From: an uncultured Anaerolineae bacterium
GTDB taxonomy: Bacteria; Chloroflexota; Anaerolineae; JACIWP01
Reading direction: 5' to 3'
Assembly (NCBI GenBank): GCA_938049385.1
Contig: CALIBQ010000038.1
Coordinates: forward strand, 33,974 to 97,973
DNA length: 64,000 bases
Shown here: piece after piece, positions 1 through 64,000 of the stretch
Numbering within the stretch: the first letter of the stretch is position 1
Layout: every line of letters begins with the position of its first letter
Position numbers and translations under genes: made by a program
The notes under the pieces: model-generated
Databases searched by the model: none
Told to the model about the DNA's origin: nothing
What the model saw: the letters and a program-made list of their open reading frames with translations, nothing else

Positions 1-78
1 ATAGCCCTCCTTCTCCAGCACCATGCGGGTGATTTCCAGGAAATCGGGGTCGTCGTCCACTACCAGCACTTTGCACAT
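1..78 (-). CDS. response regulator receiver-domain protein, N-terminal fragment (gene continues beyond window start)
   Basis: minus-strand reading from ATG at 76-78 gives MCKVLVVDDDPDFLEITRMVLEKEGY, a canonical CheY-like receiver N-terminus with DDD acidic pocket; absent from the ORF track because it runs off the window edge. Confidence 0.55.
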   Translation of the reverse strand, partial: MCKVLVVDDDPDFLEITRMVLEKEGY

Positions 79-163
79 GGTTATCCCTCCTTGCGATGTG
101 GTGGCACGAGCAGATATCGATGAACGCTTCTCTCGCGGCGTTACATGGGCGCTAGGGAAGCAG

Positions 164-1009
164 TCAGCCGCGTTTAGCCAGGAGCCGGCGCACCTCTGCC
201 ACCAGCCGGTCGGGCGCAATGGGCTTCGCCAGGAAGGCGTCGGCCGCCGGCGAGGCATCCATCGGGAACATGCCGGCATAGGGCGAATCGGCGATGGAGG
301 AGACCATCAGCACCGGGATGCCGGCGAGCGATTGGTCGGCCCGCATCTGCTCAGCCGCATGCAGACCGTCCCAGATGTCCCGCATCATCACATCGAGCAG
401 TACCAGGTCGGGCCGGCTGAGGTGCATCAATGCCAGTGCCTGTTCTCCATGGGCCGCAGAGCTGACCTGATAGCCGGCATGTGTCAGGACAGTGCGGCAG
501 AATTCGACGAAATCCGGATCATCGTCCACCACCAGGATGTGGCCGGGCCGCGCCGACGGAAGCCGCCAGTCTGCCGACGAGCGGATGATCTCCAGCACCT
601 GTAGGATGTTGGTGCGCAGGATGCCGCTCTGCTGGCCCAGGGTGTGCAGGAGGAAATAGGTCAGGGCGCGTGGGCTGTCGAAGGCGGCTTCGATGAGCAG
701 GTTCCATTCGCCGGCGACGAAATAGAGGGCGATGACGGCGCTTTCGTGCTGGAGTGTGCCGGCGATGCGCGGCACTGCCCCCGGCTCGCACTGCACGCCG
801 ATGAAGACATGATGCGGGTAGCCAACGCGCGGCAGGTCCAGCGCCACCGCCAGCCGCATCCAGCCCTCATCCAGCAGGCGTTCCAGACGCTTGCGGATGG
901 TGCCTTCGGCGACCCCCAGCCGGCGGGCGATTTCCACATTGGGAATGCGCCCGTTCTCCTGCAGGATGCGGATGATATCCCGGTCCAGCTCGTCCAGTTG
1001 TGCCGACAT
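164..1009 (-). CDS. Lrp/AsnC-family transcriptional regulator fused to a C-terminal response-regulator receiver domain
   Basis: ORF 164..1051(-); N-terminal AsnC-type HTH (DRDIIRILQENGRIPNVEIARRLGVAEGTIRKRLERL) plus RAM-like domain; C-terminal receiver with DDD pocket, LLDVMM acceptor Asp, LMVSS and LAKP motifs; start placed at ATG 1009 (MSAQLDELD) with GGAG RBS 8 nt upstream; ATG 1051 also possible. Confidence 0.8.
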   Translation of the reverse strand: MSAQLDELDRDIIRILQENGRIPNVEIARRLGVAEGTIRKRLERLLDEGWMRLAVALDLPRVGYPHHVFIGVQCEPGAVPRIAGTLQHESAVIALYFVAGEWNLLIEAAFDSPRALTYFLLHTLGQQSGILRTNILQVLEIIRSSADWRLPSARPGHILVVDDDPDFVEFCRTVLTHAGYQVSSAAHGEQALALMHLSRPDLVLLDVMMRDIWDGLHAAEQMRADQSLAGIPVLMVSSIADSPYAGMFPMDASPAADAFLAKPIAPDRLVAEVRRLLAKRG

Positions 1010-1085
1010 GGGGTGTGCTCCATATCTGTGCGCCTGACTATATGATACCATATTTTGCGAAAAATGTCAATAGCAAAATAAAAAT

Positions 1086-1100
1086 TTACGAAATTCGTAA
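1086..1100. promoter_or_regulatory. perfect 7-1-7 palindrome TTACGAA-A-TTCGTAA; candidate Lrp-type operator in divergent lrp/aspS intergenic region
   Basis: read directly; sits in a locally AT-rich stretch (1049-1110) 77 bp upstream of the Lrp-REC start. Confidence 0.3.
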
Positions 1101-1174
1101 GAACATAGGCTACTGCGCCTGCGCATGTTCGCCCGCGGCAGTATGGCTCGTCCAACACCCTCGTACCGCCCGAT

Positions 1175-1202
1175 TTGAAGAATTGGCCCTCTGCGTTATA
1201 AT
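1175..1202 (+). promoter_or_regulatory. sigma70-type promoter candidate for aspS (TTGAAG-N16-TATAAT)
   Basis: -35 TTGAAG 1175-1180, -10 TATAAT 1197-1202, ~35 nt upstream of aspS start. Confidence 0.45.
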
Positions 1203-1237
1203 AAGAGGAAAACTTGTGCACGAAGGAACACTCGCCT

Positions 1238-3031
1238 ATGATGAAGACCCATACTTGCGGGGAACTGCGGCGTTCGCATGTGGGACAGACGGTGACCCTC
1301 GCCGGCTGGGTGCACCGCCGGCGCGACCACGGCGGGCTGATCTTCATTGACTTGCGCGACCGCTGGGGCATCACCCAGGTGGTCTTCGACTCCTCCGCAT
1401 ACCCGGAGGCCCATCAGGTAGCCGCCCGCTTCCGCAACGAGTACGTGGTCCAGATCACAGGCCAGGTGCGCGCCCGGCCGGCCGGCCTGGAAAACCCCAA
1501 AATGGCTACTGGCGATATCGAGGTCTTGGGCCAGCACGCCGTCATCTTGAACGAGGCCAAAACCCCGCCCTTCTACATCAACGAGGATGTGGATGTGGAC
1601 GAAACCCTGCGCCTGCGCTACCGCTACCTGGACCTGCGCCGGGAACGCATGCAGAGGAACATGGTCCTGCGCCATCGCGTCGTCAAGTTCATGCGCGATT
1701 ATCTGGACGCTCGCGGCTTCATCGAGATCGAAACGCCCATCCTCATCAAGAGCACGCCGGAGGGAGCGCGCGACTACCTGGTGCCCAGCCGGCTCCATAA
1801 GGGGCGCTTCTATGCCCTGCCCCAGTCGCCCCAGCAGTTGAAGCAGTTGCTGATGGTTGCCGGCATCGAACGCTATTTCCAAATTGCCCGCTGTTTCCGC
1901 GACGAGGACCAGCGCGCTGACCGTCAGCCGGAATTCACTCAGCTCGACCTGGAAATGTCCTTCGTGGACCAGGAGGATATCCTCCAGCTTATCGAGGGCC
2001 TGTTCATCAGCCTGGTGGAGGCCATGCGCCGGCCCTTTGAGGAAGGGGGCATGGGGCTGACCAAGACCATCCAGCAAATCCCCTTCCCGCGCCTTTCCTA
2101 CGAAGAGGCCATGAACCGCTACGGCACGGACAAACCTGACCTGCGCTTCGGCATGGAAATCATTGACTTCAGCGACGTGGTGGCCGGCTCTTCGTTCGGC
2201 GTCTTTGCCAATGCCTTGGCCGCCGGCGGGAAGGTCAAGGGGCTGTGCGTGCCGGGTGCCGGCAGTTACACTCGCAAGCAGTTGGATGAGCTGTCGCTGT
2301 TGGCACAACGCCTGGGTGCCAAGGGGCTGGTCTGGATGATCCCGGACGCGGAAGGGGTGCGCTCGCCGGCCGCCAAGTTCCTGACGCCCGAGGAAATCCG
2401 CGGCATTATCCAGCGCGCCGGCGCCGGCCCCGAGGACCTTATCCTACTGGCTGCCGATAAGCCCGAGGTCGTCGCCGAAGTGCTGGGCGAACTGCGGGTG
2501 GAGATGGGCCGGCGGCTGGGCCTGCTGGACGAGAATGTGCTGGCCTTTTGCTGGATCGTGGACTTCCCCCTTCTGGAGTGGAGCGAGGAGGAACAGCGCT
2601 ATACCGCCAAGCATCATCCCTTCACCTCGGCGCGCGATGAGGATTGGGACCTGCTGGAGACCAACCCCGCCGCAGTGCGTGCCAAGGCATACGACATCGT
2701 GCTCAACGGCTATGAGGTAGGCGGCGGGAGCATCCGAATCCACCGCCGCGACCTGCAGAACCGGCTGTTCCGCGTCCTCGGCCTCTCCGAAGAGGAAATT
2801 CAGGCGCAGTTCGGCCATATGCTGGAGGCCTTCGAGTACGGCGCCCCGCCGCACGGCGGCATTGCCCCGGGCATTGACCGCATCGTCATGCTCTTGGCCG
2901 GCGAACCCAATATCCGCGAGGTCATCGCCTTCCCCAAGACGCAGTCAGCGGTGGACCTGATGACCGGCGCCCCCTCGCCGGTATCCCCTCGACAGCTTCA
3001 GGAACTGCATATCCGCATCGTCGAAGATTAA
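1238..3031 (+). CDS. aspS: aspartate--tRNA ligase
   Basis: ORF 1214..3031; N-terminal OB anticodon-binding domain ([29 protein letters not shown]), class II aaRS motifs ([18 protein letters not shown]; [11 protein letters not shown]; [14 protein letters not shown]); ATG 1238 follows GAAGGA RBS. Confidence 0.95.
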
Positions 3032-3040
3032 GCCAGGACT

Positions 3041-3070
3041 GCCGGCGGGGAGGGAGACCCTCCCCGCCGT
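3041..3070 (+). terminator. GC-rich hairpin downstream of aspS (CGGCGGGGAGGG-AGA-CCCTCCCCGCCG), weak T tract
   Basis: 12-bp perfect stem read directly, 10 nt after aspS stop; T-run poor, so may be a REP-like element instead. Confidence 0.4.
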
Positions 3071-3211
3071 TCCGCGTCCGAAGCTTTTATCTTAAAACCC
3101 TCCTTATGCCCTATACAGGGCGTGCAAAACCAGTATAATGATAAGCGTGTACCACAGACCACTGGGGTTCTGTCGCCTGGCACCCATTTTCGCTGGCAAG
3201 GAGGTTGACTG

Positions 3212-4237
3212 GTGATGATGCGCGCACGCTGGAGCGCCGCTGTACTGCTGGGGTTACTGCTGGTGGCCGCCGGCGTCATGCCGGCCTGGGCGCAGGAACC
3301 GGTGCATGTCGTGCAGGCCGGCGAGACGCTGAGCAGTATCGCCGCGCGCTATGGTGTCAGTGCCCAAGCACTTGCGCAGGCCAATCAGCTCACCAACCGG
3401 GATTGGATCTACGTCGGCCAGCGCCTGCGCATCCCCTCCCAGGGAGGCAGTGCATCCGCCGGCTCTCCCGCCGGCTATCACGTGGTGAGTTACGGCGAGA
3501 GCCTGACCACTATCGCCTGGAAGTACGGCGTGAGCGTCGAGGACCTGGTGCGGGCCAATGGTCTGCCGAACCCCAACTTTGTGTTTGCCGGCCAGCGGCT
3601 GGTGATCCCTTCCGGCGGTGCCCCGACAGCCAGCGCTGCACAGACCAGCGCCCCGACGGGGGTCGCCGGCGGCGAGACCACCCACATCGTGCAGGCCGGG
3701 CAGACGCTGACCAGCATCGCGGCACGCTACGGCGTATCGGTCAGCGCCCTCATGCAGGCTAACGGCTTGCGCAATCAGGACTTTATTTATGTCGGACAGA
3801 GACTGCGCATTCCCGCACCGGGTTCCGCGCCGGCCCCTTCCGCCTCCATCGCCTCCGCGCCGGTGCTGGCGGAGGCACCGTACGCCGGGCGTTGGATTGA
3901 TGTCAATCTCAGCACCCAGACCCTGACGGCCTACGAGGGCAGTATCCCGGTGTTCACGGCGTTGGTCTCTACCGGCCTGCCGGCCACCCCAACGGTGACA
4001 GGGCACTTCAAGATTTACTCCAAGTACACGGCCATTGACATGGCCGGCCCGGGTTATTACCTGCCGGCGGTCCCCTGGACCATGTTCTTCTACCGCGGCT
4101 ATGCCCTGCACGGCGCCTACTGGCATAATAACTTCGGCCAGCCCATGAGCCACGGCTGTGTGAACCTCAGCGTGCCCGACGCCAAATGGCTGTTTGAGTT
4201 CGCCAGCGTCGGCACCCCGGTGGTGGTGCACTACTGA
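3212..4237 (+). CDS. L,D-transpeptidase (YkuD domain) with three N-terminal LysM domains and signal peptide
   Basis: three LysM repeats ([19 protein letters not shown]...; [20 protein letters not shown]...; [19 protein letters not shown]...), C-terminal Ldt catalytic region with conserved HGCVNLS; AAGGAGG RBS 8 nt upstream. Confidence 0.85.
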
Positions 4238-4239
4238 TT

Positions 4240-4500
4240 GGGTTATGCATAAGGCCCGGCAGTTGAAACTGCGGCTACGTCTGCGAAGTCAGCCTGTTCC
4301 GACTGCGCGAGGCCTGCAGAGGCAGGCTTCGCAGTTATTGCTGTGGCTTATGGAATTTCATCCTCGCGCCTTGTCTGGTGCTGAAGCACCAGTTTCATGA
4401 GCCAGGTGCTTCAGCACCAGGCTCACGGTGCCAAGCCCCGCAGGGGCTTCGCTTCATAAGCCGGCGGCTGGGATGCCGCCGGCGAACCTGCTTGAGACCA
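4240..4500. repeat. intergenic repeat cluster: truncated copy of the MITE-like family (core 4255-4350) followed by hairpin module (4380-4490)
   Basis: core GCAGTTGAAACTGCG...CTGCGAAGTC...GCAGGCTTCGCAGTTATTGCTGTGGCTT matches copies at 13047, 22279, 31977, 43616, 49374; second module CCAAGCCCCGCAGGGGCTTCGCTTCATAAGCCGGCGGCTGGGATGCCGCCGGCGAAC recurs at 49531-49590. Confidence 0.6.
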
Positions 4501-4523
4501 CAGGCTTATTGCCGAAGTAAAAA

Positions 4524-4560
4524 CAAACGGCCGTCGTGGAACCACGGCGGCCGTTTTCTG
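4524..4560. terminator. bidirectional hairpin terminator (AAACGGCCGTCGTGG-AACC-ACGGCGGCCGTTTT) between LysM-Ldt gene and ftsB-like gene
   Basis: stem with A-run before and T-run after, read directly; 18 nt beyond the stop of the minus-strand ftsB-like gene. Confidence 0.55.
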
Positions 4561-4577
4561 TCCTCCCGCTGATGATG

Positions 4578-4973
4578 CTATGGCCCCAAGAAGCGCTTGC
4601 GCCACAGGTCCCAGAAGGGAGGGGCGGCGGGCGGTGGGGTGCTCGGCGCGGCCGGCGTTGGGGTAGCCGCCGGCGTTCCCTCGTACTGCAGGAGCACACT
4701 GCCCTCGCCGGCGCTGGCCCAGCCCAACTCTTCGCGCGCCAGTTGGTCCAGATAGCCGGCACTGCGCGTCTGCTCTACCAGGCGCTGAAGCTCATTGCGC
4801 CGCTCCTGCACTTGTAGGACCTGGCGCTGAAGCTCGCGCTTTTCGGCCAGCACGATCTGGAAGGCATATGATTTGCCGGCCAGCAGGATGATGAAGTAGA
4901 GCGCCAGGCAGGCGATGCCGAAGGTCAGCCATTGGGCCAGGGTGGGACGAAAGCGGCGCGCGCGTTTGGCCAT
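4578..4973 (-). CDS. septum formation initiator family protein (FtsB/DivIC-like), Pro/Ala-rich C-terminus
   Basis: ORF 4578..5042; start at MAKRARRF (ATG 4973, GAGGGAACGAG RBS); single N-terminal TM helix then coiled coil (QIVLAEKRELQRQVLQVQERRNELQRLVEQ) typical of FtsB/DivIC. Confidence 0.7.
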   Translation of the reverse strand: MAKRARRFRPTLAQWLTFGIACLALYFIILLAGKSYAFQIVLAEKRELQRQVLQVQERRNELQRLVEQTRSAGYLDQLAREELGWASAGEGSVLLQYEGTPAATPTPAAPSTPPPAAPPFWDLWRKRFLGP

Positions 4974-5094
4974 CTCGTTCCCTCGTTCAATTGTCCTAGC
5001 CGCTGAGGCCAGGTGAATGCCGGCGCCGGCCGGCGGCCGCATGACACAAAAAAGATACCCCAGGGCGTTGGGAGTCTGCCCTGGGGCTGTTCGA

Positions 5095-5183
5095 TGGTGC
5101 CGAAGGAGGGATTTGAACCCACACGGGCGTTATGCCCACTGCGCCCTGAACGCAGCGTGTCTGCCAGTTCCACCACTTCGGCA
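5095..5183 (-). tRNA. tRNA-Leu (anticodon CAG), long variable arm, CCA encoded
   Basis: minus-strand RNA GCCGAAGTGGTGGAACTGGCAGACACGCTGCGTTCAGGGCGCAGTGGGCATAACGCCCGTGTGGGTTCAAATCCCTCCTTCGGCACCA; anticodon stem CTGCG/CGCAG with loop TTCAGGG; T-stem has one U-U mismatch. Confidence 0.8.
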
Positions 5184-5209
5184 TCCCAGCTTCCATTGGA
5201 AGCACCTAT

Positions 5210-5238
5210 ATTATATCGGGTTCGCCCCAATTTGTCAA
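5210..5238 (-). promoter_or_regulatory. sigma70-type promoter for tRNA-Leu (TTGACA-N17-TATAAT on minus strand)
   Basis: reverse complement of 5210-5238 reads TTGACAaattggggcgaacccgaTATAAT; overlaps the 3' end of the GNAT gene. Confidence 0.5.
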
Positions 5239-5239
5239 A

Positions 5240-5782
5240 TCAAGCCGGAAGGCCTTTGCGGAATTCCTCCTCCAGGATGCCCATCTGATGGATATCATGG
5301 TACTGCCCGTCGCGGTACAGGGCCTGCCGGCGCGTGCCCTCCAGGCGGAAGCCGGCTTTCTCATAACAGCGCCTGGCCCGCGTGTTGAAATCGTATACCT
5401 CCAGCTCCACCCGATGCAAATTCAGCTCCAGAAAGGCGAAGCGCAGGAGCGTGCGCACCGCGTCGGTGCCAAGGCCCCGGTTCCAGAAGCGCTTCTCACC
5501 GATGGAGATGCCCAGTACTCCACAGCGGTTCTTCCAGTCCACCCGATGCAGGCCGATGGTGCCGATGGGCAGCCATTCTCCCCCTTCTTCGGTCTCGATG
5601 ACAAACATCATGTCGTCGCGCGCTTTGAGATGTTCCTCGAACCACTGCTCTTCCCGGGCCTGGGACATGGGGAGGTACATCAGCAGGTACTGGCGTACCT
5701 CTGGATCGTTGAACCAGCGCACGAAGGTGGGGATATCGCGGCGCTCCGGGGAGCGCAGGCGGATGCGTGCACCAAAGAGCAT
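5240..5782 (-). CDS. GNAT family N-acetyltransferase (RimJ/RimL-like)
   Basis: ORF 5240..5863; start at MLFGARIRLR (ATG 5782, GGAGAA RBS); acetyl-CoA binding motif region RGLGTDAVRTLLRFAF and conserved FNTRARRCYEKAGF. Confidence 0.8.
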   Translation of the reverse strand: MLFGARIRLRSPERRDIPTFVRWFNDPEVRQYLLMYLPMSQAREEQWFEEHLKARDDMMFVIETEEGGEWLPIGTIGLHRVDWKNRCGVLGISIGEKRFWNRGLGTDAVRTLLRFAFLELNLHRVELEVYDFNTRARRCYEKAGFRLEGTRRQALYRDGQYHDIHQMGILEEEFRKGLPA

Positions 5783-5792
5783 GCGCGTTCTC

Positions 5793-7634
5793 CTAATGTC
5801 TGAGGTAGAAGGGCACGTCCGTGATGATGCGGAAGCGTCCCTGGCTCGTATCCCGGCGGGCATAGTTCAAGGCCCACTTGAGCACCAGGGCGGTCTGGTT
5901 GTGCAGGAAGAAGTGCCACCAGCGCGCCGGCACGAACTCCGGCATGACGATAGTCACGTAATGGCCGTCCTCATCAATGAAACTGTTCACGTAATCCATC
6001 AACGGCTCCACCACAGAGCGGTACGGCGATGGCAGGACCTCCAGCGGGATATCGGGCAGGTAATGCTTCCAGCGCTCCAAAAGCTTGGCCGTTTCCTCCG
6101 GATTCACATCCACGGTGACCACGTGCACGTCCTCTCCCAATGCCTTGGCATAGTACACGGCCTTGACGACGCCGCGATGCAGGCCGGCCACCGGCACGAC
6201 GACGGTATGTTTCTTGACCGGGGTGGGCCAGCGCAGGGAGAGAGAAAGCTGTTCCGCCACCTCTTCGTAATGATGGTGAATGGCTTTGAACATCATCACC
6301 AACAGGGGGATGAGGGCCAGCACGATCCACGCGCCGTGGATGAACTTGGTGACCGCCATCATTACCGCCACGATGAATGTGGCAACCGCTCCCAGGGCGT
6401 TAAAGATGATGGAAGTTTGCCAGCCGGGGGTGCGCCGGCGCAGCCAGTACCGCACCATGCCGGTCTGGTTGAGGGTGAAGGATGTGAACACGCCCACCGC
6501 GTACAGCGGGATAAGGGCATGGGTGCTGGCATGGAAGAGGATGACCAGCAGGGATGAAAACAGCCCCAAGAGGATGATGCCGTTGGCATAGACCAGCCGG
6601 TCTCCCACGTTGGCGAGCTGGCGCGGCAGGAAGCGATCGCGCGCCATCCACATGGAAAGGCGCGGGAAATCGGCGTAGCTGGTGTTGGCCGCCAGCACCA
6701 GGATGAGCATGGTCGCCGCCTGAATCAGGTAATAGAAGATACTTCGGTCGAAGATGGTGCGGGCGATTTGCGAGACAACGGTCTCGCCTTCGCGCGGGAC
6801 GATCCCAAGCTGGTGCGCCAGGAAAGTGATGCCCAGGAACATGGTCACCAGAATGGTGACCATCCACAGCAGGGTTTTGCCGGCGTTCTCCCCTTCAGGC
6901 GGCTTGAAAACCGGCACCCCGTCGCTGATGGCCTCCACACCGGTCAGGGCGGTACAGCCGGAGGTGAAGGCGCGCAGAAGCAGGAACAAGGTGAGCGGTT
7001 GGGCGGCCTGTACCGCAGTGGCGGTAGCGGCCTCCGCCGGCTGGATGGAGCCGGTGAGCACACGCGCTATGCCGACGCCGATGAGGGTCAGAATGCAGGC
7101 GATAAAAAAGTAGGTAGGCACGGCGAAGACGCGCGCCGACTCCCGCACGCCGCGCAGGTTCATGATGGTGATGAAGGCGATGGCAACAACCGCCAGCTCC
7201 ACCCGCCAGGGATAGAGCGGGGGAAAGGCGGAAGTGATGGCGGCAATGCCGGCGGAGATGCTCACCGCCACCGTCAGGATATAGTCGGTCAGCAAAGCCC
7301 CGCCGGCGACCAGGCTGGGAAGCGTGCCCAGGTTCTCGCGCGATACGATGTACGAGCCGGCGCCTTTCGGGTAGGCGTGCACTGTCTGGTAGTAGGACAT
7401 GCCGACGATGACCAGCAGTGCGGCGATGGCCAGCGCGATGGGCCATGACAGGTTCAGCGCGGCACTGCCGGCGAGGATCAGCACCATCAGGATTTCCTCC
7501 GTCGCATAGGCGACCGAGGAAAGCGCATCCGATGACAAGACAGCTAACGCCTGGACCTTGCCCAGGCGCTCATGGGACATGCGGTACGTCGGCAGCGGCA
7601 TGCCGATTAATATTCTCTTGATGTAGGACAGCAT
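5793..7634 (-). CDS. APC-superfamily amino acid permease with C-terminal cytoplasmic domain
   Basis: 613 aa, ~12 predicted TM helices (e.g. ILAGSAALNLSWPIALAIAALLVIVGMSYY), conserved APC N-terminal segment LSSDALSSVAYATEEIL; soluble C-terminal ~150 aa domain. Confidence 0.8.
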   Translation of the reverse strand: MLSYIKRILIGMPLPTYRMSHERLGKVQALAVLSSDALSSVAYATEEILMVLILAGSAALNLSWPIALAIAALLVIVGMSYYQTVHAYPKGAGSYIVSRENLGTLPSLVAGGALLTDYILTVAVSISAGIAAITSAFPPLYPWRVELAVVAIAFITIMNLRGVRESARVFAVPTYFFIACILTLIGVGIARVLTGSIQPAEAATATAVQAAQPLTLFLLLRAFTSGCTALTGVEAISDGVPVFKPPEGENAGKTLLWMVTILVTMFLGITFLAHQLGIVPREGETVVSQIARTIFDRSIFYYLIQAATMLILVLAANTSYADFPRLSMWMARDRFLPRQLANVGDRLVYANGIILLGLFSSLLVILFHASTHALIPLYAVGVFTSFTLNQTGMVRYWLRRRTPGWQTSIIFNALGAVATFIVAVMMAVTKFIHGAWIVLALIPLLVMMFKAIHHHYEEVAEQLSLSLRWPTPVKKHTVVVPVAGLHRGVVKAVYYAKALGEDVHVVTVDVNPEETAKLLERWKHYLPDIPLEVLPSPYRSVVEPLMDYVNSFIDEDGHYVTIVMPEFVPARWWHFFLHNQTALVLKWALNYARRDTSQGRFRIITDVPFYLRH

Positions 7635-7850
7635 AGCACATCCTCCAAAGACATGCGCTAAACTCCAAGGTTATCATCAAAGGGCTGGGCTGTCAACTTT
7701 TTCGAGAGCTTTTTCCCTCTCCGATACTCTCGGCCAGACGCTGAAGCAGTAGGCTCATGGCGCAAAGCCTGCCGGGGCTTTCGTTCCCTCCGCACCGTCG
7801 GCTCCCACCCCCGCGCAGGTGATGCACCACTTTCGCTAGGGACGGGCGTG

Positions 7851-7880
7851 TTGCAGGCCGGCGCTTATCAGGCTATAATA
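7851..7880 (+). promoter_or_regulatory. sigma70-type promoter candidate for rel (TTGCAG-N18-TATAAT)
   Basis: -35 TTGCAG 7851-7856, -10 TATAAT 7875-7880; 55 nt upstream of rel start. Confidence 0.45.
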
Positions 7881-7935
7881 TAAGTTTAGAGAGCGGAGAT
7901 AGGATTGGCATTGTTCCTGGTTAGGTGAATAGGAT

Positions 7936-10113
7936 ATGGTTGGCTCAACCAAGCTGATTGATGTGGAACAGTTGATATCGCAGTTGGATGATAAGAGCGG
8001 CGTCGGTGCCCAGCTCGTACGCCGCGCCTACGAGCGCGCCCTGCAGGCCCACGCCGGCCAGGCTCGCGCCTCCGGCGAATCCTATATCCAGCACCCGCTG
8101 GCCGTCGCCAGCATCCTCGCAGACCTGCGCTTGGACCCGGCCACCATTGCCGCGGCTCTGCTCCATGATGTCGTGGAAGACACTACCATCACCCTGGATG
8201 ATATCCGTCAGGAGTTCGGGGAGGAGGTGGCCCGGCTGGTAGACGGGGTGACCAAGCTGGAGAACATCAACCAGCTTCGCAATATGGGCCGGCCGGACCT
8301 GGAGGAGGAGCAGGCCGAGAATCTGCGCAAAATCTTCCTGGCCATGGTGGATGATGTGCGCGTGGTGCTCATCAAGCTGGCGGACCGGCTCCATAATATG
8401 CGCACTCTCGGCGCGCTGCCGGAGCATAAGCGTCGGCGCATCGCCAAAGAGACGTTGGAGATTTATGCTCCACTGGCCAACCGGCTGGGTATCTGGCAGA
8501 TCAAGTGGGAGCTGGAGGACCTATCGTTCCGCTATCTGGAGCCGGCCACGTACAAGCGCATCGCCAGCCTGATTGACGAGCGGCGCGAGGACCGCATGCG
8601 CGCCTTGGAGCAGATCACCGAGGTACTGCGCCAGCGGCTGAAGGAAGCCGGCATCGAGGCGGAGGTGTCCAGCCGGCCGAAGCATATCTACAGCATCTAC
8701 CGCAAGATGCAGAGAAAGGGCGTGGACTTCGACCAGATTTATGACGTGCGCGCGGTGCGCATCATCGTCAATACCATTGCTGAGTGTTACGCCGCGCTGG
8801 GCATCGTCCATTCGCTCTGGAAGCCCATCCCGCGCGAGTTCGACGACTTCATCGCCACGCCGAAGGACAACATGTACCGCTCCCTCCACACGGCGGTGCT
8901 GGGGCCGGACGGCAAGCCCCTGGAAGTGCAGATTCGCACCTGGGAGATGCACCGCACGGCGGAATACGGCATTGCGGCCCATTGGCGCTACAAGGAACAG
9001 CTCACCAAGCGCGATGTGGATTTTGAGAACAAGATCGCCTGGCTGCGCCAGATTATGGAGTGGCGCAAGGAGGTCACGGACGCCCGGGAGTTTATGGACT
9101 CACTCAAGACCGATGTCTTCCAAGACAGGGTCTATGTGTTCACGCCGCAGGGCGATGTGATTGACTTGCCGGCCGGCGCGACACCGGTGGACTTCGCCTA
9201 TCATGTGCACACCGAGATCGGCCACCGCTGTCGGGGGGCACGCGTCAACGGCCGCATCGTCAGCCTGGATTACCAGCTCCAGAACGGCGACCAGGTCGAG
9301 ATCATCACCGCCAAGCGGGGAGGCCCCAGCCGAGACTGGCTCAACCCGCAGTTGAACTACGTCAAGACCTCCCGGGCGCGCAACAAGATTCGGCAGTGGT
9401 TCCGCCGGCTGGATCGCGAGCAGAACATCCAGCTCGGCCGGGAAATTCTGGAACGGGAGCTGAAGCGGCTCAACGCCGAGGATGCCAACATTGATGAGCT
9501 GGCGGTCAGCTTCGGCTATGAGAAAGCGGATGACTTCCTGGCGGCTATCGGTTACGGGGATATCAACAGCCAGCAGATCGCTACCAAGGTGCTGGCCGGC
9601 GAGCGGCTTCGGGCCCAGCAAGAGGAAAAACTTGCGGCGCTGAGCGAGATGAAGCCAGCGCCGGCCGCCGGCGATGTCAGCGTCATGGGCACCAGCGGAC
9701 TGCTCACCAAGCTGGCCGGCTGCTGCAATCCCCTGCCCGGCGACCCCATCGTGGGCTACGTCACCCGCGGCAAGGGTGTGACCATCCATCGCCAGGACTG
9801 CCCGAACGTCCTGCGCCTCCGGGACAAAGAGCGGCTGATCGCCGTGGATTGGGGGAGCGCCGAGGATCAGGCCTATCCGGTGATGATTGTGGTCAAGGCG
9901 TTCAACCGCGGTGGCCTTCTGCGGGATATCGCCGCGCTGGTGGCGGACGAGGGCATTGACATGAGCTCCGCCCACGCCATCACGGGCGAGAAGGGGAATA
10001 TCGCCACCATCACCGCCACCCTGGAGATCACCAGTGTCGCCCAGCTCAGCCGGGTGCTGGCCATGATTGAGCGCATCCCCAATGTGATCGAGGCCCGCCG
10101 GCTGGTGGGCTAG
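7936..10113 (+). CDS. rel: bifunctional (p)ppGpp synthetase/hydrolase RelA/SpoT homologue
   Basis: 725 aa; HD hydrolase motif (HPLAVASILADL...HDVVEDT), RelA_SpoT synthetase domain (YRSLHTAVLGPDGKPLEVQIRT), TGS and C-terminal ACT domains. Confidence 0.95.
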   Translation: MVGSTKLIDVEQLISQLDDKSGVGAQLVRRAYERALQAHAGQARASGESYIQHPLAVASILADLRLDPATIAAALLHDVVEDTTITLDDIRQEFGEEVARLVDGVTKLENINQLRNMGRPDLEEEQAENLRKIFLAMVDDVRVVLIKLADRLHNMRTLGALPEHKRRRIAKETLEIYAPLANRLGIWQIKWELEDLSFRYLEPATYKRIASLIDERREDRMRALEQITEVLRQRLKEAGIEAEVSSRPKHIYSIYRKMQRKGVDFDQIYDVRAVRIIVNTIAECYAALGIVHSLWKPIPREFDDFIATPKDNMYRSLHTAVLGPDGKPLEVQIRTWEMHRTAEYGIAAHWRYKEQLTKRDVDFENKIAWLRQIMEWRKEVTDAREFMDSLKTDVFQDRVYVFTPQGDVIDLPAGATPVDFAYHVHTEIGHRCRGARVNGRIVSLDYQLQNGDQVEIITAKRGGPSRDWLNPQLNYVKTSRARNKIRQWFRRLDREQNIQLGREILERELKRLNAEDANIDELAVSFGYEKADDFLAAIGYGDINSQQIATKVLAGERLRAQQEEKLAALSEMKPAPAAGDVSVMGTSGLLTKLAGCCNPLPGDPIVGYVTRGKGVTIHRQDCPNVLRLRDKERLIAVDWGSAEDQAYPVMIVVKAFNRGGLLRDIAALVADEGIDMSSAHAITGEKGNIATITATLEITSVAQLSRVLAMIERIPNVIEARRLVG

Positions 10114-10124
10114 CGTGGGAAAGT

Positions 10125-10156
10125 AAAACGGCGGGAGGAAGTTCCTCCCGCCGTTT
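10125..10156. terminator. bidirectional hairpin terminator AAAACGGCGGGAGG-AAGTT-CCTCCCGCCGTTT between rel and PPIase gene
   Basis: perfect 10-bp stem flanked by A-run and T-run, read directly. Confidence 0.65.
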
Positions 10157-10164
10157 GGCGTCTC

Positions 10165-11337
10165 TCAGCTCCCCAAGAATGCCGGCGTGGGGGTGGCCGG
10201 CACCTTGTCCGGCGACCAGTTGCGCTGGATATCCGCTTTCTGCATGGCCTGCTGGAGCCAATCGTTGAAAGCCTGCTGTTTCATCTGGTTGAGCACGGCG
10301 CTGTCATACGGCCGATCCATCTCGTGCGCATCCACGCGGATGATGTGATACCCGAACTGGGTCTTGACTGGCTCGCTGATCTGGCCCACTTCCAGCGCGA
10401 ACGCGGCGTCCTCAAATTCCTTCACCATCTGCCCGCGAGGGAACCAACCGAGATCGCCGCCGATAGATTTCGTGGCGGTGTCCTGGGAGAACTCCTGGGC
10501 GAGGTTGCCGAAATCCTCGCCGGCTTTCAACCGCTCCAGCACCTGTTTCGCTGTCTCTTCATCCGCAACCAAAATGTGCCGGGCGCGCACCTGCTCCCCA
10601 GAAGTGGGGACACGGCTTTCGATAAGTTCCTGCAGTTTCTCGCGGTAGAGCAGGCCGCGAATCACCTCGCGATACTCCGCTTCGGTCATGCCGCTGACGC
10701 GCTTCAGGTTTTCCAGATAGAGCGAGTAGAGGCGGTCGAATTCCTCACGCGTCATGACGGTGGGCGTGGGGGCCGGCGTCACCGCTGCGCCCGGCGTCGG
10801 TGAGGGTTCCGGGGTAGGGGTAGGTGGGTTGGGATTGTAGCCGAACAGCTCTTCAATCCGCTTCTGGACCTCCTCATCCGTCACGACAATGCCCTCATCG
10901 CGAGCGCCCTGACGGATGATGCGGTCCTGGATCAGGTCTTCCAGCACGGAGTTGGGCAAATCCGCGAGCTGGGCCTGTGCCTGGGTGATGAGCTGGTCGT
11001 AAAAACTGATAATGCTGGCCATGCTGGAATCGTTGGGGTCCAGCCGCGCCTTTTCCGTCTCCAGGTTGCGCAGGTACTCGTTCAGGTTGTTGAGCTGGTA
11101 CAGGTACATCTTCTGGTATTCGGTGGTGGAGATGCGCTCGCCGTTCACCACCGCGATGGGCGCAGAGGGCTTATAGACGTACTCGTAAATGATGCCGGCG
11201 ATAATAATGCCGGCGACGATGATGGCACCGATGATAACGCCCAGGAGCACATTCTTGCGCGCCTGCTGGTCACGGTAGCGCAGTCGCTCCTGTTTTTTCG
11301 TCAAGGTCATATCCTGTTTTCTGGGTTTCTTCGCCAT
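10165..11337 (-). CDS. membrane-anchored SurA/PrsA-like parvulin-type peptidyl-prolyl cis-trans isomerase
   Basis: ORF 10165..11370; start at MAKKPRKQ (ATG 11337); N-terminal TM helix; parvulin PPIase domain (RARHILVADEETAKQVLERLKAGEDFGNLAQEFSQD...GGDLGWFPRGQMVKEFEDAAF...GYHIIRV); Pro/Thr-rich linker. Confidence 0.8.
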   Translation of the reverse strand: MAKKPRKQDMTLTKKQERLRYRDQQARKNVLLGVIIGAIIVAGIIIAGIIYEYVYKPSAPIAVVNGERISTTEYQKMYLYQLNNLNEYLRNLETEKARLDPNDSSMASIISFYDQLITQAQAQLADLPNSVLEDLIQDRIIRQGARDEGIVVTDEEVQKRIEELFGYNPNPPTPTPEPSPTPGAAVTPAPTPTVMTREEFDRLYSLYLENLKRVSGMTEAEYREVIRGLLYREKLQELIESRVPTSGEQVRARHILVADEETAKQVLERLKAGEDFGNLAQEFSQDTATKSIGGDLGWFPRGQMVKEFEDAAFALEVGQISEPVKTQFGYHIIRVDAHEMDRPYDSAVLNQMKQQAFNDWLQQAMQKADIQRNWSPDKVPATPTPAFLGS

Positions 11338-11368
11338 ATCAACCTCGATGAATATGCCGGCATGGAGC

Positions 11369-11400
11369 AAGGCCTCCCGCGGCGCACTGCGGGAGGCCTT
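11369..11400 (-). terminator. hairpin terminator of rpsF-ssb-rpsR operon (AAGGCCTCCCGC-GGCGCACT-GCGGGAGGCCTT)
   Basis: perfect 12-bp stem 13 nt downstream of rpsR stop, read directly. Confidence 0.55.
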
Positions 11401-11412
11401 GAGGTTCAGGAA

Positions 11413-11796
11413 TTACGAACGCATGTGTTCGTCGGTGAAGGGCAGGAGCGCCAGGTGGCGGGCGCGCTTGATGGCGACGGCCAGGCGGCGCTGGTGTTTA
11501 GCGCAGGTGCCGGTTTTGCGCCGGCTCAGAATCTTGGCGCGGTCGGAGATGAAGCGGTACAGCAGGTCCACATTCTTATAATCAATGTAGTCCATGTGCT
11601 CGGCGCAGAAGAGGCACACTTTACGCCGGCTGGTGAAGCGCCGGCGGGGGCGCGCCTCGCGCTGGCGCGGCTCTGGTGCTTCTTCCACCTCTTCCTCTTC
11701 ATCCACGATGTCCAGGTCTTCTACTTCCTGGGCTCTCGGCTTATCCACGGCGGGTTTGGCGCCAGGACGTGCGGTTCTCTCGCGTTCTTCTGCCAA
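11413..11796 (-). CDS. rpsR: 30S ribosomal protein S18 with ~45-aa acidic N-terminal extension
   Basis: C-terminal 80 aa match S18 ([70 protein letters not shown]); N-terminal region Glu/Asp/Arg-rich. Confidence 0.85.
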
Positions 11797-11835
11797 GGTT
11801 ATCCCTCCTTTACTTGCAAAGGGTGATTTGGTGTG

Positions 11836-12543
11836 TTATGGGTGTTCGTCCAGCACCACCATTTCCCGGGCGACCAGTTCGGTGCGCCAGTGGAGCTGGT
11901 CCAACTGATTTTTCCAGGCGTAGGTATGGAGGTACCCCTCTACATACACTCGCCGACCTCGGGACAGCCACTGCCGGCATATTTCCGCCAGACTGCCCCA
12001 TGTCACCACATGAAACCATTCTGTGGTCTCACAGCGCTTGCCATCCGACGTGACCCAACTTTGTGACGCCGCCAGGCTGAAGCTTGCCCGCAGTTTCCCC
12101 GATGCAGAGGCGCGCACCTCCGGTTCGGTCTCCACCTGCCCAATGACCATCACCTTGTTGATGTGCTGGGGAAACAGGCCCGATGGGTCCTCGACCTCTT
12201 GAGGAGACTCGATAGCGGCGAAGGGTATCACCTCTGAGAGCACCAGTTCCGTGCGCACGCGCCGCAGGTGGTCCTGGCCGACCCATGTACGGGTTTGCAG
12301 GTGGCCTTCAACATACACGCGGTTGCCCTTTCTCAGCCACTGCTTACAGCGCTCCGCCTTGGTGCCCCAGGCGATGACATTGAACCATTCTTCGGCCTGC
12401 TGTGGGGTGCCGTCGGCGGTGAGCCACTGCCGGCGCGTGACCAGGCTGAACGCGGCCACGGCTTTGCCCTCCGGCGTGTAGCGAAGCTCTGGGTCCCGTC
12501 CCAGGTCGCCCACCACGATGACCTTGTTCAATCCTCGCGCCAC
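11836..12543 (-). CDS. ssb: single-stranded DNA-binding protein with two tandem OB folds
   Basis: 235 aa; two SSB OB repeats (KVIVVGDLGRDPELRYTPEGKAVAAFSLVTRRQW...EWFNVIAWGTKAE and KVMVIGQVETEPEVRASASGKLRASFSLAASQSW...EWFHVVTWGSLAE); located between rpsF and rpsR as in many bacteria. Confidence 0.85.
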   Translation of the reverse strand: MARGLNKVIVVGDLGRDPELRYTPEGKAVAAFSLVTRRQWLTADGTPQQAEEWFNVIAWGTKAERCKQWLRKGNRVYVEGHLQTRTWVGQDHLRRVRTELVLSEVIPFAAIESPQEVEDPSGLFPQHINKVMVIGQVETEPEVRASASGKLRASFSLAASQSWVTSDGKRCETTEWFHVVTWGSLAEICRQWLSRGRRVYVEGYLHTYAWKNQLDQLHWRTELVAREMVVLDEHP

Positions 12544-12600
12544 GGCTTTCTCCTCAGGAACACGGGGAACTGCCCAGCGGTCCGTCGAGGGGCCTCACCT

Positions 12601-12891
12601 CTACTCTTCGTCCATGCGCACGATGAGGTGACGGATGACGTTTTCCGAGATGAGCAGGTCGCGGTCGAGCTGTTTCACAGCTTCAGCGGGCATCTGCATC
12701 TGGACGACGACGTAGTGGCCTTCGCGGAACTTCTTGATGGGGTAGGCTAGTTTGCGCTTGCCCCAGACCGACAGCTTGGTCACTTCACCGCCGTAGCCGG
12801 CGATGCGCTTGGTGACTGTGTCGATCTGCGTCTGCACTTTCTCGTCGTCCGGCTGTGGGGCGACAATGAACACCAGCTCATAGGGTCGCAT
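12601..12891 (-). CDS. rpsF: 30S ribosomal protein S6
   Basis: ORF 12601..12933; start at MRPYELVFIV (ATG 12891); S6 signature YGGEVTKLSVWGKRKLAYPI. Confidence 0.9.
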   Translation of the reverse strand: MRPYELVFIVAPQPDDEKVQTQIDTVTKRIAGYGGEVTKLSVWGKRKLAYPIKKFREGHYVVVQMQMPAEAVKQLDRDLLISENVIRHLIVRMDEE

Positions 12892-13004
12892 TCCGTCTCG
12901 CTTCCTCCTTTCTTTGGGTTTGCCTCCGGTCAAATCGCGTCGGGCGACGGCCAGAGGCAGAAAGAACGAGGGAGTCCCGTTCCGCTCCCTCGTCGAGACA
13001 AGCG

Positions 13005-13034
13005 ATTTATACCATAAAGTGTCGAGATTGGCAA
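13005..13034 (-). promoter_or_regulatory. sigma70-type promoter candidate for rpsF operon (TTGCCA-N17-TATAAA on minus strand)
   Basis: reverse complement reads TTGCCAatctcgacactttatggTATAAA; leader of ~110 nt follows with a GC hairpin at 12966-12992. Confidence 0.45.
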
Positions 13035-13046
13035 AAATATCGCGCG

Positions 13047-13220
13047 AGAGTGTTGAAAAAGTCCAAACATATAATCTTGTGGAAGCGATCTAGCGGCTGA
13101 AGCCACGGCAACAACTGCGAAGCCTGCGCAGGCTTCGCGACGTCGGCCGACTTCGCAGGCACACAGCCGTAGTTTCAACTGCTAGGCGATGAGCCAATAC
13201 CCGCTTTTTCAACACTCTCT
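13047..13220. repeat. MITE-like repeat, full copy with perfect 16-bp terminal inverted repeats (GAGAGTGTTGAAAAAG ... CTTTTTCAACACTCTC)
   Basis: TIRs read directly at 13047-13062 and 13205-13220; internal core GTCCAAACAT...GCGGCTGAAGCCACGGCAACAACTGCGAAGCCTGCGCAGGCTTCGCGACGTCGGCCGACTTCGCAGGCACACAGCCGTAGTTTCAACTGCTAGGCGATGAGCCAATAC shared with five other intergenic loci. Confidence 0.75.
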
Positions 13221-13236
13221 TGCCAGGGTAACGGGA

Positions 13237-14334
13237 TCAGACGGCAAAGCGAATGTGGATGACATCGCCGTCCTGGACGATGTAGTCCCGCCCTTCCATG
13301 CGGACCAGGCCGGCGGCGCGGGCTTCCTGCCAGGAGCCGGCCTCCACCAGTTTGTCCCAGGGGATGACGTCCGCACGGATAAAGCCGCGCTGCATGTCGG
13401 TGTGAATCTTGCCGGCGGCGTCCCAGACCGTCAGGCCGGCGCGCAGGGGCCAAGCACGCACCTCTTCCGTGCCGGTGGCGGTGAAAAAGGTGATGAGGTT
13501 CAGCAGGCGGAAGCCGGCCCAGGCGAGCTGATGCAGTCCAGAGCGCTCCAGTCCCATCGCCTGGCGGAATTCCTCCGCTTCCGCCGGCTCCATCTGGGCC
13601 AGCTCCGCTTCCAGCTCCGCGCAAATCACCACCACCGGGATGTTTTCCATCTCGGCGCGCTGGCGCACCCGCTCGGCCAACAGGCCGCCGTCCGGCAGGG
13701 AATCCTCCCCCACGTTGGCGATCCAGAGCTGAGGCTTGGCGCTCAGCAGGAACAGCTCTTGGAGCCAAGCGCTTTCCTGTTCGCCGCAGTGGAAGCGGTC
13801 GGCGCGCTGGCCGGCGTTCAGATGTTCCCGCAGGGCCTGCAGGAAGGCGAGCTGAGGCGCGTAGGCTTTGGGGTCGGCCTTGGCCGCCGAGCGCACCCGT
13901 TCGATGCGGCGGTCTACGCTCTGGATATCCGCCAGGATGAGTTCAGCATTGACCGTTCCCATGTCCAGCAGGGGGTCAATCTCGCCGAACTGGTGCGGGA
14001 TGTCCGGGTCCTCGAAACAGCGCAGGACAAGGGCGATGGCATCTACGTTGCGGATGTGGCCCAGGAACTGGTTGCCCAGGCCCTCGCCGCGCGAGGCGCC
14101 TTTGACCAGGCCGGCGATGTCCACGAACTCGATGGCGGCCGGCACAACGCGTTTGGGGCGTACCACGCCGGCGACGCGCTGGAGCCGCTCATCCGGCACC
14201 TCGGCGACACCCACGTTGGGGTCAATGGTCGTGAAGGGATAGCTGGCGACAGCGGCCTGGGCGCGCGTTAAGGCGTTGAAAAGGGTGGATTTGCCCACGT
14301 TCGGGAGGCCAACAATGCCAATTTGGAGCGACAC
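13237..14334 (-). CDS. ychF: ribosome-binding ATPase YchF (Obg-family)
   Basis: 365 aa; G1 motif GIVGLPNVGKSTLFNALT, G4 region, C-terminal TGS domain (RAWPLRAGLTVWDAAGKIHTDMQRGFIRADVI). Confidence 0.9.
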   Translation of the reverse strand: MSLQIGIVGLPNVGKSTLFNALTRAQAAVASYPFTTIDPNVGVAEVPDERLQRVAGVVRPKRVVPAAIEFVDIAGLVKGASRGEGLGNQFLGHIRNVDAIALVLRCFEDPDIPHQFGEIDPLLDMGTVNAELILADIQSVDRRIERVRSAAKADPKAYAPQLAFLQALREHLNAGQRADRFHCGEQESAWLQELFLLSAKPQLWIANVGEDSLPDGGLLAERVRQRAEMENIPVVVICAELEAELAQMEPAEAEEFRQAMGLERSGLHQLAWAGFRLLNLITFFTATGTEEVRAWPLRAGLTVWDAAGKIHTDMQRGFIRADVIPWDKLVEAGSWQEARAAGLVRMEGRDYIVQDGDVIHIRFAV

Positions 14335-14378
14335 GGTCTCTGTATCCTTTCGAAAGGATTGCTGGGATGTGGGGTTGG

Positions 14379-17300
14379 TTAACGGGATGGCCGGCCGGCT
14401 GGCCGCGGCGGGCCGGCGGGATGGCTGGCCGGCGGCGATGGCTCCCGGGCCGGCGGAACAGCCCCACTAGGACGCAGGAACGTGGTCTCTTCGAGCACAT
14501 CGGCCAGCCGGCGGTCCTTGGGGATGGCCAAGTAGAAGATACTGCCAACGCCGACCTCGCTCTCGACCCACACCTGCCCGCCGTGCTGTTCCGCCACTTC
14601 CTTGACCAGGGCGAGGCCCAGGCCGGTGCCGTGGATATGCAGGGTCTCGCGCCGGCGCACGCGGTAGAATTTCTCGAAGATGCGCCGGCGGTCGGCCTGC
14701 GAAATGCCGATGCCTGAGTCAGCTATCTTGACCACCACCGCGGAGGCCAGCTCCTGCACGGAGACCTTCACCCAGCCGGGCGCCATGGTGTACTTGATGG
14801 CGTTATCAATAAGGTTGCGGATGGCGCGCTTGAGCCGGTCCGGGTCGCCGATGACCATCGACACGTCGGCCGGCAGTTCCACCAGGAAGCTCAGCCCTTT
14901 GCCCTCGGCGTAGGTGCGCATGTTCTCGGCGACCTCGCTCACCAGGTTGACGAGCTGGACCGGCGTCATGGTCATGCCAATCTTATTGGAGACCTCCGCC
15001 AGTTCGGTCAGCTCGTTGATGAGCTGGGTCAGGTCGTCACTGCCCTTCAGGATTTTCTCGATGTATTCGAGCTGGCGCTCGCTCACCGCTTCATCGCGCA
15101 GCATGGAGGCATAGCCGCGCACGAAGGTGAGCGGGCTTTTCATGTCGTGGGCGATGGTGTGAACGAAATCGGTCTGCAGTTCGTCCAGGCGCTTCCATTC
15201 GGTGATGTCGCGCATGACCAGCACCCATCCCTGCGGGGCGGTTTTCCCGCTCAACCGGATGGGGGAGGCGCTGACGTACAGCCGGCGGCCGTCCCGCTCC
15301 AGCTCGATAGTGGTGGGGCCGCGCCCACGCGCGATGTCGGAAAGCATGCGGAAAAGGGAATCGTCACTGATGAGTTCGGGCAGGGGAGTGCCGACACGCT
15401 CCTGGAAGTTGAACTCCAGCAGTTCTTCGGCGGCCGGATTCGCCAACTGCAGACGTCCCTCGGCATCCAGCACCAGGATGGTATCCGGTGTGCTGTTCAG
15501 GATGGCGGCCAGCCGACTGCGCTCGCTCTCCACCGCATGGTAGATGCGGTTGTTCTCAATCATGATGCCGCCCAGACTGGCCAGGGCGGACAGGAAGTGC
15601 ACATCCGAGGACGAGAAGGGGCGTGCCGCCGGCCATAATGCCCACAGGGCGCCCAGGTTGCGGCCCTCGCGAAGCATGGGGAGCATGACGAAGGCGGCCA
15701 CATTGGCGCGCTCCATCAAGGCAAGGGGCACCTCGCCGTGTTCCTCGTGCACATCGCTGACGATGACTTGCCGCGCCTTACGCCAGGTCTGGCCGGCCAT
15801 CTGCTCCAGGTACAATTCCAGGTCCGCCGGCAGGTTGCCCTCGCCTTCCATAAAGCGCTTCCAGATGGCGCCGTCGGTGCCGATCAGGTACATGCCGGCG
15901 GTGTGCGCTTCCATGCCCCGGGTGACGGCGCGGAGCAGGATGCCCACGGTGTGCTCCAGATTGGCGCGGGCGGAGACGTTCTGGCTGACCTCGACCAGGC
16001 GGGCCAGTTCCTCGACGCCGGCGCCCAGCCCGATGGTCATGCGTTTGATGGCGCGCACGAGCTGGCCGATTTCATCGCCGCGCCGGTCAGCTTCGGGCAG
16101 GGGGGTGTTCAGCTCGCCGGCGGCGATGCGCGCGGCGGCCTGGGCGATTTGTCCCAGTGGATGCAGTTGGGTCTGCAATTCCCAGACCATGCCGGCGGCT
16201 AGGATGGCGAACAGACCGATCAGCAAAAAGAGCAGAGGGCGTGCCAGCCGGCCGGCGGACTGCATGATCGTGCCTTGGTCGGTCTCCATCACAAGGTGCC
16301 ATCCGAGACGGTCCATCCGCCGCCAGTAGGTGAGCTGGGGCTGACCACCAGCACCGTTCTCCGCGTATGCCTGGCCGGCCCGCACGGTAAAGCGGCGCAG
16401 AGGTTCGGCATTGGCTACCCAGGTAGAAATGTTAGGAGGAGCGCCGGCGGAAAAGAGGATACTGCCGCGATCGTCAATGAGGTACACGCGGTCGGCAGTA
16501 TCGTTCCCCTGACGCATGGACAACGCCGCCTCCACGGCCGGCTGTCGGAGGGGAAGCATCCGTCCGATGAGCACGCCGCGCACCTGCCGGTCGCGTGGGT
16601 CCAGGAGTGGGGTCGCCATGGAAATCGCCGGCTGGCCGTCGGCCCAGCGGTAGGTACGGCTCAGCGCGGTATGTCCCTGTGCGATGGCGTCCGCAAGGGC
16701 AGCGAACTCTGCTTCGTTCAACGGCGGTGTGCCAGCGCTCTCGCCCAGGGCACGCACCGCTACGATGTTGGCGGTCTGGTCCAGCAGGATGAGCGTGTGG
16801 AAAGGTGCATTCGCCAGTTCCACTGTCTCCAGCGCGCCCGCCCACTGGTTGGTGGGGATGTCGGCGAAGCGGCCGGCGGCAGTAATAGAGTCCAGGCTTT
16901 CTAGGCCGGCCTGCGCCGTGCCCTCCAGCGCGCCGGCGAGATCGCCGGCGGCGTTCTCCATCTGCCCCAGGGCCTGCTCGAATGCGATGCGGGTGCTGGC
17001 GGCGTAAAGAGCGATGATGGAGACGATCGCAGTGATTGTAAGAAGCGGCATCAGCCGGGCGCGCAGGCTGGCGGCCAGGGTGCGTTGGGGGATGATTTCC
17101 CCTGCTGACCCGAGACCCTGGCGCAGTGCGGGGGAAAGGGCGAGCAGGAGCTGTGCCAAGCCTCCCAGTACGAGCGCGCCGACACATACGGGGATGATCT
17201 GGCCGGCTGGCGGAACCGCCGGCGCCAGCAGTCCTGCCCATAGGGCGGGATTCACCAGGTAGGCGTACAGCGGAAGCGGCCAGAGGAGCACGCTGACCAG

Positions 17301-17774
17301 CGGAGTGCTGAAGAGCGGCTGGCGGAGCAGGGCAAGCAGAAGCCCGCGATGAGTTTGGCGCAGGCACCAGGCCAGCACAAAGCCGGCCAGGGCGCCGAGC
17401 AGTGGATGCAGGCTGGGCGCGGTGGTCGAAAGGGCGTAGATGAGGCCGCTGATGCCGCCGGCCAGCGCGGCCGGCGCACGTCCCAGCCAGAGCGCGGCCA
17501 TCAGTAAGGGCAGGGACGCCAGCAGGGGGACTGGTGTCTGGCCGGCCGGCGTGGAGGCTTCGGAAAAGCGCAGGACAAGGGGCGCAGTGATGGCGGCGGC
17601 CAGTGTCGCGAAGAACAGCGGCAGGTGCCGGCGGATAATGGTCAATTCATCCTGGTACAGCCAGAAAATGAAGATGATGAACAATGGGGCGAAGGCAAGG
17701 AATATCAGGGCGAGGGGGTTGTCCAGTATCACTGCCGGCGAGCCGGGCAGGCCGCCAATCCATTCCAGCCGCAT
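14379..17774 (-). CDS. multidomain membrane sensor histidine kinase (polytopic N-terminal domain, HAMP, GAF/PAS, HisKA, HATPase_c)
   Basis: 1131 aa; ~8 N-terminal TM helices; H-box FVHTIAHDMKSPLTFVRGY, N-box NLIDNAIKYT, G-boxes DSGIGIS and GTGLGLALV; no cognate response regulator adjacent. Confidence 0.85.
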   Translation of the reverse strand: MRLEWIGGLPGSPAVILDNPLALIFLAFAPLFIIFIFWLYQDELTIIRRHLPLFFATLAAAITAPLVLRFSEASTPAGQTPVPLLASLPLLMAALWLGRAPAALAGGISGLIYALSTTAPSLHPLLGALAGFVLAWCLRQTHRGLLLALLRQPLFSTPLVSVLLWPLPLYAYLVNPALWAGLLAPAVPPAGQIIPVCVGALVLGGLAQLLLALSPALRQGLGSAGEIIPQRTLAASLRARLMPLLTITAIVSIIALYAASTRIAFEQALGQMENAAGDLAGALEGTAQAGLESLDSITAAGRFADIPTNQWAGALETVELANAPFHTLILLDQTANIVAVRALGESAGTPPLNEAEFAALADAIAQGHTALSRTYRWADGQPAISMATPLLDPRDRQVRGVLIGRMLPLRQPAVEAALSMRQGNDTADRVYLIDDRGSILFSAGAPPNISTWVANAEPLRRFTVRAGQAYAENGAGGQPQLTYWRRMDRLGWHLVMETDQGTIMQSAGRLARPLLFLLIGLFAILAAGMVWELQTQLHPLGQIAQAAARIAAGELNTPLPEADRRGDEIGQLVRAIKRMTIGLGAGVEELARLVEVSQNVSARANLEHTVGILLRAVTRGMEAHTAGMYLIGTDGAIWKRFMEGEGNLPADLELYLEQMAGQTWRKARQVIVSDVHEEHGEVPLALMERANVAAFVMLPMLREGRNLGALWALWPAARPFSSSDVHFLSALASLGGIMIENNRIYHAVESERSRLAAILNSTPDTILVLDAEGRLQLANPAAEELLEFNFQERVGTPLPELISDDSLFRMLSDIARGRGPTTIELERDGRRLYVSASPIRLSGKTAPQGWVLVMRDITEWKRLDELQTDFVHTIAHDMKSPLTFVRGYASMLRDEAVSERQLEYIEKILKGSDDLTQLINELTELAEVSNKIGMTMTPVQLVNLVSEVAENMRTYAEGKGLSFLVELPADVSMVIGDPDRLKRAIRNLIDNAIKYTMAPGWVKVSVQELASAVVVKIADSGIGISQADRRRIFEKFYRVRRRETLHIHGTGLGLALVKEVAEQHGGQVWVESEVGVGSIFYLAIPKDRRLADVLEETTFLRPSGAVPPAREPSPPASHPAGPPRPAGRPSR

Positions 17775-18113
17775 GAGCTTGATTTCCCTGTCTTGGCAGG
17801 TCGCATGCCGAAATCGTGTTGCCCGAAAACCTCGTCCAGTCTACATATGGTGATACACATTGTATCGCAACACTATATATATTCTACAACACCCGCCGGC
17901 ATTTGTCAACTGAATTATTAAAATTGAAATTTTAAAAGAGAGGAAAAGGATGGATGCCGGCCTATCGGCCGGTTTTGACAGTCCCCCTGGGTGTAGGTAC
18001 CGCATTACTCTCCCCACCAAGCACAGCGGACAAAGCCCCCTGCATGGGCTGGATGGGAGCCGGCAGGGCCTCGGTTCTTCCTGCACAGGCCGTCCCCCGC
18101 CCTTCGTCAACTG

Positions 18114-18163
18114 GTCAAACATCGGCACAGCGTTTTGACAAAAACTATTCACTATGTTATAAA
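18114..18163 (+). promoter_or_regulatory. padR promoter (TTGACA-N17-TATAAA) with overlapping inverted repeat GTCAAAC-N11-GTTTTGAC (candidate PadR operator)
   Basis: -35 TTGACA 18135-18140, -10 TATAAA 18158-18163; inverted repeat 18114-18139 overlaps the -35 element; GAAGGGAAGGAGG RBS precedes padR ATG. Confidence 0.45.
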
Positions 18164-18193
18164 ATTTTGCAGAAGGGAAGGAGGTTATATCTG

Positions 18194-18793
18194 ATGTCCG
18201 TGCGGTACGCTGTCCTCGGCCTGCTGGCCCAACAGCCGCATCATGGGTACGCGCTCCATGCGCGGCTCCAGGCGCTGGTCGGCGGCGCGGAGAACTGGGA
18301 CCTCAAGCCGGCCCAGGTGTACAACACCCTCGCTCGTCTGGCCGAAGCCGGCTTGGTGCGTGAAGAAGCGGTGGAGAAGGAAGGTGGGCCGGAGAAGCAT
18401 GTCTTCGCCATCACCCCGGCCGGCCAGGCTGAACTGCTGGGCTGGCTCCAGAGCGAAGCGCTTCAGCTTACCATCCACGATGATATTTTCCTGAAGTGTA
18501 TGCTGGCCCTTGCGATCGACGAGGACCTGGCAAGGCGTGTTCTCCAGGCCCAACGGGCCGCCCTCTATCGCGAACTGCACCGGGTTACCACACAGCGGGC
18601 ACAGGCTGACCCTGCCCGGGAGCTAGGGGTGATACTGCTCCACGACAAGGCGATCATGCATCTGGAGGCAGACCTGCGCTGGCTTGACATGCTGGAAGCA
18701 CGGCTTGATGAAGTGCACCGACAGCCTTTGCCAGAACCGCCCATGCGCCGGCGCGGCCGGCCGCCCAAGCCTTTCCTTCCCCATCCCAGATAG
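18194..18793 (+). CDS. PadR family transcriptional regulator
   Basis: ORF 17954..18793; start at MSVRYAVLGL (ATG 18194) after strong RBS; PadR wHTH (YAVLGLLAQQPHHGYAL...VYNTLARLAEAGLV), C-terminal coiled-coil dimerization region. Confidence 0.85.
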   Translation: MSVRYAVLGLLAQQPHHGYALHARLQALVGGAENWDLKPAQVYNTLARLAEAGLVREEAVEKEGGPEKHVFAITPAGQAELLGWLQSEALQLTIHDDIFLKCMLALAIDEDLARRVLQAQRAALYRELHRVTTQRAQADPARELGVILLHDKAIMHLEADLRWLDMLEARLDEVHRQPLPEPPMRRRGRPPKPFLPHPR

Positions 18794-18811
18794 TTCTAAG
18801 GAGCGTGCGCC

Positions 18812-19555
18812 ATGAAAATCGTCCAGACCGAAAACCTCACCCGCGTGTACGGCAGTGGCGAGACCGCGATTACTGCGCTCGACCATGTCAACCTCAGTGT
18901 CAGCGAAGGGGAATTCGTAGCCGTCATGGGGCCCAGCGGATGCGGCAAGTCCACGCTACTGCATCTGATCGGTGGGCTTGACCGCCCGACGGAGGGGAGG
19001 GTACTGCTGGCCGGCCAGGACCTCACCCAGTTGGATGATGATGCCCTGACGCTCCTGCGCCGGCGCAAGATCGGCTTCGTCTTTCAGTTCTTCAACCTCA
19101 TCCCGGTGCTGACGGCGCTGGAGAATGTGGCCCTGCCGCTACTGCTGGACGGCGTGCCGGCCAAGGAAGCGCGCCAGCGCGCGGTGGAGTGGCTGGAGCG
19201 CATGGGCCTGGGCGAGCGCCTGCACCACCGCCCTGACCAGCTATCGGCCGGCCAACAGCAGAGGGTCGCCATCGCGCGTGCCATGGTAACAGAGCCGGCG
19301 CTTATCCTAGCAGATGAGCCGACCGGCAACCTGGACACGCGCGCCGGCGATGACATCGCCAACCTGCTCCGCCAGACGGTCAATCAGTGGGGGCGCACGG
19401 TGCTGATGGTCACCCATGACCCGCGCATCGCCGCTTATGCGGACCGCATCGTCTTTCTGAAGGACGGCCGGATTGTGGATGAAACCCTCCTGACGGGGAA
19501 CGGCGACCAGCAGGAGGCCCAAGCTCTGCATGAGCGCATGGAAACCCTGCGCTGA
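18812..19555 (+). CDS. ABC transporter ATP-binding protein (MacB/LolD/FtsE-like)
   Basis: Walker [11 protein letters not shown]-loop, signature [14 protein letters not shown], Walker [13 protein letters not shown]. Confidence 0.9.
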
Positions 19556-19567
19556 AAGGAGTCTAAT

Positions 19568-22093
19568 ATGGCCGTGTATCTGACTCTCGCATGGCGGTAT
19601 CTATCGGGCAGAAAACTGCGTGCCGTCCTGACCACGTTGGCGATCGCCATTGGGGTGATGATCCTTTCCGGGTTGAGCAGTCTCCTGCCGACCATGACAC
19701 AGTCGTTCCGGCAAAACATGCTTTCTGCCGCCGGCGAAGTGGATATCACCATTGGCCATGTGAGCGGGAGCCCGTTCCGCCCTTCGGCGCTGGATGTGGT
19801 GCGAACCACCGAAGGGGTAGCGCGGGCCGGAGGGCTTCTGCGCCAGGCCGTCCTCCTGCCGGCCAGCGAAACCGCCGGCACGCAGGTAAATTCCGTTGTC
19901 GTGGTAGGGCTGGAGCTGGACCCGGCGCACCAGACGCGTGCCTACCCGCTGGCCGATGGACGCTGGCTCCAGCCTGGGGATGCCGACGTGGTGGTCATCC
20001 CCGCCTCCCTGGCGGAGCAGTTGGGACTGCATGTGGGGGATGATTTTATCCTGCCGGCGGCAGAGGGCCAGGTGCGCCTGCAAATTGTGGGCACTGTGCA
20101 CACGGTCGCTCTCCCGGGTGCGGAAGAGGTGTACATGCCGCTGGATACCGCCCAGCGGGTGCTGAACTTAGAAGGGTATATTAACGGCATCGAGGTGCTG
20201 GTCGAGGCCGATGAGGACAGGAAGGTGGTGCAGGAACGCTTGCTGGAGCGGCTGGGAGCCGGCTACAGCACGGTTCTGCCAGAGTTCGGCCAGGAGTTTA
20301 TGACCAGCATGGAAATCGGCGAGAAATTCTTCCAGGTCATCGGCATCTTGGCGCTCATCATGGGCGGATTCATCATCTTCAATACTTTCCGCACCGTCGT
20401 GGCGGAACGCCGCTATGATATGGGGTTGCTGCGCGCCATCGGCGCAACGCGGCGCGCCATCCTGCGCCTGATACTGGCCGAGAGCCTGGTGCAGGGGGCG
20501 TTGGGGACGGCGGCCGGCCTGGCCGCCGGCTATTTCCTCGCGGTTGCGACGCTGGCCATGATGCGGCCGGTTGCCCGCGACTTCCTGCGCATGGAGCTGG
20601 GCGAGCCGGTCTTCAGCCTGGCGAACTTGTTCACGGCCGTATTCATGGGCATTGGGATAACTATCCTTGGTGGGCTGTGGCCGGCGCTGTCCGCCATGCG
20701 TGTTACGCCGCTGGAGGCCCTGCGGCCGATGCTTCTCCGCCCTGAGAAAAGGGCTGCACGCACCCGCACCCTGGTCGGCGCCGCCATGCTGGTGGCGGCA
20801 TTCATTGGGCTGATATCCAGGAACCTCGGCTGGTCAGCGCTGGGGCTGGTGATGTTTTTGGCCGGCATGGTGCTGGTGACGCCGGCGCTGGTCAACCCAT
20901 TAGCTAAGCTCCTCAGCACGGCGCTGGCGTTCCTGCTCCAGCGGGAAGGCCAGCTTGCACAGGGCAACCTGGCTCGCCAGCCCGGCCGTGCCGCCATCAC
21001 CGCCTCCACGGTGATGATCAGCATCGCCATCGTAGTCGCCACGGCCAGCCTGACCACCAGCGTGTACCTGGGCCTTGACCAGTATATCAAGGCGTCCCTG
21101 GGCGCCGATTTTCTGGTGATGCCGTCCGCCATGGTGTTGAGCGCCGGCAACCTGGGCGCGGCCCCAGAGCTGGCGGAATCCATAAAGCAAACGCCCGGGG
21201 TCGCCGAGGTGAGCACCCTGCGGCTGGGCAAAACGGTTGTGGACGGGGCCGTCCTGCAGTTGGTGGGTGTGGACCCGGAGACGTATCCCAAGGTCTCCGG
21301 CCTCATCTTCAGCGCCGGCGACCCTGACACGGCGTTCCAAGCGCTCGGCCAGGGCCGCGCCGTGATCGTGAACGGGGTATATGCCCTGCAGGCCGGCGTC
21401 AGATTGGGGCAAACCCTCACCCTCCAAACCCCGGAAGGCCCACAGGACTACACGGTCGTAGGCATCGGTGTAGACTTCCTGAACGCCAAACTCGCCACCG
21501 GCTATATCTCCCACCAGAACCTGGAGCGGGACTTCCACATCACCAGCGATGTGCTCATCATGGCGAACGTCCAGCCTGGTGCAGACCGGGCGGCGGTGCG
21601 AGAGGCATTGAAACAGCGGCTCACAAACTATCCCAATTTCGCGCTGTTTGATTCGGAGGATTATCGCGCCACCACAATGCGCGCTGCCCAGTCCAGCTTT
21701 GCCCTGCTTTTCATCATCGCGCTGGCGCTGGTGGCGCCCAGCTTGCTGGGGATGATGAACACCCTGGCCATCAACATCATCGAACGGACGCGGGAAATTG
21801 GCCTGCTGCGGGCTATTGGCAGTACTCGCCGGCAGGTTCGCCGCATGATCCGCGCGGAGAGCCTGCTTCTCTCCGCGCTGGGGACAGCCTTCGGACTGAT
21901 CGCCGGCGTATGGCTGGGCTACGTGCTGAACGATGCCCTGCGCGCCGGCGGCTTCCCCATGCCGTTCAGCTTCCCGCTGGCCGGCATCCTGCTGGCGATC
22001 GCCGCCGGCATCCTGCTGGGGGTTGCGGCGGCTTCTCTGCCGGCGCGGCAAGCGGCCCGCATGGATATTGTGTCCGCCCTGCGGTACGAGTAA
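19568..22093 (+). CDS. ABC transporter permease, MacB/FtsX family with duplicated FtsX domains
   Basis: 841 aa; two 4-TM FtsX modules each preceded by a large periplasmic domain; forms padR-ABC-FtsX cluster. Confidence 0.85.
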   Translation: MAVYLTLAWRYLSGRKLRAVLTTLAIAIGVMILSGLSSLLPTMTQSFRQNMLSAAGEVDITIGHVSGSPFRPSALDVVRTTEGVARAGGLLRQAVLLPASETAGTQVNSVVVVGLELDPAHQTRAYPLADGRWLQPGDADVVVIPASLAEQLGLHVGDDFILPAAEGQVRLQIVGTVHTVALPGAEEVYMPLDTAQRVLNLEGYINGIEVLVEADEDRKVVQERLLERLGAGYSTVLPEFGQEFMTSMEIGEKFFQVIGILALIMGGFIIFNTFRTVVAERRYDMGLLRAIGATRRAILRLILAESLVQGALGTAAGLAAGYFLAVATLAMMRPVARDFLRMELGEPVFSLANLFTAVFMGIGITILGGLWPALSAMRVTPLEALRPMLLRPEKRAARTRTLVGAAMLVAAFIGLISRNLGWSALGLVMFLAGMVLVTPALVNPLAKLLSTALAFLLQREGQLAQGNLARQPGRAAITASTVMISIAIVVATASLTTSVYLGLDQYIKASLGADFLVMPSAMVLSAGNLGAAPELAESIKQTPGVAEVSTLRLGKTVVDGAVLQLVGVDPETYPKVSGLIFSAGDPDTAFQALGQGRAVIVNGVYALQAGVRLGQTLTLQTPEGPQDYTVVGIGVDFLNAKLATGYISHQNLERDFHITSDVLIMANVQPGADRAAVREALKQRLTNYPNFALFDSEDYRATTMRAAQSSFALLFIIALALVAPSLLGMMNTLAINIIERTREIGLLRAIGSTRRQVRRMIRAESLLLSALGTAFGLIAGVWLGYVLNDALRAGGFPMPFSFPLAGILLAIAAGILLGVAAASLPARQAARMDIVSALRYE

Positions 22094-22124
22094 CGGCGGG
22101 TCCTGGACTCGCCGCTACCTGCAT

Positions 22125-22174
22125 ACGCGGCCGGCGCGATAGGGATAACCTCTTCGCGCCGGCCGCGTTTTTAT
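22125..22174 (+). terminator. rho-independent terminator after FtsX permease gene
   Basis: hairpin ACGCGGCCGGCGCGA-(15 nt loop)-CGCGCCGGCCGCGT followed by TTTTTA, read directly. Confidence 0.65.
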
Positions 22175-22278
22175 ACCGGGACGCACCAATCATCGGAGTA
22201 AGTCAGGGCTTGCCCCCGCATGATTGATGAAATCCACGGCCAATGTTATAATGCCTTGCAGTGTCAGGCTGTGATGCA

Positions 22279-22480
22279 GGAGGTGTTGGAAAGGTCAAGA
22301 TTGTCATTCGATTTGCGGGTATTGGCTCATCGCCTGATAGTTGAAACTGCGGTTGTGCCTACGAAGTCGGCCGGCGCCGACTTCGTGAAGCCTGCGCAGA
22401 CAGGCTTTATAGTCGTTGCCGCGGCTTCAGCCGCCAGGCCGCTTCCACAGATTGTATGTTTGGACTTTTTCAGCACCCTC
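22279..22480. repeat. MITE-like repeat copy (inverted orientation relative to copy at 13047)
   Basis: contains GGTATTGGCTCATCGCCTGATAGTTGAAACTGCGG...CGAAGTCGGCCGGCGCCGACTTCG...GCCTGCGCAGACAGGC...GTTGCCGCGGCTTCAGCCGCCAGGCCGCTTCCACAGATTGTATGTTTGGAC with TIR-like ends GAGGTGTTGGAAAGGTC / GACTTTTTCAGCACCCTC. Confidence 0.7.
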
Positions 22481-22496
22481 GGTGCAGGAGCTGGGG

Positions 22497-23393
22497 ATGG
22501 ACTTCGCTGGGAAAAAGGCCCTGGTAACAGGGGGTTCAAGCGGCATCGGTAAGGCGACCGCGAAGGCGCTGGCGGCCGCCGGCGCGCACGTCTGCATCAT
22601 CGCCCGCACGCCGGGAAAGATAGACGAGGCGCTGGAAGAGATACGCTCCGCCGCTGTAGACCCTTCTGGCCAGACGATCATGGGGAAGCCGGCGGATGTG
22701 TCCGATTACGCGCAGGCGCGCGCCGTCGTGCGGGAGCTGGTGCAGGCCGGGTGGGAGCCGGATTTGCTCTTCAATTTCGCCGGCATCGCCCATCCGGGCT
22801 ATTTCCATGAGCTTCCCCTGGACGTCTTCCGCCGCACCATGGAGACCAATTTCTTCGGCACCCTGCACATGTGCAAGCTGGTCGCTCCGCTGATGATGCG
22901 GCGCCGGCAGGGGCATATCCTCAATACCTCATCGGTAGCCGGCTTCATCGGGGTCTTCGGGTACACCGCCTACGGCGCGTCCAAATTTGCCGTGCGCGGC
23001 TTCACCGACGTACTGCGGAGCGAGCTGAAGCCCTATGGGGTGCGGGTCTCCATCCTTTTCCCGCCGGACACCGACACGCCGCAGTTGTGGGAGGAGAACA
23101 AGATCAAGCCGGCAGAAACGCGGGCGCTCGCCGGCACCGTCAAGGTTATGAGCCCGGAGGAAGTGGCGCGGCAGTTACTGCGCGGGGTGGCGCAGGGGCA
23201 GTATATCATCCTGCCCGGACTGGAGAGCAAGCTGGTATACACGGCCGCCGGCCTGCTGGGAGCCAAACTGCACTGGTTCCTGGACGCGATCGTCCGAAAG
23301 AATCAGCGGGAGCGGGGAGGGCCGCCGCCGGTGCGTGACGAACTGCTTGCGGAACTCTACGGCCTGCAGGGGCAGACGGATACCGATGGATGA
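22497..23393 (+). CDS. SDR family NAD(P)-dependent oxidoreductase
   Basis: ORF 22416..23393; start at MDFAGKKALV (ATG 22497, GGAG RBS); cofactor motif TGGSSGIGKAT, catalytic YTAYGASKFA (YxxxK). Confidence 0.85.
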   Translation: MDFAGKKALVTGGSSGIGKATAKALAAAGAHVCIIARTPGKIDEALEEIRSAAVDPSGQTIMGKPADVSDYAQARAVVRELVQAGWEPDLLFNFAGIAHPGYFHELPLDVFRRTMETNFFGTLHMCKLVAPLMMRRRQGHILNTSSVAGFIGVFGYTAYGASKFAVRGFTDVLRSELKPYGVRVSILFPPDTDTPQLWEENKIKPAETRALAGTVKVMSPEEVARQLLRGVAQGQYIILPGLESKLVYTAAGLLGAKLHWFLDAIVRKNQRERGGPPPVRDELLAELYGLQGQTDTDG

Positions 23394-24435
23394 GGCGGGA
23401 TTTTCTTTGCAGAGCCAGGCCCAGACCGCTTTCATGAAGGCCCTGCGCCGCGGCGAGCGCTATGCCGTGCGGCGGGAGTGGCGCGGTCTACCGGCGGAGC
23501 TTCTCCCGTTCAACGTCGTGGTGCGCACGCTGGGACTGTTCCGCCGCGAGGAGCGAGGGTTGCAGGAGGTGCCCCTCGATGCCATTGTGGGAAGTGTGGA
23601 CCGCGTCGGCGATTTCTGGCGCAATTTTCTGCCGCGGCATGCATACCTGCGCGAGCGCTGGTGCCGGGTCTATGTCTACGTCGTCGAGCACGGCCCCGAC
23701 CCGGTTTCGCTCTTCAAGATCGGGGACATCTATTTCGTCAATGACGGCAATCATCGGGTCTCGGTCCTGCGGGCGCTCGAGTCCAGGACGGTGGAAGCGC
23801 AAGTGGTGGAGTATCCCTGCCGCATCACGCTGGGGCCGGACCTGCCCCTTGCGCGGGTAACGTGCAAGGCCGCCTATGCGGAGTTCCTGGAACAGACCGA
23901 TCTCGACCTCTCGCGCCCGGGGGTGAACATCGAGCTTTCGGACGCGACGGGGTATCGTGTCCTGGAAGAGCATATCGCTAGCCACGCCTACTGGCTGGAG
24001 TACACGTCTGGCCGGCCGGTCTCCGTGTTCCGCGCTGCCGCAAGCTGGTACGACCTGGTGTATCTGCCGACCGTGCAGTTGATCCGGGAGAAGAAGCTCC
24101 TGCGCGATTTCCCGGGCATGTTCGAGGGGGATTTGTACATCAGTGTGACGCGCCATCACCGTGAGCTGGTGCGGGCACTCGGCCGGCCAGTTCCGCTGGA
24201 GCAGGTCATCGAGCATCTGCGTGCCGCGGAGGCGCGGCCGCTGTGGCGTCGGCTGTGGTACCGGCTGACACGGCGAGGGGCGCTGAGGCTTCCGTCGGCG
24301 CCGCCCGAGATGACGCCGGCCGAGGCGGCGGCACGCGCTGGCCGGCGGCTGTGGCATTTCCCGGCGCGGGTATCGGACGCCGAAGGCGGCGCGTCCGCGT
24401 CGGATGAGCCGAGGGAGAAAATGGAAGGGAGGTGA
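23386..24435 (+). CDS. hypothetical protein with ParB/Srx-like DGxHR motif (DndB/DGQHR-like fold candidate)
   Basis: ORF 23335..24435; region VVEHGPDPVSLFKIGDIYFVNDGNHRVSVLRAL resembles ParB-N/sulfiredoxin-superfamily core (DGQHR in DndB-like proteins); start uncertain (ATG 23386 overlaps SDR stop). Confidence 0.45.
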   Translation: MDEAGFSLQSQAQTAFMKALRRGERYAVRREWRGLPAELLPFNVVVRTLGLFRREERGLQEVPLDAIVGSVDRVGDFWRNFLPRHAYLRERWCRVYVYVVEHGPDPVSLFKIGDIYFVNDGNHRVSVLRALESRTVEAQVVEYPCRITLGPDLPLARVTCKAAYAEFLEQTDLDLSRPGVNIELSDATGYRVLEEHIASHAYWLEYTSGRPVSVFRAAASWYDLVYLPTVQLIREKKLLRDFPGMFEGDLYISVTRHHRELVRALGRPVPLEQVIEHLRAAEARPLWRRLWYRLTRRGALRLPSAPPEMTPAEAAARAGRRLWHFPARVSDAEGGASASDEPREKMEGR

Positions 24436-24640
24436 AACCCCACCTCTGGCCCTTCCTCGTGCACAAGGGGCAAGGAACGCGGGTAAAAATCCCTGCCAGG
24501 CTTTGGAATATGAGCCGACTGCTTCGGCGCCTGACGAAGAACACCCGGCCTTTCCCGCATGCAGGGAGGGGAGCCGGCGGCCGGCCTTGGTATCGTGACC
24601 GTGGTGGAAAACGTTTACTGCAGTTGCTCAGGAGGCGCCT

Positions 24641-25678
24641 ATGACTCGACCGACGAAACGAACCAACTCCTCTGCCACCAGGTCCAGCCCCGTCATCGCC
24701 ATCGCGGTGGGGGTGTTCGTGCTGATGGCAGTGGGCGTGATGCTGTGGCGCGCTTTTTCCTTGCCCGCCGGCGGCGAAGTGCCGGCCCCAACCCCAACGC
24801 TGGCAGAGCAAGGACAGATCGCACGCCCGCCCACAGTCTCCCCGACCCGCTCTGCGTTGGTGCTGGGCATCGCCCACACCAACGACACGTGGGGCTATCT
24901 TTTCCCCTGCGGCTGACGGCCCAAGGTTGGTGGAGTGACCCGTCGGGCCACAAAGCTGGATGAATTCCGCGACAGCCTGCGCCATGTGCTGGTGCTGGAT
25001 GCCGGCAACAGCTTGGTAGGTGATGGGTATATGGCGGACCGGAGCAAAGGCGCCACCAGCGTCGAAGCGATGAACCGGCTGGGCTATGACGCCATGGCGC
25101 TGGGGCCGAAGGACCTGGCGTTGGGTGAGGAGGTGCTCCGCAAGCGGATGGCGGAGGCGCGCTTTGCTGTGCTGTCGGCCAATGTGCGGGCGGCCGGCAC
25201 GGGCCAGCTCCTGGCGCCGGCCTATGTGGTGCGGGAGCTAAGCGGCCACCGCATTGCCATTATCGGGCTGACCGAGAAGGAGGATGTGCCGGGGTTCATC
25301 ATTGATGACCCGCTGGAGACCCTGCGCCGGCTGGTGCCGGAGGTTGCCGCGACCAGCGATATCGTCATCCTGCTGACGCACACGCCGGTGAGCCAGACGC
25401 GCCAGCTCCTGCAAGCGGTGGGAGGGATTGATATCGCGGTGACCGGTGGGGTCGAGCCTCTGCCGAATGGCGAGATGGTGGGGGAGACGTTCCTGGTGCA
25501 TGCGGATGTGCCGTCGCCTGGGCATGCCGGCCGGTACCTGGGGCTGGTGACGGCGGTGTTTGATGGGGAAGGCCGGCTGGTGGAGAGGAAGCACGAGATC
25601 GTTGCGCTGATGGAGGATATCCCCGAGGACCCAGCGATGCTGGACTGGATGATCAACGAGGCGCCGTATATGGAGTGA
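24641..25678 (+). pseudogene. membrane-anchored 5'-nucleotidase/metallophosphoesterase-like gene interrupted by in-frame TGA (24914-24916)
   Basis: ORFs 24641..24916 and 24935..25678 share one frame; translation across the TGA gives ...LVLGIAHTNDTWGYLFPCG*RPKVGGVTRRATKLDEFRDSLRHVLVLDAGNSLVGD..., continuous with the UshA-type N-terminal domain (HTNDxHG...GGxARxAT...LLLDAGD...GYDAMAxG). Confidence 0.6.
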
Positions 25679-25757
25679 GGAAGCGCCAGCATGTTCGCAG
25701 GAGATACCCGCCAATCCGCAGACGCTCACGCCGATAGGTTGGCTGTCACCTCGCGGT

Positions 25758-26354
25758 TCAGCGTTTGGGCCGGCTGATGATGGATAGGTAGCGCGCTTCC
25801 TCATCTCCCAGGGCGCGCACGCTCTCTAGATAGCGGTTCTCGAAGTAAATGCTGTCGCCGGCCGCTAGCTCGTAGGTCTCGCCGGCAATGGTGACCTCGA
25901 TGCGGCCGGCGAGCACCAGGATGCACTCTTCGGAGGGTTCCGCCAGCGGCTGCTGCACCATGTTGCCGGCATCGGCACGCGCCTTGACCTCGAAGACCAC
26001 CAGGTCGCGCGTCAACTGCGGAGTGACGATCTCATACGTGACATTGCCGGGCGGGAAGGTCATGCGCGCCCGACGGTGGTAGCGCACGATGGGCGTATGG
26101 TTGGGCGGCTCCCCCATGAGCTGATAAATGGGGAGCTTGAGTGCGTTGGCGATGCGGCGGATGGATGCTAGGGTCGGATTGCCGATGCCGCGCTCCAGGT
26201 TATTGATGAAGGTGGGGCTTAGATCGGTGATTTTGGCCAGATCGCGCAGGCTCAAGCCCATTTCCTTGCGCCGGGCGCGGATGCGCTCTCCGATATGAAG
26301 CCCTACATTGCGGTCGCTCGTGTAACTTTCCTCAGGGTCCTGTGGTCCAATCAT
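25758..26354 (-). CDS. XRE-family HTH transcriptional regulator with C-terminal cupin domain
   Basis: HTH_XRE (IRARRKEMGLSLRDLAKITDLSPTFINNLERG) and cupin barrel (ECILVLAGRIEVTIAGETYELAAGDSIYFEN). Confidence 0.8.
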   Translation of the reverse strand: MIGPQDPEESYTSDRNVGLHIGERIRARRKEMGLSLRDLAKITDLSPTFINNLERGIGNPTLASIRRIANALKLPIYQLMGEPPNHTPIVRYHRRARMTFPPGNVTYEIVTPQLTRDLVVFEVKARADAGNMVQQPLAEPSEECILVLAGRIEVTIAGETYELAAGDSIYFENRYLESVRALGDEEARYLSIISRPKR

Positions 26355-26399
26355 ATCGTCCCTCCTGTGCGGTATGCATATTGTATACCAGGGGACGAT
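26355..26399 (-). promoter_or_regulatory. inverted repeat ATCGTCCC...GGGACGAT directly upstream of XRE-cupin gene; left arm contains its RBS
   Basis: 8-bp arms flanking GTATGCATATTGTATAC core read directly; AGGAGGG RBS is inside one arm. Confidence 0.3.
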
Positions 26400-26452
26400 A
26401 TTGTCAACTATGAAGGTTTAGAGAAAACTCGCCCCGGCCCCTTTCCCTGCGC

Positions 26453-27718
26453 CTATGACAGTGCCCGGGTGCGCCGGCGCACAGCGAGATACATGCCCAA
26501 CAGGCCGATGCCCGGCAGGATGCTCAGGCCGCAGACCTCGGGCGCAGGTGCCGGCGTGGGCGAAGCCTGCGGCGTGGCCTCCCCTTCCGCGACGGGCGGA
26601 GTGCCTGCGGCCGGCAGTTGGCGCGGCCCCAGCCCCAGGCTCTCCCGCCACAGCCGGTCCAGCTCATCCAGCCCGAAACCGTACACTCTTTGTAGGGCAT
26701 CCTCCTGATACGCCCCCCGCTTGAACTCCTGCAGGAGGGCGACCAGCTTCTCGCGCCCGTAGGTCTCCAGGAGGAACTTCACCAGGCTGTACGATTCGGC
26801 GTAGAAGAGGTCCACTTTGGCGGGGTCGCCGCTGTAGCCGGACAGGGAGCGGACGGAGATGAGGTCATCCTGCTTGACGGCCTGGTCGAGGGCGCGGCGG
26901 TTGCGGGCCGGCAGTTCCCCCTCGGCGTACATGGCCAGCCCCTCGTCCAGCCAGCGCGGCAGATCGCCAAAGGGATTTTTCGTCGCCAGGCCGACCACGA
27001 TATGGCTCAGCTCATGGGCCAGGGTCTGGTCCAGATCCGGCTCACTGCCCAAGAGCAGGAGCGTATCATCGGCGACCACCATGCCCAGCGTCACTGTCAT
27101 CTCGTCATAGCGCTCACTGCGCGAGGGCAGGGCCAGGCGCATGTCATTCCGGTTGGCATAGACGTAGATGTGAATGGGCTGTTCGAGCGTGACGCCGATT
27201 TCCTGGCCCAGCCTCTCCAGAATCTGGAGGGACTGCTGGAGCAGTGCCTGGGCTTTCTTGGCGTCGCGATAGGCGTAAACATGCACCAGGTCTTGGGCAT
27301 ATTCCTGCCAGTCGAAGCGGTCGTCCTGATAGACAAGGGAATAGGAGGTAGTGCGGGTCTGCCGGCCGGCGGCGTCGCTGATCTGCCAGTAATAGGTTAT
27401 CAGGGCGCCGGGGTACAGGGAGCCGGGGAACAACTGCCAGCGCCACTCGGCCTGCACCTGCCGGCTGGGCCGAAATTCCGGATAAGCGCGCGTGACCACT
27501 CGGCTGTCCCCTACCCGATAGAATAGGATGACCGACTGGATGTCGGCGTCGCTCTGCGCCGTCAGGCGGAAGCGGATTTCTTTGGCGAAGGAATAGCTGG
27601 CGCTGGAGTTGAGCACCTGGATGCCGGCGTCCTGGCTCCACACCAGGCCGGCCGGCGCGATGAGCAGGGCGCAGAACAGGGCCAGGAAAAGGTAGAACCA
27701 CCAGCGGGATCGCTTCAT
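26453..27718 (-). CDS. secreted peptidase MA-family zinc metalloprotease (HEXXH) with C-terminal TM anchor
   Basis: N-terminal signal peptide MKRSRWWFYLFLALFCALLIAPAGLVWSQ; zinc motif LAHELSHIVV; C-terminal APAPEVCGLSILPGIGLLGMYLAVRRRTRALS (hydrophobic helix plus Arg-rich tail). Confidence 0.7.
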   Translation of the reverse strand: MKRSRWWFYLFLALFCALLIAPAGLVWSQDAGIQVLNSSASYSFAKEIRFRLTAQSDADIQSVILFYRVGDSRVVTRAYPEFRPSRQVQAEWRWQLFPGSLYPGALITYYWQISDAAGRQTRTTSYSLVYQDDRFDWQEYAQDLVHVYAYRDAKKAQALLQQSLQILERLGQEIGVTLEQPIHIYVYANRNDMRLALPSRSERYDEMTVTLGMVVADDTLLLLGSEPDLDQTLAHELSHIVVGLATKNPFGDLPRWLDEGLAMYAEGELPARNRRALDQAVKQDDLISVRSLSGYSGDPAKVDLFYAESYSLVKFLLETYGREKLVALLQEFKRGAYQEDALQRVYGFGLDELDRLWRESLGLGPRQLPAAGTPPVAEGEATPQASPTPAPAPEVCGLSILPGIGLLGMYLAVRRRTRALS

Positions 27719-27723
27719 GTCTG

Positions 27724-27945
27724 TTATTCCCTGGGCGGGGGCACCGGCAGGCGCTCCGCCGGCGTCGTGCTCCAGCGGTTCCCGATCTCTTCCAGCATGT
27801 ACGGGATGTCATCAATGATCGGGTACTTGCGGCCGCACTCCTGGCACACCAGCCAGCACTCTTTCACCAGTTCCAGCAGTCCCTCCCGGCCCTGCGGGGC
27901 ACAGTGGGGACAGCGCAGGATGGTCAGCAGTTCCTGGTCAATCAT
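27724..27945 (-). CDS. Trm112-family small zinc-ribbon protein
   Basis: ORF 27724..28017; start at MIDQELLTIL; motif LLTILRCPHC...LVCQECGRKYPIIDDIPYMLEE typical of Trm112/UPF0434. Confidence 0.6.
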   Translation of the reverse strand: MIDQELLTILRCPHCAPQGREGLLELVKECWLVCQECGRKYPIIDDIPYMLEEIGNRWSTTPAERLPVPPPRE

Positions 27946-28013
27946 GGGATGGCCTCCTTGCGGCAGGGCATCGAGTTTTGCCGGCCGCAGTATAGCACAA
28001 GAGGGGCGAGGGT

Positions 28014-28658
28014 TCAATTCCCCGCCGGCGGCTCCTCTTCCTCGGCGGGCGGATACAGACCGCCCAAGTCATCCACCGTCTTGATGACCCGGGCCGGGTT
28101 GCCGGCGGCTACCGCACGCGGCGGGATGTCATGGGTAACGACGGAGCCGGCGCCGATGAGGGCATCGGCGCCGATGCGTCGGCCGGGCAGGATGGTGGTG
28201 TTGGCGCCGATCTTGGCGCGCCGGCCGATGACCGGCCCCTCGAGTTGTTCCTTCACCCCCACCGACAGGGGGTAGCGGGCGTTGGTCAGCACCACGTTCG
28301 GCCCCAGCCAGCATCCCTCCTCCAACACTGAGTACTCCGGCACAAAGGCCTGGGAGTGCACCCGGACACCGTCCTCGATGCGCACATGGTGCTCAATAAC
28401 AGTGTGGGAACCGATGCTGACGTTGTTCCCGATCTCGTTCTCTTCGCGGATCAGGACGTGGTGGCCCGTCTGGAAGTTGTCGCCGATGCGGTTGCCGGCG
28501 TATATCACCGTGTGCGAGCGGATGACCGCGTTATCCCCGATGACTGTCTCCAGCTCGCCGGGGGCGCGGCCGCGCGGCGGCTCGCCGATGATGACGAAAG
28601 CGCCGATCTGCACATTCTTGCCCAGTCGGACGTTGGGGTAAATCTTGGCTTCGGTCAT
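28014..28658 (-). CDS. sugar N-acetyltransferase with left-handed beta-helix (hexapeptide repeats), WbpD/PglD-like
   Basis: ORF 28014..28826; start at MTEAKIYP (ATG 28658, GAGGAAA RBS); repeated [LIV]-G-x-x-x-x hexapeptides (VIGDNAVIRSHTVIYAGNRIGDNFQTGHHVLI...IGSHTVIEHHVRIEDGVRV). Confidence 0.8.
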   Translation of the reverse strand: MTEAKIYPNVRLGKNVQIGAFVIIGEPPRGRAPGELETVIGDNAVIRSHTVIYAGNRIGDNFQTGHHVLIREENEIGNNVSIGSHTVIEHHVRIEDGVRVHSQAFVPEYSVLEEGCWLGPNVVLTNARYPLSVGVKEQLEGPVIGRRAKIGANTTILPGRRIGADALIGAGSVVTHDIPPRAVAAGNPARVIKTVDDLGGLYPPAEEEEPPAGN

Positions 28659-28704
28659 GCTGGTTTCCTCGTATGAGAGTATCGGGGGAAAAGCTGGCAA
28701 GCTA

Positions 28705-30027
28705 TCACAGCTTGACGATTTTCGCTCGCGGCGCCCGCACCCCGCGCAGGGCGTTGCGCGTGTCCACGATAAGGCCGGCGTTCTGCGCCACCCACTCCCA
28801 ATCGTAAGCGGAGTGGTCCGTGACAATGACGACGCAGTCCGCCTGCTGAAGCGCCTGCGCGGTCAAATCCACGGACCGCATGACCGCATCATCCAACTGG
28901 AGTTGGGGCACATGCGGGTCATGGTACGAGAGGTTCGCGCCGCGCAGGAGCAGTTCGCGCATAATGTCCAGCGCCGGCGATTCGCGGATATCGCCCACAT
29001 CCTTTTTATAGGCCGCGCCCAGTATCAACACCGAGGAGCCGCGCACCGGCTTGCGGGCATCGTTCAGCGCGGCGATAACCTTGTCCACCACGTAGTGCGG
29101 CATATGGGAGTTGATCTCGCCGGCCAGTTCGATGAAGCGCGCCGTGTAGTTCAGGGTGCGCAGTTTCCAGGCCAGATAATGGGGGTCCACCGGGATGCAG
29201 TGCCCGCCGAGGCCCGGCCCCGGCAGGAAGCGCATGAAGCCAAAGGGCTTGGTGGCGGCGGCGTCAATCACCTCCCATACGTCCAGCCCCAGTCGGTCGC
29301 ACATGATGGCGATCTCATTGACCAGGGCGATGTTGACGGCGCGAAAGGTGTTTTCCAGCAGTTTGGTCATCTCGGCGGCCGCCGGCGAGCTGACCGGCAC
29401 AATGGTCTCGATGATGGAACCGTAGAGCGCGCTGGCTACCTCCAGGCAGGCCGGCGTCATCCCCCCGATGACCTTGGGCGTGTTGCGGATGGTGTAGACC
29501 GGGTTGCCAGGGTCCACCCGTTCCGGCGAGAAGGCCAAGAAAATGTCCTCGCCGATGCGCAATCCGTTGGCCGCCAGGCGCGGGGCGATGATTTCCTCGG
29601 TGGAGCCGGGGTAGGTAGTGGATTCCAGGACGATGAGCTGGCCGCGCCGGCTCCGCTGGGAGATAGCGTCCGCGGCCTGCAGGATGTACGAGATGTCCGG
29701 GTCGCGGCTCTTGCCCAGCGGTGTGGGCACGCAGATGGAAATGGTGTCGAGTTGGGGAATCATGTCGTAAGAGCTGGTGGCCATGAGCCGGCGCCCCTCC
29801 ACCAACAGCCGCAGTCGCTCCGCCGGCACGTCCCCAATGTAGCTCTGGCCGGCGTTGATGGCCGATACCCGATGCGGGGCCAGATCAATGCCCAACACGG
29901 TAAAGCCGGCCTCGGCAAATTCCACCGCCAGTGGCAGGCCTACATATCCAAGGCCCACCACCCCCACGCGGGCTTCCTTCCGCCGGATGCGCTCCAGGAG
30001 AGCTTCCTTCACAGACGGAATAGACAT
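28705..30027 (-). CDS. nucleotide-sugar 6-dehydrogenase (UDP-N-acetyl-D-glucosamine/mannosamine dehydrogenase, WbpA/WecC-like)
   Basis: 440 aa; NAD-binding GVVGLGYVGLPLA; catalytic Cys region PGPGLGGHCIPVDPHYL; UDP-glucose/GDP-mannose dehydrogenase family C-terminal domain. Confidence 0.9.
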   Translation of the reverse strand: MSIPSVKEALLERIRRKEARVGVVGLGYVGLPLAVEFAEAGFTVLGIDLAPHRVSAINAGQSYIGDVPAERLRLLVEGRRLMATSSYDMIPQLDTISICVPTPLGKSRDPDISYILQAADAISQRSRRGQLIVLESTTYPGSTEEIIAPRLAANGLRIGEDIFLAFSPERVDPGNPVYTIRNTPKVIGGMTPACLEVASALYGSIIETIVPVSSPAAAEMTKLLENTFRAVNIALVNEIAIMCDRLGLDVWEVIDAAATKPFGFMRFLPGPGLGGHCIPVDPHYLAWKLRTLNYTARFIELAGEINSHMPHYVVDKVIAALNDARKPVRGSSVLILGAAYKKDVGDIRESPALDIMRELLLRGANLSYHDPHVPQLQLDDAVMRSVDLTAQALQQADCVVIVTDHSAYDWEWVAQNAGLIVDTRNALRGVRAPRAKIVKL

Positions 30028-30030
30028 GTC

Positions 30031-31044
30031 TCAATATCCCTCCTCCGGGTTGATTTCATTCAGCAGTGGCTCGCCAGCCAGATATCGGCGCAGGTTTTCT
30101 GCGAACAGACGGGAGGCGCGCTCCTCATAGCGGTCTGTGATGGCGGAGATATGGGGTGTGAGGATGACGTTGTCCAGCTCCCAGAGCGGGTGGTCCGCCG
30201 GCAGGGGTTCTTTGGAGAACACATCGAGGGCGGCGCCGGCGATCCACTTTTCCCGCAGGGCCTGGAGCAAGTCCTGCTCCACGATAATATCCCCGCGCGC
30301 CACATTGATAAGGAGTGCCGAGGGTTTCATGGCGCGCAGCGCGTCGGCGTTGATAAGGCCGCGGGTGGCCGGCGTCAGCGGGAGGGTCACCATCACATAG
30401 TCGCACTCACCCAGCATGCTGTGCAGTTCCTCCGGGCCGTACCAGCGTTCTGGAAGCCGACCTTCCGGGTCCCCCAATCCTGGCTCGATATAGCCGCGGT
30501 CGCGCCGGTCCTGCGGGTGGCGCTTGAGTGCCAGGATGCGCATGCCGAAGGCCGAGGCCAGCCGGGCGACCTCGCGGCCGATACTGCCGTACCCCACGAT
30601 GCCCAAGACAGCGTCGCGCAGTTCCAGACTGCGCAGGATGTTCCAGCGTCCTTTGGGCCATTCCCGCCGGCGCTGAAGCTCCAGCGTGGTCGGCAGGCGG
30701 CGCGCCCAGGCCAGCATGACGGCCATAACATATTCCGCCATGGGGCCGGCGTGGATGCCGCTGGTGGTGGTGATGTGGATGTGCCGGGCGGCCATGACCG
30801 GATGGCCGGCCAGGTGCTCCGCGCCGGCACTGGAAAGCTGAACCCAGCGCAGGCTGGGCACCTGTTCCAGCGAAGGGGGCAGTCCAAAGGTGTACAGCAC
30901 CTCAGCGCGCGCCAGCGGCTCGCCGATGGAAGCAAAATCCTGGGTAGGGATTTGCTCCACGTTCAGTTGGGGGGAGACGGAACGCAGTCGCTCGAGCTGG
31001 CTGTCGTTGAAGCGGCCGAGGCATAATACGTGAACGGTGTGCAT
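30031..31044 (-). CDS. D-isomer-specific 2-hydroxyacid dehydrogenase family protein (NAD-binding)
   Basis: 337 aa; Rossmann motif GIVGYGSIGREVARL, conserved RGDIIVEQDLLQAL...LDVFSKEP...NVILTPHIS catalytic region. Confidence 0.85.
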   Translation of the reverse strand: MHTVHVLCLGRFNDSQLERLRSVSPQLNVEQIPTQDFASIGEPLARAEVLYTFGLPPSLEQVPSLRWVQLSSAGAEHLAGHPVMAARHIHITTTSGIHAGPMAEYVMAVMLAWARRLPTTLELQRRREWPKGRWNILRSLELRDAVLGIVGYGSIGREVARLASAFGMRILALKRHPQDRRDRGYIEPGLGDPEGRLPERWYGPEELHSMLGECDYVMVTLPLTPATRGLINADALRAMKPSALLINVARGDIIVEQDLLQALREKWIAGAALDVFSKEPLPADHPLWELDNVILTPHISAITDRYEERASRLFAENLRRYLAGEPLLNEINPEEGY

Positions 31045-31122
31045 AGGGTGCTTCTCCTCCGGAAAGGTGATGGAGTGCAGAGAAGGTGTCTGGCGAAGGC
31101 CCAGCCGGCGTTGGAACCGGGA

Positions 31123-31806
31123 TCAACGGGCCGGCGGGGCATGGCTCTCCGGTGGGAGCACCAGACGGTAGCCCTGCCCGCGCACCGTCTGAAGATAGAC
31201 CGGGTGCTGGGGGACTGGCTCGATTTTCTTCCTCAGCCAGCAGACATGTACTTCCAGCGTGCGTGTATCTTTGACGTAATCGGTGTTCCAAATGGTGCGC
31301 ATAATCTCCCCGCGGGTGACGACCTCGCCGGCGCGCGCCACCAGCAGGGACAGCAGAGCGGCTTCCTTGGGCGTCAGATGGATGGTGTCCTCCCCTCGCA
31401 GGAGGAGGCGGTGCTTGGGATCGAAGGTTACATCTCCCAGCCGGACGAGATAGCGTGGGGGGATTTGCTGGAGGCGCCTGATGCGGTAGTAGAGCTTGCG
31501 GAAGGTGATGGGCGGCTCGAAATACGCGTCCACCGCCTGGGGGACGGATGAACATGTACGCGGCAGGGCGGCAATCAACCAGACATAGGGGTCTGAATGC
31601 CGCACCTTTTCGCACAGGGCTAATCCCTTTCCCAGGTCATCGGTGGTGTCGACAAAGGCATAGTCGGCATCAGCGTTAGCGGCCCATGCCACCATCTGCC
31701 GTTTGTTGCCGGTGGTCTGGACCGCGAAGCCATGCTGATCCAGCGCCTTCGCCAGTGACGAGGCCACTGCCCGATTGTGGGTGAAAATCAGCACCTTTTC
31801 CGACAT
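31123..31806 (-). CDS. OmpR/PhoB-family winged-helix regulator with degenerate (atypical) receiver domain
   Basis: C-terminal trans_reg_C (LTPKEAALLSLLVARAGEVVTRGEIMRTIW...LEVHVCWLRKKIE...VRGQGYRL); N-terminal receiver-like fold has LIFTHN instead of VVDDD and EPP instead of KP. Confidence 0.75.
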   Translation of the reverse strand: MSEKVLIFTHNRAVASSLAKALDQHGFAVQTTGNKRQMVAWAANADADYAFVDTTDDLGKGLALCEKVRHSDPYVWLIAALPRTCSSVPQAVDAYFEPPITFRKLYYRIRRLQQIPPRYLVRLGDVTFDPKHRLLLRGEDTIHLTPKEAALLSLLVARAGEVVTRGEIMRTIWNTDYVKDTRTLEVHVCWLRKKIEPVPQHPVYLQTVRGQGYRLVLPPESHAPPAR

Positions 31807-31976
31807 GGTGGGTATCCTGCGCGCTTCTTGACCGAACTTAAGTCAGGTGAAGCTAGCACCGGTTGGGGCTGCCGGCCTGGGAAGAAGAGGCACGTCCGTC
31901 ACGTGAATACCTGCTTTCCGCACCAACACACATACCATTATACCGGACGCGGCCGAATCCGGCAATATGTACCATC

Positions 31977-32137
31977 GAGGGTATGGGAAAAAGTCCAAAC
32001 ATGCAATCTGTGGAAGCGGCCTAGCGGCTGAAGCCACGGCAATAATTGCGAAGCCTGCCTGCGCAGACCGACTTCGCAGGCACACAGCCGCAGTTTCAAC
32101 TGCCAGGCGATGAGCCAATATCTTTTTCGACACCCTC
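31977..32137. repeat. MITE-like repeat copy with imperfect TIRs (GAGGGTATGGGAAAAAG ... CTTTTTCGACACCCTC)
   Basis: same orientation and near-identical core as copy at 13047 (GTCCAAACATGCAATCTGTGGAAGCGGCCTAGCGGCTGAAGCCACGGCAATAATTGCGAAGCCTGCCTGCGCAGACCGACTTCGCAGGCACACAGCCGCAGTTTCAACTGCCAGGCGATGAGCCAATAT). Confidence 0.75.
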
Positions 32138-32254
32138 ACTATCGGGCCATTTTCGCCGGCGCTTAATCTTCTTTTAATCCAGCCGTGATACACATGTAGC
32201 GGGTGTTATGCCCATACTTGAAAATCCTACCAATCTGAAGGAGCAAGGAGGGGT

Positions 32255-33445
32255 GTGCCTATGTGGCGACATCGTAGCCTGGCCTGGATCAGTTTGCTGG
32301 TCTTGCTGTCCTTGCTGGTAAGCCCGCTGGTTGTGCTGGCCCAGGGGGAGGCCGGCGCGTCCGCACCGTTCCGCATGTTCACCTCCTACCCGGCGCGCGA
32401 GGTGGCCAAGGGTGGGACGGCGACCTTCGACATCTCTCTGCTGGCCAACTCCGAACCGCAGATCGTCTTCCTGGAAGTGCAGGGACTGCCCGAAGGTTGG
32501 AAAGCCACCCTGCGCGGCGGGGGTGACGTCATCCGCGCGGCCTACGTGCAGACCGAGGATAAGACCTCTGTCTCGCTGAAGATCGAGGTGCCGGCGGAGG
32601 CCGCCCCGGACACCTACCGCTTCACACTGGCCGGCAAGAGCGATCGAGGGCAGGTGACGCTCCCGCTGGAACTGACCGTGAAGGAGAAGCTTCCCCCGAC
32701 CCTGACTTGGGAGGTCAAACTGCCCACCCTGCGGGGCAATCCGACTACCACTTTCCGCTATGATGCCACCCTGCGCAACGACGGCGGCGAGGACCTCAAC
32801 GTCAACCTGGTTTATGAAGCGCCGCAGGACTTCAAGGTGGTCTTCCGCCTGCTGGGGCAGGATGTGAGCAGTTTCCCCATCAAAGCCGGCGAATCCAAAT
32901 CCCTGACCATCGAAGTTGACCCGCCTGATACCATGCCGGCCGGCAAGTACGACATCACCCTGCGGGCGCGCGGCGGGGAGACTGAGGCCGAGACCAAGCT
33001 GACAGCGGACATCACGCCTAAACCCGGCAGTCCCGTGCTCAGCATCAGCGGTGCGGACGGCCGGCTCTCCGGCGATGCCTATGCCGGCAAGGAGAACACC
33101 CTCAAGATCGTGGTGTACAATACCGGCGATGCCGCGGCCGAGAAGGTGAAGATGAGCTCCTCGGAGCCAGCCGGCTGGACGGTCTCCTTTGACCCCGAGG
33201 AAATCGCCAGAATCCCCGCCGGCGAGCAGGCCGAGGTGAAAATGACCATCAAGCCGGCGGAGAAGGCCATTGCCGGCGATTACATGATCAGTATTACCGC
33301 CAAGCCGGAGAAGGAAAGCTCCAAGTCGGTGGACTTCCGCATTACCGTCCGCACCTCGACCTTGTGGGGCGTTGTCGGTGTGGCTCTGATCGCCGTCGCT
33401 GTGGGGGTGGTCGCCATCGCTGTCCTGCGCTTCGGCCGCCGCTGA
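32255..33445 (+). CDS. exported NEW3-domain (NPCBM-associated) repeat protein with C-terminal membrane anchor
   Basis: signal peptide; repeated beta-sandwich modules ([23 protein letters not shown]; [27 protein letters not shown]; [25 protein letters not shown]); C-terminal [29 protein letters not shown]; first gene of NEW3-ABC ATPase-ABC2 permease trio. Confidence 0.65.
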
Positions 33446-33464
33446 CGGCGGAAGGAGGGCGCCT

Positions 33465-34415
33465 ATGGACGAACTGGTGATCGAGACCGAGGGCCTGACC
33501 AAGCATTACAACGGGGTGGTGGCGGTGGAGGACCTGAACCTGCGGGTGCGCCGGCAGGAGGTCTTCGGCCTACTGGGCCCCAACGGTTCCGGCAAGACCA
33601 CCACCATCCTCATGCTCCTCGGGCTGACGGAGCCAACCGCCGGCTGGGTGCGTGTGCTGGGCCTGGACCCAGCCCGCCAGCCCCTCAGCGTCAAAGCGCG
33701 CGTCGGCTATATGCCTGACGAGGTGGGCTTTTACGAAGAGCTGACCGCTCGCGAGAACCTGGCCTACATCGCTCGGCTGAACGGCCTCTCCGGGCGCGCC
33801 GCCTATGAGCGCATCGAGGAAGCGCTGGGGCGGGTGGGCTTGCTGGAGGTGGCGGACCGCCCCGTCGCCACCTATTCCCACGGCATGAAGCGCCGGCTGG
33901 GCGTGGCCGACGTGCTCATCAAGAAACCCCAGCTCATCATTATGGATGAGCCTACCCAGGGCCTGGACCCGGAGGCGGCGCGCGAGTTCCTGCGCATCAT
34001 TCGAAGCCTCAAGGAGGAGGGCATCACCATCGTTCTTTCCTCCCATTTGCTCCATCAGGTGCAGGCGGTCTGTGACCGGGTGGGTCTGTTCCACAAAGGG
34101 CGTATGGTGCTGGAAGGGACGGTCACCGAGCTGGCGCGGAAGGTGCTGGGCACCGCCTACCACATCCAGCTCGAGGCAGAGGGCCAGTCGGAGAGGATTA
34201 TGGAGGCACTGCGCCGGCTCCCTGGCGTTACCGACGTGATTTGGGATAGCAAGCATCACTATCGGGTGGCGGCAGTGGAAGACCTGCGCACGGAAGCCGC
34301 CGGCGCCGTCATGTCCGCCGGTGGCCGGCTCCTCTCGCTCGAGCTGGACCGCCCTAGCTTGGACGACATCTATGCCCGCTACTTCGAGGAGGTGGAGCAT
34401 GTCCCAGCCGCGTGA
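33465..34415 (+). CDS. ABC transporter ATP-binding protein (ABC-2 type)
   Basis: Walker [10 protein letters not shown], signature SHGMKRRLG, Walker [13 protein letters not shown]. Confidence 0.9.
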
Positions 34416-35385
34416 GGAAGGCCGGCGTTTGCCGGCACGCGAAGGCTCTCCCTGGACGGGGTTGTGGGCAGTGGTCGCCAAGGAGATGGCTGACCATCTC
34501 ACCAGCGCGCGCATGCGCATCCTGGAAATCCTCATCGTACTGACCGCCGTCGGCACGGTGTACATGGCCATCCAGGAAATCCGCACCACCATCGCCCAGG
34601 ACCCCTTCCTGTTCCTGCGTCTGTTCACGACGTCGAAGGACCCTGTGCCGGCCTTCGTCGGTTTCCTGGGCTTCTTGATACCGCTCATCGCCATTGCCCT
34701 GGGCTTTGACAGCATCAACGGCGAGTTTAACCGCCGCACCATCTCTCGTGTGCTGGCCCAGCCCATTTACCGCGACGCGCTGTTGATGGGCAAGTTCCTG
34801 GCAGGCCTCTTCACCCTGACCATAGTGCTGACGGCCATCTGGCTGTTGATCATCGGGCTGGGGCTGATCACGCTGGGAGTGCCGCCCAGCCCGGAGGAGC
34901 TGGCGCGCGCCCTGTGCCTGCTTCTGCTGTCTATCTTCTACGGCGGCATCTGGCTGGCAGTGGCGATGGTCTTTTCGGTGGTGTTCCGCCAGCCGGCCAC
35001 GGCGGCATTAGCGGCTATCGCCATCTGGCTCTTCTTCCTGGTGTTCTGGGACATCTTGAGCAGTCTGCTGGCGTCTGCGCTCCTGCCCATCCGCTACGGC
35101 GCGATGGAGGAAATCCTGGCGCAGACCAAACTGGCCATGAACCTGGCGCGCATCTCGCCCAACACCCTGTTCAGCGAGGCCATCATCCCCATCCTCCAGC
35201 CCAACGTGCGCTCCCTGGGGCTGGTGCTGACCTGGCAGTTGCAGGGGGCCATTTTGGGCACGCCCCTGCCGCTGGGGGAGAGCCTAGTGCTCATCTGGCC
35301 GCATCTGACCGGCCTCATCGCCGGCACTATCCTCCTCTTCGCCCTGTCCTACATCCTCTTCCAGCGGCGGGAAATCCGCGTCTGA
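34399..35385 (+). CDS. ABC-2 family transporter permease
   Basis: ORF 34321..35385; start at MSQPREEG (ATG 34399, GGAGGTGGAGC RBS, 17-nt overlap with ATPase gene); 6 TM helices. Confidence 0.8.
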
Positions 35386-35392
35386 ACCTTCC

Positions 35393-35422
35393 GGGGCGGG
35401 CACCAGGCCCGCCCCAATTTTT
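35393..35422 (+). terminator. rho-independent terminator after ABC-2 permease (GGGGCGGGC-ACCA-GGCCCGCCCC + TTTTTTT)
   Basis: read directly. Confidence 0.7.
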
Positions 35423-35518
35423 TTGACATCCCCCAGGAAATGGATATGCTATGAAGGAGCCGGGAATGTCGGATGTAGGTCGGCATTGGAGTTTCGCCAG
35501 GCGCTTCCACCCCTTCCG

Positions 35519-35606
35519 TGCCACCTGCTCCCCTCCCTGCGTGCGGGGAGGGGGTGGGGGTGGGGCATTTCCCTCCCCGCGTGCGGGGAGGGGCCAGGGG
35601 TGGGGT
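35519..35606. repeat. tandem ~42-bp G-rich REP-like units, each a hairpin (CCCTCCC-TGCGTGCG-GGGAGGG) followed by GGTGGGGGTGGGG (G-quadruplex-capable)
   Basis: two direct copies read at 35519-35560 and 35563-35606 in the obg leader; related hairpin at 41615-41657. Confidence 0.5.
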
Positions 35607-35643
35607 AACTCCCTATATCACAAAACACACAGGGGATGGCATC

Positions 35644-36915
35644 GTGTTCCTCGACGAGGTAAAGATATTCGTGCAGGGCGGCAAAGGCGGCGACGGCTGT
35701 GTCAGCTTTCGCCGCGAAAAATTTGTGCCCTTCGGCGGGCCGGACGGCGGCAAGGGGGGCAAAGGGGGTGATGTATACCTGGAGGTTGACCCCAACCTGA
35801 ACACCCTCCTCCATTTCAAGCACCGCATTCACTGGAAAGCGGAGCGCGGCCAGCACGGCCGCGGCAAGAACCAGACCGGTGCGCAGGGCGAGGACCTGAT
35901 CATCCCGGTGCCGCCGGGGACCGTGGTCTATGATGTGGTGACGGGTGCCCTGCTGGGGGACCTGACCCGGCCGGGACAGCGCCTGCTGGTGGCGCGCGGC
36001 GGCAGGGGCGGGCGCGGCAACGCCTCTTTCGCTACACCCACTAACCAGGCTCCCCGCATCGCCGAAAAGGGGGAGCCGGGGGAGGAGCGCTGGCTGAGGC
36101 TGGAGTTGAAGCTGATCGCGGACGTGGGCATCGTGGGGAAGCCCAACGCCGGCAAGTCCACTCTCCTCTCTGTGGTCAGCGCGGCGCGCCCCAAGATCGC
36201 CGACTATCCCTTCACCACGCTAGAGCCGCACCTGGGCGTGGTGGAAATGGACCACCGCACCTTCGTCATGGCCGATATCCCGGGCCTCATCGAAGGGGCG
36301 CACGCCGGCGCCGGCCTGGGCCATCAGTTCCTGCGCCATGTCGAGCGCACCCGTCTGCTGGTGCACCTGGTTGACGGCACATCCGACGATCCCCTGCGCG
36401 ATTTCGAGCAGATCAACCGCGAGCTGGCGCTCTTCAGCGAGAAGCTGGCGGCCAAGCCTCAGCTTGTGGTGTTGAATAAAATTGACGTGCCGGAGGCGCG
36501 CGCCAAATGGCCGGCTCTGCGCGCCGCATGGGAAGAGCGCGGCTACCGTGCCGTGGCCATCTCCGCCGCCACGCGCGAGAACGTGCCGGCACTAGTGCGG
36601 ACGCTGTTCGAAATGCTGGAGAGCCTGCCGCGCGAGGAGGTCGAGCCGGCCGAGGAAGTGCCGGTCTTCGGACTGCCGCCCGACGAGGGGCATTTCGAGA
36701 TCGAGCGCGAAGAAGATGGCTGGCGGGTGCGCGGTGTGGCCATTGAGCGCGCTGCCGTCATGACCCGCTGGGACCTGCACGAATCGGCTATGCGCTTCCA
36801 GCGCATCCTGGACGCCCTGGGCATCTCCCAGGCCCTGCGGGAGGCCGGCGTGCAGGACGGTGATACCGTGCGCATCGGTGATGTGGAGCTGGAGTGGCAG
36901 GAATGGCAGGAGTAG
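35644..36915 (+). CDS. obg: GTPase Obg
   Basis: ORF 35518..36915; start assigned to GTG 35644 ([18 protein letters not shown]); Obg-fold glycine-rich N-domain ([33 protein letters not shown]), G1 [10 protein letters not shown]3 [10 protein letters not shown]-terminal OCT domain. Confidence 0.9.
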
Positions 36916-37559
36916 CGGCCCGCCGGCTGGGCATTCTGGGCGGCACCTTCGATCCCGTGCACTTTGGGCATCTGCTTCTGGCGGAGCAGGCGCGCCAGGC
37001 ACTGGAGCTACAGCAGGTGCTCTTCGTGCCGGCCGGCGTGCCGCCCCACAAGCTCGACGAACCCCATACCCCCACAGAGCACCGCCTGCGCATGCTGGAA
37101 CTGGCGCTGGCCGACAATCCCGCCTTCGCCATCTCCCGTGTCGACGTGGACCGCCCCGGACCGCATTATTCGGTGGACATGGTGCGCCTTATTGGAGAAA
37201 CCCAGGCACCGGGGACGGAGCTGTTCTTCCTCATGGGGATGGATTCGCTGGCCAACATCTTAAGCTGGCACCGTCCTGACCTGCTCATCCAGCTCTGTCT
37301 GCTGGCGGTGGCCCGCCGGCCAGGCTATACCTGCGACCTGGACGAACTGGAGCATCAGCTCCCGGGCGTCCGCGCCCGCATCCGCTTCTTCGACATGCCC
37401 CTGATGGGAATCTCCGGTGAGGACCTCCGCCAGCGCATCCGCCTCGGGCGCTCTATCCGCTACCTGACCCCGGAGCCGGTGCGCCGCTACATCGAGGAGC
37501 ACGGCCTCTATCGAGCCTCAGCGCAGTACCAAGGCAATGCCGGCCAGTGTCACGACTAG
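36894..37559 (+). CDS. nadD: nicotinate-nucleotide adenylyltransferase
   Basis: [16 protein letters not shown] (HxGH nucleotidyltransferase motif), SRVDV...YSVDMV; overlaps obg stop, classic obg-nadD arrangement; start 36894 or 36903. Confidence 0.85.
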
Positions 37560-38375
37560 GCCGATGATGGCGGCCGGCCCCGGCATTTCCCCCAACACAA
37601 GGATTCCCAGCAACACCCCGCCGGTCACCTCCTGGGTGGTGATGAGATTGGCATAGGCGGCGTGGGTGTGCCGCACGGCGGCGTTGTAAAGTGTATGGCC
37701 GGCGGCCATGGGGATCAGCCCCAAACCGATGACCGCCAGCACTTGTGGCCATCCCGGCGCAGAATGCGTCGTCGCGATGGCCAGCGGTGCCAGCCATAAT
37801 GCCGCCAGGCCGTAGACCAGGCCGGCATAGGTGAACAAGGGGTAGCGCTCGCGCTGGGACCTGCCGGCGATGGTGTACAGGGCGAACATCACCGCCGAGG
37901 CCAGCGCCAGCAGGTCGCCGATGATCATCTGCCGGCTCATCTGCGGCTCGAACCCCACCATGATGCCCAGGCCGGCCAGCGTCACCAGCATGCCGGCGTA
38001 CTGCCGCGGTTGGAGCGGCTCGTTCAGGCGCCAAGCCGACAACAGCGCCACCCAGATGGGCGCCGTGTATACCAGCGTCAGGGCGTGCGCCAGGGTGGTG
38101 TACAGGATGGCGGCCACATAAAAGACAAAGTGCGCGGCGGTGATGGCTCCGTACGCGATGAAGCGGGGCCATTCAGCGCGCGCCGGCCAGCGGTGCTCCC
38201 GCCGCAGAAAGCCCAACAGCAGGATGGCCGCCGAACCGACCACCAGCCGGCCACAGCTTATCTGATAGGTCGAAAGCGGGGCAGACAGGCGCACCAGGAT
38301 GGCGCTGGTGGAGAAAAAGAAGACGGCGGCGATGGCGTACAGCAGGCCGATGCGATCGTGTCCCAAGGTGCGCAC
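37518..38375 (-). CDS. EamA/DMT-family transporter
   Basis: 285 aa, 10 TM helices in two EamA repeats. Confidence 0.8.
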   Translation of the reverse strand: MRTLGHDRIGLLYAIAAVFFFSTSAILVRLSAPLSTYQISCGRLVVGSAAILLLGFLRREHRWPARAEWPRFIAYGAITAAHFVFYVAAILYTTLAHALTLVYTAPIWVALLSAWRLNEPLQPRQYAGMLVTLAGLGIMVGFEPQMSRQMIIGDLLALASAVMFALYTIAGRSQRERYPLFTYAGLVYGLAALWLAPLAIATTHSAPGWPQVLAVIGLGLIPMAAGHTLYNAAVRHTHAAYANLITTQEVTGGVLLGILVLGEMPGPAAIIGLVVTLAGIALVLR

Positions 38376-38399
38376 CCCTGTGCTGATGAGGCGAGGCCG

Positions 38400-38702
38400 T
38401 TACGCGGAAGGGCTGGCCGCCGGCGTAGGGGCCAGGGCCGGCGCCGGCGCGCTCGGTGTTGGCGTGCCCGTGGGCGTGGCGGTGGGGGCGGCCGGCGTTT
38501 CCATCAGCACAGCCGCCGGCGTCGGGGTCGGCGTGGGCGTAGGCGGCTCCGGCTGGGGGAGCGCGATCAGCACGGCGCTGATGACCATGGCCAGCCCGAC
38601 GATGACGGACAGGACGATGAAGTAGGTTTGCCGGCGGTCCGGCTGGCGAGATGCCGGCTGTTTCGCTGGTGCGCGTTTCTTCGACGGACTGCGGCGGCTC
38701 AC
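38400..38702 (-). CDS. small membrane protein, Pro/Thr/Ala-rich C-terminus (hypothetical)
   Basis: basic N-terminus, one TM helix (YFIVLSVIVGLAMVISAVLIAL), then low-complexity PTPTPTPAA region; coding status uncertain. Confidence 0.35.
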   Translation of the reverse strand: MSRRSPSKKRAPAKQPASRQPDRRQTYFIVLSVIVGLAMVISAVLIALPQPEPPTPTPTPTPAAVLMETPAAPTATPTGTPTPSAPAPALAPTPAASPSA

Positions 38703-38919
38703 GTTTTCCTCCGGAACACAGCTCTGCGGATTTGACCGCTATTATACCACAAGGGAGTGTGCCGGAGCGAATTACCGGCGTGCTTGCGCCCTGCCGTTTC
38801 GGCAGCCGCGTGCGTAAATGGTCCTGCTTCTACTGCCGCCGGCCGTGCGAAGCGCTTGACGGCAGGAATAGGAACCATGTGTGGTCAAGATATCCTCGCG
38901 AGGGCAAGGATGGGGCACA

Positions 38920-38993
38920 GTACCCCCGGCGCGATTCGAACGCGCAACCAACTGCTTAGAAGGCAGCTGCTCTGTCCGTTGAGCTACGGGGGC
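38920..38993 (-). tRNA. tRNA-Arg (anticodon TCT)
   Basis: minus-strand RNA GCCCCCGTAGCTCAACGGACAGAGCAGCTGCCTTCTAAGCAGTTGGTTGCGCGTTCGAATCGCGCCGGGGGTA; anticodon loop CTTCTAA; A20 and C35 Arg identity elements present. Confidence 0.8.
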
Positions 38994-39174
38994 ACACTCA
39001 CTCTTCATTGTATCAGCCGGCCCCATTGTGTCAAATCTATACCCCCTAATTCCCCGTCATATGTCAACCACGAATTGACATTTATGCCCCATTGTATAAA
39101 ATACCTGCGGCACGCTCGCCGGCCCATCCCAGCATACCAGTGCCAGTATACCACTTCGCCGTTATGAGAGGTGT

Positions 39175-41577
39175 ATGATGAAACAGCCCATCGACTGGAA
39201 AGCCATGTTCACCCCTCTCGACGTCATGAATATCCCGGTTCCCGACACGTACCTGCGCCGCATCGCCGGCGTACAGCAAACCTCCGCCGGCCTGCTCCTT
39301 ACTGTGGAAACCGCCGCCGGCCAGCCCGTCCCTGTGCAACTCGACATCATTATGCCCGATGTCATCCGCCTGCGCATGAACCCGCAGGGCATCCGCCAGA
39401 CGAAAAGCGATATCCTGGTCCAGGAAAACTGGCCGGCCCTGGCGTTCGAGGTGCACGAGGCCCCAGAGCACATCACCCTGCTCACCGAACGCCTGCGGGT
39501 AGTGCTCCAGCGCTTCCCCTGGCAGTTGCGCGCCTATGACCGGCATGCGCCGGCCGACGCCGAACCTTTCTTCTCCGAGCGCATCAACGATCGCGCCTAC
39601 GGCTACGCCTACGAGGTTCTTCCCATCGGCTATCAGCAAGACGCCGGCGGCTTCATCAGCGTCCACGAAACTATTGCGCTCCATCCCGGTGAGGCGCTCT
39701 ACGGCTTCGGGGAGAAATTCACCCCGCTCAACAAGCGCGGCCAGGAAATGTATTCATGGGCCATAGACTGCGGCAATGTCAGCAGTTTCCGCTCGTACAA
39801 AAACGTGCCGTTCTTCACGAGCACCGCCGGCTACGGCCTCTTTATCCACACCTCCTTCCCTATCGTCTACCGCATGGGAAGTGAATCCAGCATCTCGTAC
39901 TCCTTTCACATCGCCGACAGCCAGCTCGATTATTTCCTCATCTACGGCCCGTCGCTGAAGCATATCCTCTCCCGCTACACCGAGCTGACCGGACGCGCGC
40001 CGGTCCCGCCCAAATGGTCCTTCGGGTTCTGGATATCGCGCTGTGGCTATAAATCCCGCCAGGAGGTCGAGGCCGTGGTGCGGGAGATGCGGGCGCGCGG
40101 CTTCCCCTGCGACGTGCTGAGCCTGGACCCGTGGTGGATGGGGGATGGGCCGTGGTGCACGTATGAATGGGACGAGGAGCGTTTTCCCCGGCCGGCCGAG
40201 ATGATGGCCGAACTGCGCCGGCAGGGCATCCGCACCTGCCTTTGGATCACCCCCTATATCCCTGCCGGCACCCCGCTCTACGAGGAAGGCCGGCAGAAGG
40301 GATACTTCCTGCGCCGGCCCGACGGGTCGGTCAGCCCCGTGCTGGAGACCTTCGCCGGCCGGGACTTGGCGGCGGTGGATTTCACCAATCCCGAAGCGGT
40401 GGAGTGGTTCCTCTCCAAACTGCGCCGGCTCCTGGATATGGGCGCGGCGGTATTCAAGACCGATTTCGGCGAACAAGCGCCGGCTGACGCCGTTTGTCAC
40501 GACGGCCGCTCCGGTCTGGAAATGCACAACCTGTATCCCCTGTTGTACAACCGCGCCGTGTTCGAGCTGACCCGTCAGTACTTCGGCCGCGGCCTGACCT
40601 GGGGGCGCTCCGCCTACGCCGGCTCCCAACGCTACCCTGTCCAATGGGGAGGCGACAGCTACAGCAGTCTGGACCAGATGGGCACCCAGCTCCTCGGCCT
40701 GCTCAGCTACGGCATGTCGGGCGTGCCTTTCTGCAGTCATGATGTCGGGGGGTTCGACTATCCCCCCGAAGCCTTCGACTACCCGCGCCAGGAGGAGTAC
40801 CCGCGCGACCCGGTGGTCTATGCGCGCTGGCTTCAGTTCGGCGTCTTCTCCTCTCACCTGCGCGCCCACGGCAAACAGCCGCGCGAGCCGTGGGAGTACG
40901 GGCCGGCGGTCGAGGCTATCGCTCACCGCTACCTCTCCCTGCGCTACCGCCTCCTGCCGTACATCTATTCGGAGGCCGTGCGCAGTGCCGATACCGGCCT
41001 GCCTATGGTGCGGCCGCTGGTACTGGAGCACCAGGACGAACGCTGTACCTGGAACATTGACCATGAATACTTGTTCGGGGAGAGCTTCTTGGTCGCGCCG
41101 GTCACCTCCCGCGACGGCCGGCTCGCCGTCTACCTGCCGGCCGGCACCTGGTTCGATTATTGGACCAAGTCTCCCCTCCAAGGCGGGCGCTGGATGGACA
41201 TCCAGGCTCCGCTGGATATCTTACCGCTGTGGGTGCGCGCCGGCAGTATCATCCCCATGGGTCCCGAGATGGAGTACGTGGACCAGAAACTGTGCGACCC
41301 ACTGACGCTGGAGCTGTACGGCCCGGAAGGGGAGAGCAGTTATGTGATATTCGACGAGGACCGCCCGTCTATTACCGTGCGGTACCAGCGCCGGCATGAC
41401 CAGCTCCTGGTGCAGGTGGACCCCGCGCCGGGAGAGGTCATCGTCATGCTGTACGGCGCCGCAGCGCGGCAGGCCTCGGTGAATGGCCGGCCGGCAGACC
41501 TTGAACCTCTGGCGCAAGGTCTGCAGGTGCGGGGCGACGGCCGGCGGGGCATTCAGCTCGTGCTGAAGCTGGCGTAG
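39175..41577 (+). CDS. glycoside hydrolase family 31 (YicI-like alpha-xylosidase/alpha-glucosidase)
   Basis: 800 aa; GH31 catalytic nucleophile motif FKTDFGE, conserved DVLSLDPWWM and GFWISRCGYKS regions; GAGAGG RBS. Confidence 0.9.
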   Translation: MMKQPIDWKAMFTPLDVMNIPVPDTYLRRIAGVQQTSAGLLLTVETAAGQPVPVQLDIIMPDVIRLRMNPQGIRQTKSDILVQENWPALAFEVHEAPEHITLLTERLRVVLQRFPWQLRAYDRHAPADAEPFFSERINDRAYGYAYEVLPIGYQQDAGGFISVHETIALHPGEALYGFGEKFTPLNKRGQEMYSWAIDCGNVSSFRSYKNVPFFTSTAGYGLFIHTSFPIVYRMGSESSISYSFHIADSQLDYFLIYGPSLKHILSRYTELTGRAPVPPKWSFGFWISRCGYKSRQEVEAVVREMRARGFPCDVLSLDPWWMGDGPWCTYEWDEERFPRPAEMMAELRRQGIRTCLWITPYIPAGTPLYEEGRQKGYFLRRPDGSVSPVLETFAGRDLAAVDFTNPEAVEWFLSKLRRLLDMGAAVFKTDFGEQAPADAVCHDGRSGLEMHNLYPLLYNRAVFELTRQYFGRGLTWGRSAYAGSQRYPVQWGGDSYSSLDQMGTQLLGLLSYGMSGVPFCSHDVGGFDYPPEAFDYPRQEEYPRDPVVYARWLQFGVFSSHLRAHGKQPREPWEYGPAVEAIAHRYLSLRYRLLPYIYSEAVRSADTGLPMVRPLVLEHQDERCTWNIDHEYLFGESFLVAPVTSRDGRLAVYLPAGTWFDYWTKSPLQGGRWMDIQAPLDILPLWVRAGSIIPMGPEMEYVDQKLCDPLTLELYGPEGESSYVIFDEDRPSITVRYQRRHDQLLVQVDPAPGEVIVMLYGAAARQASVNGRPADLEPLAQGLQVRGDGRRGIQLVLKLA

Positions 41578-41614
41578 CAAACGCAGCCAGGTGCTGTTTC
41601 GCCTGGTGCTTCTG

Positions 41615-41657
41615 CGCCGGCCTTCCCCTCCCCACGCACAGGGAGGGGAGGGCCGGC
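41615..41657. terminator. bidirectional GC hairpin between convergent GH31 and mgtE (GCCGGCCTTCCCCTCCCC-ACGCACA-GGGAGGGGAGGGCCGGC)
   Basis: ~17-bp stem read directly; same CCCTCCC...GGGAGGG family as the repeats upstream of obg. Confidence 0.55.
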
Positions 41658-41677
41658 TGTTATTGGACCCCTCCCCG

Positions 41678-43033
41678 TCAGATACCCAGGATCGCTTTGG
41701 CGATGCGGAAGTAAATGTACAGGCCGGTCGCATCCACCATGGTTGCCATGAACGGGCCGGAGACGATGGCCGGGTCAATCTTCAGCCGGGCGGCGATGAT
41801 GGGCAGGAGCGACCCCAGGCAGTTGGCCCAGAAGACGATCGCCACGGCGGCAGTGCCCACCGCGATGGCCAGCAGGGGATGTGAGGGATCCCAGGTAATC
41901 GCGCGGATAAAGGCGGCCGCCCCCATCATAAGCCCCAGGGAGAATCCGACTCGCGCCTCGTGCCAGAAGACGCGCAGAGCATCGCGGATGCGGATTTCAC
42001 CTGTGGCCAGGCCGCGGATGATGGTGGAGGTGGTCTGAGAGCCGGCATTGCCGCCCGTGCCGATCAGCAGTGGGATGAAGAACGAGAGCGCCACCACCGC
42101 CGCCAGCTCATGCTCGAAATGCCGCAGGACCGTGCCGGTAAACGTGTCCGCCACGAAGAGCAGGAACAGCCAGCCCATGCGCTTGCGCGCCACCTGGAAC
42201 ACCGAGGTATCCAGATAAGGCTTGTCCAGGGGCAGGGAGCCGCCAAAGCGCTCCATGTCCTCGCTCTGCTCATCTACGATGACGTCCACGATGTCGTCCA
42301 CGGTGATGACGCCGATGAGGTGGTTGCCGGCATCCACCACGGGCAGGGCGTACAGGTCATAGCGGCGCATCAAATGCGCGCACTGCTCCTGGTCCGCCTC
42401 CGCCGGCACACTGATCACATCGGTGGACATGATCTCGCCCAGGCGCTGGTCAGGGCCGGCTTTGATCAGCTCATACAGGCTGACAATCCCCTGCAGGCGG
42501 TCCTGGTTGTCCACGATAAAGAGATAATGCACCGCCTCTTCCTTTTCAGGGGACCACTGGCGCACCGCTTCCAGTGCCTGGCGCACCGTCATCCGCTCGC
42601 GCAGGGCCAGGAACTCAGAGGTCATCAGGCCGCCGGCGGTCTCATCTTTATGGAGCAGGAGCGGACGCACGTCATCCGCATCCCGCATGCGTGCCAGCAC
42701 CTCGCTGGCCTGCTCCGGCTCCATATCGCCCAGCAGGTCCGCCGCCTCATCCGTCTCCATCTCGTCCACGATGTCGGATAGGGTTTCCAGCGGCAGGCGC
42801 GCGGCGATCTCCGCCGCCTCCTCGTCTTCCAGTTCTTCGAGGATATCGGCGGCCTGTTCGGTTTCCAGTTGGGTCAGCAGGGCTTCCTGCTGGTCGGGTT
42901 CCAGTTCGCTGAGGATGTCCGCCTGATCAGGTGGGTACAGGCGTTCGATGATGTCGATCGCGCCGGCCAGGTCGTTGTGCTCCAGCCGGTCGCGCACGCG
43001 GTCCAGGATGGTATCCAGCACGCGCTGCTCCAT
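41678..43033 (-). CDS. mgtE: magnesium transporter MgtE
   Basis: ORF 41678..43087; start at MEQRVLD (ATG 43033, GGAGGA RBS); MgtE N-domain, tandem CBS, TM domain with GTGGNAGSQ. Confidence 0.9.
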   Translation of the reverse strand: MEQRVLDTILDRVRDRLEHNDLAGAIDIIERLYPPDQADILSELEPDQQEALLTQLETEQAADILEELEDEEAAEIAARLPLETLSDIVDEMETDEAADLLGDMEPEQASEVLARMRDADDVRPLLLHKDETAGGLMTSEFLALRERMTVRQALEAVRQWSPEKEEAVHYLFIVDNQDRLQGIVSLYELIKAGPDQRLGEIMSTDVISVPAEADQEQCAHLMRRYDLYALPVVDAGNHLIGVITVDDIVDVIVDEQSEDMERFGGSLPLDKPYLDTSVFQVARKRMGWLFLLFVADTFTGTVLRHFEHELAAVVALSFFIPLLIGTGGNAGSQTTSTIIRGLATGEIRIRDALRVFWHEARVGFSLGLMMGAAAFIRAITWDPSHPLLAIAVGTAAVAIVFWANCLGSLLPIIAARLKIDPAIVSGPFMATMVDATGLYIYFRIAKAILGI

Positions 43034-43282
43034 AGTCGTCCTCCTCTGTCTGCCAGGATGAATGTGGACGGAGGACGGTGGGTCCACCTTCTCCTGGCAC
43101 CGGAGGCCGAACAGCGCGTCAGAGGCTGGGGTCCATTACGGCGCGGAGAAGGTGGGCGCACCGCCCTTACGTGATGATGGGTCGTCTTCGGAAAGGGTAT
43201 TGGATTCTGGTACTGCGATCACGTTCATGGTTCTCCTTCTCCGCCGCAAAGTTGGTCTCATCAGGCCGGCCGGCAGGCAACA

Positions 43283-43310
43283 AAAAAGGCCACAGCACAG
43301 GCTGCGGCCT
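43283..43310 (-). terminator. minus-strand rho-independent terminator (GGCCGCAG-CCTGTG-CTGTGGCC + TTTTTT) upstream of the mgtE leader
   Basis: read on the reverse complement of 43283-43310; 8-bp stem (one G-U) followed by T6; no annotated minus-strand gene ends here. Confidence 0.5.
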
Positions 43311-43615
43311 CGCCCAGGGCAGGCGCGGACTGCACCCGGCAGTCCGGCTCCCGCCTACGGCAGGTCGAGCTGTCCTGTCACAGCCAAGCCTCGCTTGTCA
43401 AAGTGGTTCATCCACCCACTGCCAGTCATCCCTATATGGGGACGACTGTCATCACTGCTGGAAGCCTTCAACGTCGTCATACTCCATCGGTTGCGAACAG
43501 TTCCGCCGGCCCCTTGTTTCGTCCGCCGGCACATCCACCTACGCTGTCATTTCGAAAGCCATCCCAAAACTATGCTAAATGTACCACGCGCGGGTGAGAA
43601 TGTCAACTTTTTGTC

Positions 43616-43755
43616 AGGAGGATGTGGAAAAGGCCAAGATTTGCGGGTATTGGCTCACTGCCTGGCAGTTAAAACGGCGGGCCTGCGCCGGCTTCGCGAA
43701 ACCTGCGCAGGCGGGCTTCGCAGTTATTGCCGTGGCTTCAGCCGCCAGACCATGG
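43616..43755. repeat. MITE-like repeat copy (inverted orientation; right end degenerate)
   Basis: GAGGATGTGGAAAAGGCC...GGTATTGGCTCACTGCCTGGCAGTTAAAACGGCGGGCCTGCGCCGGCTTCGCGAAACCTGCGCAGGCGGGCTTCGCAGTTATTGCCGTGGCTTCAGCCGCCAG. Confidence 0.65.
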
Positions 43756-43923
43756 CGCGCACTGATATATAACTGGCATACTTGACATCGGCATTGAAAT
43801 ATGATACTTTGTAATTAGCGCGCAGGCGCTTTTCTTTTGCGGCCCGCTGCATACATTCGATATACCAGCGTTACGCACGCCGGCCGCCTATCATTTTTCT
43901 GCCCCAAAAAGGAGGAAGGAAAC

Positions 43924-45342
43924 ATGCTACAACGATTTGTGGAGTTTCTGACCCCAGCAGATGTAACGCGCATCCATGAGCAGTCCATGCGCCTGCTGGA
44001 AGAAGTGGGGGTGGAAATGCCGGTGGAGGCGGCGCGCGAGGCGCTCCGCCAGCGCGGCGCGCGGGTCGAGGGCACGCGCGTCCACCTGCCCCGCCGGCTG
44101 GTGGAAGAAAGCATCCGCCTGGCCCCCTCCCGCTTCACCATTCACGCCCGCAACCCGCAGAAAGACGTGGTGGTCGGCGGCGGCAGTTCCGTCTTCGCGC
44201 CAGGTTACGGCGCACCGTTCCTGATGGATTACGAGAAGGGCCAGCGCCACGCCACTATGGAGGATTACCAGAACCTGGTGCGCATCATTGACGCACTGCC
44301 CAACCTCGACCTTTCCGGGCACCTGTTGGTGGAGCCGCACGACGTGCCGGCCGGCAGTGCTCACCTCCATATGCTCATGGCGCACCTGCGCTACTCCGAC
44401 AAGCCCTTCATCGCCTCCAGCAACGGACAAAAGGGCGCCGAGGCCACGCTGGACATGGCCGGCATCGTGTTTGGCAGTCGCGACGCCCTGCGCAATAAGC
44501 CGGTCACCATCGCGCTCATCAACACCCTCAGTCCCCTGAGCTTCGCCACGGAAATGCTGGAAGCATTGATGGCCTTCGCCGAATGGGGTCAGCCTGTGGT
44601 CATCGCCAGCATGGCGCAGGCCGGCGCCACCGCCCCCGTCACCCTGGCCGGCATGATCGCCCAGATCAACGCCGAAATCCTCAGCGGCGTCGTCCTTGCC
44701 CAGGCCATCAATCCGGGCACACCGGTCGTCTACGGCTCCACCAGCACCATCATGGACATGAACACCGCCGCGGCCGCCATCGGCAGTCCGGAATATTCCA
44801 TCCTGGTCGCCTGCCAGGCGCAGATGGGCCGCTTCTACGGCCTGCCCAGCCGCTCCGGCGGAAGCCTGACCGATTCGCAGGTGCCTGACGCCCAGGCCGG
44901 CCTGGAGTCTATGATGTCCCTGCTCACCACTGTCAACGCCGGCATTGACTTTGTCCTGCACGCCGCCGGCATTCTCGGCTCGTACCTCACCTTCTCCTAC
45001 GAGAAGCTGGTCATGGACCATGAAATCTGCGGTATGGTGCGGCGCTACCGCCAGGGTCTGCTGGTGGATGACGAGTCCCTGGCCTTCAGCACCATCGCCG
45101 CCGTGGGGCCGGGCGGCAACTTCCTGATGGAAGAGCACACCCTGCGCCACTTCCGCGGCGCCTTCTACATGCCGAAGCTGTGTAACCGCGATGCCCTGCC
45201 GGCCTGGCAGGAAAAGGGGTCCCTCGATATGGCTCAGCGCGCCCATCAGTACTGGCAGAGGGTCCTGCAGACCCATCAGCCGGCGGAGCCGGACGCCGCA
45301 GTCATCCGCGCCCTCGAGGCATACGTCGAGCGGCACTCCTGA
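43924..45342 (+). CDS. MttB-superfamily methyltransferase (non-pyrrolysine; glycine betaine/quaternary amine:corrinoid methyltransferase-like)
   Basis: ORF 43837..45342; start at MLQRFVEF (ATG 43924, AGGAGGAAGG RBS); full-length similarity to trimethylamine methyltransferase fold (TIM barrel) with no in-frame amber codon. Confidence 0.75.
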   Translation: MLQRFVEFLTPADVTRIHEQSMRLLEEVGVEMPVEAAREALRQRGARVEGTRVHLPRRLVEESIRLAPSRFTIHARNPQKDVVVGGGSSVFAPGYGAPFLMDYEKGQRHATMEDYQNLVRIIDALPNLDLSGHLLVEPHDVPAGSAHLHMLMAHLRYSDKPFIASSNGQKGAEATLDMAGIVFGSRDALRNKPVTIALINTLSPLSFATEMLEALMAFAEWGQPVVIASMAQAGATAPVTLAGMIAQINAEILSGVVLAQAINPGTPVVYGSTSTIMDMNTAAAAIGSPEYSILVACQAQMGRFYGLPSRSGGSLTDSQVPDAQAGLESMMSLLTTVNAGIDFVLHAAGILGSYLTFSYEKLVMDHEICGMVRRYRQGLLVDDESLAFSTIAAVGPGGNFLMEEHTLRHFRGAFYMPKLCNRDALPAWQEKGSLDMAQRAHQYWQRVLQTHQPAEPDAAVIRALEAYVERHS

Positions 45343-45383
45343 GGGATTCGCCCTGCACGTACCACACAACGGGAAGGGGGAGT

Positions 45384-46013
45384 ATGGCGCAAACCGCGAC
45401 CGAACGAGCCTACCGCACCATTCGCGAGAAGATCATCCGCCTGGAGTATGCCCCCGGCGAACTGCTGGTCGAATCCGGCCTGGCGGAGGAGCTGGGCACT
45501 GGCCGCACCCCGGTGCGCGAGGCCCTGAAAATGCTGGCCTGCGAGAACCTGGTGGTCATCATCCCCCAGCGCGGCATCTATGTCGCGGACATCAGCCTGA
45601 CCGACCTGCAGGAGATCGCGGAACTGCGCCTGGCGGTGGAAGGGCTGGCCGCGCAGTTGGCCGCCCAGCGCATCACACCCCAGCAGTTGGAACGGCTCCG
45701 CTCCCTGACCCATCAGCTCGCCCACACTGCCCCCGACGATGTAGAGAAGCTGATGGAGATTGACCGCCAATTTCATCTGACCGTGGCAGAGGCCGCCGGC
45801 AACAAGCATCTGGCCGACGTCATCGTCAGCCTGTACGACAAATCCCTGCGGCTCTGGCGGCTGGCACTGACCCGTGTGGGCGCGCTGGCCAGCTCCATTG
45901 AACGCCATGAGGAGCTCCTGGACGCGCTGGAATACGGCAACGCCGCCAAAGCGTCCGAGATCATGCAGGAGCATGTGCGCGATTTCCATCGGCGCATGCG
46001 TGAGGCGTTCTGA
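45384..46013 (+). CDS. GntR-family transcriptional regulator (FadR/FCD subfamily)
   Basis: N-terminal wHTH (LVESGLAEELGTGRTPVREALKML), C-terminal FCD helical domain. Confidence 0.85.
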   Translation: MAQTATERAYRTIREKIIRLEYAPGELLVESGLAEELGTGRTPVREALKMLACENLVVIIPQRGIYVADISLTDLQEIAELRLAVEGLAAQLAAQRITPQQLERLRSLTHQLAHTAPDDVEKLMEIDRQFHLTVAEAAGNKHLADVIVSLYDKSLRLWRLALTRVGALASSIERHEELLDALEYGNAAKASEIMQEHVRDFHRRMREAF

Positions 46014-46045
46014 ATACCATATTCCATCACATCGAGGAACGCGCC

Positions 46046-47563
46046 ATGTCATTCCGCCTTCATGCCGCCCTGCCGGAAGATATTCTGCCGGCCCTGCGTG
46101 AACGGGCACACACGTACCGCGATGCTATCATCGCCGGTATCCAGCACCTTGTCGCCATCCCCAGTGTCAACTCGATGGGCGCCGCATTCCCCAGCCAGGA
46201 GACCCGCGCCGCCCTGCGCTGGATGCTGGAGCACGCCGGCGCCCTCGGCTTCCGCACCCAGAACCTGGACGATATGGTCGGCTTCGTGGAGTATGGGCCG
46301 GCGGATGCCCCAGAGGTCGTGGCAGTGTTGGTCCATCTGGACGTCGTCCCGCCAGGTGAGGGATGGACCCATCCACCCTTTGCCGGCATCGTCTCCGACG
46401 GCATGATCTGGGGGCGCGGCGTGGAAGATGATAAAGGGCCGGCGGTTTCCGCACTATATGCCATGAAGGTGCTCAGCGACCTTGGGCTTCCTCTGCGCCG
46501 CCGCATCCGTCTCATCCTGGGCACGCTGGAAGAGAGCGGCGACTGGAGCGACATCCGGCATTACGAGGCGCGCGAGGGCCGGCCGGTCATGGGCTTCACC
46601 CCGGATGCCCATTTCCCCGTTATCTGCGGCGAGAAGGGCATCCTGAACGTCACTTTCCGGGCGCAGGGGCCGGCGTCCAGCGCTTCTGCCGGCAGACATG
46701 ACATGCGTATTGCCGCATGGCATGCCGGCAGTGCCCCCAACATCGTGCCGGCGTTCGCCTGGGCCGCCCTTGCTTTGGATTCGCGGCGCCTGGAGCCGGC
46801 ATTGGTCTCCCTCCAACGTTCTGCCCGCCGCTTCGCCCAGCATCATCCGGACAGCCAGCTCCAGGTCATGCGGGCCGAACGGTTCCGCGAGCATTACCCC
46901 CAGGAGAGACTGCCGGCGGATGCACAGGTGGTGATCGCCGCAAGCGGGAAAGAGGCGCACGGCGCCCTGCCCTGGGACGGGCATAATGCTCTCCAGGACC
47001 TGGCCAATTTCCTGGCGGCCTGTAAGGTCTGCGACAATGCGATCGGCCGGCTGGCGCATTTCACTGCCCGGCACCTCGGGGTCGGATGGGACGGCGTCGG
47101 CCTGGGCATCGCCGCAGAGCACGACAAACTTGGCCCCACCACGGTCAGCCTGGGCATGGCCCGAGGAGATGCCGATCATGCCAGCATCACGCTGAACATC
47201 CGCCTGACGCCTCCGCATACGGTCGCCAGCCTCTCGGAGAAGCTTCTTCGCATCGGGGAAGAAGCCGGCCTGCAGGTGGAGATTGACCCGACCGCGATGA
47301 ATCCCCTTTTTGTGGACGAACGCGATCCCTTGGTCGTGGGCCTGAAGCGCGCCTATCAGCTTGTTACCGGCCGGCCGGCGGCCTGTGCCTATATCGGCGG
47401 CACCACCTATGCCAAGGCTTTCCCGCGTATGGTGGCCTTTGGCCCCCTGATGCCGGATGAGCCGATGCTGGCGCATCATGTGGACGAGCGGATCAGTCTG
47501 GAGTCGCTGGTGCGCAACACGGAAATCTATGCGCTGGCCCTGTATTTCCTCGCCGGCGCGTAG
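46046..47563 (+). CDS. M20-family dipeptidase (PepV/Sapep-like)
   Basis: 505 aa; M20 metal-binding motifs (LVHLDVVP; GVEDDKGP; GTLEESGDW), dimerization lid domain. Confidence 0.85.
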   Translation: MSFRLHAALPEDILPALRERAHTYRDAIIAGIQHLVAIPSVNSMGAAFPSQETRAALRWMLEHAGALGFRTQNLDDMVGFVEYGPADAPEVVAVLVHLDVVPPGEGWTHPPFAGIVSDGMIWGRGVEDDKGPAVSALYAMKVLSDLGLPLRRRIRLILGTLEESGDWSDIRHYEAREGRPVMGFTPDAHFPVICGEKGILNVTFRAQGPASSASAGRHDMRIAAWHAGSAPNIVPAFAWAALALDSRRLEPALVSLQRSARRFAQHHPDSQLQVMRAERFREHYPQERLPADAQVVIAASGKEAHGALPWDGHNALQDLANFLAACKVCDNAIGRLAHFTARHLGVGWDGVGLGIAAEHDKLGPTTVSLGMARGDADHASITLNIRLTPPHTVASLSEKLLRIGEEAGLQVEIDPTAMNPLFVDERDPLVVGLKRAYQLVTGRPAACAYIGGTTYAKAFPRMVAFGPLMPDEPMLAHHVDERISLESLVRNTEIYALALYFLAGA

Positions 47564-47652
47564 ACTGCCTGTTTCCATTCCAACGCATACGCAAAGGCCC
47601 GGAACCGCAGTGGTCCCGGGCCTTTGGCTTTTCAAGGAGATAGAGCGCACCC

Positions 47653-49284
47653 CTACGGCAGATAGTCCAGGGGGTTGCGCCGCACGTTATTCACGATCAC
47701 TTCGAGATGCAAGTGCGGGCCGGTCGCCCGGCCGGTGGCACCCACAGTGCCGATGGTCTGCCCCTGGGTGACGGCGGTGCCGGCCTCCACGAAAATCTCG
47801 TTGAGGTGGGCATACAGCGTCTGCATGCCGTTGTTGTGCTCAATCACCACCATCAACCCATAGCCCACGTCGGTCCAGCCGGCGCGCACCACATAGCCCG
47901 TGTCCGCCGCCGCGACCGGGGTACCCCGCCGCGTGGCGATATCCAGGCCTGGATGACCTCTTGTGAAGCGCTGGCTGATGCTCCCGCGCACCGGCCAGAT
48001 GAGCGCGCCGGTGCCTACAGGGGCATCTGCCGGCAGTGAGGCTTTGGTCATCCCTTTCCGCGCCTGGCGGATGGGCATTTTGCCGCCCGGCACAAAGAGC
48101 TTCTCTCCAACCTTCAGCGCCTCCGGGTCCAGGACCGGGTTGTACTGGCTGTCCAGGATGGCGTTCATGGTGACGCCGTACTGCCGGGCGATGCCCAGCA
48201 GGGTGTCACCGCGCTGGATGGTATGCACCACACCGTCCGCCGGCGGTATCACCAGCTCCTGTCCCACCCGCAGGCGGTTGGGATTGGCCTGCAGGTCCGG
48301 GTTGGCCCAGATGATGGATTTCTGGTCCAGCCCGAGGGCGCTGGCGATGCTGGAGATGGTGTCCCCTTCCCGCACGACATATTTGCGCAGAAGCACCGTC
48401 TTCGGGCGGAGCTGAGGAAGGTTTGGCGGGATGCCTTCTCCCAGCGGCGTGGCATGCGTCGGCACAATCATGCTGTTCGGCAGGGCAGTCCCTTCCTCAT
48501 CGATCGCCCCCTCTTTCGCCGAGCGGCCGGCGCCTGGTATGCGGAGTTCTTGCCCGATGCTGAGTTTGTCCGGGTCATCCTGCAGTTCCGGGTTCGCCAG
48601 CAGGATATCCAGCAGGCTCACCCCGAACTGCTTGGCGATGCCCGTCAGCGTATCCCCGTCCTGCACCACGTAGACGGCCGGCTCGGGTTCAGGCGTGGGC
48701 AGGAAAGGAATCGCCTCAGGGCTCAGGTCCTCGCCCAGCGGCGTGGCATGGCTGGGCAGAGGCGGCGTGGGCACGCCTACCGGCGTCGCGACAGCCGCCG
48801 GCGCGGCGCCGGCATTTTTCGGCGCTTCCTGGCCGGCGCGGGGGATGCGCAGTTCCTGGCCGACCTTTAGCCGGTGCGGGTCATTCTGCAGGTCCGGGTT
48901 GGCATCCAGGATTTCCTCCTGTTTCACCCCGAAGCGTTTGGCAATGCCGGACACGGTATCTCCCTGCTGAACCGTATAGAGCTGGAACCCCGGTGTAGAC
49001 GCAGGGGATACCGGGGTGATCGCCGGCAGGGCCGGCACCGCCGCTGAGGTCGGCGTTGCCGATGGGGTTGGGGCGCCCGGGGCCGCCGGCGTGGAAGGTG
49101 CCTGCGGCGCGGCCGGCGGAACATACCCTCTGCCGAGCAGTGGGAGGAAGACCCTGGGAGAAGTGCCGCCTTGAGCGTAGGCGAAACGTGCGAAGGGGGA
49201 GAAGAGTGCTATCAGGATGGAGAGAAGAACCATGACCGGCAGGCATTTGTGGGGCGTTGCTGCACGGTAGTCTGGTTCAGCCAC
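47653..49284 (-). CDS. M23-family metallopeptidase with four LysM domains and N-terminal membrane anchor
   Basis: four LysM repeats (e.g. YTVQQGDTVSGIAKRFGV; YVVQDGDTLTGIAKQFGV; YVVREGDTISSIASALGL; HTIQRGDTLLGIARQYGV); C-terminal M23 motifs (HPGLDIA; HLHLEV). Confidence 0.85.
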   Translation of the reverse strand: MAEPDYRAATPHKCLPVMVLLSILIALFSPFARFAYAQGGTSPRVFLPLLGRGYVPPAAPQAPSTPAAPGAPTPSATPTSAAVPALPAITPVSPASTPGFQLYTVQQGDTVSGIAKRFGVKQEEILDANPDLQNDPHRLKVGQELRIPRAGQEAPKNAGAAPAAVATPVGVPTPPLPSHATPLGEDLSPEAIPFLPTPEPEPAVYVVQDGDTLTGIAKQFGVSLLDILLANPELQDDPDKLSIGQELRIPGAGRSAKEGAIDEEGTALPNSMIVPTHATPLGEGIPPNLPQLRPKTVLLRKYVVREGDTISSIASALGLDQKSIIWANPDLQANPNRLRVGQELVIPPADGVVHTIQRGDTLLGIARQYGVTMNAILDSQYNPVLDPEALKVGEKLFVPGGKMPIRQARKGMTKASLPADAPVGTGALIWPVRGSISQRFTRGHPGLDIATRRGTPVAAADTGYVVRAGWTDVGYGLMVVIEHNNGMQTLYAHLNEIFVEAGTAVTQGQTIGTVGATGRATGPHLHLEVIVNNVRRNPLDYLP

Positions 49285-49373
49285 TATGCCAACCTCCGAT
49301 GTCTAAGATGTGAGCGAGCCGGCACAACGCCGCCATAATAGCATAAATGCGCCGTATGCGCAAATCGGCACAA

Positions 49374-49600
49374 GGAGGGTGTGGAAAAAGACTCATTGCC
49401 TGGCAGTTGAAACTGCGTCTGGTGCCTGCGAAGTCGGCACAGGTCGACTTCGCGAAGCCTGCGCAGGCAGGCTTCGCAGGTGTTGCCGTGGCCTCAGCCG
49501 CCAAACGCTAGCGCACCAGGCTTACGCTACCAAGCCCCGTAGGGGCTTGGCTTCCTGAGCCGGCGGCTTCCAGCCGCCGGCGAACTTCCGACAAGCGGAT
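49374..49600. repeat. MITE-like repeat copy (inverted orientation) plus hairpin module
   Basis: GGAGGGTGTGGAAAAAGACTCATTGCCTGGCAGTTGAAACTGCG...CTGCGAAGTCGGCACAGGTCGACTTCGCGAAGCCTGCGCAGGCAGGCTTCGCAGGTGTTGCCGTGGCCTCAGCCGCC; second module CCAAGCCCCGTAGGGGCTTGG...AGCCGGCGGCTTCCAGCCGCCGGCGAAC as in 4431-4490. Confidence 0.7.
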
Positions 49601-49750
49601 GGCCGACCTCCTGGGCCACACTGAGGGCGGCCAAGAAGGCACTGAATCCTCAGACCACCATATGTAGGTTCGCTGTGGGATGTCTCCTGCGCATTCTTAT
49701 GCTCCAGCGCCAACATGCCGCGTTTTCATGACCTTTTCAGCGTTCTCAAT

Positions 49751-49820
49751 TTCCAGGAACTGCCGACGCGTGCTATAATGATTGTTATCACTGCGGCCCA
49801 CTGAACACGTGGGCCGCAGT
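49751..49820 (+). promoter_or_regulatory. promoter (TTCCAG-N17-TATAAT) plus 5'-UTR stem-loop ACTGCGGCCCAC-TGAACAC-GTGGGCCGCAGT upstream of GT2 gene
   Basis: -35 49751-49756, -10 49774-49779; perfect 12-bp hairpin 49790-49820 beginning within ~5 nt of predicted TSS; GAGGAGG RBS at 49845. Confidence 0.45.
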
Positions 49821-49858
49821 ACATGGAAGACGAGCCTCTGGTCTGAGGAGGATGCACT

Positions 49859-51337
49859 TTGCTGGTGAGCGCGCTGAAAGCTGTCTACCTGATTGCCGCC
49901 CTGCTCTTGGGAATATACGGCCTCCAGGCGCTGGTCCTCAGCATATTGTACTGGCTCCACCGTCGCGAGAGCGTTGCCCTGCCGGCCGTCTCCTCTTGGC
50001 CGGCGGTCACGGTCCAACTGCCCATCTATAATGAGATGTATGTGGCAGAACGCATCCTGCGCGCGGTGGCACGCCTGCGGTACCCGCGCGAGAAACTGCA
50101 TATTCAGGTGCTGGACGACTCCACCGATGAGACCAGCCGTCTGCTGGAGCGGGCGGTGGAGCGCTATCGCGAGGCCGGCTTCAATATTGACCTCATCCGC
50201 CGGCCGGAGCGTCGGGGGTTCAAGGCCGGCGCACTGCAGTACGGCCTCGCAGTAGCAAAGGGGGAGTTTATCGCCATTTTCGACGCCGATTTCGTCCCGC
50301 CGGCCGATTTTCTCCTGCGCACCATCCCCTATTTTTCGCTCGACCCACGCCTGGGTTTCGTGCAGACGCGCTGGGGGCACTTGAACGCGGAGCACTCCAC
50401 ACTGACGCGCGCGCAATCCATCGGCTTGGACGGCCATTTTGTCGTGGAGCAGACCGGCCGCCAGCGCGGGGGGCTGTTCATGTCCTTTAACGGCACGGCC
50501 GGCGTCTGGCGGCGCTCCTGCATCGTCGAGAGCGGGGGATGGCAGGCGGACACCCTGTGCGAGGACCTGGACTTGAGCTATCGGGCGCAGATGGCTGGCT
50601 GGCACTGTATATATCTGCCGGATATTGTGGTGCCGGCAGAGATACCGCCGCAGATAGCCGCCTTCAAACGCCAGCAGGCCCGCTGGGCGCACGGCTCCGT
50701 GCAGTGCCTGATGAAGCTCTGGCGGCCGGTCCTGACCAGCTCCAAGCCGCTGGCGGCGAAATTACTTGGCCTGGTGCACCTGGGGGCGTACCTGGCGCAT
50801 CCGATGAGCCTGCTGTTGCTGTTGTGCCTCGTGCCCCTGCTGGCATGGGATGGGGGGGTCCATCTGAAGCTGGCGTTTTTGAACGCGGTGAGCTTCGGGC
50901 CGCCCCTGGTCTATCTCCTCGGACAACAGCGGTTGTACCGGGATTGGCCGCGCCGGCTGGCATATTTCCCGGTCCTGTTCCTGCTGGGCACTGGGTTGAG
51001 CTGGAGCAATAGCCTAGCCATTGCAAAAGCGGTACTGCGCCGGCCCATGGTCTTCCAACGCACGCCTAAGTTCCGGCTTACCTCCTCTACTGCCGGCTGG
51101 GAGCGCAAGCGCTATGTCCTCCGCTGGAATTGGGACAATCTGGGCGAGGTGTTGATGATGGCATACGCCGGCACGGGGATACTCATAGCCGTGGAGCATG
51201 AGGCCTTCTACATCATCCCCTTCCTGGCGCTGTATTTTCTGGGCTTCGGCTACGTAGCCTTCTACGACCTTTGGCGGCAGTGGCGGGCTTCCCGAGCAGA
51301 GCGCCGATCGGCCTCTCCACGTCATTCGCCGGTATGA
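49859..51337 (+). CDS. processive family-2 glycosyltransferase (cellulose synthase/PgaC/NodC-like) with flanking TM helices
   Basis: TTG start at 49859 after GAGGAGG RBS; GT2 motifs DDSTDET, FDADF (DxD), QQARWAHG (QxxRW). Confidence 0.85.
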   Translation: MLVSALKAVYLIAALLLGIYGLQALVLSILYWLHRRESVALPAVSSWPAVTVQLPIYNEMYVAERILRAVARLRYPREKLHIQVLDDSTDETSRLLERAVERYREAGFNIDLIRRPERRGFKAGALQYGLAVAKGEFIAIFDADFVPPADFLLRTIPYFSLDPRLGFVQTRWGHLNAEHSTLTRAQSIGLDGHFVVEQTGRQRGGLFMSFNGTAGVWRRSCIVESGGWQADTLCEDLDLSYRAQMAGWHCIYLPDIVVPAEIPPQIAAFKRQQARWAHGSVQCLMKLWRPVLTSSKPLAAKLLGLVHLGAYLAHPMSLLLLLCLVPLLAWDGGVHLKLAFLNAVSFGPPLVYLLGQQRLYRDWPRRLAYFPVLFLLGTGLSWSNSLAIAKAVLRRPMVFQRTPKFRLTSSTAGWERKRYVLRWNWDNLGEVLMMAYAGTGILIAVEHEAFYIIPFLALYFLGFGYVAFYDLWRQWRASRAERRSASPRHSPV

Positions 51338-51353
51338 AGCGCTCTGTCAGGCG

Positions 51354-51848
51354 TCAGTGACGCTGAAGGAAGGCGCGGGCGATGGCCTCTTTCTCCTCGT
51401 CGGTGAGGTTGTGTTCCGACTCCCAGCCGCACAGGGGCTTGGCATAGACGCGCTGATTCTGCCGGCCGGCCAGGCTGGTCAGCACCACGCCGTTGCCGTG
51501 CCCATCCACCAGGGCGATGGAGAAGCTCTGCTGGCCGCTGACATCCGGGTAAGCGTCGAAGCGCACGATGCCGAGGTGCTGGAGGGAGAGCTTGGCGGCC
51601 TTTTCCAACTGGCGCGAGGCGCGGGTCAACTGCTCCACCTGTTCGGCGGTGACCCGGGCCTGCTGGAGGTATTCGTCGAGGATTTCCTCCAGCGGCCGCC
51701 CTTCGCGACCGCGCATCAGTTGCAGATAGCGCCCTAACAGCCGGCTGACGCGCGCCTGCATCGTCACCAGCCAGAGCAGAAGGATGATGAGCAGGCCGGC
51801 GGAGACGAGCCACAACAGCGCCAGATGGTTTTCGATCCAGACCAGCAT
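51354..51848 (-). CDS. DUF4446-like membrane-anchored hypothetical protein
   Basis: ORF 51354..52091; start at MLVWIENH (ATG 51848, GGAGGGG RBS); N-terminal TM helix then coiled-coil region. Confidence 0.55.
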   Translation of the reverse strand: MLVWIENHLALLWLVSAGLLIILLLWLVTMQARVSRLLGRYLQLMRGREGRPLEEILDEYLQQARVTAEQVEQLTRASRQLEKAAKLSLQHLGIVRFDAYPDVSGQQSFSIALVDGHGNGVVLTSLAGRQNQRVYAKPLCGWESEHNLTDEEKEAIARAFLQRH

Positions 51849-51921
51849 ATACAGGCCCCTCCGTGGGAGATGAAGGACATTACACGGCCTGATTGTAGCG
51901 AAATTACGCCCGAGGGTCAAC

Positions 51922-52533
51922 ATGTCGCGCCATGCCAAACTGCTCATTGCCACGAATAACGCCGGCAAACTGCGGGAATATGCGGACCTGCTGGGGGATT
52001 TGCCGGTGCAGTTGACCACGCCGCGCCAGGAAGGCATCGAGCTGGAGGTCGAGGAAAGCGGCACCACCTTCGCGGAGAATGCCCTGCTCAAGGCGCGCGC
52101 CTACTGCGCGGCCAGCCGGCTCCCGACCCTGGCGGATGACTCCGGCCTGGAGGTGGATGCGCTGGGCGGTGCGCCGGGCGTGTTTTCGGCGCGCTATGCC
52201 GGCAACAACGCCACCGACCGCCAGCGCTATGAGAAGCTCTTGGCGGAACTGCGGGGGGTTCCGCCGGCGGAGCGCACCGCCCGCTTCCGCTGTGTGATTG
52301 CCCTGGTCATGCCGGACGGCACCGAGGAAATTACCGAAGGGGAATGCGAGGGCGTCATCATTGACACACCGCGGGGCGAACATGGTTTTGGTTACGACCC
52401 GGTCTTCTATATGCCGGCGCTGGGCAAGACCATGGCGGAGCTTCCGCCGGTGCTGAAGAACCGGGTCAGCCATCGGGCGCGCGCCCTGATGCGCATGAAG
52501 CCCGTCCTGCAGGCTTTGCTGGAGCGCTCATAG
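51922..52533 (+). CDS. rdgB: non-canonical purine NTP pyrophosphatase (dITP/XTP pyrophosphatase, Ham1/RdgB)
   Basis: LLIATNNAGKLREY, LEVEESGTTFAENALLKA, GFGYDPVFY conserved Ham1 motifs. Confidence 0.85.
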   Translation: MSRHAKLLIATNNAGKLREYADLLGDLPVQLTTPRQEGIELEVEESGTTFAENALLKARAYCAASRLPTLADDSGLEVDALGGAPGVFSARYAGNNATDRQRYEKLLAELRGVPPAERTARFRCVIALVMPDGTEEITEGECEGVIIDTPRGEHGFGYDPVFYMPALGKTMAELPPVLKNRVSHRARALMRMKPVLQALLERS

Positions 52534-53289
52534 GCCGGCCAGGAACTCACTCACTGCGCCGGCGACCTCTTCCGGGCGCTCGAAGGTCAGCATATGGCCG
52601 GCGCCGGCGAATGTCACCATGCGGGCGCGCGGCAGTCCATGGTACAGTTCCTCGGATAGGGCGAGGGGGACCATGCGGTCCTCACTGCCGGCCAGGATGA
52701 GGGCCGGCGGTTGGATGTCCTTCAGCTCGGCGCGGCGGTTGAACCGACTGCAGGCCAGGAAATCGCGGTACAGCACCGCCGGCGGCACCTGCTCCAGCCG
52801 CCGGCGGGCCAGGGCTTTGCCCTCTTCCGGAAAATCCCATCCGTATGCCCAGCCGATAATGCGAGGGATGATCTCTCCCGGCGACTGCTGAAGCTCTTCC
52901 AGGATGAGCGGCGAGACCGGCAGTCGCGCGCCGGCGCCGATGAGCACCAGGGCGCGCACCAATCCAGGCTCCTGCAGGGCCAGCTCCAGCGCGATGGCCG
53001 CGCCCATGGAATGGCCGACCAGCACCGCCGGCGGCAGTGCCAAGGCGCGCATCCATTCTGCTGTCCAGGCGCTGTAACCGGCGATAGAATCGCGTGCCGG
53101 CGGCGCAGAGCGCCCATGCCCGGGCAGGTCAAGGGCATATACCCGCGCATCGGGCAGGCGCCGCAGGGAAGCCGGCCAGTCCAGATGGCTCCCGCCGGCG
53201 CCGTGAATGAGCAGGAGGGTGTGTGCGGCTTCTAGCGGGCCGGCGGCCGTGTAATAGGCGCGGCCTGTGGGGGTGTTTAGGAATGGCAT
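52528..53289 (-). CDS. alpha/beta-fold hydrolase
   Basis: oxyanion HGAGGS, nucleophile elbow GHSMGAAIALE, ~250 aa single domain. Confidence 0.8.
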   Translation of the reverse strand: MPFLNTPTGRAYYTAAGPLEAAHTLLLIHGAGGSHLDWPASLRRLPDARVYALDLPGHGRSAPPARDSIAGYSAWTAEWMRALALPPAVLVGHSMGAAIALELALQEPGLVRALVLIGAGARLPVSPLILEELQQSPGEIIPRIIGWAYGWDFPEEGKALARRRLEQVPPAVLYRDFLACSRFNRRAELKDIQPPALILAGSEDRMVPLALSEELYHGLPRARMVTFAGAGHMLTFERPEEVAGAVSEFLAGL

Positions 53290-53310
53290 GGGTGCATCCT
53301 CCGGCCGGCC

Positions 53311-54063
53311 TCACGCCGGCAGGGGTTCCAGGTCGCCGGCCTCGTAGAGAATGGCGGCGGCGGCGACGATGCCGGCGGTCTCGGCGCGCAGGATGCGCGG
53401 CCCTAGGCTGATGGTGCGGACGCCGTAGGCCTGGGCCATACGCACCTCATCCTCCGTGAAACCGCCTTCCGGCCCGATGAAGAGGTTGATGGAGAAGGGG
53501 AGCGGTGCGCTGGACAGCAGGCGCTTCAGGCTGGTGCGAGTCTCGTCCTCCCAGGGGAGCAGGGTCAAGCCGCCGGCATCGCGGGCGCGTTCCAGCGCCT
53601 GCTGGAACATGGCGGCCGGCTCCAGGATGGGGAGCCGGCCGCGGCGAGACTGCTCGGCGGCCTCGCGGATAATGCGCTCCCAGCGCTCATGCTTGCGGCG
53701 GATGTCGTCCAGGTTGGCGACCACACAGCGGGAGGTGATGATGGGCACGAACTCGACGATGCCCAGCTCCGTCCCCTTTTGCAGGGCGAATTCGAAGCGG
53801 TCTCCCTTCAACATGGCTTGGTACAGGCTGACCTTGACCCGTGGTTCTCCCCGGGCGAGCATGCGTCGGATAATGTTCCCGCTGATCTGGTACGGCTCGA
53901 CCTCGGTCAGCTCCACCTCCATTTCCCAACCGGAATCATCCAGGACGATGATGTGCTCCCCCGGGGTCATGCGCAGGACGTTGCGGATATGGTGTGCCTG
54001 CTGGCCCTGGATGAGCACTCGGCCGCGCCCGATGGCGTTTGGGGAGACGAAAAAGCGGTGCAT
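53311..54063 (-). CDS. rsmE: 16S rRNA (uracil1498-N3)-methyltransferase RsmE
   Basis: MHRFFV N-terminal PUA-like domain, SPOUT C-terminal domain (LFIGPEGGFTEDE). Confidence 0.85.
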   Translation of the reverse strand: MHRFFVSPNAIGRGRVLIQGQQAHHIRNVLRMTPGEHIIVLDDSGWEMEVELTEVEPYQISGNIIRRMLARGEPRVKVSLYQAMLKGDRFEFALQKGTELGIVEFVPIITSRCVVANLDDIRRKHERWERIIREAAEQSRRGRLPILEPAAMFQQALERARDAGGLTLLPWEDETRTSLKRLLSSAPLPFSINLFIGPEGGFTEDEVRMAQAYGVRTISLGPRILRAETAGIVAAAAILYEAGDLEPLPA

Positions 54064-54072
54064 GGTACCACC

Positions 54073-55041
54073 TCATCCTCCGGTTTTGCGGACGACTAAT
54101 CCCACCCAATCGCCCTGGGTTTGGCGCTCTATGACGATGAGGCCGGCTTCTTCCAGGGCGTCATGTACCAGTTCCTCACGTTCCTGGATGATACCGGAGA
54201 GGATCATCAGGCCATCCGGCGCGAGCCAGGCGTCCAGGCCGTGTGATATCATGGTGGCGATGACCTCAGCCAGGATGTTGACCAGCATGAGGTCGAACCC
54301 CTGCGGCGCCATCAGGGCGGCCTCGTCCACGGCGCGCTGGTCCTCCTCGCCGCGCGGCGGTAGGGTGCCCTGCAGGACTATGATGCGGTCCGCCAGGCCG
54401 TTGGCGGCGGCATTGTCCGCGGCGACCTCCACGGCCAGGGCGTCAATATCGAGGGCCAGGATGCGCGCCGCGCCCAGCTTGCCGGCGGCAATGGAAAGGA
54501 TGCCGGAACCGCATCCCAGGTCGAGGACCTTCTGGCCGGGCCGGCAGTGGCGTTCCAACGCCTGGAGGCACAACTGCGTGGACGGATGCAGGCCGGTGCC
54601 GAAGGCCATGCCCGGGTCTAGCTCAACAATAATCTCATCCGCCTGTGCCTGCCACTCGCACCAGGTGGGTTTGATGACGATCCGCTCGCCCAGCTTCATT
54701 GGGCGGTAATGAGCCTTCCAGGCCTCCGCCCAATCCGAGTCCTCCAGCAGTTTGAACTGCACGGGGCCGGTGGGGTGTACTTGGTTGATGTGCCAGACGG
54801 CCTCCTCCACCCGCCGGCGGCACTCTTCTTCTTCCAGCGTGTGATGGACGGGGAAGTAGCCGATGACCCAGTACAGGCCGGCTTCTGGGGAATCGGGCGG
54901 CGCGGCCGGCTCCACCCGCTCCAGCACGGCGCCGCCGGTGCTCATGCGGTTGAAATATTCACTGATAGCCTCCACGGCCTCCCCATCGGCCCGCACGCGC
55001 GCTTCCAACCAGCGTACCCGAGGTGAACTAGTGTGGTTCAT
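54073..55041 (-). CDS. prmA: ribosomal protein L11 methyltransferase PrmA
   Basis: [15 protein letters not shown]-binding [22 protein letters not shown]. Confidence 0.85.
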
Positions 55042-56168
55042 GGCTTAAAGGCGTCTTTGAATCGCTCAAAGATGTTTTTGCTGTTCTGTGGGATGACCGG
55101 TTTGCCCAAGGTCTTGCCCAGCTCTTCCAGCAGTTCTTTCTGACGAGCGGTCAGCTTGGTCGGTGTGACCACACGAGCGACGATGACCAGGTCGCCGCGC
55201 CCGTTGCGGCGCAGGTGGGGCACGCCGCGGCCTTTGAGGCGGAAGATATCGCCGGTCTGGGTGCCGGCCGGCACGGTGAAATCTTCCTCCCCTTCCAGGG
55301 TGGGGATGCGCACCATATCGCCGAGGGCCGCCTGGGCGAAGTTGAGCGGAAGCTCCAGGATGATATCATCCTCCTGGCGCTGGAATACGGGGTGCGGCCT
55401 GACCGTCAGCACGACATAGAGGTTGCCGGGCGGCCCGCCGTATAAGCCGGCCTCGCCCTCGCCGGCCAGGCGGATTTTGGTACCGTTGTCCACGCCGGCG
55501 GGAATGGTGACAGTGATCTTACGCATGCGCTGAACATGCCGGCGGCCGCGGCATTCAGAGCACGGGGTAGTGATGATGGTGCCCTCTCCCTGACAGCGCG
55601 GACAGACGCTGACGGTCACGAAGGACCCCAGGATGGACTGCTGGACGCGGCGCACCTCGCCGGTGCCCTTGCACTGGGGGCAGGTGGTGGGGTAGGTGCC
55701 CGGTTCGGCGCCGCTCCCGTTACAGCGCGGGCAGGTCTCCGTGCGCGGAATCTCGATTTCCTTCTCACAGCCGAACACGGCTTCCTCAAAGGAAATCTCC
55801 ACCTGCACGCGCAGGTCTTCGCCGCGTCGGGGCCGCCGGCTGGCGCGAGTGGAAGTGCCCATGCCGAAGCCGGCGAACAGGTCCTCGAAGAGATCGCCCA
55901 GCCCGCCGAAGCCGAAGCCGGTGAAATCGCCGAAACCGTTGCCGGAGACGCCGGCATGGCCGAAGCGGTCATAGGCGGCGCGCTTCTCGGGGTCGCTCAG
56001 CACCTCGTAGGCCTCGTTGATCTCCTTAAAGCGGGCCTCTGCTTCAGGGGATTTGTTGACGTCGGGATGGTACTGGCGAGCCAGCCGGCGGTATGCTTTT
56101 TTGATTTCCTCGGGGGAGGCGGTTCGCTCCACACCGAGGACCTCATAGTAGTCGCGCTTGGCGCTCAT
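55038..56168 (-). CDS. dnaJ: molecular chaperone DnaJ
   Basis: J domain DYYEVLGV...HPD, Gly/Phe-rich linker, four CxxCxGxG zinc-finger repeats ([32 protein letters not shown]). Confidence 0.95.
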
Positions 56169-56228
56169 CCCTGTGCCGCTCGTATGGTGATGATGGGGGC
56201 GGCCCTCGCGCCGCCCCTACGGGTGGAT

Positions 56229-58127
<1,899 letters not shown>

Positions 58128-58303
58128 ATGTGTTGTTCTCCTGAGGTTTCATCTGTAGGTATTGGAAACACCTTGTTGAACAATCTCATCCCGAAGCCCC
58201 TTCCCCGCACCCAGGAAAGAGGCTAGGGGTTGGGGCTTTGCATTTTCCTCTTACATTGATACGAGGGGTCGGGTGATTGGAACCCTATCCTCCCTGCATT
58301 CCA

Positions 58304-58984
58304 TCACGAAGACGATGCTTCTGTGCCGCCGGCCTCTGATACCTTGCGCCGGCGGGCGACGCGCACCTGCGCCGGCCGCAGGACGCGATCGCCGAAGCGG
58401 TAGCCGCGCCGCACCACGCCGATGATGGCGCCGTCCTCGTGTTCGGTGCTTTCTTCATTTGAGACTGCTTCATGATAGAGGGGGTCGAACTGGCCACCTT
58501 CCGCCTCGATGGGCTGTAGGCCCTCCTGCCGCAGGAGGTCCTGCAGTTTCTGGTAGACCATCTGCATGCCGATCACCCATTCATGGCCGGCCAGGTCCGC
58601 CGGCAGGTGGGCGAAGGCGCGCTCCATGTCATCCACCACCGGCAGGAGGCGCTTGAGGAAGTCCGCGGTGGCAGTCTTCTGAAATTCCTGGCGGTCGCGC
58701 TCCATGCGCTTGCGGTAGTTGGAGAATTCGGCTACAGAACGCCGCCACTGGTCGAGATATTCGTCGGCCTTGGCCTGTGTTTCCTCCAACTGCCGGCGCA
58801 GTTCCGCCACTTCCCCTGCGGCCACTGCCTCTGCGGCTTCTTCGGTGATAGGTGCAGGCGCGGGCGTTTCGGCGGAGGGGGCATCGGCGGCTGGGCCGAG
58901 GGCCGGCTCCTGACCGAATTCGATCTTCTCTTTCCCGTTATCTTTCACAGGTTCATCACCTCCTGGATGCCAGTCTGCGGGCAC
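58304..58984 (-). CDS. grpE: nucleotide exchange factor GrpE
   Basis: coiled-coil tail then GrpE core (EFSNYRKRMERD...LLPVVDDMERA...GVVRRGY); GTG start. Confidence 0.9.
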   Translation of the reverse strand: MPADWHPGGDEPVKDNGKEKIEFGQEPALGPAADAPSAETPAPAPITEEAAEAVAAGEVAELRRQLEETQAKADEYLDQWRRSVAEFSNYRKRMERDRQEFQKTATADFLKRLLPVVDDMERAFAHLPADLAGHEWVIGMQMVYQKLQDLLRQEGLQPIEAEGGQFDPLYHEAVSNEESTEHEDGAIIGVVRRGYRFGDRVLRPAQVRVARRRKVSEAGGTEASSS

Positions 58985-58987
58985 TGG

Positions 58988-60073
58988 TTATTCCTCCATA
59001 TCGATAATGTTTGCCTCGTTTTCAGAAGGCATTTTTTCTTCGGCATACAGGGAGCGGATAAGCTCGCTGAGCACGTCAGAGACGTAGCGCACGGCGGAGA
59101 TGTTGCGGGCGTAGGGCATGCGCATGGGGCCCAGCACACCCAAGAGGCCGGTAACGCGGTCGCACCAGCCGTAGCGGGAGAGCACCACACTGCAGGCGCT
59201 CAGCCCTTCCCAGCGGCCTTCTCCGCCGATGATGACCTGGATACTGCCCGATGTGGACGCCTCCCGCGAGAGCATGCTGAGCAGGTCGCGCTCTTCCAGG
59301 ACGCGGATGAGCTGGAGGCCGGCTTCGGGGTCGGAGAATTCGGGCGTCTCCAGCACATGGGCCAGGCCGTGGCGGTATACCTCGACACTGCCCTGGCGGT
59401 CGCTTTCCTCAATGAGGTCGATGACCAGGTCGCGGATGCCGGTTTCGAAGGCGTCGAGGGCGGCGGATTTGGCGCGAATCTGGCCGGCGGTCAGTCCCAC
59501 GAACAGGTCGTTGAACCTATTGGAGATGCGCTGGAGCTCCTCCTGGGGCTTGGCTTGGGCCAGGGAGAGCATGCGCTGCATGACGATGCCGCCCTGGAGC
59601 ACCAGCACCAGCAGGACCAAGGTGTCGCGGATGGAGATCAGCTCCAGGTGTTTGTATTGGCCGCGAGAGATGCGGGGGCTGGAGACCAGGGCCGCGCTGT
59701 GGGTGACGTGTGCCAGGACTGCCGCGGCGAGCTTGGCCCATTCTTCCAGGCTCATGCCGGCCTGGTGGAACTGATGGCGGATCATGATGCGCTCGCGTTC
59801 GGGGAGCTGGCTTTCCCCCATGAGGTGTTCGACGAAGAAGCGGTAGCCGGCCTCGGTGGGGACGCGGCCGGCGGAGGTATGGGGGTGCGTCAGGTAGCCC
59901 AGCTCCTCCAGGTAGGCCATTTCGTTGCGGATGGTGGCCGGGCTGACCCCCAGCCCGTACTGCTCCACGACGGTTTTGGAGCTGACCGGCTGAGCGGTCT
60001 GGATATATTGTTTGACGACTAGTCCGAGGACGGTCTTTTGTCGTTCGGTCAGTTCGGGTGTTGTCATAGCCAT
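58988..60073 (-). CDS. hrcA: heat-inducible transcription repressor HrcA
   Basis: N-terminal wHTH (LTERQKTVLGLVVKQYIQTAQPVSSKTVVE), HrcA C-domain; CIRCE operator upstream. Confidence 0.9.
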   Translation of the reverse strand: MAMTTPELTERQKTVLGLVVKQYIQTAQPVSSKTVVEQYGLGVSPATIRNEMAYLEELGYLTHPHTSAGRVPTEAGYRFFVEHLMGESQLPERERIMIRHQFHQAGMSLEEWAKLAAAVLAHVTHSAALVSSPRISRGQYKHLELISIRDTLVLLVLVLQGGIVMQRMLSLAQAKPQEELQRISNRFNDLFVGLTAGQIRAKSAALDAFETGIRDLVIDLIEESDRQGSVEVYRHGLAHVLETPEFSDPEAGLQLIRVLEERDLLSMLSREASTSGSIQVIIGGEGRWEGLSACSVVLSRYGWCDRVTGLLGVLGPMRMPYARNISAVRYVSDVLSELIRSLYAEEKMPSENEANIIDMEE

Positions 60074-60125
60074 TTGGGTGGTAGGGCCGGCGGGGCCGGC
60101 GTGCCGTGCAGTTATGTAATGGTTT

Positions 60126-60152
60126 TTAGCACTCTCTTCTCAAGAGTGCTAA
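60126..60152. promoter_or_regulatory. CIRCE operator (TTAGCACTC-N9-GAGTGCTAA), HrcA binding site
   Basis: perfect consensus inverted repeat read directly 53 nt upstream of hrcA start. Confidence 0.92.
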
Positions 60153-60164
60153 AATTCGAAATAT

Positions 60165-60193
60165 ATAATACCATTGTCTGGCGTGTCTGTCAA
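60165..60193 (-). promoter_or_regulatory. sigma70-type promoter of hrcA-grpE-dnaK-dnaJ operon (TTGACA-N17-TATTAT, minus strand), immediately upstream of CIRCE
   Basis: reverse complement reads cTTGACAgacacgccagacaatggTATTATatatttcgaaTTTTAGCACTC. Confidence 0.6.
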
Positions 60194-60228
60194 GAAACGC
60201 GTGCTGCGGCGGGGGGCCGGCGGGGGAA

Positions 60229-60257
60229 TTTGACGCGAGGTGTAAATTGTTTATAAT
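60229..60257 (+). promoter_or_regulatory. sigma70-type promoter for tRNA-Arg (TTGACG-N17-TATAAT)
   Basis: -35 60229-60234, -10 60252-60257, tRNA starts 7-8 nt downstream. Confidence 0.55.
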
Positions 60258-60264
60258 GGACAGC

Positions 60265-60337
60265 GCGCCCGTAGCTCAACGGACAGAGCGCCTGACTTCG
60301 AATCAGTAGGCTGGGAGTTCGAGTCTCCCCGGGCGCG
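60265..60337 (+). tRNA. tRNA-Arg (anticodon TCG)
   Basis: GCGCCCGTAGCTCAACGGACAGAGCGCCTGACTTCGAATCAGTAGGCTGGGAGTTCGAGTCTCCCCGGGCGCG; D-arm identical to the tRNA-Arg(TCT) at 38920; anticodon loop CTTCGAA; 27:43 is C-T mismatch; CCA not encoded. Confidence 0.7.
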
Positions 60338-60707
60338 CCTTATTTTACCTTGTACCGCCGTATGTAGTACCGCTCTGCCTGTATGCCCCTATATGTGGGC
60401 ATATCCCCCCAAAGGGCGCAGGACGCTTCCCTTGTGATATCCCAAAGATTGCTACACAGATTGCTGTCAGAACATGCGTTCTAAAACACAAAGCCCCGCC
60501 AGGTTTGCGCCTGACGGGGTCCTTGTATACAATACCCCTCGGTCAGGTGCTGTGCTCACCTGGCCCACGCCCCAGGGCGTCCCTTGCGCCGCTGGGGCAC
60601 TGTTTGTCTGGGGGTATTATAGCACCGCTCCCGAAAAAGTCAATACCCTTCGCGCGTCAGTTTCTGACGTCTTGCAGACGATATGCAACGCATGAGCGCG
60701 CAAATTC

Positions 60708-61112
60708 CTACAAACATGATCTCCGCCGGTAGGCCCGGCGCAGGGCGCGCTCCCAGTCCTCAAAGTCGCGCCAGTCCCTACAGGTGCGCACCAGCTCCAG
60801 GCGCACGGTGGGCGGGTCGGGGCGCGGATCGCCGCCCAGGTAGCGGAATACGTCGAAGGGCCCCTCGGGGAAGCCGGTGACGATGTACACGGGCACATAG
60901 GGGGCCAGGGCGTTGTAGGCGATGATTTCCGCAAAGGTGATGCGGTCGTTGGGGTGCTTGTAGTCCACCAGCGCCGCGATGCCGGGCGGGTCTTTCTCCA
61001 CCAGCATGAGATCAGCGTCCGCGGCGTAGAAGCGGGGGGATATGGCCTTGTGCGCCCGCTTGAAGCGGTCGCGCCAGGAACTGCCCTGCAGGGTGCGCTT
61101 GTCATCGTTCAT
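60708..61112 (-). CDS. hypothetical protein (island)
   Basis: ORF 60708..61145; start at MNDDKRT (ATG 61112, GGAGG RBS); overlaps upstream gene by 11 nt; contains DADLMLVEK segment. Confidence 0.5.
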   Translation of the reverse strand: MNDDKRTLQGSSWRDRFKRAHKAISPRFYAADADLMLVEKDPPGIAALVDYKHPNDRITFAEIIAYNALAPYVPVYIVTGFPEGPFDVFRYLGGDPRPDPPTVRLELVRTCRDWRDFEDWERALRRAYRRRSCL

Positions 61113-61413
61113 CCCGCGCCTCCAGCGCACCGTACCAGTCCTCAAAGTCCGCCAGGCGCATGATCACCAGCGCGTCGCTGTAGCGCTGGCCCAGCGCATG
61201 CAGGACAACGATGGGCAGGCGACCGTCCGCGCCCGACACCGCCTGCGCCACCGCCTCCACCAGCCACTTGGGGAGCGCTTTACGGGTCTTGACCTCCACC
61301 GCCAGCCAGTCCGAGACCACATCGGGCCCTGCGCGGCCCGTTATCGGTATACGCTGGCCCCCCAGGTGATCCGCTATCGCCCGTTCCGCTCGCTTCCAGG
61401 CCTTCTCAGCCAT
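61102..61413 (-). CDS. PD-(D/E)XK-fold nuclease family protein (VRR-NUC/Holliday-junction-resolvase-like)
   Basis: start at MAEKAWKRAE (ATG 61413, GGGGAG RBS); motif GRAGPDVVSDWLAVEVKTRK = PD-x7-EVK catalytic signature. Confidence 0.5.
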   Translation of the reverse strand: MAEKAWKRAERAIADHLGGQRIPITGRAGPDVVSDWLAVEVKTRKALPKWLVEAVAQAVSGADGRLPIVVLHALGQRYSDALVIMRLADFEDWYGALEARDER

Positions 61414-61630
61414 CGTGATGCTCCCCGCAGGCCCTGCAGTGCCCAGTGCTGTCATGGGCCACTATGAAATAAAAATGCGCCCCCGGGTGCTCCTGACGAC
61501 TGCGCGCCAGCAGTGCCTGGTAACAGGCGTCCGGCAGGCCGCGGTTGTGCAGGAGCAGTACAAACACCACTTCATCCTTGCCCTGCATACGGCGCAGTTT
61601 GCGCTCCAACTTGTGCAGTTTATCCCTCAT
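61406..61630 (-). CDS. small hypothetical protein (74 aa), translationally coupled to upstream HTH gene
   Basis: ATG 61630 preceded by GGAGGTGAGGC RBS and overlapping the stop of the HTH gene (ATGA-type overlap region C ATG AGG GAT AAA). Confidence 0.45.
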   Translation of the reverse strand: MRDKLHKLERKLRRMQGKDEVVFVLLLHNRGLPDACYQALLARSRQEHPGAHFYFIVAHDSTGHCRACGEHHDG

Positions 61631-62009
61631 GCCTCACCTCCAGTGCTTCAACTATGCGCTCCAGCTTCTCCACCCGCTGGGTCAGCTCCACCGCCTCATA
61701 GACCTGCAGGAGGCGCGACAGCACCGTGTCCGCCGCGCGCAGGCGCAGGCGTGCGTCATCAGCCCGCATGGAGGCCTCCAGCACGTCGCCCGCGCGCCCC
61801 GCCAGCGCCAGCAGGCGACTGCGCAGGTCTGCCAGGGCCTGTTCCTGCGCCTTACCAAGCGCCTCGCAGAACGCGGACTGCTTCAGCCAGCGGTAGAGCG
61901 TCCTGGGGGCAATGCCTGCGGCCCGGCAGGCCTCCCGCCTGCTCCCCGTGCTCACCAGCGCCTCCACCGCCCTCCTCTGCTTTGGTGTAATCGTATCCTT
62001 TTCGGTCAT
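61620..62009 (-). CDS. small helix-turn-helix DNA-binding protein (phage terminase-small-subunit/regulator-like)
   Basis: ORF 61620..62204; start at MTEKDTITPK (ATG 62009, GGGGAGGG RBS); HTH ACRAAGIAPRTLYRWLKQ; C-terminal coiled coil. Confidence 0.55.
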   Translation of the reverse strand: MTEKDTITPKQRRAVEALVSTGSRREACRAAGIAPRTLYRWLKQSAFCEALGKAQEQALADLRSRLLALAGRAGDVLEASMRADDARLRLRAADTVLSRLLQVYEAVELTQRVEKLERIVEALEVRHEG

Positions 62010-62060
62010 TCTTTGCCCTCCCCTACAGCGCGCCCTATCGCCACAGACCTCAAAGGGCAA

Positions 62061-62210
62061 GGAAGTGTTGAGAATGTTGAGAATCTTGAGAATTTCCAGA
62101 AAACTTTTTATTTTCGTTCCTCTTCTACTTCGCACTATACTAACAAAATTTCGACTTTTTCCCCAGATTCTCAATTTTCTCAACATTCTCAACAATCTCG
62201 ACAATCTTAC
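62061..62210. repeat. AT-rich (~35% GC) region flanked by inverted arrays of 9-bp iterons: 3x (G/C)TTGAGAAT left, 4-5x ATTCTCAA(T/C)-like right; candidate replication origin/operator array
   Basis: read directly: GTTGAGAAT 62067-62075, 62076-62084, CTTGAGAAT 62085-62093; ATTCTCAAT 62167-62175, TTTCTCAAC 62176-62184, ATTCTCAAC 62185-62193, AATCTCGAC 62194-62202; ~70-bp AT-rich core between. Confidence 0.6.
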
Positions 62211-62225
62211 GAGGTATCAGGCCAG

Positions 62226-63947
62226 CTAAGACCTCCAGATAGTCCAGAGAGTTCCATGCCCGAACCGCTCTTCTTGTGCCTTGATGCCCGCACAGCGCAA
62301 AGTGCCCGACAGCTCCCGCAGTCGTCTGGAGATGGCTTTGCCGCCGCCCATGTAGGGCAGGTCCGCACCTGCGTCCTGGAGCGCCTGCACGATCTGGGTA
62401 GCGGTGCCACGCAGTCCTTCAGGGGGCAGGTAGGCCATCAGCGCCTGGACCAGCGGGTCCAGGTCAACAACAGACAACTGCTGAGCCATACGCCAGGCAC
62501 GCAGGTAGTGGTCGCGCAGTTTCGCGTCCCCGTCCACTAGATGATGCAAGAGACGGGCGATGGTCTGGAAGCGGGATGGCAGTCCGCTGGGCGCCTCCCC
62601 GCCCAGCGTCCACCGTGCCGCATGGCTCGCAAGGTAGGCCAGCACCCCGCTCCGCCTGTCCAATACCTCGACCACCAGCGCCCCGTCATCAAGCCTGTTC
62701 TCATCGGGCAGATCACCGATGAAGATGGGGATGAGGCGCTCCAAAATGTCAGGGCGATCCGCAAAGCCAGCGGTTCTGGTCGTGATGACGATGCCCGCCT
62801 GAATAGGGAGACTCACCAGCTTGCTGTCGGTGTACAGCTTGCGAGCGGTGATGACGCCGCCGGTAACCGCCTGCGCCAGAGCGTCGTGGAACCAAGCGTC
62901 GGGCTCGGCGTCCAGGTTGTCCAGGACGCAGACAGGGCGCCCCGTCAGGGCGGTCTTGAAATCCCGCTCGCTCAGATGCCCATCCGACGCCTCGCCCAGA
63001 CCGCCCAGAAAGATTTTAGCGACCGCCCGTGCCGCAGTGGACTTACCCGAACCCTTGGCGCCGATGAAGGCCAGCGCTGGCAAAGGCCACGCGCCCGACA
63101 TGCGCGCCAAGAGCCAGGCGATGAGCAGGAGCTTCTGACAGACGACGTCGTACTCGGGCACCTCGGGCGGGGCCTCCAGCGGAGGCTGAAGAGCCCGCAG
63201 TTCCAGCGGATGGACGGGTTCCGCGCTGGGACACCATTCAGGCAGGACGGTATCACTAGCGAAGAGCACCCCATCCGCCCCGTTCTTGAGCAAGGTGAGC
63301 CTGCCATCTGGACCAGCACGCACCAGATGCCGCATCCCGCAGGAGATGTACAGCGCGTCATCCCGCCGCAGAACCCAGCGAGCGAGCCGAACACGCCTGC
63401 CCTCATTGAAGGCCCTTGCCTGGAGGTCGGAGACCACCCAGCGGTATATCGGTTCCGCGGCGTTGAGCCCCGCCTCGGCCAGCATGGCGCGGAAGGCCAG
63501 CGCCTCACCGTCCAGGCGCAGTACCGAACCGTCCTCGGCGATGACGTAGGGCGTCCAGGACTGCGGGTCGTCGGACGCGGTGTCCAGCAGGAGGCGATCC
63601 TTGCGGGCCAGGAGGTCACCGATGGCGCTGGAGACCGAACGCTTCACGTCGCGCGACGTGCGGCTGGCCAGTGTCTCGTGCACCCAGGGTGTCAGGTCCG
63701 CCAAGCTTTCCGCATCCGGCGGTGGATCCTCCGACCGTTCGGGCGTGCGCTCCGCTGATGGCGCGGCTGGGCGCAGGGGGATGACGCGCGGCTCCGCCAG
63801 CTTGGATGGTTCCTGGGGAGGCACCTTGGCCCCGTCCCTCTCCCAGGCGGGCAGGCGGTTCGATCGCAACGCCTCCTGACGATCCCGCTCCTGGCGAACC
63901 ACTGCTTTGGCCAGATCCAACCACTCTAAGGGCGTTTTCTGCATCAC
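62226..63947 (-). CDS. P-loop NTPase, phage/plasmid primase-helicase C-terminal-like (VirE/D5 family candidate)
   Basis: 573 aa; Walker A AFIGAKGSGKSTAA, Walker B-like PVCVLDNLD; GTG start overlapping stop of an upstream minus-strand ORF (GTGATG). Confidence 0.55.
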   Translation of the reverse strand: MMQKTPLEWLDLAKAVVRQERDRQEALRSNRLPAWERDGAKVPPQEPSKLAEPRVIPLRPAAPSAERTPERSEDPPPDAESLADLTPWVHETLASRTSRDVKRSVSSAIGDLLARKDRLLLDTASDDPQSWTPYVIAEDGSVLRLDGEALAFRAMLAEAGLNAAEPIYRWVVSDLQARAFNEGRRVRLARWVLRRDDALYISCGMRHLVRAGPDGRLTLLKNGADGVLFASDTVLPEWCPSAEPVHPLELRALQPPLEAPPEVPEYDVVCQKLLLIAWLLARMSGAWPLPALAFIGAKGSGKSTAARAVAKIFLGGLGEASDGHLSERDFKTALTGRPVCVLDNLDAEPDAWFHDALAQAVTGGVITARKLYTDSKLVSLPIQAGIVITTRTAGFADRPDILERLIPIFIGDLPDENRLDDGALVVEVLDRRSGVLAYLASHAARWTLGGEAPSGLPSRFQTIARLLHHLVDGDAKLRDHYLRAWRMAQQLSVVDLDPLVQALMAYLPPEGLRGTATQIVQALQDAGADLPYMGGGKAISRRLRELSGTLRCAGIKAQEERFGHGTLWTIWRS

Positions 63948-64000
63948 CGACCTCCCTGCCTCCGGCGCTTCTGCTCTTCCGCCAGGCGCTTCAGGCGCTC
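63944..64000 (-). CDS. C-terminal fragment of an upstream island gene (truncated by window end)
   Basis: minus-strand frame ...ERLKRLAEEQKRRRQGGR then TGA overlapping the start of the P-loop gene. Confidence 0.35.
   Translation of the reverse strand, partial: ERLKRLAEEQKRRRQGGR

Follow-up and report, generated by a model that had tools for sequence, protein, structure and literature searches.

To our knowledge, the control of Mg2+ transporters by acidic or proline-rich leader peptides has been worked out only for the enterobacterial genes mgtA, mgtB and corA. Salmonella and E. coli have in the leader of mgtA (and also in corL/corA) a short upstream ORF (uORF) rich in acidic residues and proline, MgtL, whose efficient translation keeps the gene OFF; when low Mg2+ impairs elongation or destabilises the ribosome, alternative stem-loops turn the gene ON, the output being Rho-dependent termination. 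Nascent peptides rich in aspartate, glutamate and proline abort translation more at low Mg2+, a property exploited by MgtL (bioRxiv 10.1101/2021.02.02.429294), and uORF translation is inversely related to how strongly mgtA and corA are expressed (PMC11552253). In the mgtQ/mgtB system of Salmonella, the uORF has 8 codons and is intergenic within an operon; its ribosome-destabilising acidic codons free the mgtB ribosome-binding site (RBS) from an inhibitory stem-loop, access to the RBS is set by helices that exclude each other and overlap the uORF, and translation of mgtQ promotes that of mgtB (PMC8092293). The mgtCBR leader of Salmonella carries two successive short ORFs, mgtM and mgtP, each with its own stem-loops, which both act on transcription and sense ATP and proline-charged tRNA, respectively (PMC3641672). 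For mgtE, a candidate cis-regulatory RNA (motif SRC-65-1) has been described in Thioalkalivibrio, in which a long imperfect stem has the Shine-Dalgarno sequence (SD) and the AUG at its base (PMC11109978).

In the 64-kb stretch of DNA analysed here (the window), mgtE (41678-43033, minus strand) codes for a protein of 451 aa with MgtE_N, two CBS and MgtE domains (Pfam) that is 98% identical to the MgtE of an Anaerolineae MAG. The region in front of it (about 43606 to 43034, minus strand) may be a single 5' leader, in a bacterium of the class Anaerolineae (Chloroflexota), built of two leader-ORF modules: a promoter, a first uORF with a terminator (uORF-A, module A), and a second uORF with a hairpin that hides the mgtE SD (uORF-B, module B), the whole working as a switch driven by the ribosome and Mg2+. 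We give an even chance to this reading as a whole. By analogy, the two-ORF design can be described as resembling the enterobacterial MgtL and MgtQ Mg2+ sensors, and such a leader-peptide design is apparently undescribed for mgtE. What it shares with MgtL is a short acidic/proline-rich ORF within a Mg2+ transporter leader, and the same logic of OFF and ON states may hold. However, the gene is that of an MgtE channel in another phylum and not that of a P-type ATPase or CorA in enterobacteria, there is no similarity to the MgtL systems in sequence or in Rfam (Mg_sensor), and SD/AUG sequestration plus an intrinsic terminator would take the place of Rho-dependent termination. With mgtQ/mgtB (PMC8092293) the locus shares a uORF with ribosome-destabilising acidic codons upstream of the transporter gene, an RBS within an inhibitory stem-loop and mutually exclusive helices that overlap the uORF, whereas uORF-B has 30 codons, lies in a 5' leader, faces a competing helix of ~27 bp and would be repressive when its translation is completed. 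Two successive short ORFs, each with its own stem-loops, recall mgtM and mgtP, but in this locus an intrinsic terminator closes module A, and module B would act on translation initiation. SRC-65-1 belongs to a single gammaproteobacterial genus and has been presented as a riboswitch candidate lacking a uORF, which sets it apart (PMC11109978).

The initial annotation of this DNA had proposed a long, structured cis-regulatory leader with alternative pairings and a sequestered RBS, which is borne out by the duplexes described below and by the folding of the region: both 43575-43275 (z = -2.9) and 43280-43020 (z = -2.1) fold better than shuffled sequence. The leader is indeed structured, but the ~250 nt then attributed to it are too few, as it would span ~540 nt from a transcription start predicted near 43571. 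This start is placed downstream of a sigma-70-type promoter (43606-43578, minus strand; TTGACA, a 17-nt spacer and a TG-extended TACATT), the sole promoter-like site on the minus strand in a scan of 42900-44000. In 8 related leaders, neither its -35 hexamer nor the TG nor the -10 positions T/A/A/T vary.

Behind the promoter lies uORF-A (43471-43355, minus strand), with 38 codons ((M)KASSSDDSRPHIGMTGSGWMNHFDKRGLAVTGQLDLP*), a UUG start and the SD GGAG at 43485-43482. We have placed its start by homology with the ORFs of the related loci L089, L090, L092, L099 and L100, in which an SD and UUG or GUG are followed by S-E-S-S-D-S-S-S; the frame is open in the window and in the relative L001. In what had been regarded as ~300 bp of unexplained non-coding DNA (43311-43606), there are a promoter of consensus type and a small ORF that is conserved. 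The codons of uORF-A are rich in Ser and Asp, and conservation of the peptide is limited to its Ser/Asp-rich N-terminus; the C-terminal two thirds are unconserved and change frame among the relatives. The minimum free energy (MFE) fold includes a hairpin within uORF-A (CAGUCGUCCC-CAUAUA-GGGAUGACUG, 43448-43423, minus strand), and relatives have hairpins of other sequence in this position (GUUCCC/GGGAAC in L089, GCCCC/GGGGC in L090). Further downstream, the alignment of module A contains a block of 16 nt, ACAGGACAGCUCGACC (43378-43363, minus strand), conserved in 6 of the 8 sequences and still recognisable in the other two, L100 and L011. Since uORF-A reads this block in three different frames across the relatives, the block would be under selection at the RNA level.

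Module A closes with an intrinsic terminator (43311-43280, minus strand; GAGGCCGCAGC-CUGU-GCUGUGGCCUU then UUUUGUUG), a candidate attenuator with stem GGCCGCAGC/GCUGUGGCC, loop CUGU and a U-tract. It was recovered in a scan that gave 3 terminator-like sites against 0.7 expected, and it is essentially the site that had been noticed before at 43283-43310. It had then been taken for an orphan, not attributable to any annotated gene. Comparison assigns it to the mgtE leader instead: it is nearly invariant across 8 lineages and specific to mgtE leaders in them, its stem sequence occurs a single time in the 64 kb, and in the relatives this stem is found only 238-272 nt upstream of mgtE (103 nt in L011, where a homologous uORF and the terminator stand immediately before mgtE without a second ORF). 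Most transcripts probably stop here, and a small minus-strand transcript that ends at the terminator, as was suggested earlier, is plausible from the promoter at 43606. The DNA from the terminator to uORF-B shows no promoter, so that mgtE would need read-through. As in trp-type attenuators, a leader ORF with SD and start codon precedes the intrinsic terminator in the same transcript, an arrangement kept in 8 lineages. By contrast, no antiterminator helix overlapping the ORF and competing with the terminator was found, complementarity not exceeding that of shuffled controls. Two candidates were discarded in this way, the ACAGGACAGCUCGACC block, whose duplex energies with the terminator arm equal those of the controls, and the 3' region of uORF-A, for which 45-264 of 300 shuffles were as good; the best partners of the terminator arm differ between relatives and are mostly GGCC palindromes. 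When the footprint of a ribosome was masked in equilibrium folding, the terminator formed with P of at least 0.88 in every state, a result that is uninformative about a kinetic switch.

These properties allow another interpretation, in which module A stands on its own as a small gene or an sRNA with its own promoter (43606), a product of ~38 aa or an RNA of ~290 nt and its own terminator, mgtE and uORF-B being transcribed from an unrecognised promoter at 43280-43243. With its consensus promoter, SD, ORF and very strong terminator, module A does form a complete unit, the lack of a detectable antiterminator fits it, and gene callers annotated the homologue of uORF-A in L092 as a gene of 50 aa. 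We nevertheless find it improbable. The scan returned no promoter-like site in the interval between the terminator and uORF-B, and this spacer of 40-55 nt is unconserved among the relatives; the greater part of the putative product drifts and shifts frame; and the module has no other location than ahead of mgtE, from which it keeps a fixed distance, or directly before it in L011. Furthermore, relatives with a single module carry the same consensus type of promoter directly ahead of a leader of the uORF-B type.

In Firmicutes, mgtE is classically controlled by a riboswitch, the M-box (ykoK, RF00380), and an intrinsic terminator upstream of a Mg2+ transporter gene, as found here at 43311-43280, is a feature shared with it, along with the regulated gene family, although not in itself evidence of an M-box. 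The initial annotation had thought of a riboswitch, though perhaps of another cis-regulatory RNA than the M-box. However, neither the window nor any of 49 related loci contains a match to an Rfam family (none at the gathering score in the window and in 40 of these loci, none at E<=1 in the 9 closer relatives), a scan of 42900-44000 with RF00380 and the other models gave no match at E<=10, and in the same Rfam scans the Mg_sensor model (RF01056) did not match either. Unlike the M-box, the window has no conserved three-helix aptamer core, and its conserved parts are the two ORFs, which appear to be translated. A riboswitch of a new kind, sensing a metal or a metabolite, could still be considered for the leader or at least for module A (43571-43280), with the ligand deciding between termination and read-through and also the state of the SD, and with the ORFs incidental or secondary. 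Folding beyond that of shuffled sequence, the 16-nt block read in three frames, an unusually invariant terminator stem and the failure to find a ribosome-dependent antiterminator would all suit such an element. Yet RNAalifold recovered the terminator alone in module A, with no conserved multi-helix core, the 5' part of the module has large indels even between the window and L001, SD, start codon and a conserved part of the peptide (N-terminus or motif) are retained in the two ORFs, with variation at third positions, and stop codons in the wider family (see below) are placed under selection, so that this reading is an unlikely one. We regard as equally doubtful a narrower version in which module A is not ribosome-dependent: the ACAGGACAGCUCGACC block and the near-invariant terminator stem would together be an RNA element of a new kind that responds to a signal, be it as a riboswitch for Mg2+ or another ligand or as the site of action of an antitermination protein. 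This would make the leader a hybrid, with an RNA or protein sensor acting on transcription and, next, a nascent-peptide sensor acting on translation.

Module B begins with an SD, GGAGAAGGAG (43242-43233, minus strand), followed by uORF-B (43228-43136, minus strand; 30 codons, MNVIAVPESNTLSEDDPSSRKGGAPTFSAP*). The peptide is identical in L001, L009 and L010, and homologues are present in L089, L090, L092, L099 and L100. All three differences between the window and L001 within the ORF are synonymous and at third positions, while the flanks diverge. Searches with the peptide (tblastn) retrieved close relatives only, and the homology with other uORFs is one recognised by eye and by motif. This motif, EDDPS (43189-43175, minus strand; consensus [DE]3-P-[PS]), is invariant in all 7 sequences with the tandem arrangement (6 lineages), and within it the pairwise nucleotide differences at the first, second and third codon positions amount to 8/0/46, a pattern that suggests that uORF-B is translated. 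EDDPS makes of uORF-B a leader ORF enriched in acidic residues and proline, as in MgtL, and uORFs rich in Asp, Glu and Pro are themselves enriched upstream of mgtE (40% vs 6%, p about 1e-8). We propose it as the site at which the ribosome would stall or abort. It occupies codons 14-18, as opposed to codons 2-5 in MgtL. In E. coli, intrinsic ribosome destabilisation (IRD) is strongest within ~10 residues of the N-terminus, and a longer nascent chain ahead of the motif weakens it (bioRxiv 10.1101/2021.02.02.429294); the position of EDDPS thus counts against the proposed reading.

The composition of the two ORFs could also mean that they sense amino acids or tRNA charging (Ser/Asp in uORF-A, Pro/Asp in uORF-B), or EF-P activity, osmotic stress or proline as in Salmonella mgtP, and not Mg2+. 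Stalling at D-P-P and P-P motifs depends on EF-P. Ser and Asp codons abound in uORF-A, uORF-B has an Asp-Asp-Pro, and mgtP responds to proline-charged tRNA (PMC3641672). On the other hand, the regulated gene is a Mg2+ channel and its neighbourhood has no link to Ser, Asp or Pro metabolism, the conserved codons are acidic ones and proline, a combination that marks Mg2+-sensitive ribosome destabilisation, and there are no runs of a single codon, unlike in the leaders of the trp, his and leu type. We find this possibility unlikely, slightly more so than the alternatives above.

Returning to the two-module leader, the evidence for a switch in module B comes from two structures that compete for the same RNA. 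A pairing between positions around 43155 and 43095 had been pointed out before, and CCACCUUCUCC (43155-43145) is in fact perfectly complementary to GGAGAAGGUGG (43094-43084), forming a duplex of 11 bp (-21.5 kcal/mol). This duplex is the centre of a longer, interrupted helix of ~27 bp between 43168-43138 and 43104-43068 (-49.8 kcal/mol; z = -5.5 against dinucleotide shuffles, 1/300 shuffles as good). One of its strands is the 3' half of uORF-B (43168-43138, minus strand), which includes a small hairpin, GGGCG-GUG-CGCCC (43166-43154); the other belongs to the anti-SD region (43108-43068, minus strand), composed of GGCCUCC (43108-43102), GGAGAAGGUGG and CGUCCUCC (43077-43070). The competing structure is a hairpin at 43118-43020 (minus strand, -53.9 kcal/mol) that buries the mgtE SD, GGAGGACG (43044-43037), the AUG (43033-43031) and codons 2-5. 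The CCACCUUCUCC:GGAGAAGGUGG pairing is better read as an anti-anti-SD helix (ON) that a translating ribosome would break than as a partner of a state in which the RBS is sequestered (OFF). As for the pairing of GTCCTCC with the SD that had also been put forward, CGUCCUCC is complementary to GGAGGACG (-14.0 kcal/mol), but the MFE uses GGCCUCC instead; the former is possible as the main OFF helix, but both the MFE and the comparative data favour GGCCUCC and the long hairpin. The arrangement agrees in layout with translational attenuation of the mgtQ or erm type, with SD and start codon buried in a helix and part of the uORF in mutually exclusive pairing with the anti-SD region.

The domain with the alternative helix has -57.3 kcal/mol vs -53.9 kcal/mol for the OFF hairpin, and, as long as the SD has not been synthesised, the alternative helix is the MFE structure of the nascent transcript; the residual fold of the SD in the ON state is of -7.4 kcal/mol. 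In the full-length RNA, the fold with the alternative helix reaches -91.1 kcal/mol vs -99.1 kcal/mol for the MFE. The complementarity of the uORF-B 3' half with the anti-SD region was equalled by 1/300 shuffles in the window, 0/300 in L001 and 1/300 in L092, was marginal in L089 (18/300), L090 (18/300) and L099 (27/300), and was not significant by the same test in L100. The OFF structure is also seen in the comparison of relatives. Helix I, whose 5' strand overlaps the uORF-B SD and reaches upstream to ~43252, is present in the MFE and is a consensus helix with covariation in 7 relatives, as is the case for the covariation of the anti-SD:SD pairing. Helix I, anti-SD:SD and the start-codon pairing are together 91.6% paired (39-51% when slid; 0/500 shuffles as good) when evaluated on the same 7 sequences from which the structure was derived. 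Within the OFF hairpin there is a compensatory change at mgtE codon 2 (GCU:AGC to GUU:AAC), and the changes of L001 in the apical helix keep the pairing.

Taken together, these structures suggest how the switch could operate. The ON helix (43168-43138:43104-43068) would form first during transcription and leave the mgtE SD weakly paired. A ribosome that reaches the stop codon of uORF-B would melt this helix, and the downstream RNA would fall into the more stable hairpin 43118-43020, with SD, AUG and codons 2-5 hidden (OFF); in this state the SD and the stop region of uORF-B would pair with each other as helix I. If the ribosome stalled or aborted at EDDPS, its footprint would end just short of the helix and the ON fold would stay. 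We infer Mg2+ to be the signal: at low Mg2+, stalling or abortion at EDDPS is expected, leaving mgtE ON, and since low Mg2+ aggravates the destabilising or stalling effect of acidic/proline chains on ribosomes, MgtE synthesis would rise when the ion is scarce. The module A terminator may be regulated as well. The model rests on co-transcriptional kinetics because masking the ribosome at equilibrium changes neither the accessibility of the SD (P unpaired 0.26-0.29 in every state, likewise uninformative about a kinetic switch) nor the terminator.

By sequence similarity, the intergenic region compared with more distant orthologous loci matched only near-identical relatives and the terminator of L011. 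Nonetheless, a related leader with three-way covariation is found at at least 36 Chloroflexota mgtE loci, of about 80 sampled, and from 36 loci we have built a covariance model (R1) for this core leader. Like the window, R1 leaders have a uORF for a peptide of the E-D-G/D-P-P/S...S-R-K-G type with a small hairpin inside, an anti-SD:SD hairpin and an element at the 3' end of the uORF that pairs with the anti-SD. The anti-SD:SD helix is 93% paired and the alternative pairing of the anti-SD with the element after the uORF stop 82.8%, with one anti-SD column covarying with both partners; in 16/24 leaders, the post-stop element is the partner of the anti-SD as long as the SD has not been transcribed. 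All three stop codons occur at the same position of the uORF (TAG 14, TAA 11, TGA 2), and the stop abuts the anti-anti-SD element (CCCCNGG) in 18/27 leaders; judged from these sequences, stop-codon placement is under selection. The window itself did not match R1 at E<=10 (best 0.5 bits with filters off), and the homology of module B to this family is one of peptide and architecture only. The differences are that its anti-anti-SD lies inside the uORF and not just past the stop, that its SD hairpin has ~100 nt as opposed to ~35 nt, and that it has the additional module A with the terminator.

Should the preferred reading hold, Chloroflexota, a distant phylum, would have independently evolved for mgtE the principle of the ribosome as Mg2+ sensor, in a widespread leader family and, in the clade of the window, in two tiers (terminator and SD sequestration). 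This would speak for nascent-peptide Mg2+ sensing as a general bacterial strategy, and the leaders with three-way covariation would be a compact set of natural variants for testing it. The analysis also draws attention to the conserved RNA block and the terminator of module A.

A protein-coding account of the region can be dismissed, with no Pfam family for the plus-strand ORFs 43062-43772 and 43579-43785, the 59-aa ORF on the minus strand or the ORF at 43815-44141. Outside the leader, at 43681-43721, there is a REP-like palindromic repeat, GCGAAGCCNGCCUGCGCAGG. It is missing at the equivalent position in L001 and is dispersed in the window, with 6 matches vs 0.32 expected.

The region upstream of mgtE (41678-43033, minus strand; MgtE_N, two CBS domains and MgtE), flanked on its opposite side by a gene for an MttB-family methyltransferase (43924-45342, plus strand), is best read as a two-module, leader-peptide-dependent control region for mgtE. 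The initial annotation had proposed a structured regulatory leader that sequesters the ribosome binding site, and in this it was right. Folding was stronger than in dinucleotide shuffles for both halves of the leader (z = -2.9 and -2.1), and the two complementarities pointed out there were recovered: CCACCUUCUCC (43155-43145) with GGAGAAGGUGG (43094-43084), at -21.5 kcal/mol, and CGUCCUCC (43077-43070) with the Shine-Dalgarno (SD) sequence GGAGGACG (43044-43037), at -14.0 kcal/mol. A 100-nt minus-strand hairpin (43118-43020, -53.9 kcal/mol; the OFF hairpin) buries the SD and AUG (43033) of mgtE, with GGCCUCC paired to the SD and GCGCUGUUC to mgtE codons 2-5. The accompanying idea of a riboswitch, possibly an M-box, was not supported. 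At gathering score, Rfam 15 matched only three tRNA genes in the 64-kb window (38921-38993, minus; 60265-60337, plus; 5098-5182, minus), at E<=10 there was no credible match in 42900-44000 (the top-scoring one was a terminator look-alike), and scans of 40 orthologous loci and (at E<=1) of nine closer relatives turned up neither the M-box nor any other Rfam family. The 'mgtE motif' described in the literature as a candidate riboswitch occurs in Thioalkalivibrio only (PMC11109978).

Upstream of the OFF hairpin lies a small minus-strand ORF, uORF-B (AUG 43228, UAA 43138-43136; peptide MNVIAVPESNTLSEDDPSSRKGGAPTFSAP), with its own SD GGAGAAGGAG (43242-43233). A second helix (helix I) pairs the SD region of uORF-B with its stop region (domain -35.9 kcal/mol). 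The OFF hairpin and helix I both come out as consensus helices in the seven tandem leaders, with 91.6% of positions paired versus 39-51% in slid controls and 0/500 shuffles as good, in the same seven sequences from which the structure was derived. A compensatory change (GCU:AGC to GUU:AAC) in these helices includes a synonymous substitution in mgtE codon 2. The competing candidate, the ON helix, joins the 3' half of uORF-B (43168-43138) to 43104-43068 by ~27 bp, in the segments GGGCGGUG:CACCGUCC, CCCACCUUCUCC:GGAGAAGGUGG and GCGCC:GGUGC (duplex -49.8, domain -57.3 kcal/mol). As long as transcription has not reached the SD, it is the minimum free energy (MFE) fold of the nascent RNA; at full length, the fold with this helix lies 8 kcal/mol above the MFE (-91.1 against -99.1), and the SD is then held in a local fold of only -7.4 kcal/mol. 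Complementarity between the 3' half of uORF-B and the anti-SD region recurs in related mgtE loci despite their different sequences. The shuffles at least as good, out of 300 per locus, were 1 in the window, 0 in L001, 1 in L092, 18 in both L089 and L090, and 27 in L099; in L100 the complementarity was not significant by the same test. The helix noticed initially is thus best read as the core of the anti-anti-SD pairing.

From the substitution patterns, the small ORFs of the leader appear to be translated. Between the window and L001, the locus of a 98% identical MgtE (Anaerolineae MAG, JAPWUQ010000039.1), uORF-B shows three differences, each a synonymous change at a third codon position, against many changes and indels in the leader on either side. 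Six tandem lineages (seven sequences) keep an acidic-proline motif, [DE][DE][DE]-P-[PS] (EDDPS, EDEPP, DDDPS, DDDPP, EEEPP), with 8, 0 and 46 pairwise nucleotide differences at codon positions 1, 2 and 3. The Pro codon is 11 nt from the base of a hairpin within the uORF both in the window (43180-43166, CCA to GGGCG) and in L033, a locus of the core Chloroflexota family, an equal spacing suggesting that a ribosome decoding the motif has the hairpin at its entry channel. Literature searches turned up no leader peptide described for mgtE, nor any in Chloroflexota.

Translation of uORF-B could decide between the two folds. With Pro17 or Ser18 in its P site, a stalled ribosome would cover the RNA as far as ~43165-43162, its edge not quite reaching the ON helix, so that a stall or abortion at EDDPS would preserve the ON fold. 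A ribosome reaching the UAA would have to unwind the ON helix, and full translation should therefore free the anti-SD region to snap into the OFF hairpin. In MgtL/mgtA and corL/corA, transporter expression and uORF translation vary inversely (PMC11552253), and elongation becomes sensitive to Mg2+ through acidic and proline residues, an effect counteracted by bL31 (bioRxiv 10.1101/2021.02.02.429294; PMC11552253); in mgtQ/mgtB, acidic codons affect a stem-loop in which the RBS is sequestered (PMC8092293). The window's leader is best read as control of the MgtL/MgtQ kind, here in a new form on mgtE and in Chloroflexota, and from the regulated gene and the acidic-proline motif we infer Mg2+ as the likely signal. 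EDDPS is, however, deeper within uORF-B than the N-terminal motifs most effective in E. coli (bioRxiv 10.1101/2021.02.02.429294). In equilibrium folding with masked ribosome footprints, neither SD exposure nor terminator formation changed from state to state; the switch would have to work kinetically or with the help of a factor.

The upstream module starts at the sole promoter-like site found (TTGACA, 17 nt, TG-n-TACATT; 43606-43578, minus strand, as are all its elements), with a predicted transcription start near 43571; the ~40 nt between the terminator and the uORF-B SD contain none. It comprises uORF-A (38 codons; SD GGAG 43485-43482, UUG 43471, UAG 43357-43355) with an internal 10-bp hairpin (43448-43423), a conserved block ACAGGACAGCUCGACC (43378-43363), a further hairpin (43354-43317) and an intrinsic terminator (43311-43280; 11-bp G+C-rich stem, 4-nt loop, U-tract). 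The terminator had been recognized initially and taken for an orphan. Its stem (GGCCGCAGC / GCUG[CU]GGCC) occurs once in the 64-kb window and, in relatives, only 238-272 nt upstream of mgtE. L011 (63% identity) has a homologous uORF and terminator 103 nt before mgtE, without a second ORF; mgtE is reachable there by read-through only. The terminator consequently belongs to the mgtE leader. In uORF-A the SD, start and Ser/Asp-rich N-terminus are conserved and the C-terminal part is not; among relatives it reads the conserved block in three different frames, which argues that the block is selected as RNA. We found no antiterminator: against the arm of the terminator, the block and the 3' region of uORF-A both pair no better than shuffles do. 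Control of this module may be riboswitch-like or protein-dependent, the terminator stem and 16-nt block being highly conserved. CCUGCC is present in three direct copies around the terminator (43364-43359, 43322-43317, 43276-43271), the third not conserved in L001, and GGCGGG (43354-43349), directly after the uORF-A stop, could pair with any of them, perhaps as a switch.

MgtE homologues at 59-70% identity number thousands, the named ones from Anaerolineae, Caldilineae or Chloroflexota; we collected 80 metagenomic loci and 12 from the closest homologues. The full two-module order is common to L001/9/10 and to L089, L090/91, L092/93, L099 and L100 (MgtE 66-70% identical to the window's): promoter, SD and UUG/GUG uORF-A ((M)SE[SP]SDSSS...), internal hairpin, conserved block and terminator, then SD, uORF-B, anti-SD/SD and mgtE. 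Promoter hexamers and terminator stem are essentially invariant among them, and the remaining leader diverges. A third leader type (L096:1361-1500, L097, L098; orthologues 65-66% identical) has a consensus promoter and a short leader with a hairpin ACCGCAGG...CCUGCGGU, without recognizable uORF or terminator. In one lineage (L094:3531-5350, L095:3456-5350), mgtE has a single-uORF leader (MDESDKRTEVLDPFTDTNGVSQPATGL), and the gene immediately downstream of it encodes a P-type cation ATPase (Cation_ATPase_N, E1-E2, Cation_ATPase_C), possibly another Mg2+ importer in one operon with mgtE.

A shorter leader with a single module is present at about half of the Chloroflexota mgtE loci sampled. Its parts are a consensus promoter, a uORF of 16-40 codons whose beginning is rich in acidic residues, Pro and Ser (e.g., MDEIKPEDGPPSSRKGHLSRLHPANRII), a GGGAC-N4-GUCCC hairpin, the stop codon, the element CCCC(N)GG..GGC, the anti-SD GCCUCCGGGG and the SD CCCGGAGGUG-AUG. 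In a 36-sequence alignment, the anti-SD:SD helix (93% paired) and the alternative helix, in which the anti-SD binds the element that follows the stop codon (82.8%), both exceed slid and shuffled controls, and one and the same anti-SD column shows covariation with its partner in each. This element follows the stop codon (TAG 14, TAA 11, TGA 2) without a gap in 18/27 leaders, and in 16/24 it is the predicted partner of the anti-SD until the SD has been transcribed. Of 81 loci, 40% have a uORF with at least four D/E/P in six residues, versus 6% on the reverse complement (p ~1e-8). A covariance model of this family did not recognize the window, whose leader appears, by peptide motif and architecture, to be a divergent relative rather than a member by model. 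The motif, present with three-way covariation in 36 loci within L014-L073 (e.g., L033:784-911) and not in Rfam, merits curation as a separate family.

On the mttB side, a REP-like palindromic repeat GCGAAGCCNGCCUGCGCAGG lies at 43681-43721 and is dispersed elsewhere (4313-4332, 32048-32077, 49452-49477), with 6 matches in the window versus 0.32 expected and weak CRISPR-DR28 look-alike matches in Rfam; the copy here includes a 16-nt inverted repeat (43681-43712), and L001 lacks the palindrome at this site. The AT-rich stretch 43755-43887 (~80% identity to L001) has TTGACA at 43782-43787 (plus strand) and, non-canonically spaced, hexamers resembling TATGAT/GATACT; it probably serves as promoter/operator for the MttB-family gene, directly downstream of which is a GntR/FCD regulator gene (45384-46013).

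Follow-up and report, generated by a model that had tools for sequence, protein, structure and literature searches.

A putative strain-specific mobile element beside tRNA-Arg in an Anaerolineae bacterium, with a Rep and a predicted origin of the SaPI type

The stretch of DNA analysed here (the window; 64,000 nt from an uncultured Anaerolineae bacterium) carries near its end five complete ORFs, all of which lie on the - strand and read towards a tRNA-Arg(TCG) gene. In reading order, they encode a helicase-initiator (Rep), which is followed by a predicted replication origin, an HTH protein, a 74-aa protein, a small nuclease, and a 134-aa protein. Upstream of rep, the 3' end of a further ORF (63944–64000, - strand, ending in ...ERLKRLAEEQKRRRQGGR*) is translationally coupled to rep through a GTGATG sequence at 63947/63944, and the element continues past the window; L001 extends this upstream sequence by only 60 nt. 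The HTH gene and orf74 overlap by 11 nt, orf74 and the nuclease gene by 8 nt (taking the 103-aa form of the nuclease), and the nuclease gene and orf134 by 11 nt. The one-directional, tightly overlapped gene train described in the sequence-only reading is thus borne out, with overlaps of 8–11 nt and the GTGATG coupling.

Rep (62226–63947, - strand; 573 aa, or 572 aa from the ATG at 63944, which is the form in public databases) is a stand-alone SF3 (D5-like) helicase-initiator. It consists of an N-terminal domain (~81–220), a P-loop ATPase domain (~267–410), and a helical C-terminal domain that ends in a winged helix (~515–571; helix-helix-beta-hairpin in the model). The model is confident (pLDDT 80), with the first ~75 residues disordered, and its best matches among solved structures are vaccinia D5 and the SaPI5 and SaPI1 Rep helicase-initiators. 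All the core features of SF3 are found, namely the AAA+/P-loop, Walker A (GAKGSGKST), Walker B, B' hairpin, arginine finger, and SF3 fold, and no catalytic residue that is invariant in the helicase family is missing. The earlier likening of the P-loop protein to D5/VirE primase-helicases, made from its Walker A motif, is supported by the structural matches. The curated Pfam models D5_N, Pox_D5, VirE, and DUF5906 are not matched, NCBIfam gives nothing, and Pfam returns only sub-threshold hits to RNA_helicase (E 0.014) and AAA_29. Because the curated sequence models are unmatched, Rep is placed among the SF3 (D5-like) initiators at the fold and superfamily level only. Relatives of Rep include fusions to DnaG-type, Prim-Pol, AEP, and DUF3854 primases and to PolA, and one of them (in L022) has a weak DUF5906 match. 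No primase gene or domain is found in the visible part of the element.

The predicted origin (62059–62207) begins 19 nt past the rep stop codon and consists of two facing iteron arrays, the TTGAGAAT arrays. The left arm (~62059–62101) has TTGAGAA on the + strand and the right arm (~62159–62207) has it on the - strand, with a 9-nt period. Each strand has three exact copies of the heptamer, spaced exactly 9 nt apart, and one or two degenerate copies on each side beside the three perfect ones lengthen both arms. TTGAGAA occurs 10 times in the 64-kb window (3.3 expected; no shuffle reached 10), and six of these 10 copies lie within 62068–62192. The spacer between the arms (75 nt, 62093–62167) has 33% GC, compared with 64% for the window. 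In SaPIs, the origin lies directly downstream of the rep ORF, and its AT-rich centre is flanked by at least two iterons on either side, the two sets being oppositely oriented (PMC9371898); the window origin has this layout. The AT-rich iteron region that had been noted after the P-loop gene thus corresponds to a published type of origin. The layout is found again after homologous rep genes at three further loci, where the iteron sequences differ (TGCGCA in L004, CAAGAAT in L035, and GTGAAA in L005). All four origins have a 9-nt period, inverted arms, and a spacer of ~45–90 nt (45 in L004, 64–90 in the others). Across the four loci, the iterons change with the Rep protein, the architecture being conserved.

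The gene after the origin (61620–62009, - strand) encodes a 129-aa HTH protein that matches six PHROG small-terminase (TerS) families (best 1.1e-9). In Pfam, its strongest match is HTH_Tnp_1_2, a generic HTH family (32.7 bits, above the cut-off), and Sf6_terminase (8.7e-5) falls below the cut-off. The AF2 model has a pLDDT of 81 and its best PDB match, 2AO9, is weak (E 0.05); 2AO9 is a putative prophage TerS (PMC7672466). A homologue follows the origin in L035 (E 2.6e-21), and in the viral contig L042 a relative with 35% identity is separated from a TerL-like gene by one 119-aa ORF. No large terminase gene is found between the HTH gene and the element end at the tRNA. The profile matches, together with the weak structural match, suggest that the protein is small-terminase-like, as had been proposed.

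The nuclease gene (61102–61455, - strand) encodes 117 aa from 61455, or 103 aa from the ATG at 61413, as listed in the protein collection; the latter is the 103-aa protein of the sequence-only reading. The catalytic motif GPD-x8-EVK is seen in the sequence and PDVVSDWLAVEVK is present, which agrees with the PD-(D/E)XK nuclease originally called. Two PHROG families, both annotated as Holliday junction resolvase, are matched (phrog_244, E 4.5e-7; phrog_2002, E 0.0036), and there is no match in Pfam or in PDB sequences. By motif and family profile, the protein is predicted to belong to the Holliday-junction-resolvase-like group of PD-(D/E)XK nucleases. The neighbouring orf74 (61406–61630, - strand; GC3 0.72) encodes a small protein whose N-terminal helix is basic and whose C-terminal part has an HCxxC motif, and has no family match in Pfam or PHROGs; in L035 there is only a positional analogue after the HTH gene, the similarity being not significant. 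At the tRNA-proximal end lies orf134 (60708–61112, - strand; GC3 0.88), an orphan accessory gene that forms a singleton cluster, with no match in Pfam, PHROGs, NCBIfam, PADLOC, PDB sequences, or IMG/VR. No structural or lysis genes are found in the ~3.65 kb of the element that is visible.

The five complete ORFs have coding-type GC3 values (0.72–0.88), compared with a host mean of 0.82, and outside the origin the GC content is the same as that of the host. For rep and the genes of the HTH protein and the nuclease, codon adaptation falls below that of host genes by only ~2 sd. Of the two compositional differences from the host that had been suggested for examination, the one in GC is therefore absent outside the origin, and the one in codon usage is present but modest.

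The tRNA-Arg(TCG) gene (60265–60339, + strand; ARAGORN; Rfam tRNA, 68.9 bits) has its own promoter (11/12 match, 60230–60257, promoter scan) and is the candidate integration target, the att side with an intact tRNA. In a flank alignment, close relatives match its last 40 nt without a difference. The order dnaK-grpE-hrcA-tRNA-Arg(TCG) is common to the window and six relative contigs (L043–L048) at ~88–90% nucleotide identity, and in blastn comparisons homology stops at position 60350 in all six. The junction is accordingly at 60340–60350, the final 11 nt after the tRNA 3' end that are common to the relatives, and island-specific DNA starts at ~60351. Neither the DNA nor the proteins of the island are found in any of 10 loci from close relatives (~88–90% nucleotide identity). 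A boundary at a tRNA 3' end and absence from close relatives are the marks of a tRNA-integrated genomic island. The search for an empty site in related genomes that had been proposed has thus yielded 10 loci without the island and a homology break 11 nt past the tRNA 3' end.

The comparison does not give a clean empty site, as a 21-kb block has the reverse orientation with respect to the DNA on both its sides. This inversion is bounded by two tRNA-Arg genes, and each of its ends falls at a tRNA 3' end. Cluster look-ups do not place block C, the flank that would be expected after the island, on the source contig. An indel of 566 nt adjoining the tRNA distinguishes the relatives from one another.

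No integrase, excisionase, or regulator gene is found in 60340–64000, and the element runs past 64000 on a source contig of 107.6 kb. The regulation module of a PICI (alpA/merR/stl) would lie beyond 64000, on the upstream side of rep. No second copy of the tRNA 3' end, as a direct repeat, is present within the 64-kb window, and the distal boundary lies outside it. Since all of these are unseen in the window, the mobility and size of the element are unproven. An integrase adjoining the tRNA is the commoner arrangement, and the visible island end has none there.

Rep, the origin, the genes that follow, and the evidence of insertion together point to a tRNA-associated, strain-specific element whose replication module is of the SaPI/PICI type. 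The region from 60351 to beyond 64000 is probably the tRNA-proximal arm of such an integrated mobile element. As to its kind, a PICI-type phage satellite or hitcher is our tentative first choice, by analogy with known satellites; a prophage or prophage remnant is possible but rather unlikely, and some other small replicative integrative island is also unlikely. In PICIs, the replication module is followed by TerS-like and accessory genes towards the element end (PMC10085698). Further marks of PICIs are a small terminase subunit that has no large terminase of its own, a gene for capsid morphogenesis, a lack of tail and holin genes, a size of ~10–15 kb, and a helper phage that induces and packages them. 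The order here, with Rep and origin, a TerS-like gene, three small accessory genes, and the att end, would by analogy be that of a PICI-type satellite, and the primase-replicase of PICIs is represented by its replicase/helicase part and the origin. The sequence-only reading had claimed no more than a resemblance to PICIs and related satellites, and in the order from Rep through origin to TerS-like gene by a tRNA this resemblance holds.

A mechanism can be proposed from that of SaPI Rep (PMC9371898). The element would be excised by an integrase whose gene lies beyond the window. Rep would then bind the iterons via its C-terminal winged helix, a step to which the co-variation of iterons and protein across the four loci lends indirect support. 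It would melt the AT-rich centre and load itself as a pair of oppositely oriented hexamers, after which the circle would be copied by a polymerase and a primase, the latter from a separate gene or from the host. If the element is of the PICI type, its TerS may redirect the packaging of a helper phage.

Compared with the SaPI/PICI proteins (SaPI5 PriRep5, PDB 7OLA/7OM0; SaPI1 Rep, 7PDS), Rep has the same three-tier SF3 build with a winged-helix C-terminal domain. The likeness extends to the origin directly downstream of rep with opposed iterons about an AT-rich centre (PMC9371898), and to the TerS-like and accessory genes that follow the module towards the element end (PMC10085698). In contrast, Rep identity is only ~11–14%, and the Pfam and NCBIfam models of those families are unmatched. 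The iterons are 9-bp-phased heptamers or octamers instead of penta- or hexanucleotides, the visible part shows neither a primase gene nor a primase domain, and the integrase and regulator would lie beyond the window. The host also differs, being a member of the Chloroflexota (Anaerolineae) and not of the Firmicutes or Proteobacteria. The element represents a known kind in a bacterial group new to it, the Anaerolineae, and not a new kind of system. Unlike the D5-like primase-helicases (vaccinia D5/MPXV E5, ASFV C962R, and phage NrS-1) and phage P4 alpha, Rep has no primase domain, is encoded in a bacterial chromosomal island, and has a disordered N-terminal segment of ~75 residues. Cch of SCCmec (Cch/Cch2) is MCM-like (SF6) according to PMC9371898, whereas Rep is of SF3. 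In the literature known to us, no iteron origin directly after the SCCmec cch genes is documented.

Among the alternatives, the one that fares best, unlikely as it is, is a small integrative and replicative island that is not a satellite, such as an integrative plasmid-like or mobilisable element or a non-tailed virus, in which the HTH protein would be a regulator and not a terminase subunit. Relatives of Rep do occur within a few kb of tyrosine integrases with no structural genes among the ORFs examined (whole-locus precomputed Pfam calls for L002; only three ORFs each scanned in L008 and L009). In the Actinosynnema locus L002, the tyrosine integrase lies ~6.6 kb downstream of P0005, a distant Rep homologue, and in the Verrucomicrobiota loci L008 and L009 the Rep relatives adjoin a tyrosine integrase and a tRNA. 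IME1 of Dehalococcoidia, a putative filamentous virus from the same phylum, is likewise integrated at a tRNA and has a primase-helicase near one end beside a terminal HTH protein (bioRxiv 10.64898/2026.09.15.751708). The generic family that is the strongest Pfam match of the HTH protein also suits this alternative. However, IME1 is defined by a size of ~23 kb and by a CDS for a XerCD-type tyrosine recombinase that comes first after the tRNA, with a Cro/CI repressor last, whereas the tRNA-proximal genes here are the orphan orf134 and the nuclease gene. The archaeal-type primase-helicase and pI-like ATPase of IME1 are not matched either, and the order of its genes, counted from the tRNA, is reversed. 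The six PHROG TerS families, the TerS that is the best PDB match, and the relative in L042 just upstream of TerL also speak against a regulator.

An improbable alternative is that the region is one end of a complete temperate prophage, with the Rep-origin module as the phage replicon, the structural genes beyond 64000, and the HTH protein as the phage's TerS or early regulator. The closest homologue with a long context (L005; MAG26, JAHLLH010000012.1; Rep core 36% identical) does sit in a prophage, in the order int ... clamp - Rep - origin - TerS-like - TerL(gpA), with the same origin architecture and the TerS-like gene right after the origin. Fifteen relatives of Rep are found in IMG/VR viral contigs of 10–108 kb, and Holliday-junction-resolvase genes are typical of phage early regions. 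The Rep of L005, however, has 973 aa with an N-terminal primase-like region (NF005477/dnaG matches). Moreover, TerL of the gpA type directly follows the TerS-like gene in L005 (in L042, a TerL-like gene comes after the single 119-aa ORF), whereas in the window that position is taken by three small ORFs and the att/tRNA boundary. Since the visible genes all read towards this boundary, the late genes of a prophage would need to be placed upstream of the module for replication, and such an order is unusual.

Equally improbable is a decayed prophage or island remnant, truncated by the rearrangements that inverted the 21-kb block and no longer mobile or replicative. Such decay would fit the inversion with both ends at tRNA 3' ends, the indel among relatives by the tRNA, the lack of an integrase on the tRNA side, and the host-like GC. 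Against it, the five ORFs are intact, tightly coupled, and of coding-type GC3, and the catalytic residues of the helicase are all kept. The six perfect iterons at exact spacing speak against drift, and the position of the junction, 11 nt from the tRNA end, is like that of an att site.

That these are ordinary core or housekeeping genes of the lineage, with repeats that are due to chance or regulatory, would agree with the host-like GC and GC3 but is hardly credible, and was rejected as far as the data allow, because the genes are missing from the ten relative loci, have homologues in prophages, viral contigs, and integrase-bearing islands of unrelated phyla, and adjoin iterons clustered far beyond chance.

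The spacer between the tRNA and the first gene (60340–60707, 368 bp) has no convincing ORF. The non-coding stretch of ~370 bp described earlier is therefore real in length and lack of ORFs, but it is not featureless, as it contains a candidate promoter and a candidate terminator. The former is sigma-70-like (11/12 match, TTGACT-16-(TG)TATAAT, 60643–60616, - strand) and the latter a terminator-like hairpin with a T tail (60519–60494, - strand), the sole one in 60000–64000. Together they delimit a candidate small-RNA unit (60485–60643, - strand), for which no Rfam family, plausible ORF, or antisense target within the island is found. The predicted transcript of ~126 nt is structured, with a fold of -67 kcal/mol (z = -4.6) that none of 200 shuffles equalled in stability.

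The DNA on the right of tRNA-Arg(TCG) (60265–60339, plus strand, called by ARAGORN and Rfam) is a strain-specific segment at the tRNA 3' end. It encodes an SF3 helicase, a TerS-like protein and a nuclease resembling resolvases, and it contains a conserved site of the origin type. The observation is confirmed, and the segment is read as a tRNA-associated mobile island with a Rep-origin module of the SaPI/PICI type. The 368 bp next to the tRNA hold no credible ORF. Beyond them lie five complete ORFs, all on the minus strand and transcribed toward the tRNA: Rep, a P-loop protein (63947–62226; 573 aa, or 572 aa from ATG, the form on record), an HTH protein (62009–61620, 129 aa), orf74 (61630–61406, 74 aa), a nuclease (61413–61102, 103 aa; 117 aa from 61455) and orf134 (61112–60708, 134 aa). 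ORF starts overlap the preceding stops by 8–11 nt, and GTGATG couples Rep to a further ORF running off the window. The sequence-only reading had placed a non-coding stretch of about 370 bp after the tRNA, followed by a one-directional, tightly overlapped gene train, and this description of the gene layout is accurate. PADLOC found no defence system.

On the left of the tRNA, hrcA, grpE and dnaK lie on the minus strand. A perfect CIRCE operator (TTAGCACTC-N9-GAGTGCTAA) and an 11/12 promoter stand upstream of them (60126–60152 and 60165–60193, minus strand) and are also kept in a relative of 80% identity; this is ordinary heat-shock regulation.

Searches with Rep against Pfam, NCBIfam and PDB sequences returned generic P-loop matches only (P-loop/ABC in the case of the PDB sequences). 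An AlphaFold model with nine homologues as input is confident (pLDDT 80.1, pTM 0.72). It begins with a disordered N-terminal stretch, followed by an alpha/beta N-domain, the P-loop ATPase and a helical C-domain with a terminal winged helix. Its top Foldseek match is SaPI5 PriRep5 (E 5e-10, target TM 0.63 over ~500 columns), in agreement with the earlier assignment of the 573-aa protein to the phage/plasmid primase-helicase type. Rep is an SF3 helicase with the SaPI-Rep build. It belongs to a very large family for which no curated model exists in Pfam or NCBIfam: a profile search collected 23,671 clusters (50% identity) at E ≤ 0.001, 12,836 of which reach 1e-30. Across the family, no variation is seen in the lysine of Walker A, the aspartate of Walker B, an RxLYTD hairpin or a candidate arginine finger.

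Family members either stand alone (~500–650 aa) or are fused at the N-terminus to another domain, namely a DnaG-type Zn-ribbon/Toprim, Prim-Pol (PF09250, 5.5e-41), AEP or DUF3854 domain; one member carries a family-A DNA polymerase domain (with exonuclease) C-terminal to the helicase core. A replicative helicase would be expected in such company; in the window Rep itself a primase domain is absent. A C5 DNA methylase is also found among the fusion partners.

The AT-rich iteron region that had been noted directly after the Rep gene is real. Of the ten TTGAGAA heptamers that the 64-kb window contains, six fall within 62068–62192, three per strand at an exact 9-nt spacing, the two sets facing each other, and degenerate copies lengthen both arms. 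The ten copies compare with 3.3 expected, and none of 100 shuffles got to ten. The first arm starts 19 nt past the rep stop codon, and the spacer between the arms (75 nt) has a GC content of 33%, against 64% for the window. One of the four copies outside the origin sits in the CIRCE spacer, by chance. The Rfam scan yielded the tRNA and spurious miRNA-type matches on the palindromic origin, and nothing else.

This place was compared in the three closest homologous loci with sequence beyond the rep gene. In all three, repeats phased at 9 nt come after the stop codon in two inverted arrays, with an AT-rich spacer between them, while the iteron differs: TTGAGAA in the window, TGCGCA in L004 (55% protein identity to the window Rep), CAAGAAT in L035 (41%) and GTGAAA in the prophage L005 (36%). 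Judged from these sequences, the origin is conserved as an architecture and not as a sequence. Since the layout is constant and the iteron varies with the adjacent protein, the two have the look of a cognate initiator/origin pair. The published SaPI origin has the same layout, with six to twelve iterons directly downstream of rep, an AT-rich centre and opposite directions on each side; the winged helix in the C-domain of SaPI Rep reads the iterons, and self-loading as two hexamers is thought likely (PMC9371898). By this likeness, the C-terminal winged helix of the window Rep would bind the iterons after excision, and Rep would melt the AT-rich centre, self-load in both directions and recruit primase and polymerase. 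In L004 the gene after the origin (3601–3954) encodes a stand-alone CHC2 zinc-ribbon DnaG-type primase (E 9e-14) and not a TerS-like protein, so that primase and helicase are split around the origin.

The small HTH protein after the origin had been proposed to be TerS- or regulator-like. Its PHROG matches comprise six families of small terminases (best 1.1e-9). In Pfam, HTH_Tnp_1_2 lies above the cut-off and Sf6_terminase below it. The model of the protein (pLDDT 81) has a three-helix HTH and two long helices, and its nearest PDB neighbour is 2AO9 (E 0.05, TM 0.44–0.50), a putative prophage TerS of nonameric form according to the literature (PMC7672466). L035 has a homologue at the corresponding position behind its origin (E 2.6e-21). 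In a viral contig (L042), one 119-aa ORF lies between a 35%-identical relative and a gene with a terminase nuclease domain; the homologue search gave one short-contig relative and no others. The nuclease, previously read as PD-(D/E)XK, contains the motif GPD...EVK, and its PHROG matches are two families of Holliday junction resolvases (4.5e-7 and 0.0036). No match was found for the HTH protein, the nuclease or orf134 among sequences of solved structures, for the HTH protein or the nuclease in cultured phages (tblastn), or for the nuclease or orf134 in IMG/VR. orf74 and orf134 are orphans in every library searched.

Relatives of Rep occur in several mobile contexts. In the L005 prophage the order is int ... 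DUF5131 - sliding clamp - Rep - origin - TerS-like - gpA terminase, and relatives are present in 15 IMG/VR viral contigs. In an Actinosynnema locus (L002) the distant homologue P0005 has a tyrosine integrase gene ~6.6 kb downstream, and in two Verrucomicrobiota loci (L008, L009) a tyrosine integrase and a tRNA follow within 0.5–2.4 kb after Rep. From the prophage, viral-contig and integrase-locus contexts, the Rep family is a replication module common to integrating phages and islands. The Verrucomicrobiota islands (L008 6123–8888 and 12050–13397; L009 13850–15264) carry a primase-fused Rep beside the integrase and tRNA, with the 5' side of the tRNA toward the integrase, an unusual arrangement; just upstream of Rep, L008 encodes a 921-aa protein with GHKL-ATPase and Topo VI-A/Spo11-type Toprim. 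Four IMG/VR contigs with a distant Rep relative (L024–L027) bear arrays of 14–21 tRNA genes. Two tRNAs of L027 have a TTA anticodon and would decode the stop codon UAA, a hint of stop-codon recoding in this phage.

The PICI plan comprises an integrase, a regulator, a primase-replicase, capsid morphogenesis genes and terS, the last of these followed by accessory genes (PMC10085698). The order of the element (rep - origin - TerS-like - accessory - att, without TerL) corresponds to the right-hand half of this plan, and the PICI/satellite-like resemblance first remarked on is supported by the order rep - origin - TerS-like at a tRNA without TerL. Membership of the PICIs cannot be granted, because the window does not reach three of the five core components, and every behavioural criterion also lies beyond it. 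Between the TerS-like gene and the tRNA there is no gene for a large terminase, a capsid, a tail or lysis. The chance that the element is a phage satellite or hitcher is put at a little short of even. It could be another small replicative integrative island, which is considered unlikely; the gene order of IME1 of Dehalococcoidia, the known tRNA-integrated family of the same phylum, does not fit that of the window element. A prophage is less probable again, and the same low standing is given to a remnant.

Outside Proteobacteria and Firmicutes, hardly any phage satellites or other helper-dependent islands are well documented (PMC10085698). An island of the rep-origin-TerS kind in an uncultured Anaerolineae would carry such elements into a phylum whose mobile elements are poorly known and in which such islands are scarcely described. 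The Rep/origin pair is now recognisable from sequence alone, by inverted 9-bp-phased iterons behind the gene for a stand-alone SF3 helicase. The Rep family numbers tens of thousands of proteins and lacks a curated model; its annotation would point to the replication modules of prophages, satellites and integrative islands in many phyla, and the family would supply natural protein/iteron specificity pairs for the study of origin recognition by self-loading helicases.

The non-coding stretch beside the tRNA contains a candidate small-RNA unit (60485–60643, minus strand) of promoter, folding RNA and terminator, confined to island-specific DNA. The promoter (60643–60616, minus strand) is near-consensus (11/12) with an extended -10 element, a 126-nt region, whose predicted transcript spans about 60609–60485, folds at -67 kcal/mol (z = -4.6), and the intrinsic terminator is the only terminator-like hairpin of the region. 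No Rfam family, ORF or relatives were found for the 126-nt RNA, and the stretch has no blastn match in cultured phages. The RNA may be an element-encoded regulatory RNA. An antisense action on the island genes was considered and rejected, the longest complementarity being 10 nt, no better than in shuffles.

Insertion at the tRNA was assessed by comparison with relatives. The HrcA relatives at 66–80% identity lack the tRNA at this place, and therefore a first empty-site comparison was uninformative. The usable relatives are six metagenome contigs of ~88–90% nucleotide identity, reached via the same 90% HrcA cluster, and a second set of loci looked up through the GH31 gene. The six contigs have dnaK-grpE-hrcA-tRNA-Arg(TCG) in common with the window, and in all six the homology stops at 60350, 11 nt beyond the tRNA 3' end. 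The island DNA and proteins have no match in any of the ten relative loci examined; therefore, the island is strain-specific and bounded by the tRNA 3' end, although the relatives do not present a simple empty site. Host core genes are a very improbable reading of the five complete ORFs, which share the GC3 of host genes (0.72–0.88) and are missing from all these loci. A repeat of the tRNA-Arg(TCG) 3' end (...GAGTCTCCCCGGGCGCGCC(TTATTTTACCT)) was not found elsewhere in the window, and a search for attP with this end against IMG/VR gave one unrelated tRNA-Arg(TCT) locus and nothing else.

Past the tRNA, the six contigs carry block A (Obg, a nadD-like gene, EamA and an ABC transporter), which in the window lies at 29669–38791, adjoining tRNA-Arg(TCT) at 38920–38993. 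The order in the relatives is A - tRNA(TCG) - 20.8-kb block B - tRNA(TCT) - C, and that in the window is A - tRNA(TCT) - B inverted - tRNA(TCG) - island, with a second break of homology 2 nt past the tRNA(TCT) 3' end. The inverted block of ~21 kb, spanning GH31 to dnaK-grpE-hrcA, is inverted relative to the left flank, both tRNA-Arg genes are intact at its ends, and both junctions are visible on one 121.6-kb relative contig. The tRNA flanks are a local rearrangement hotspot. Homologous recombination within the two tRNA-Arg genes is rejected as the cause, because each retains the anticodon and the 3' 40 nt that belong to it. Block C was predicted to follow the island on the same contig, and cluster look-ups gave no support for this.

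The element may represent the first recognisable lineage of PICI-type phage satellites in Chloroflexota. Its replication would depend on a very large, uncurated SF3 initiator clade reading 9-bp-phased inverted iterons, and it would use TerS without TerL to hijack helper capsids; the 126-nt RNA beside att would be a regulator with a role like that of the P4 CI RNA, and the integrase may have caused the 21-kb inversion ending at two tRNA-Arg 3' ends. As a whole this reading is speculative and rather doubtful.

Among the close relatives, L043 (9039–9604) differs from L044 by a 566-nt indel beside the tRNA-Arg(TCG) 3' end, and a 67-nt piece of this indel is found in the window at 38819–38885, beside the other tRNA-Arg.

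Follow-up and report, generated by a model that had tools for sequence, protein, structure and literature searches.

A probable SaPI-type iteron origin beside a predicted initiator-helicase gene on a strain-specific tRNA-Arg island of an uncultured Anaerolineae bacterium (Chloroflexota)

The repeat block considered here lies in a 64-kb stretch of DNA from an uncultured Anaerolineae bacterium, the whole of which is called the window below. The genes around the block are all on the minus strand and follow one another, in the order of transcription, as rep, the repeat array, the gene of a 129-aa HTH protein, and ORFs of 74, 117, and 145 aa. Together with the tRNA gene that borders them, they are placed as follows:

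60265–60339, plus strand: tRNA-Arg(TCG)
60708–61145, minus strand: 145-aa ORF
61102–61455, minus strand: 117-aa ORF, with weak matches to RusA-like Holliday-junction resolvases
61406–61630, minus strand: 74-aa ORF
61620–62009 (ATG at 62009), minus strand: 129-aa HTH protein, terminase-small-subunit-like, the first gene after the array
62226–63944, minus strand: rep, 572-aa putative initiator-helicase, 100% identical to database entry P0001
62232–62285, minus strand: codons of the wing beta-hairpin of Rep (residues 554–571 of the AF2 model), which varies with the iteron word in relatives

An alternative GTG start of rep is present at 63947; a database look-up of the 573-aa form it would give had no match. 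The gene next to the array had been described as an HTH gene from the sequence alone, and its product does match an HTH family (HTH_Tnp_1_2, 33.7 bits), but it is terminase-small-subunit-like (phrog_2538 terminase small subunit, 3.9e-10; Sf6_terminase, 24.4 bits, below the cut-off) rather than a classical repressor.

Across hrcA and the tRNA, as far as position 60350, the window matches five related strains at 90% identity, and beyond that point the similarity is lost completely. The DNA from 60351 onward is therefore an insertion specific to this strain, located at the 3' end of tRNA-Arg. The island starts 11 nt past the tRNA gene and is visible from about 60351 to beyond 64000 (3.6 kb), its other end lying outside the window. 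Because it runs past the window end at 64000, neither a primase nor an integrase gene is seen in the visible part (60351–64000), which holds the tRNA boundary, the TerS-like gene, and the gene order rep, putative origin, terS. In the relative L037 the order is integrase, AlpA, and Rep, and a protein resembling a tape-measure protein is also encoded. The hrcA-grpE-dnaK-dnaJ genes and tRNA-Arg are common to L038 to L042 at 90% identity (approximately 9719–9804 in these loci vs. 60265–60350 in the window). After the tRNA, the related Anaerolineae strains carry different small genes (85 aa; 110–179 aa) and then EamA, so that tRNA-Arg(TCG) appears to be a hotspot of variable integration in this lineage. 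No paper naming Chloroflexi together with satellite terms came up in a literature search for satellites, which is weak evidence of absence.

In the block itself (62067–62211), a 73-bp spacer separates three 9-bp repeats from five copies of the repeat in inverted orientation, giving two arms:

62067–62093, plus strand: rep-distal iteron arm, inverted relative to the proximal arm; GTTGAGAAT (62067–62075), GTTGAGAAT (62076–62084), and CTTGAGAAT (62085–62093)
62094–62166, strand not applicable: AT-rich spacer, 73 bp, GC 0.342, the presumed unwinding region
62167–62193, read on the plus strand: inverted copies ATTCTCAAT (62167–62175), TTTCTCAAC (62176–62184), and ATTCTCAAC (62185–62193)
62194–62211, read on the plus strand: decaying outer inverted copies AATCTCGAC (62194–62202) and AATCTTACG (62203–62211)
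62167–62211, minus strand: the whole rep-proximal iteron arm as read on the rep coding strand, CGTAAGATT GTCGAGATT GTTGAGAAT GTTGAGAAA ATTGAGAAT, with three good and two degenerate 9-bp units

The iteron word TTGAGAAT reads towards the spacer in both arms. The rep stop codon occupies 62226–62228 on the minus strand and the array ends at 62211, placing the start of the proximal arm 15 nt past the stop. Phasing is strictly 9 bp, with TRF finding 3.1 copies (94%) in one arm and 4.6 copies (84%) in the other, and a repeat search returned the same two arrays with 9-bp spacing and mutually inverted arms. The GC content of 62061–62210 is 0.340 compared with 0.637 for the window, the minimum of all 150-nt windows in the 64 kb. 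These measurements bear out the sequence-only reading, which had described a drop to about 35% GC in DNA of about 65% GC and three direct 9-bp repeats, a spacer of about 70 bp, and four to five inverted copies in 9-bp phase. Exact copies of TTGAGAAT occur five times on the two strands of the 64-kb window, every one of them inside the block, whereas shuffled sequences contained 0.84 ± 1.0 copies and five or more in 0 of 100 shuffles. An 8-mer statistic (one mismatch allowed, both strands, 200-nt windows) was dropped, being swamped by GC-rich, near-palindromic low-complexity words, and the exact-word count and the two-arm detector described below were used in its place. All exact copies and clustered near-copies fall in this one block, and a second iteron cluster of the P4 style (crr-like) was not found in the visible island. 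A promoter and terminator scan at the block gave no terminator-like site and a single weak promoter-like match, which is on the opposite strand from the genes.

Several smaller regularities accompany the block. The motif GA(A/T)(A/T) recurs every 9 bp across seven successive units in the window, TCTGG is present again at both edges of the spacer, and an extra 9-bp tandem pair, TCCAGATAG TCCAGAGAG (plus strand, 62234–62251), lies within the last rep codons near the degenerate outer iterons. Two spacer motifs, CTGGGGAAAAAGTC (62153–62166) and GAAAATAAAAAGTTTT (62100–62115), both read on the minus strand, are common to relatives that have other iterons, the 16-nt GAAAATAAAAAGTTTT being identical in the window and L002. 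The distance from AAAAGT to ACTTTT is exactly 26 nt in the spacers of L004, L034, and L035, and in the spacers of elements with different iterons the inner iteron is abutted by a fourth "unit", CTGG(G/C)(G/C)AAAAGT. The loci concerned are L002 3424–3600, L003 1806–1970, L004 1906–1993, L034 2271–2387, and L035 1635–1740; the L003 spacer is apparently inverted relative to rep. These spacer motifs are candidates for the point where melting starts, for a conserved contact with Rep, or for a site used by a primase or a host factor. Elsewhere in the window, a G-rich 40-nt tandem repeat at 35531–35614 (2.1 copies, 84% identity, with internal palindromes, CCCTCCCCGCGTGCGGGGAGGG...) is the top-scoring tandem repeat of the 64 kb and has no relation to the iteron block.

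Three parts are predicted in the 572-aa product of rep: a domain at the N-terminus, an SF3/AAA+ ATPase with the Walker A motif GAKGSGKST, and a winged helix at the C-terminus. In its AF2 model, built with 28 homologues (pLDDT 87.8, pTM 0.81), the N-terminal domain is of the alpha/beta type and the ATPase core has a P-loop; residues 497–572 form the winged helix in the order helix-strand-helix-helix-hairpin, with the two wing strands at residues 554–561 and 564–571. A Pfam search gave sub-threshold P-loop matches and no family above cut-off, the sequence libraries searched with Rep gave no match above threshold, and a PDB profile search returned Walker-A noise only. Fold comparison, including Foldseek, places the modeled protein among SF3 initiator-helicases of the SaPI/D5 type with a C-terminal winged helix. 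Distant relatives are longer (800–1000 aa), with DnaG-type primase domains (CHC2 zinc ribbon, DNAG_N, Toprim) at the N-terminus, and two others (P0024 and P0025) are fused to a PolA-type polymerase and a primase domain. The latter are fusions of 1300–1440 aa with a 3'-5' exonuclease, combining primase, helicase, and polymerase in one polypeptide. L002 and L003 have a CHC2 primase as a gene of its own behind the repeat block, and the Pfam search and the model agree that a primase domain is absent from the 572-aa protein. Based on its predicted fold, its primase-fused relatives, and the CHC2 primase adjacent in some of them, the protein is likely a replication helicase of the D5/P4/SaPI-Rep class with a DNA-binding domain at its C-terminus. 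A putative recognition helix, GGGKAIxRxLREL, is kept in the close set of relatives, and the unannotated family as a whole occurs in Anaerolineae, Verrucomicrobiota, phage contigs, and some plasmids.

We scanned the DNA around the rep stop codon of relatives (−80 to +400) with a detector that calls an exact 6-mer tandem pair of period 8–11 together with a reverse-complement pair of the same period 15–200 nt away. Of 95 relatives, 51 had a two-arm inverted tandem array at the rep stop, whereas among 4207 control windows taken from the same loci only 4 did (Fisher p = 8e-87). A period of 9 dominates among the detector-positive relatives, and short-period arrays are approximately eight times denser near the rep stop. 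In the remaining 44 of the 95 relatives this strict detector found no two-arm array at the rep stop, some of these being truncated contigs; the high-GC L044, L045, and L047, and also L037, are without an intergenic gap after rep. All close relatives whose downstream DNA can be read show one layout directly behind the rep stop, namely three 9-bp units followed by an AT-rich spacer of 42–75 bp and approximately three inverted units. The array is kept at the rep stop over relatives with 25–63% identity from at least two phyla, including phage contigs in which rep is a fused primase-helicase. Plasmids that carry distant Rep homologues give supporting context. In that of Streptomyces melanogenes (22.85 kb), PrimPol comes first, followed by the homologue, a 627-bp intergenic region with more than 12 copies of GGTGACGCAG in both orientations, and ParA; in pH6Ac of Methanothrix (12 kb), the homologue is followed by TGTCCAC and TGTCA(A/C) repeats. 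The Methylobacterium plasmid pM44602 has no repeats behind its homologue.

The word that is repeated differs between relatives, in the close set as follows:

Window: TTGAGAAT
L002 and L003: TGCGCAAA
L004: CTGCAGAAT
L005: AGTGAAAC
L034 and L043: CGGAGAAT
L035: GCGGAAT
L036: CGCCAGAAT
L046: CGCGGAAT
L048: GTTGGAATA

More than eight further words are found in the Verrucomicrobiota-type relatives. The same word, inverted, is always present on both arms, and this holds through at least 15 different words. Conservation of the iteron motif in homologous islands had been proposed as a check on the origin interpretation; the word itself is not conserved, but the architecture is, with both arms changing in concert, which is the expectation from co-evolution of an initiator with its iterons. 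The spacer of L046 departs from the plain AT-rich type, being a (GGT/GTG)n microsatellite between three copies of CGCGGAAT and three of ATTCCGCG, approximately +40 to +100 after the rep stop.

The turnover of words bears on the possibility that the units are degenerate host DnaA boxes, to which DnaA and not the island protein would bind. TTCTCAACA matches the 9-mer TTATCCACA at seven of nine positions, five units are within two mismatches of this consensus, and the two kinds of site have the same length of 9 bp. The five matches amount to a single event because the copies repeat each other, and the rough chance of some register falling within two mismatches is a few percent. By inspection, the units of relatives (ATTCTCCGA, ATTCTGCAG, TTCTGGCGA, TGCGCAAA, and others) are at least three mismatches off, with the architecture unchanged. 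DnaA boxes were rejected as the main reading on the grounds that these units do not match, and we consider it exceedingly improbable that they explain the array.

The inverted arms could instead matter as a stem formed in DNA or RNA, which might be a rep terminator or a single-strand origin, and not as repeats that a protein binds. A single strand of the block folds at −27.4 kcal/mol (z = −5.6 relative to shuffles), as it does because the arms are inverted, and complementarity between arms is kept through two-sided changes across relatives. A stem would, however, leave the strict 9-bp tandem repetition within the arms of nearly all relatives unexplained, and its loop would be 70–100 nt long. 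The scan found no terminator-like site, and binding sites account better than a stem for arms of unequal copy number whose outer copies decay, making a purely structural function extremely unlikely.

Verrucomicrobiota-type relatives have their proximal arm within the rep ORF, in its final 20–60 nt (L064, approximately 10620–10760; L065, approximately 1900–2040; also L006 to L017 and L051 to L101). Two copies of GGTGAGTGT there encode the tail GECGEC and two copies of GCGGAGTGT encode AECAEC. Because the proximal arm encodes the last Rep residues in these elements, a change of origin specificity rewrites the C-terminal tail. The Reps of L064 and L065 illustrate the extent of the change. They are 93.5% identical overall and 96–100% identical over most of their length, but only 38% identical over the last approximately 25 residues, which form the wing hairpin and the tail. 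L064 ends in QETGRGRIITYTLKIRPSGECGEC and has the iteron GGTGAGTGT, whereas L065 ends in TEKDRNHFTIYRFKAK-SAECAEC and has the iteron GCGGAGTGT, and the spacers of the two are almost identical. Both pairings of hairpin and iteron are seen again in other backgrounds (L070, L051, and L009 vs. L055 and L074). For the last six residues the coupling to the iteron is trivial, since the iterons themselves encode them; the approximately 18 residues before those six are the wing hairpin, corresponding to residues 554–571 of the model. In the close set, a common iteron goes with a common hairpin turn, KDEHRH in L002 and L003 and SGNATV in L034 and L043, and every other iteron word is paired with a different turn.

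The co-switch of the iteron word with the C-terminal hairpin would thus indicate Rep as the protein that binds the array, and the wing hairpin at residues 554–571 is a candidate determinant of iteron specificity. The conserved helix may read the half of the unit that is conserved, GAA(T/A), and the variable wing the half that varies. The co-switch could also partly reflect physical linkage, as the hairpin codons are less than 60 nt from the iterons. A partial Mantel test, in which iteron distance was set against the identity of single domains, did not localize specificity to the C-terminal domain, being weakly significant for that domain and for the winged helix while the N-terminal control domain correlated equally well.

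The gene that follows the array varies within the family. In L002 and L003 it encodes a CHC2 primase; in L034, a homologue (56% identity) of the 117-aa protein of the window; in L035 and L043, as read from their sequences, members of the same 117-aa (RusA-like) family; and in L036, a 146-aa protein homologous to the window's 145-aa protein (53% identity). Gene order is shuffled within the element family, homologues of the 145-aa and 117-aa proteins coming directly after the origin in L036 and L034, respectively. L035 also has a homologue of the TerS-like protein (43% identity), located approximately 2 kb and four genes downstream of the array, and the array is still at the rep stop. Since the downstream gene varies while the array stays, the array goes with the helicase gene and not with the HTH gene. 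The suggestion made from the sequence alone that the block is a cooperative operator for the adjacent HTH gene is not sustained by this arrangement, and the displaced TerS homologue and the varying downstream gene remove both that operator and a packaging site as primary explanations.

The packaging alternative has the array as a pac site recognized by the adjacent terminase-small-subunit-like protein. Small terminases bind repeated sites near their own gene, and cos and pac sites such as lambda cosB and SPP1 pac have repeats around a bendable AT-rich segment, a layout that the block resembles; the gene right after the array does have the terminase matches given above. Against a pac site stand the identical architecture in front of the primase, RusA-like, and 146-aa genes of the relatives, the distance of the L035 TerS homologue, the position of one arm inside the rep ORF of Verrucomicrobiota-type relatives, and the co-switch of the iteron word with the wing hairpin of Rep. 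We regard a pac site as very unlikely.

A purely regulatory or partition array is somewhat less improbable, although still unlikely. The repeats would then be operators or centromere-like sites for a small island protein, for example of the RHH type, and would govern segregation or the downstream operon instead of the initiation of replication. Both L002 and L034 have an RHH gene upstream of rep, and proteins of this type, omega and ParG among them, bind arrays of short direct and inverted repeats. The array also lies between two co-directional genes, where it could hold a promoter, and the single weak promoter-like match, on the opposite strand, is there as well. Origin iterons often double as operators, and a regulatory side role is compatible with the block being an origin. 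The attachment of the array to the rep stop across distant relatives and phyla, including the fused primase-helicases of phage contigs, and the co-switch with the Rep hairpin both argue against a site for another protein, and convergent arms around a central AT-rich spacer are the layout of SaPI origins (PMC9371898). None of the four alternatives explains the combination of a fixed position at the rep stop, 9-bp tandem units, concerted change of the arms, and co-switching of the hairpin, and it is rather unlikely that the correct explanation is to be found among them.

The block is most likely a SaPI-type iteron origin of a self-loading initiator-helicase, located on a strain-specific mobile island at tRNA-Arg in a member of the Anaerolineae (Chloroflexota). 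The sequence-only reading had likewise taken iterons and an AT-rich element downstream of a helicase-like gene for an origin of the PICI or plasmid type, and this is supported by the predicted fold, the arrays in 51 of 95 relatives, and the SaPI layout. Because the layout agrees point by point with the published SaPI origin (PMC9371898), we propose a mechanism in which Rep binds the repeats, melts the spacer, and starts replication. In analogy to SaPI Rep, the 572-aa protein would act as a self-loading SF3 initiator-helicase, whose C-terminal winged helices would bind the 9-bp iterons TTGAGAAT in the two arms facing each other across the 73-bp spacer. One oligomer would assemble on each arm, giving two helicase rings, the spacer would be melted, and bidirectional unwinding would begin. 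Priming would be carried out by a primase, which in relatives is fused or adjacent to the helicase; none is visible in this window. The spacer may also hold a promoter of the downstream operon, giving it a possible regulatory role.

More speculatively, the island could be a PICI-like satellite of Chloroflexota, and the Rep family could use a compact, swappable cassette as a switch of origin specificity and incompatibility; we put this forward as a tentative possibility that is more likely wrong than right. The cassette might, with similar reservation, consist of the wing hairpin of the C-terminal winged helix together with the 4–5 variable bases of the 9-bp iteron. If so, the family would provide a natural, readable series of protein-DNA recognition with at least 15 pairs of hairpin and iteron.

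If the origin interpretation is correct, it assigns a function, that of a replication initiator and its cognate origin, to a protein family without Pfam or PHROG annotation, whose members occur on islands, phage contigs, and plasmids in phyla that have received little study. It would also point to a probable autonomous replicon in an uncultured Anaerolineae lineage, a possible starting point for a vector, and would supply a comparative series of iteron words and wing hairpins for how self-loading helicases read their origins. Most likely, the kind of element is a known one, and what is new is the undescribed protein family and the phylum, Chloroflexota. The mechanism is a textbook one, and the locus is therefore of value for annotation and for comparison but does not introduce a new concept.

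Among replication systems already described, the iteron plasmids (RepA of pPS10 and pSC101, pi of R6K, TrfA of RK2) have initiators and iterons that co-evolve. As at the present locus, their tandem iterons adjoin an AT-rich unwinding element and the rep gene. Their initiators, however, are winged-helix dimers or monomers without helicase activity, whereas the candidate here has a predicted SF3 ATPase core, and their iterons are direct repeats of 17–22 bp as opposed to 9-bp units in two inverted arms. Iteron plasmids also need DnaA boxes and the host DnaB, whereas the sole DnaA-box-like matches here (7/9) are the iterons themselves. In the viral SF3 initiator-helicases SV40 large T antigen and papillomavirus E1, the origin-binding domain has another fold and is N-terminal to the helicase, in contrast to the C-terminal winged helix predicted for the 572-aa protein.

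The alpha protein of satellite phage P4 belongs to the D5/P4-type primase-helicase lineage and binds octamer iterons with a C-terminal winged helix. The element described here shares with P4 the integration at a tRNA gene and, through its distant Rep relatives, primase-helicase fusions. It differs in that the 572-aa protein is without a primase domain, only distant relatives being fused to one, in having one repeat block and no crr-like second site in the visible 3.6 kb, and in the arrangement of its iterons as two convergent arms beside the gene.

The closest correspondence is with the Rep-ori systems of SaPI1, SaPIbov1, and SaPI5, from which the present locus nevertheless differs in several respects. 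There is no detectable sequence similarity to SaPI Reps, structural alignments giving 11–14% identity; the units are contiguous and 9 bp long as opposed to the penta- and hexanucleotide iterons of SaPI; the host belongs to the Chloroflexota and not the Bacillota; and no primase gene is seen upstream of rep within the window. SaPI-type systems have a cognate primase gene next to rep or fused with it; none is seen in 60351–64000, where the DNA upstream of rep runs out of the window, and relatives have a CHC2/DnaG-type primase downstream of the origin (L002 and L003) or fused to rep. SaPI iterons lie immediately downstream of rep around an AT-rich centre, at least two per side and in opposite directions (PMC9371898). 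Here too the array (end at 62211) directly follows the rep stop (62226–62228), and at least two opposed iterons, namely three on one side and five (three of them good) on the other, flank a spacer of 34% GC. In SaPI, it is the winged helix in the C-terminal domain of Rep that binds the iterons, and SaPI Rep loads itself, probably as one hexamer per side (PMC9371898); the 572-aa protein has, by its predicted fold, the same combination of an AAA+/SF3-type helicase with a C-terminal winged helix.
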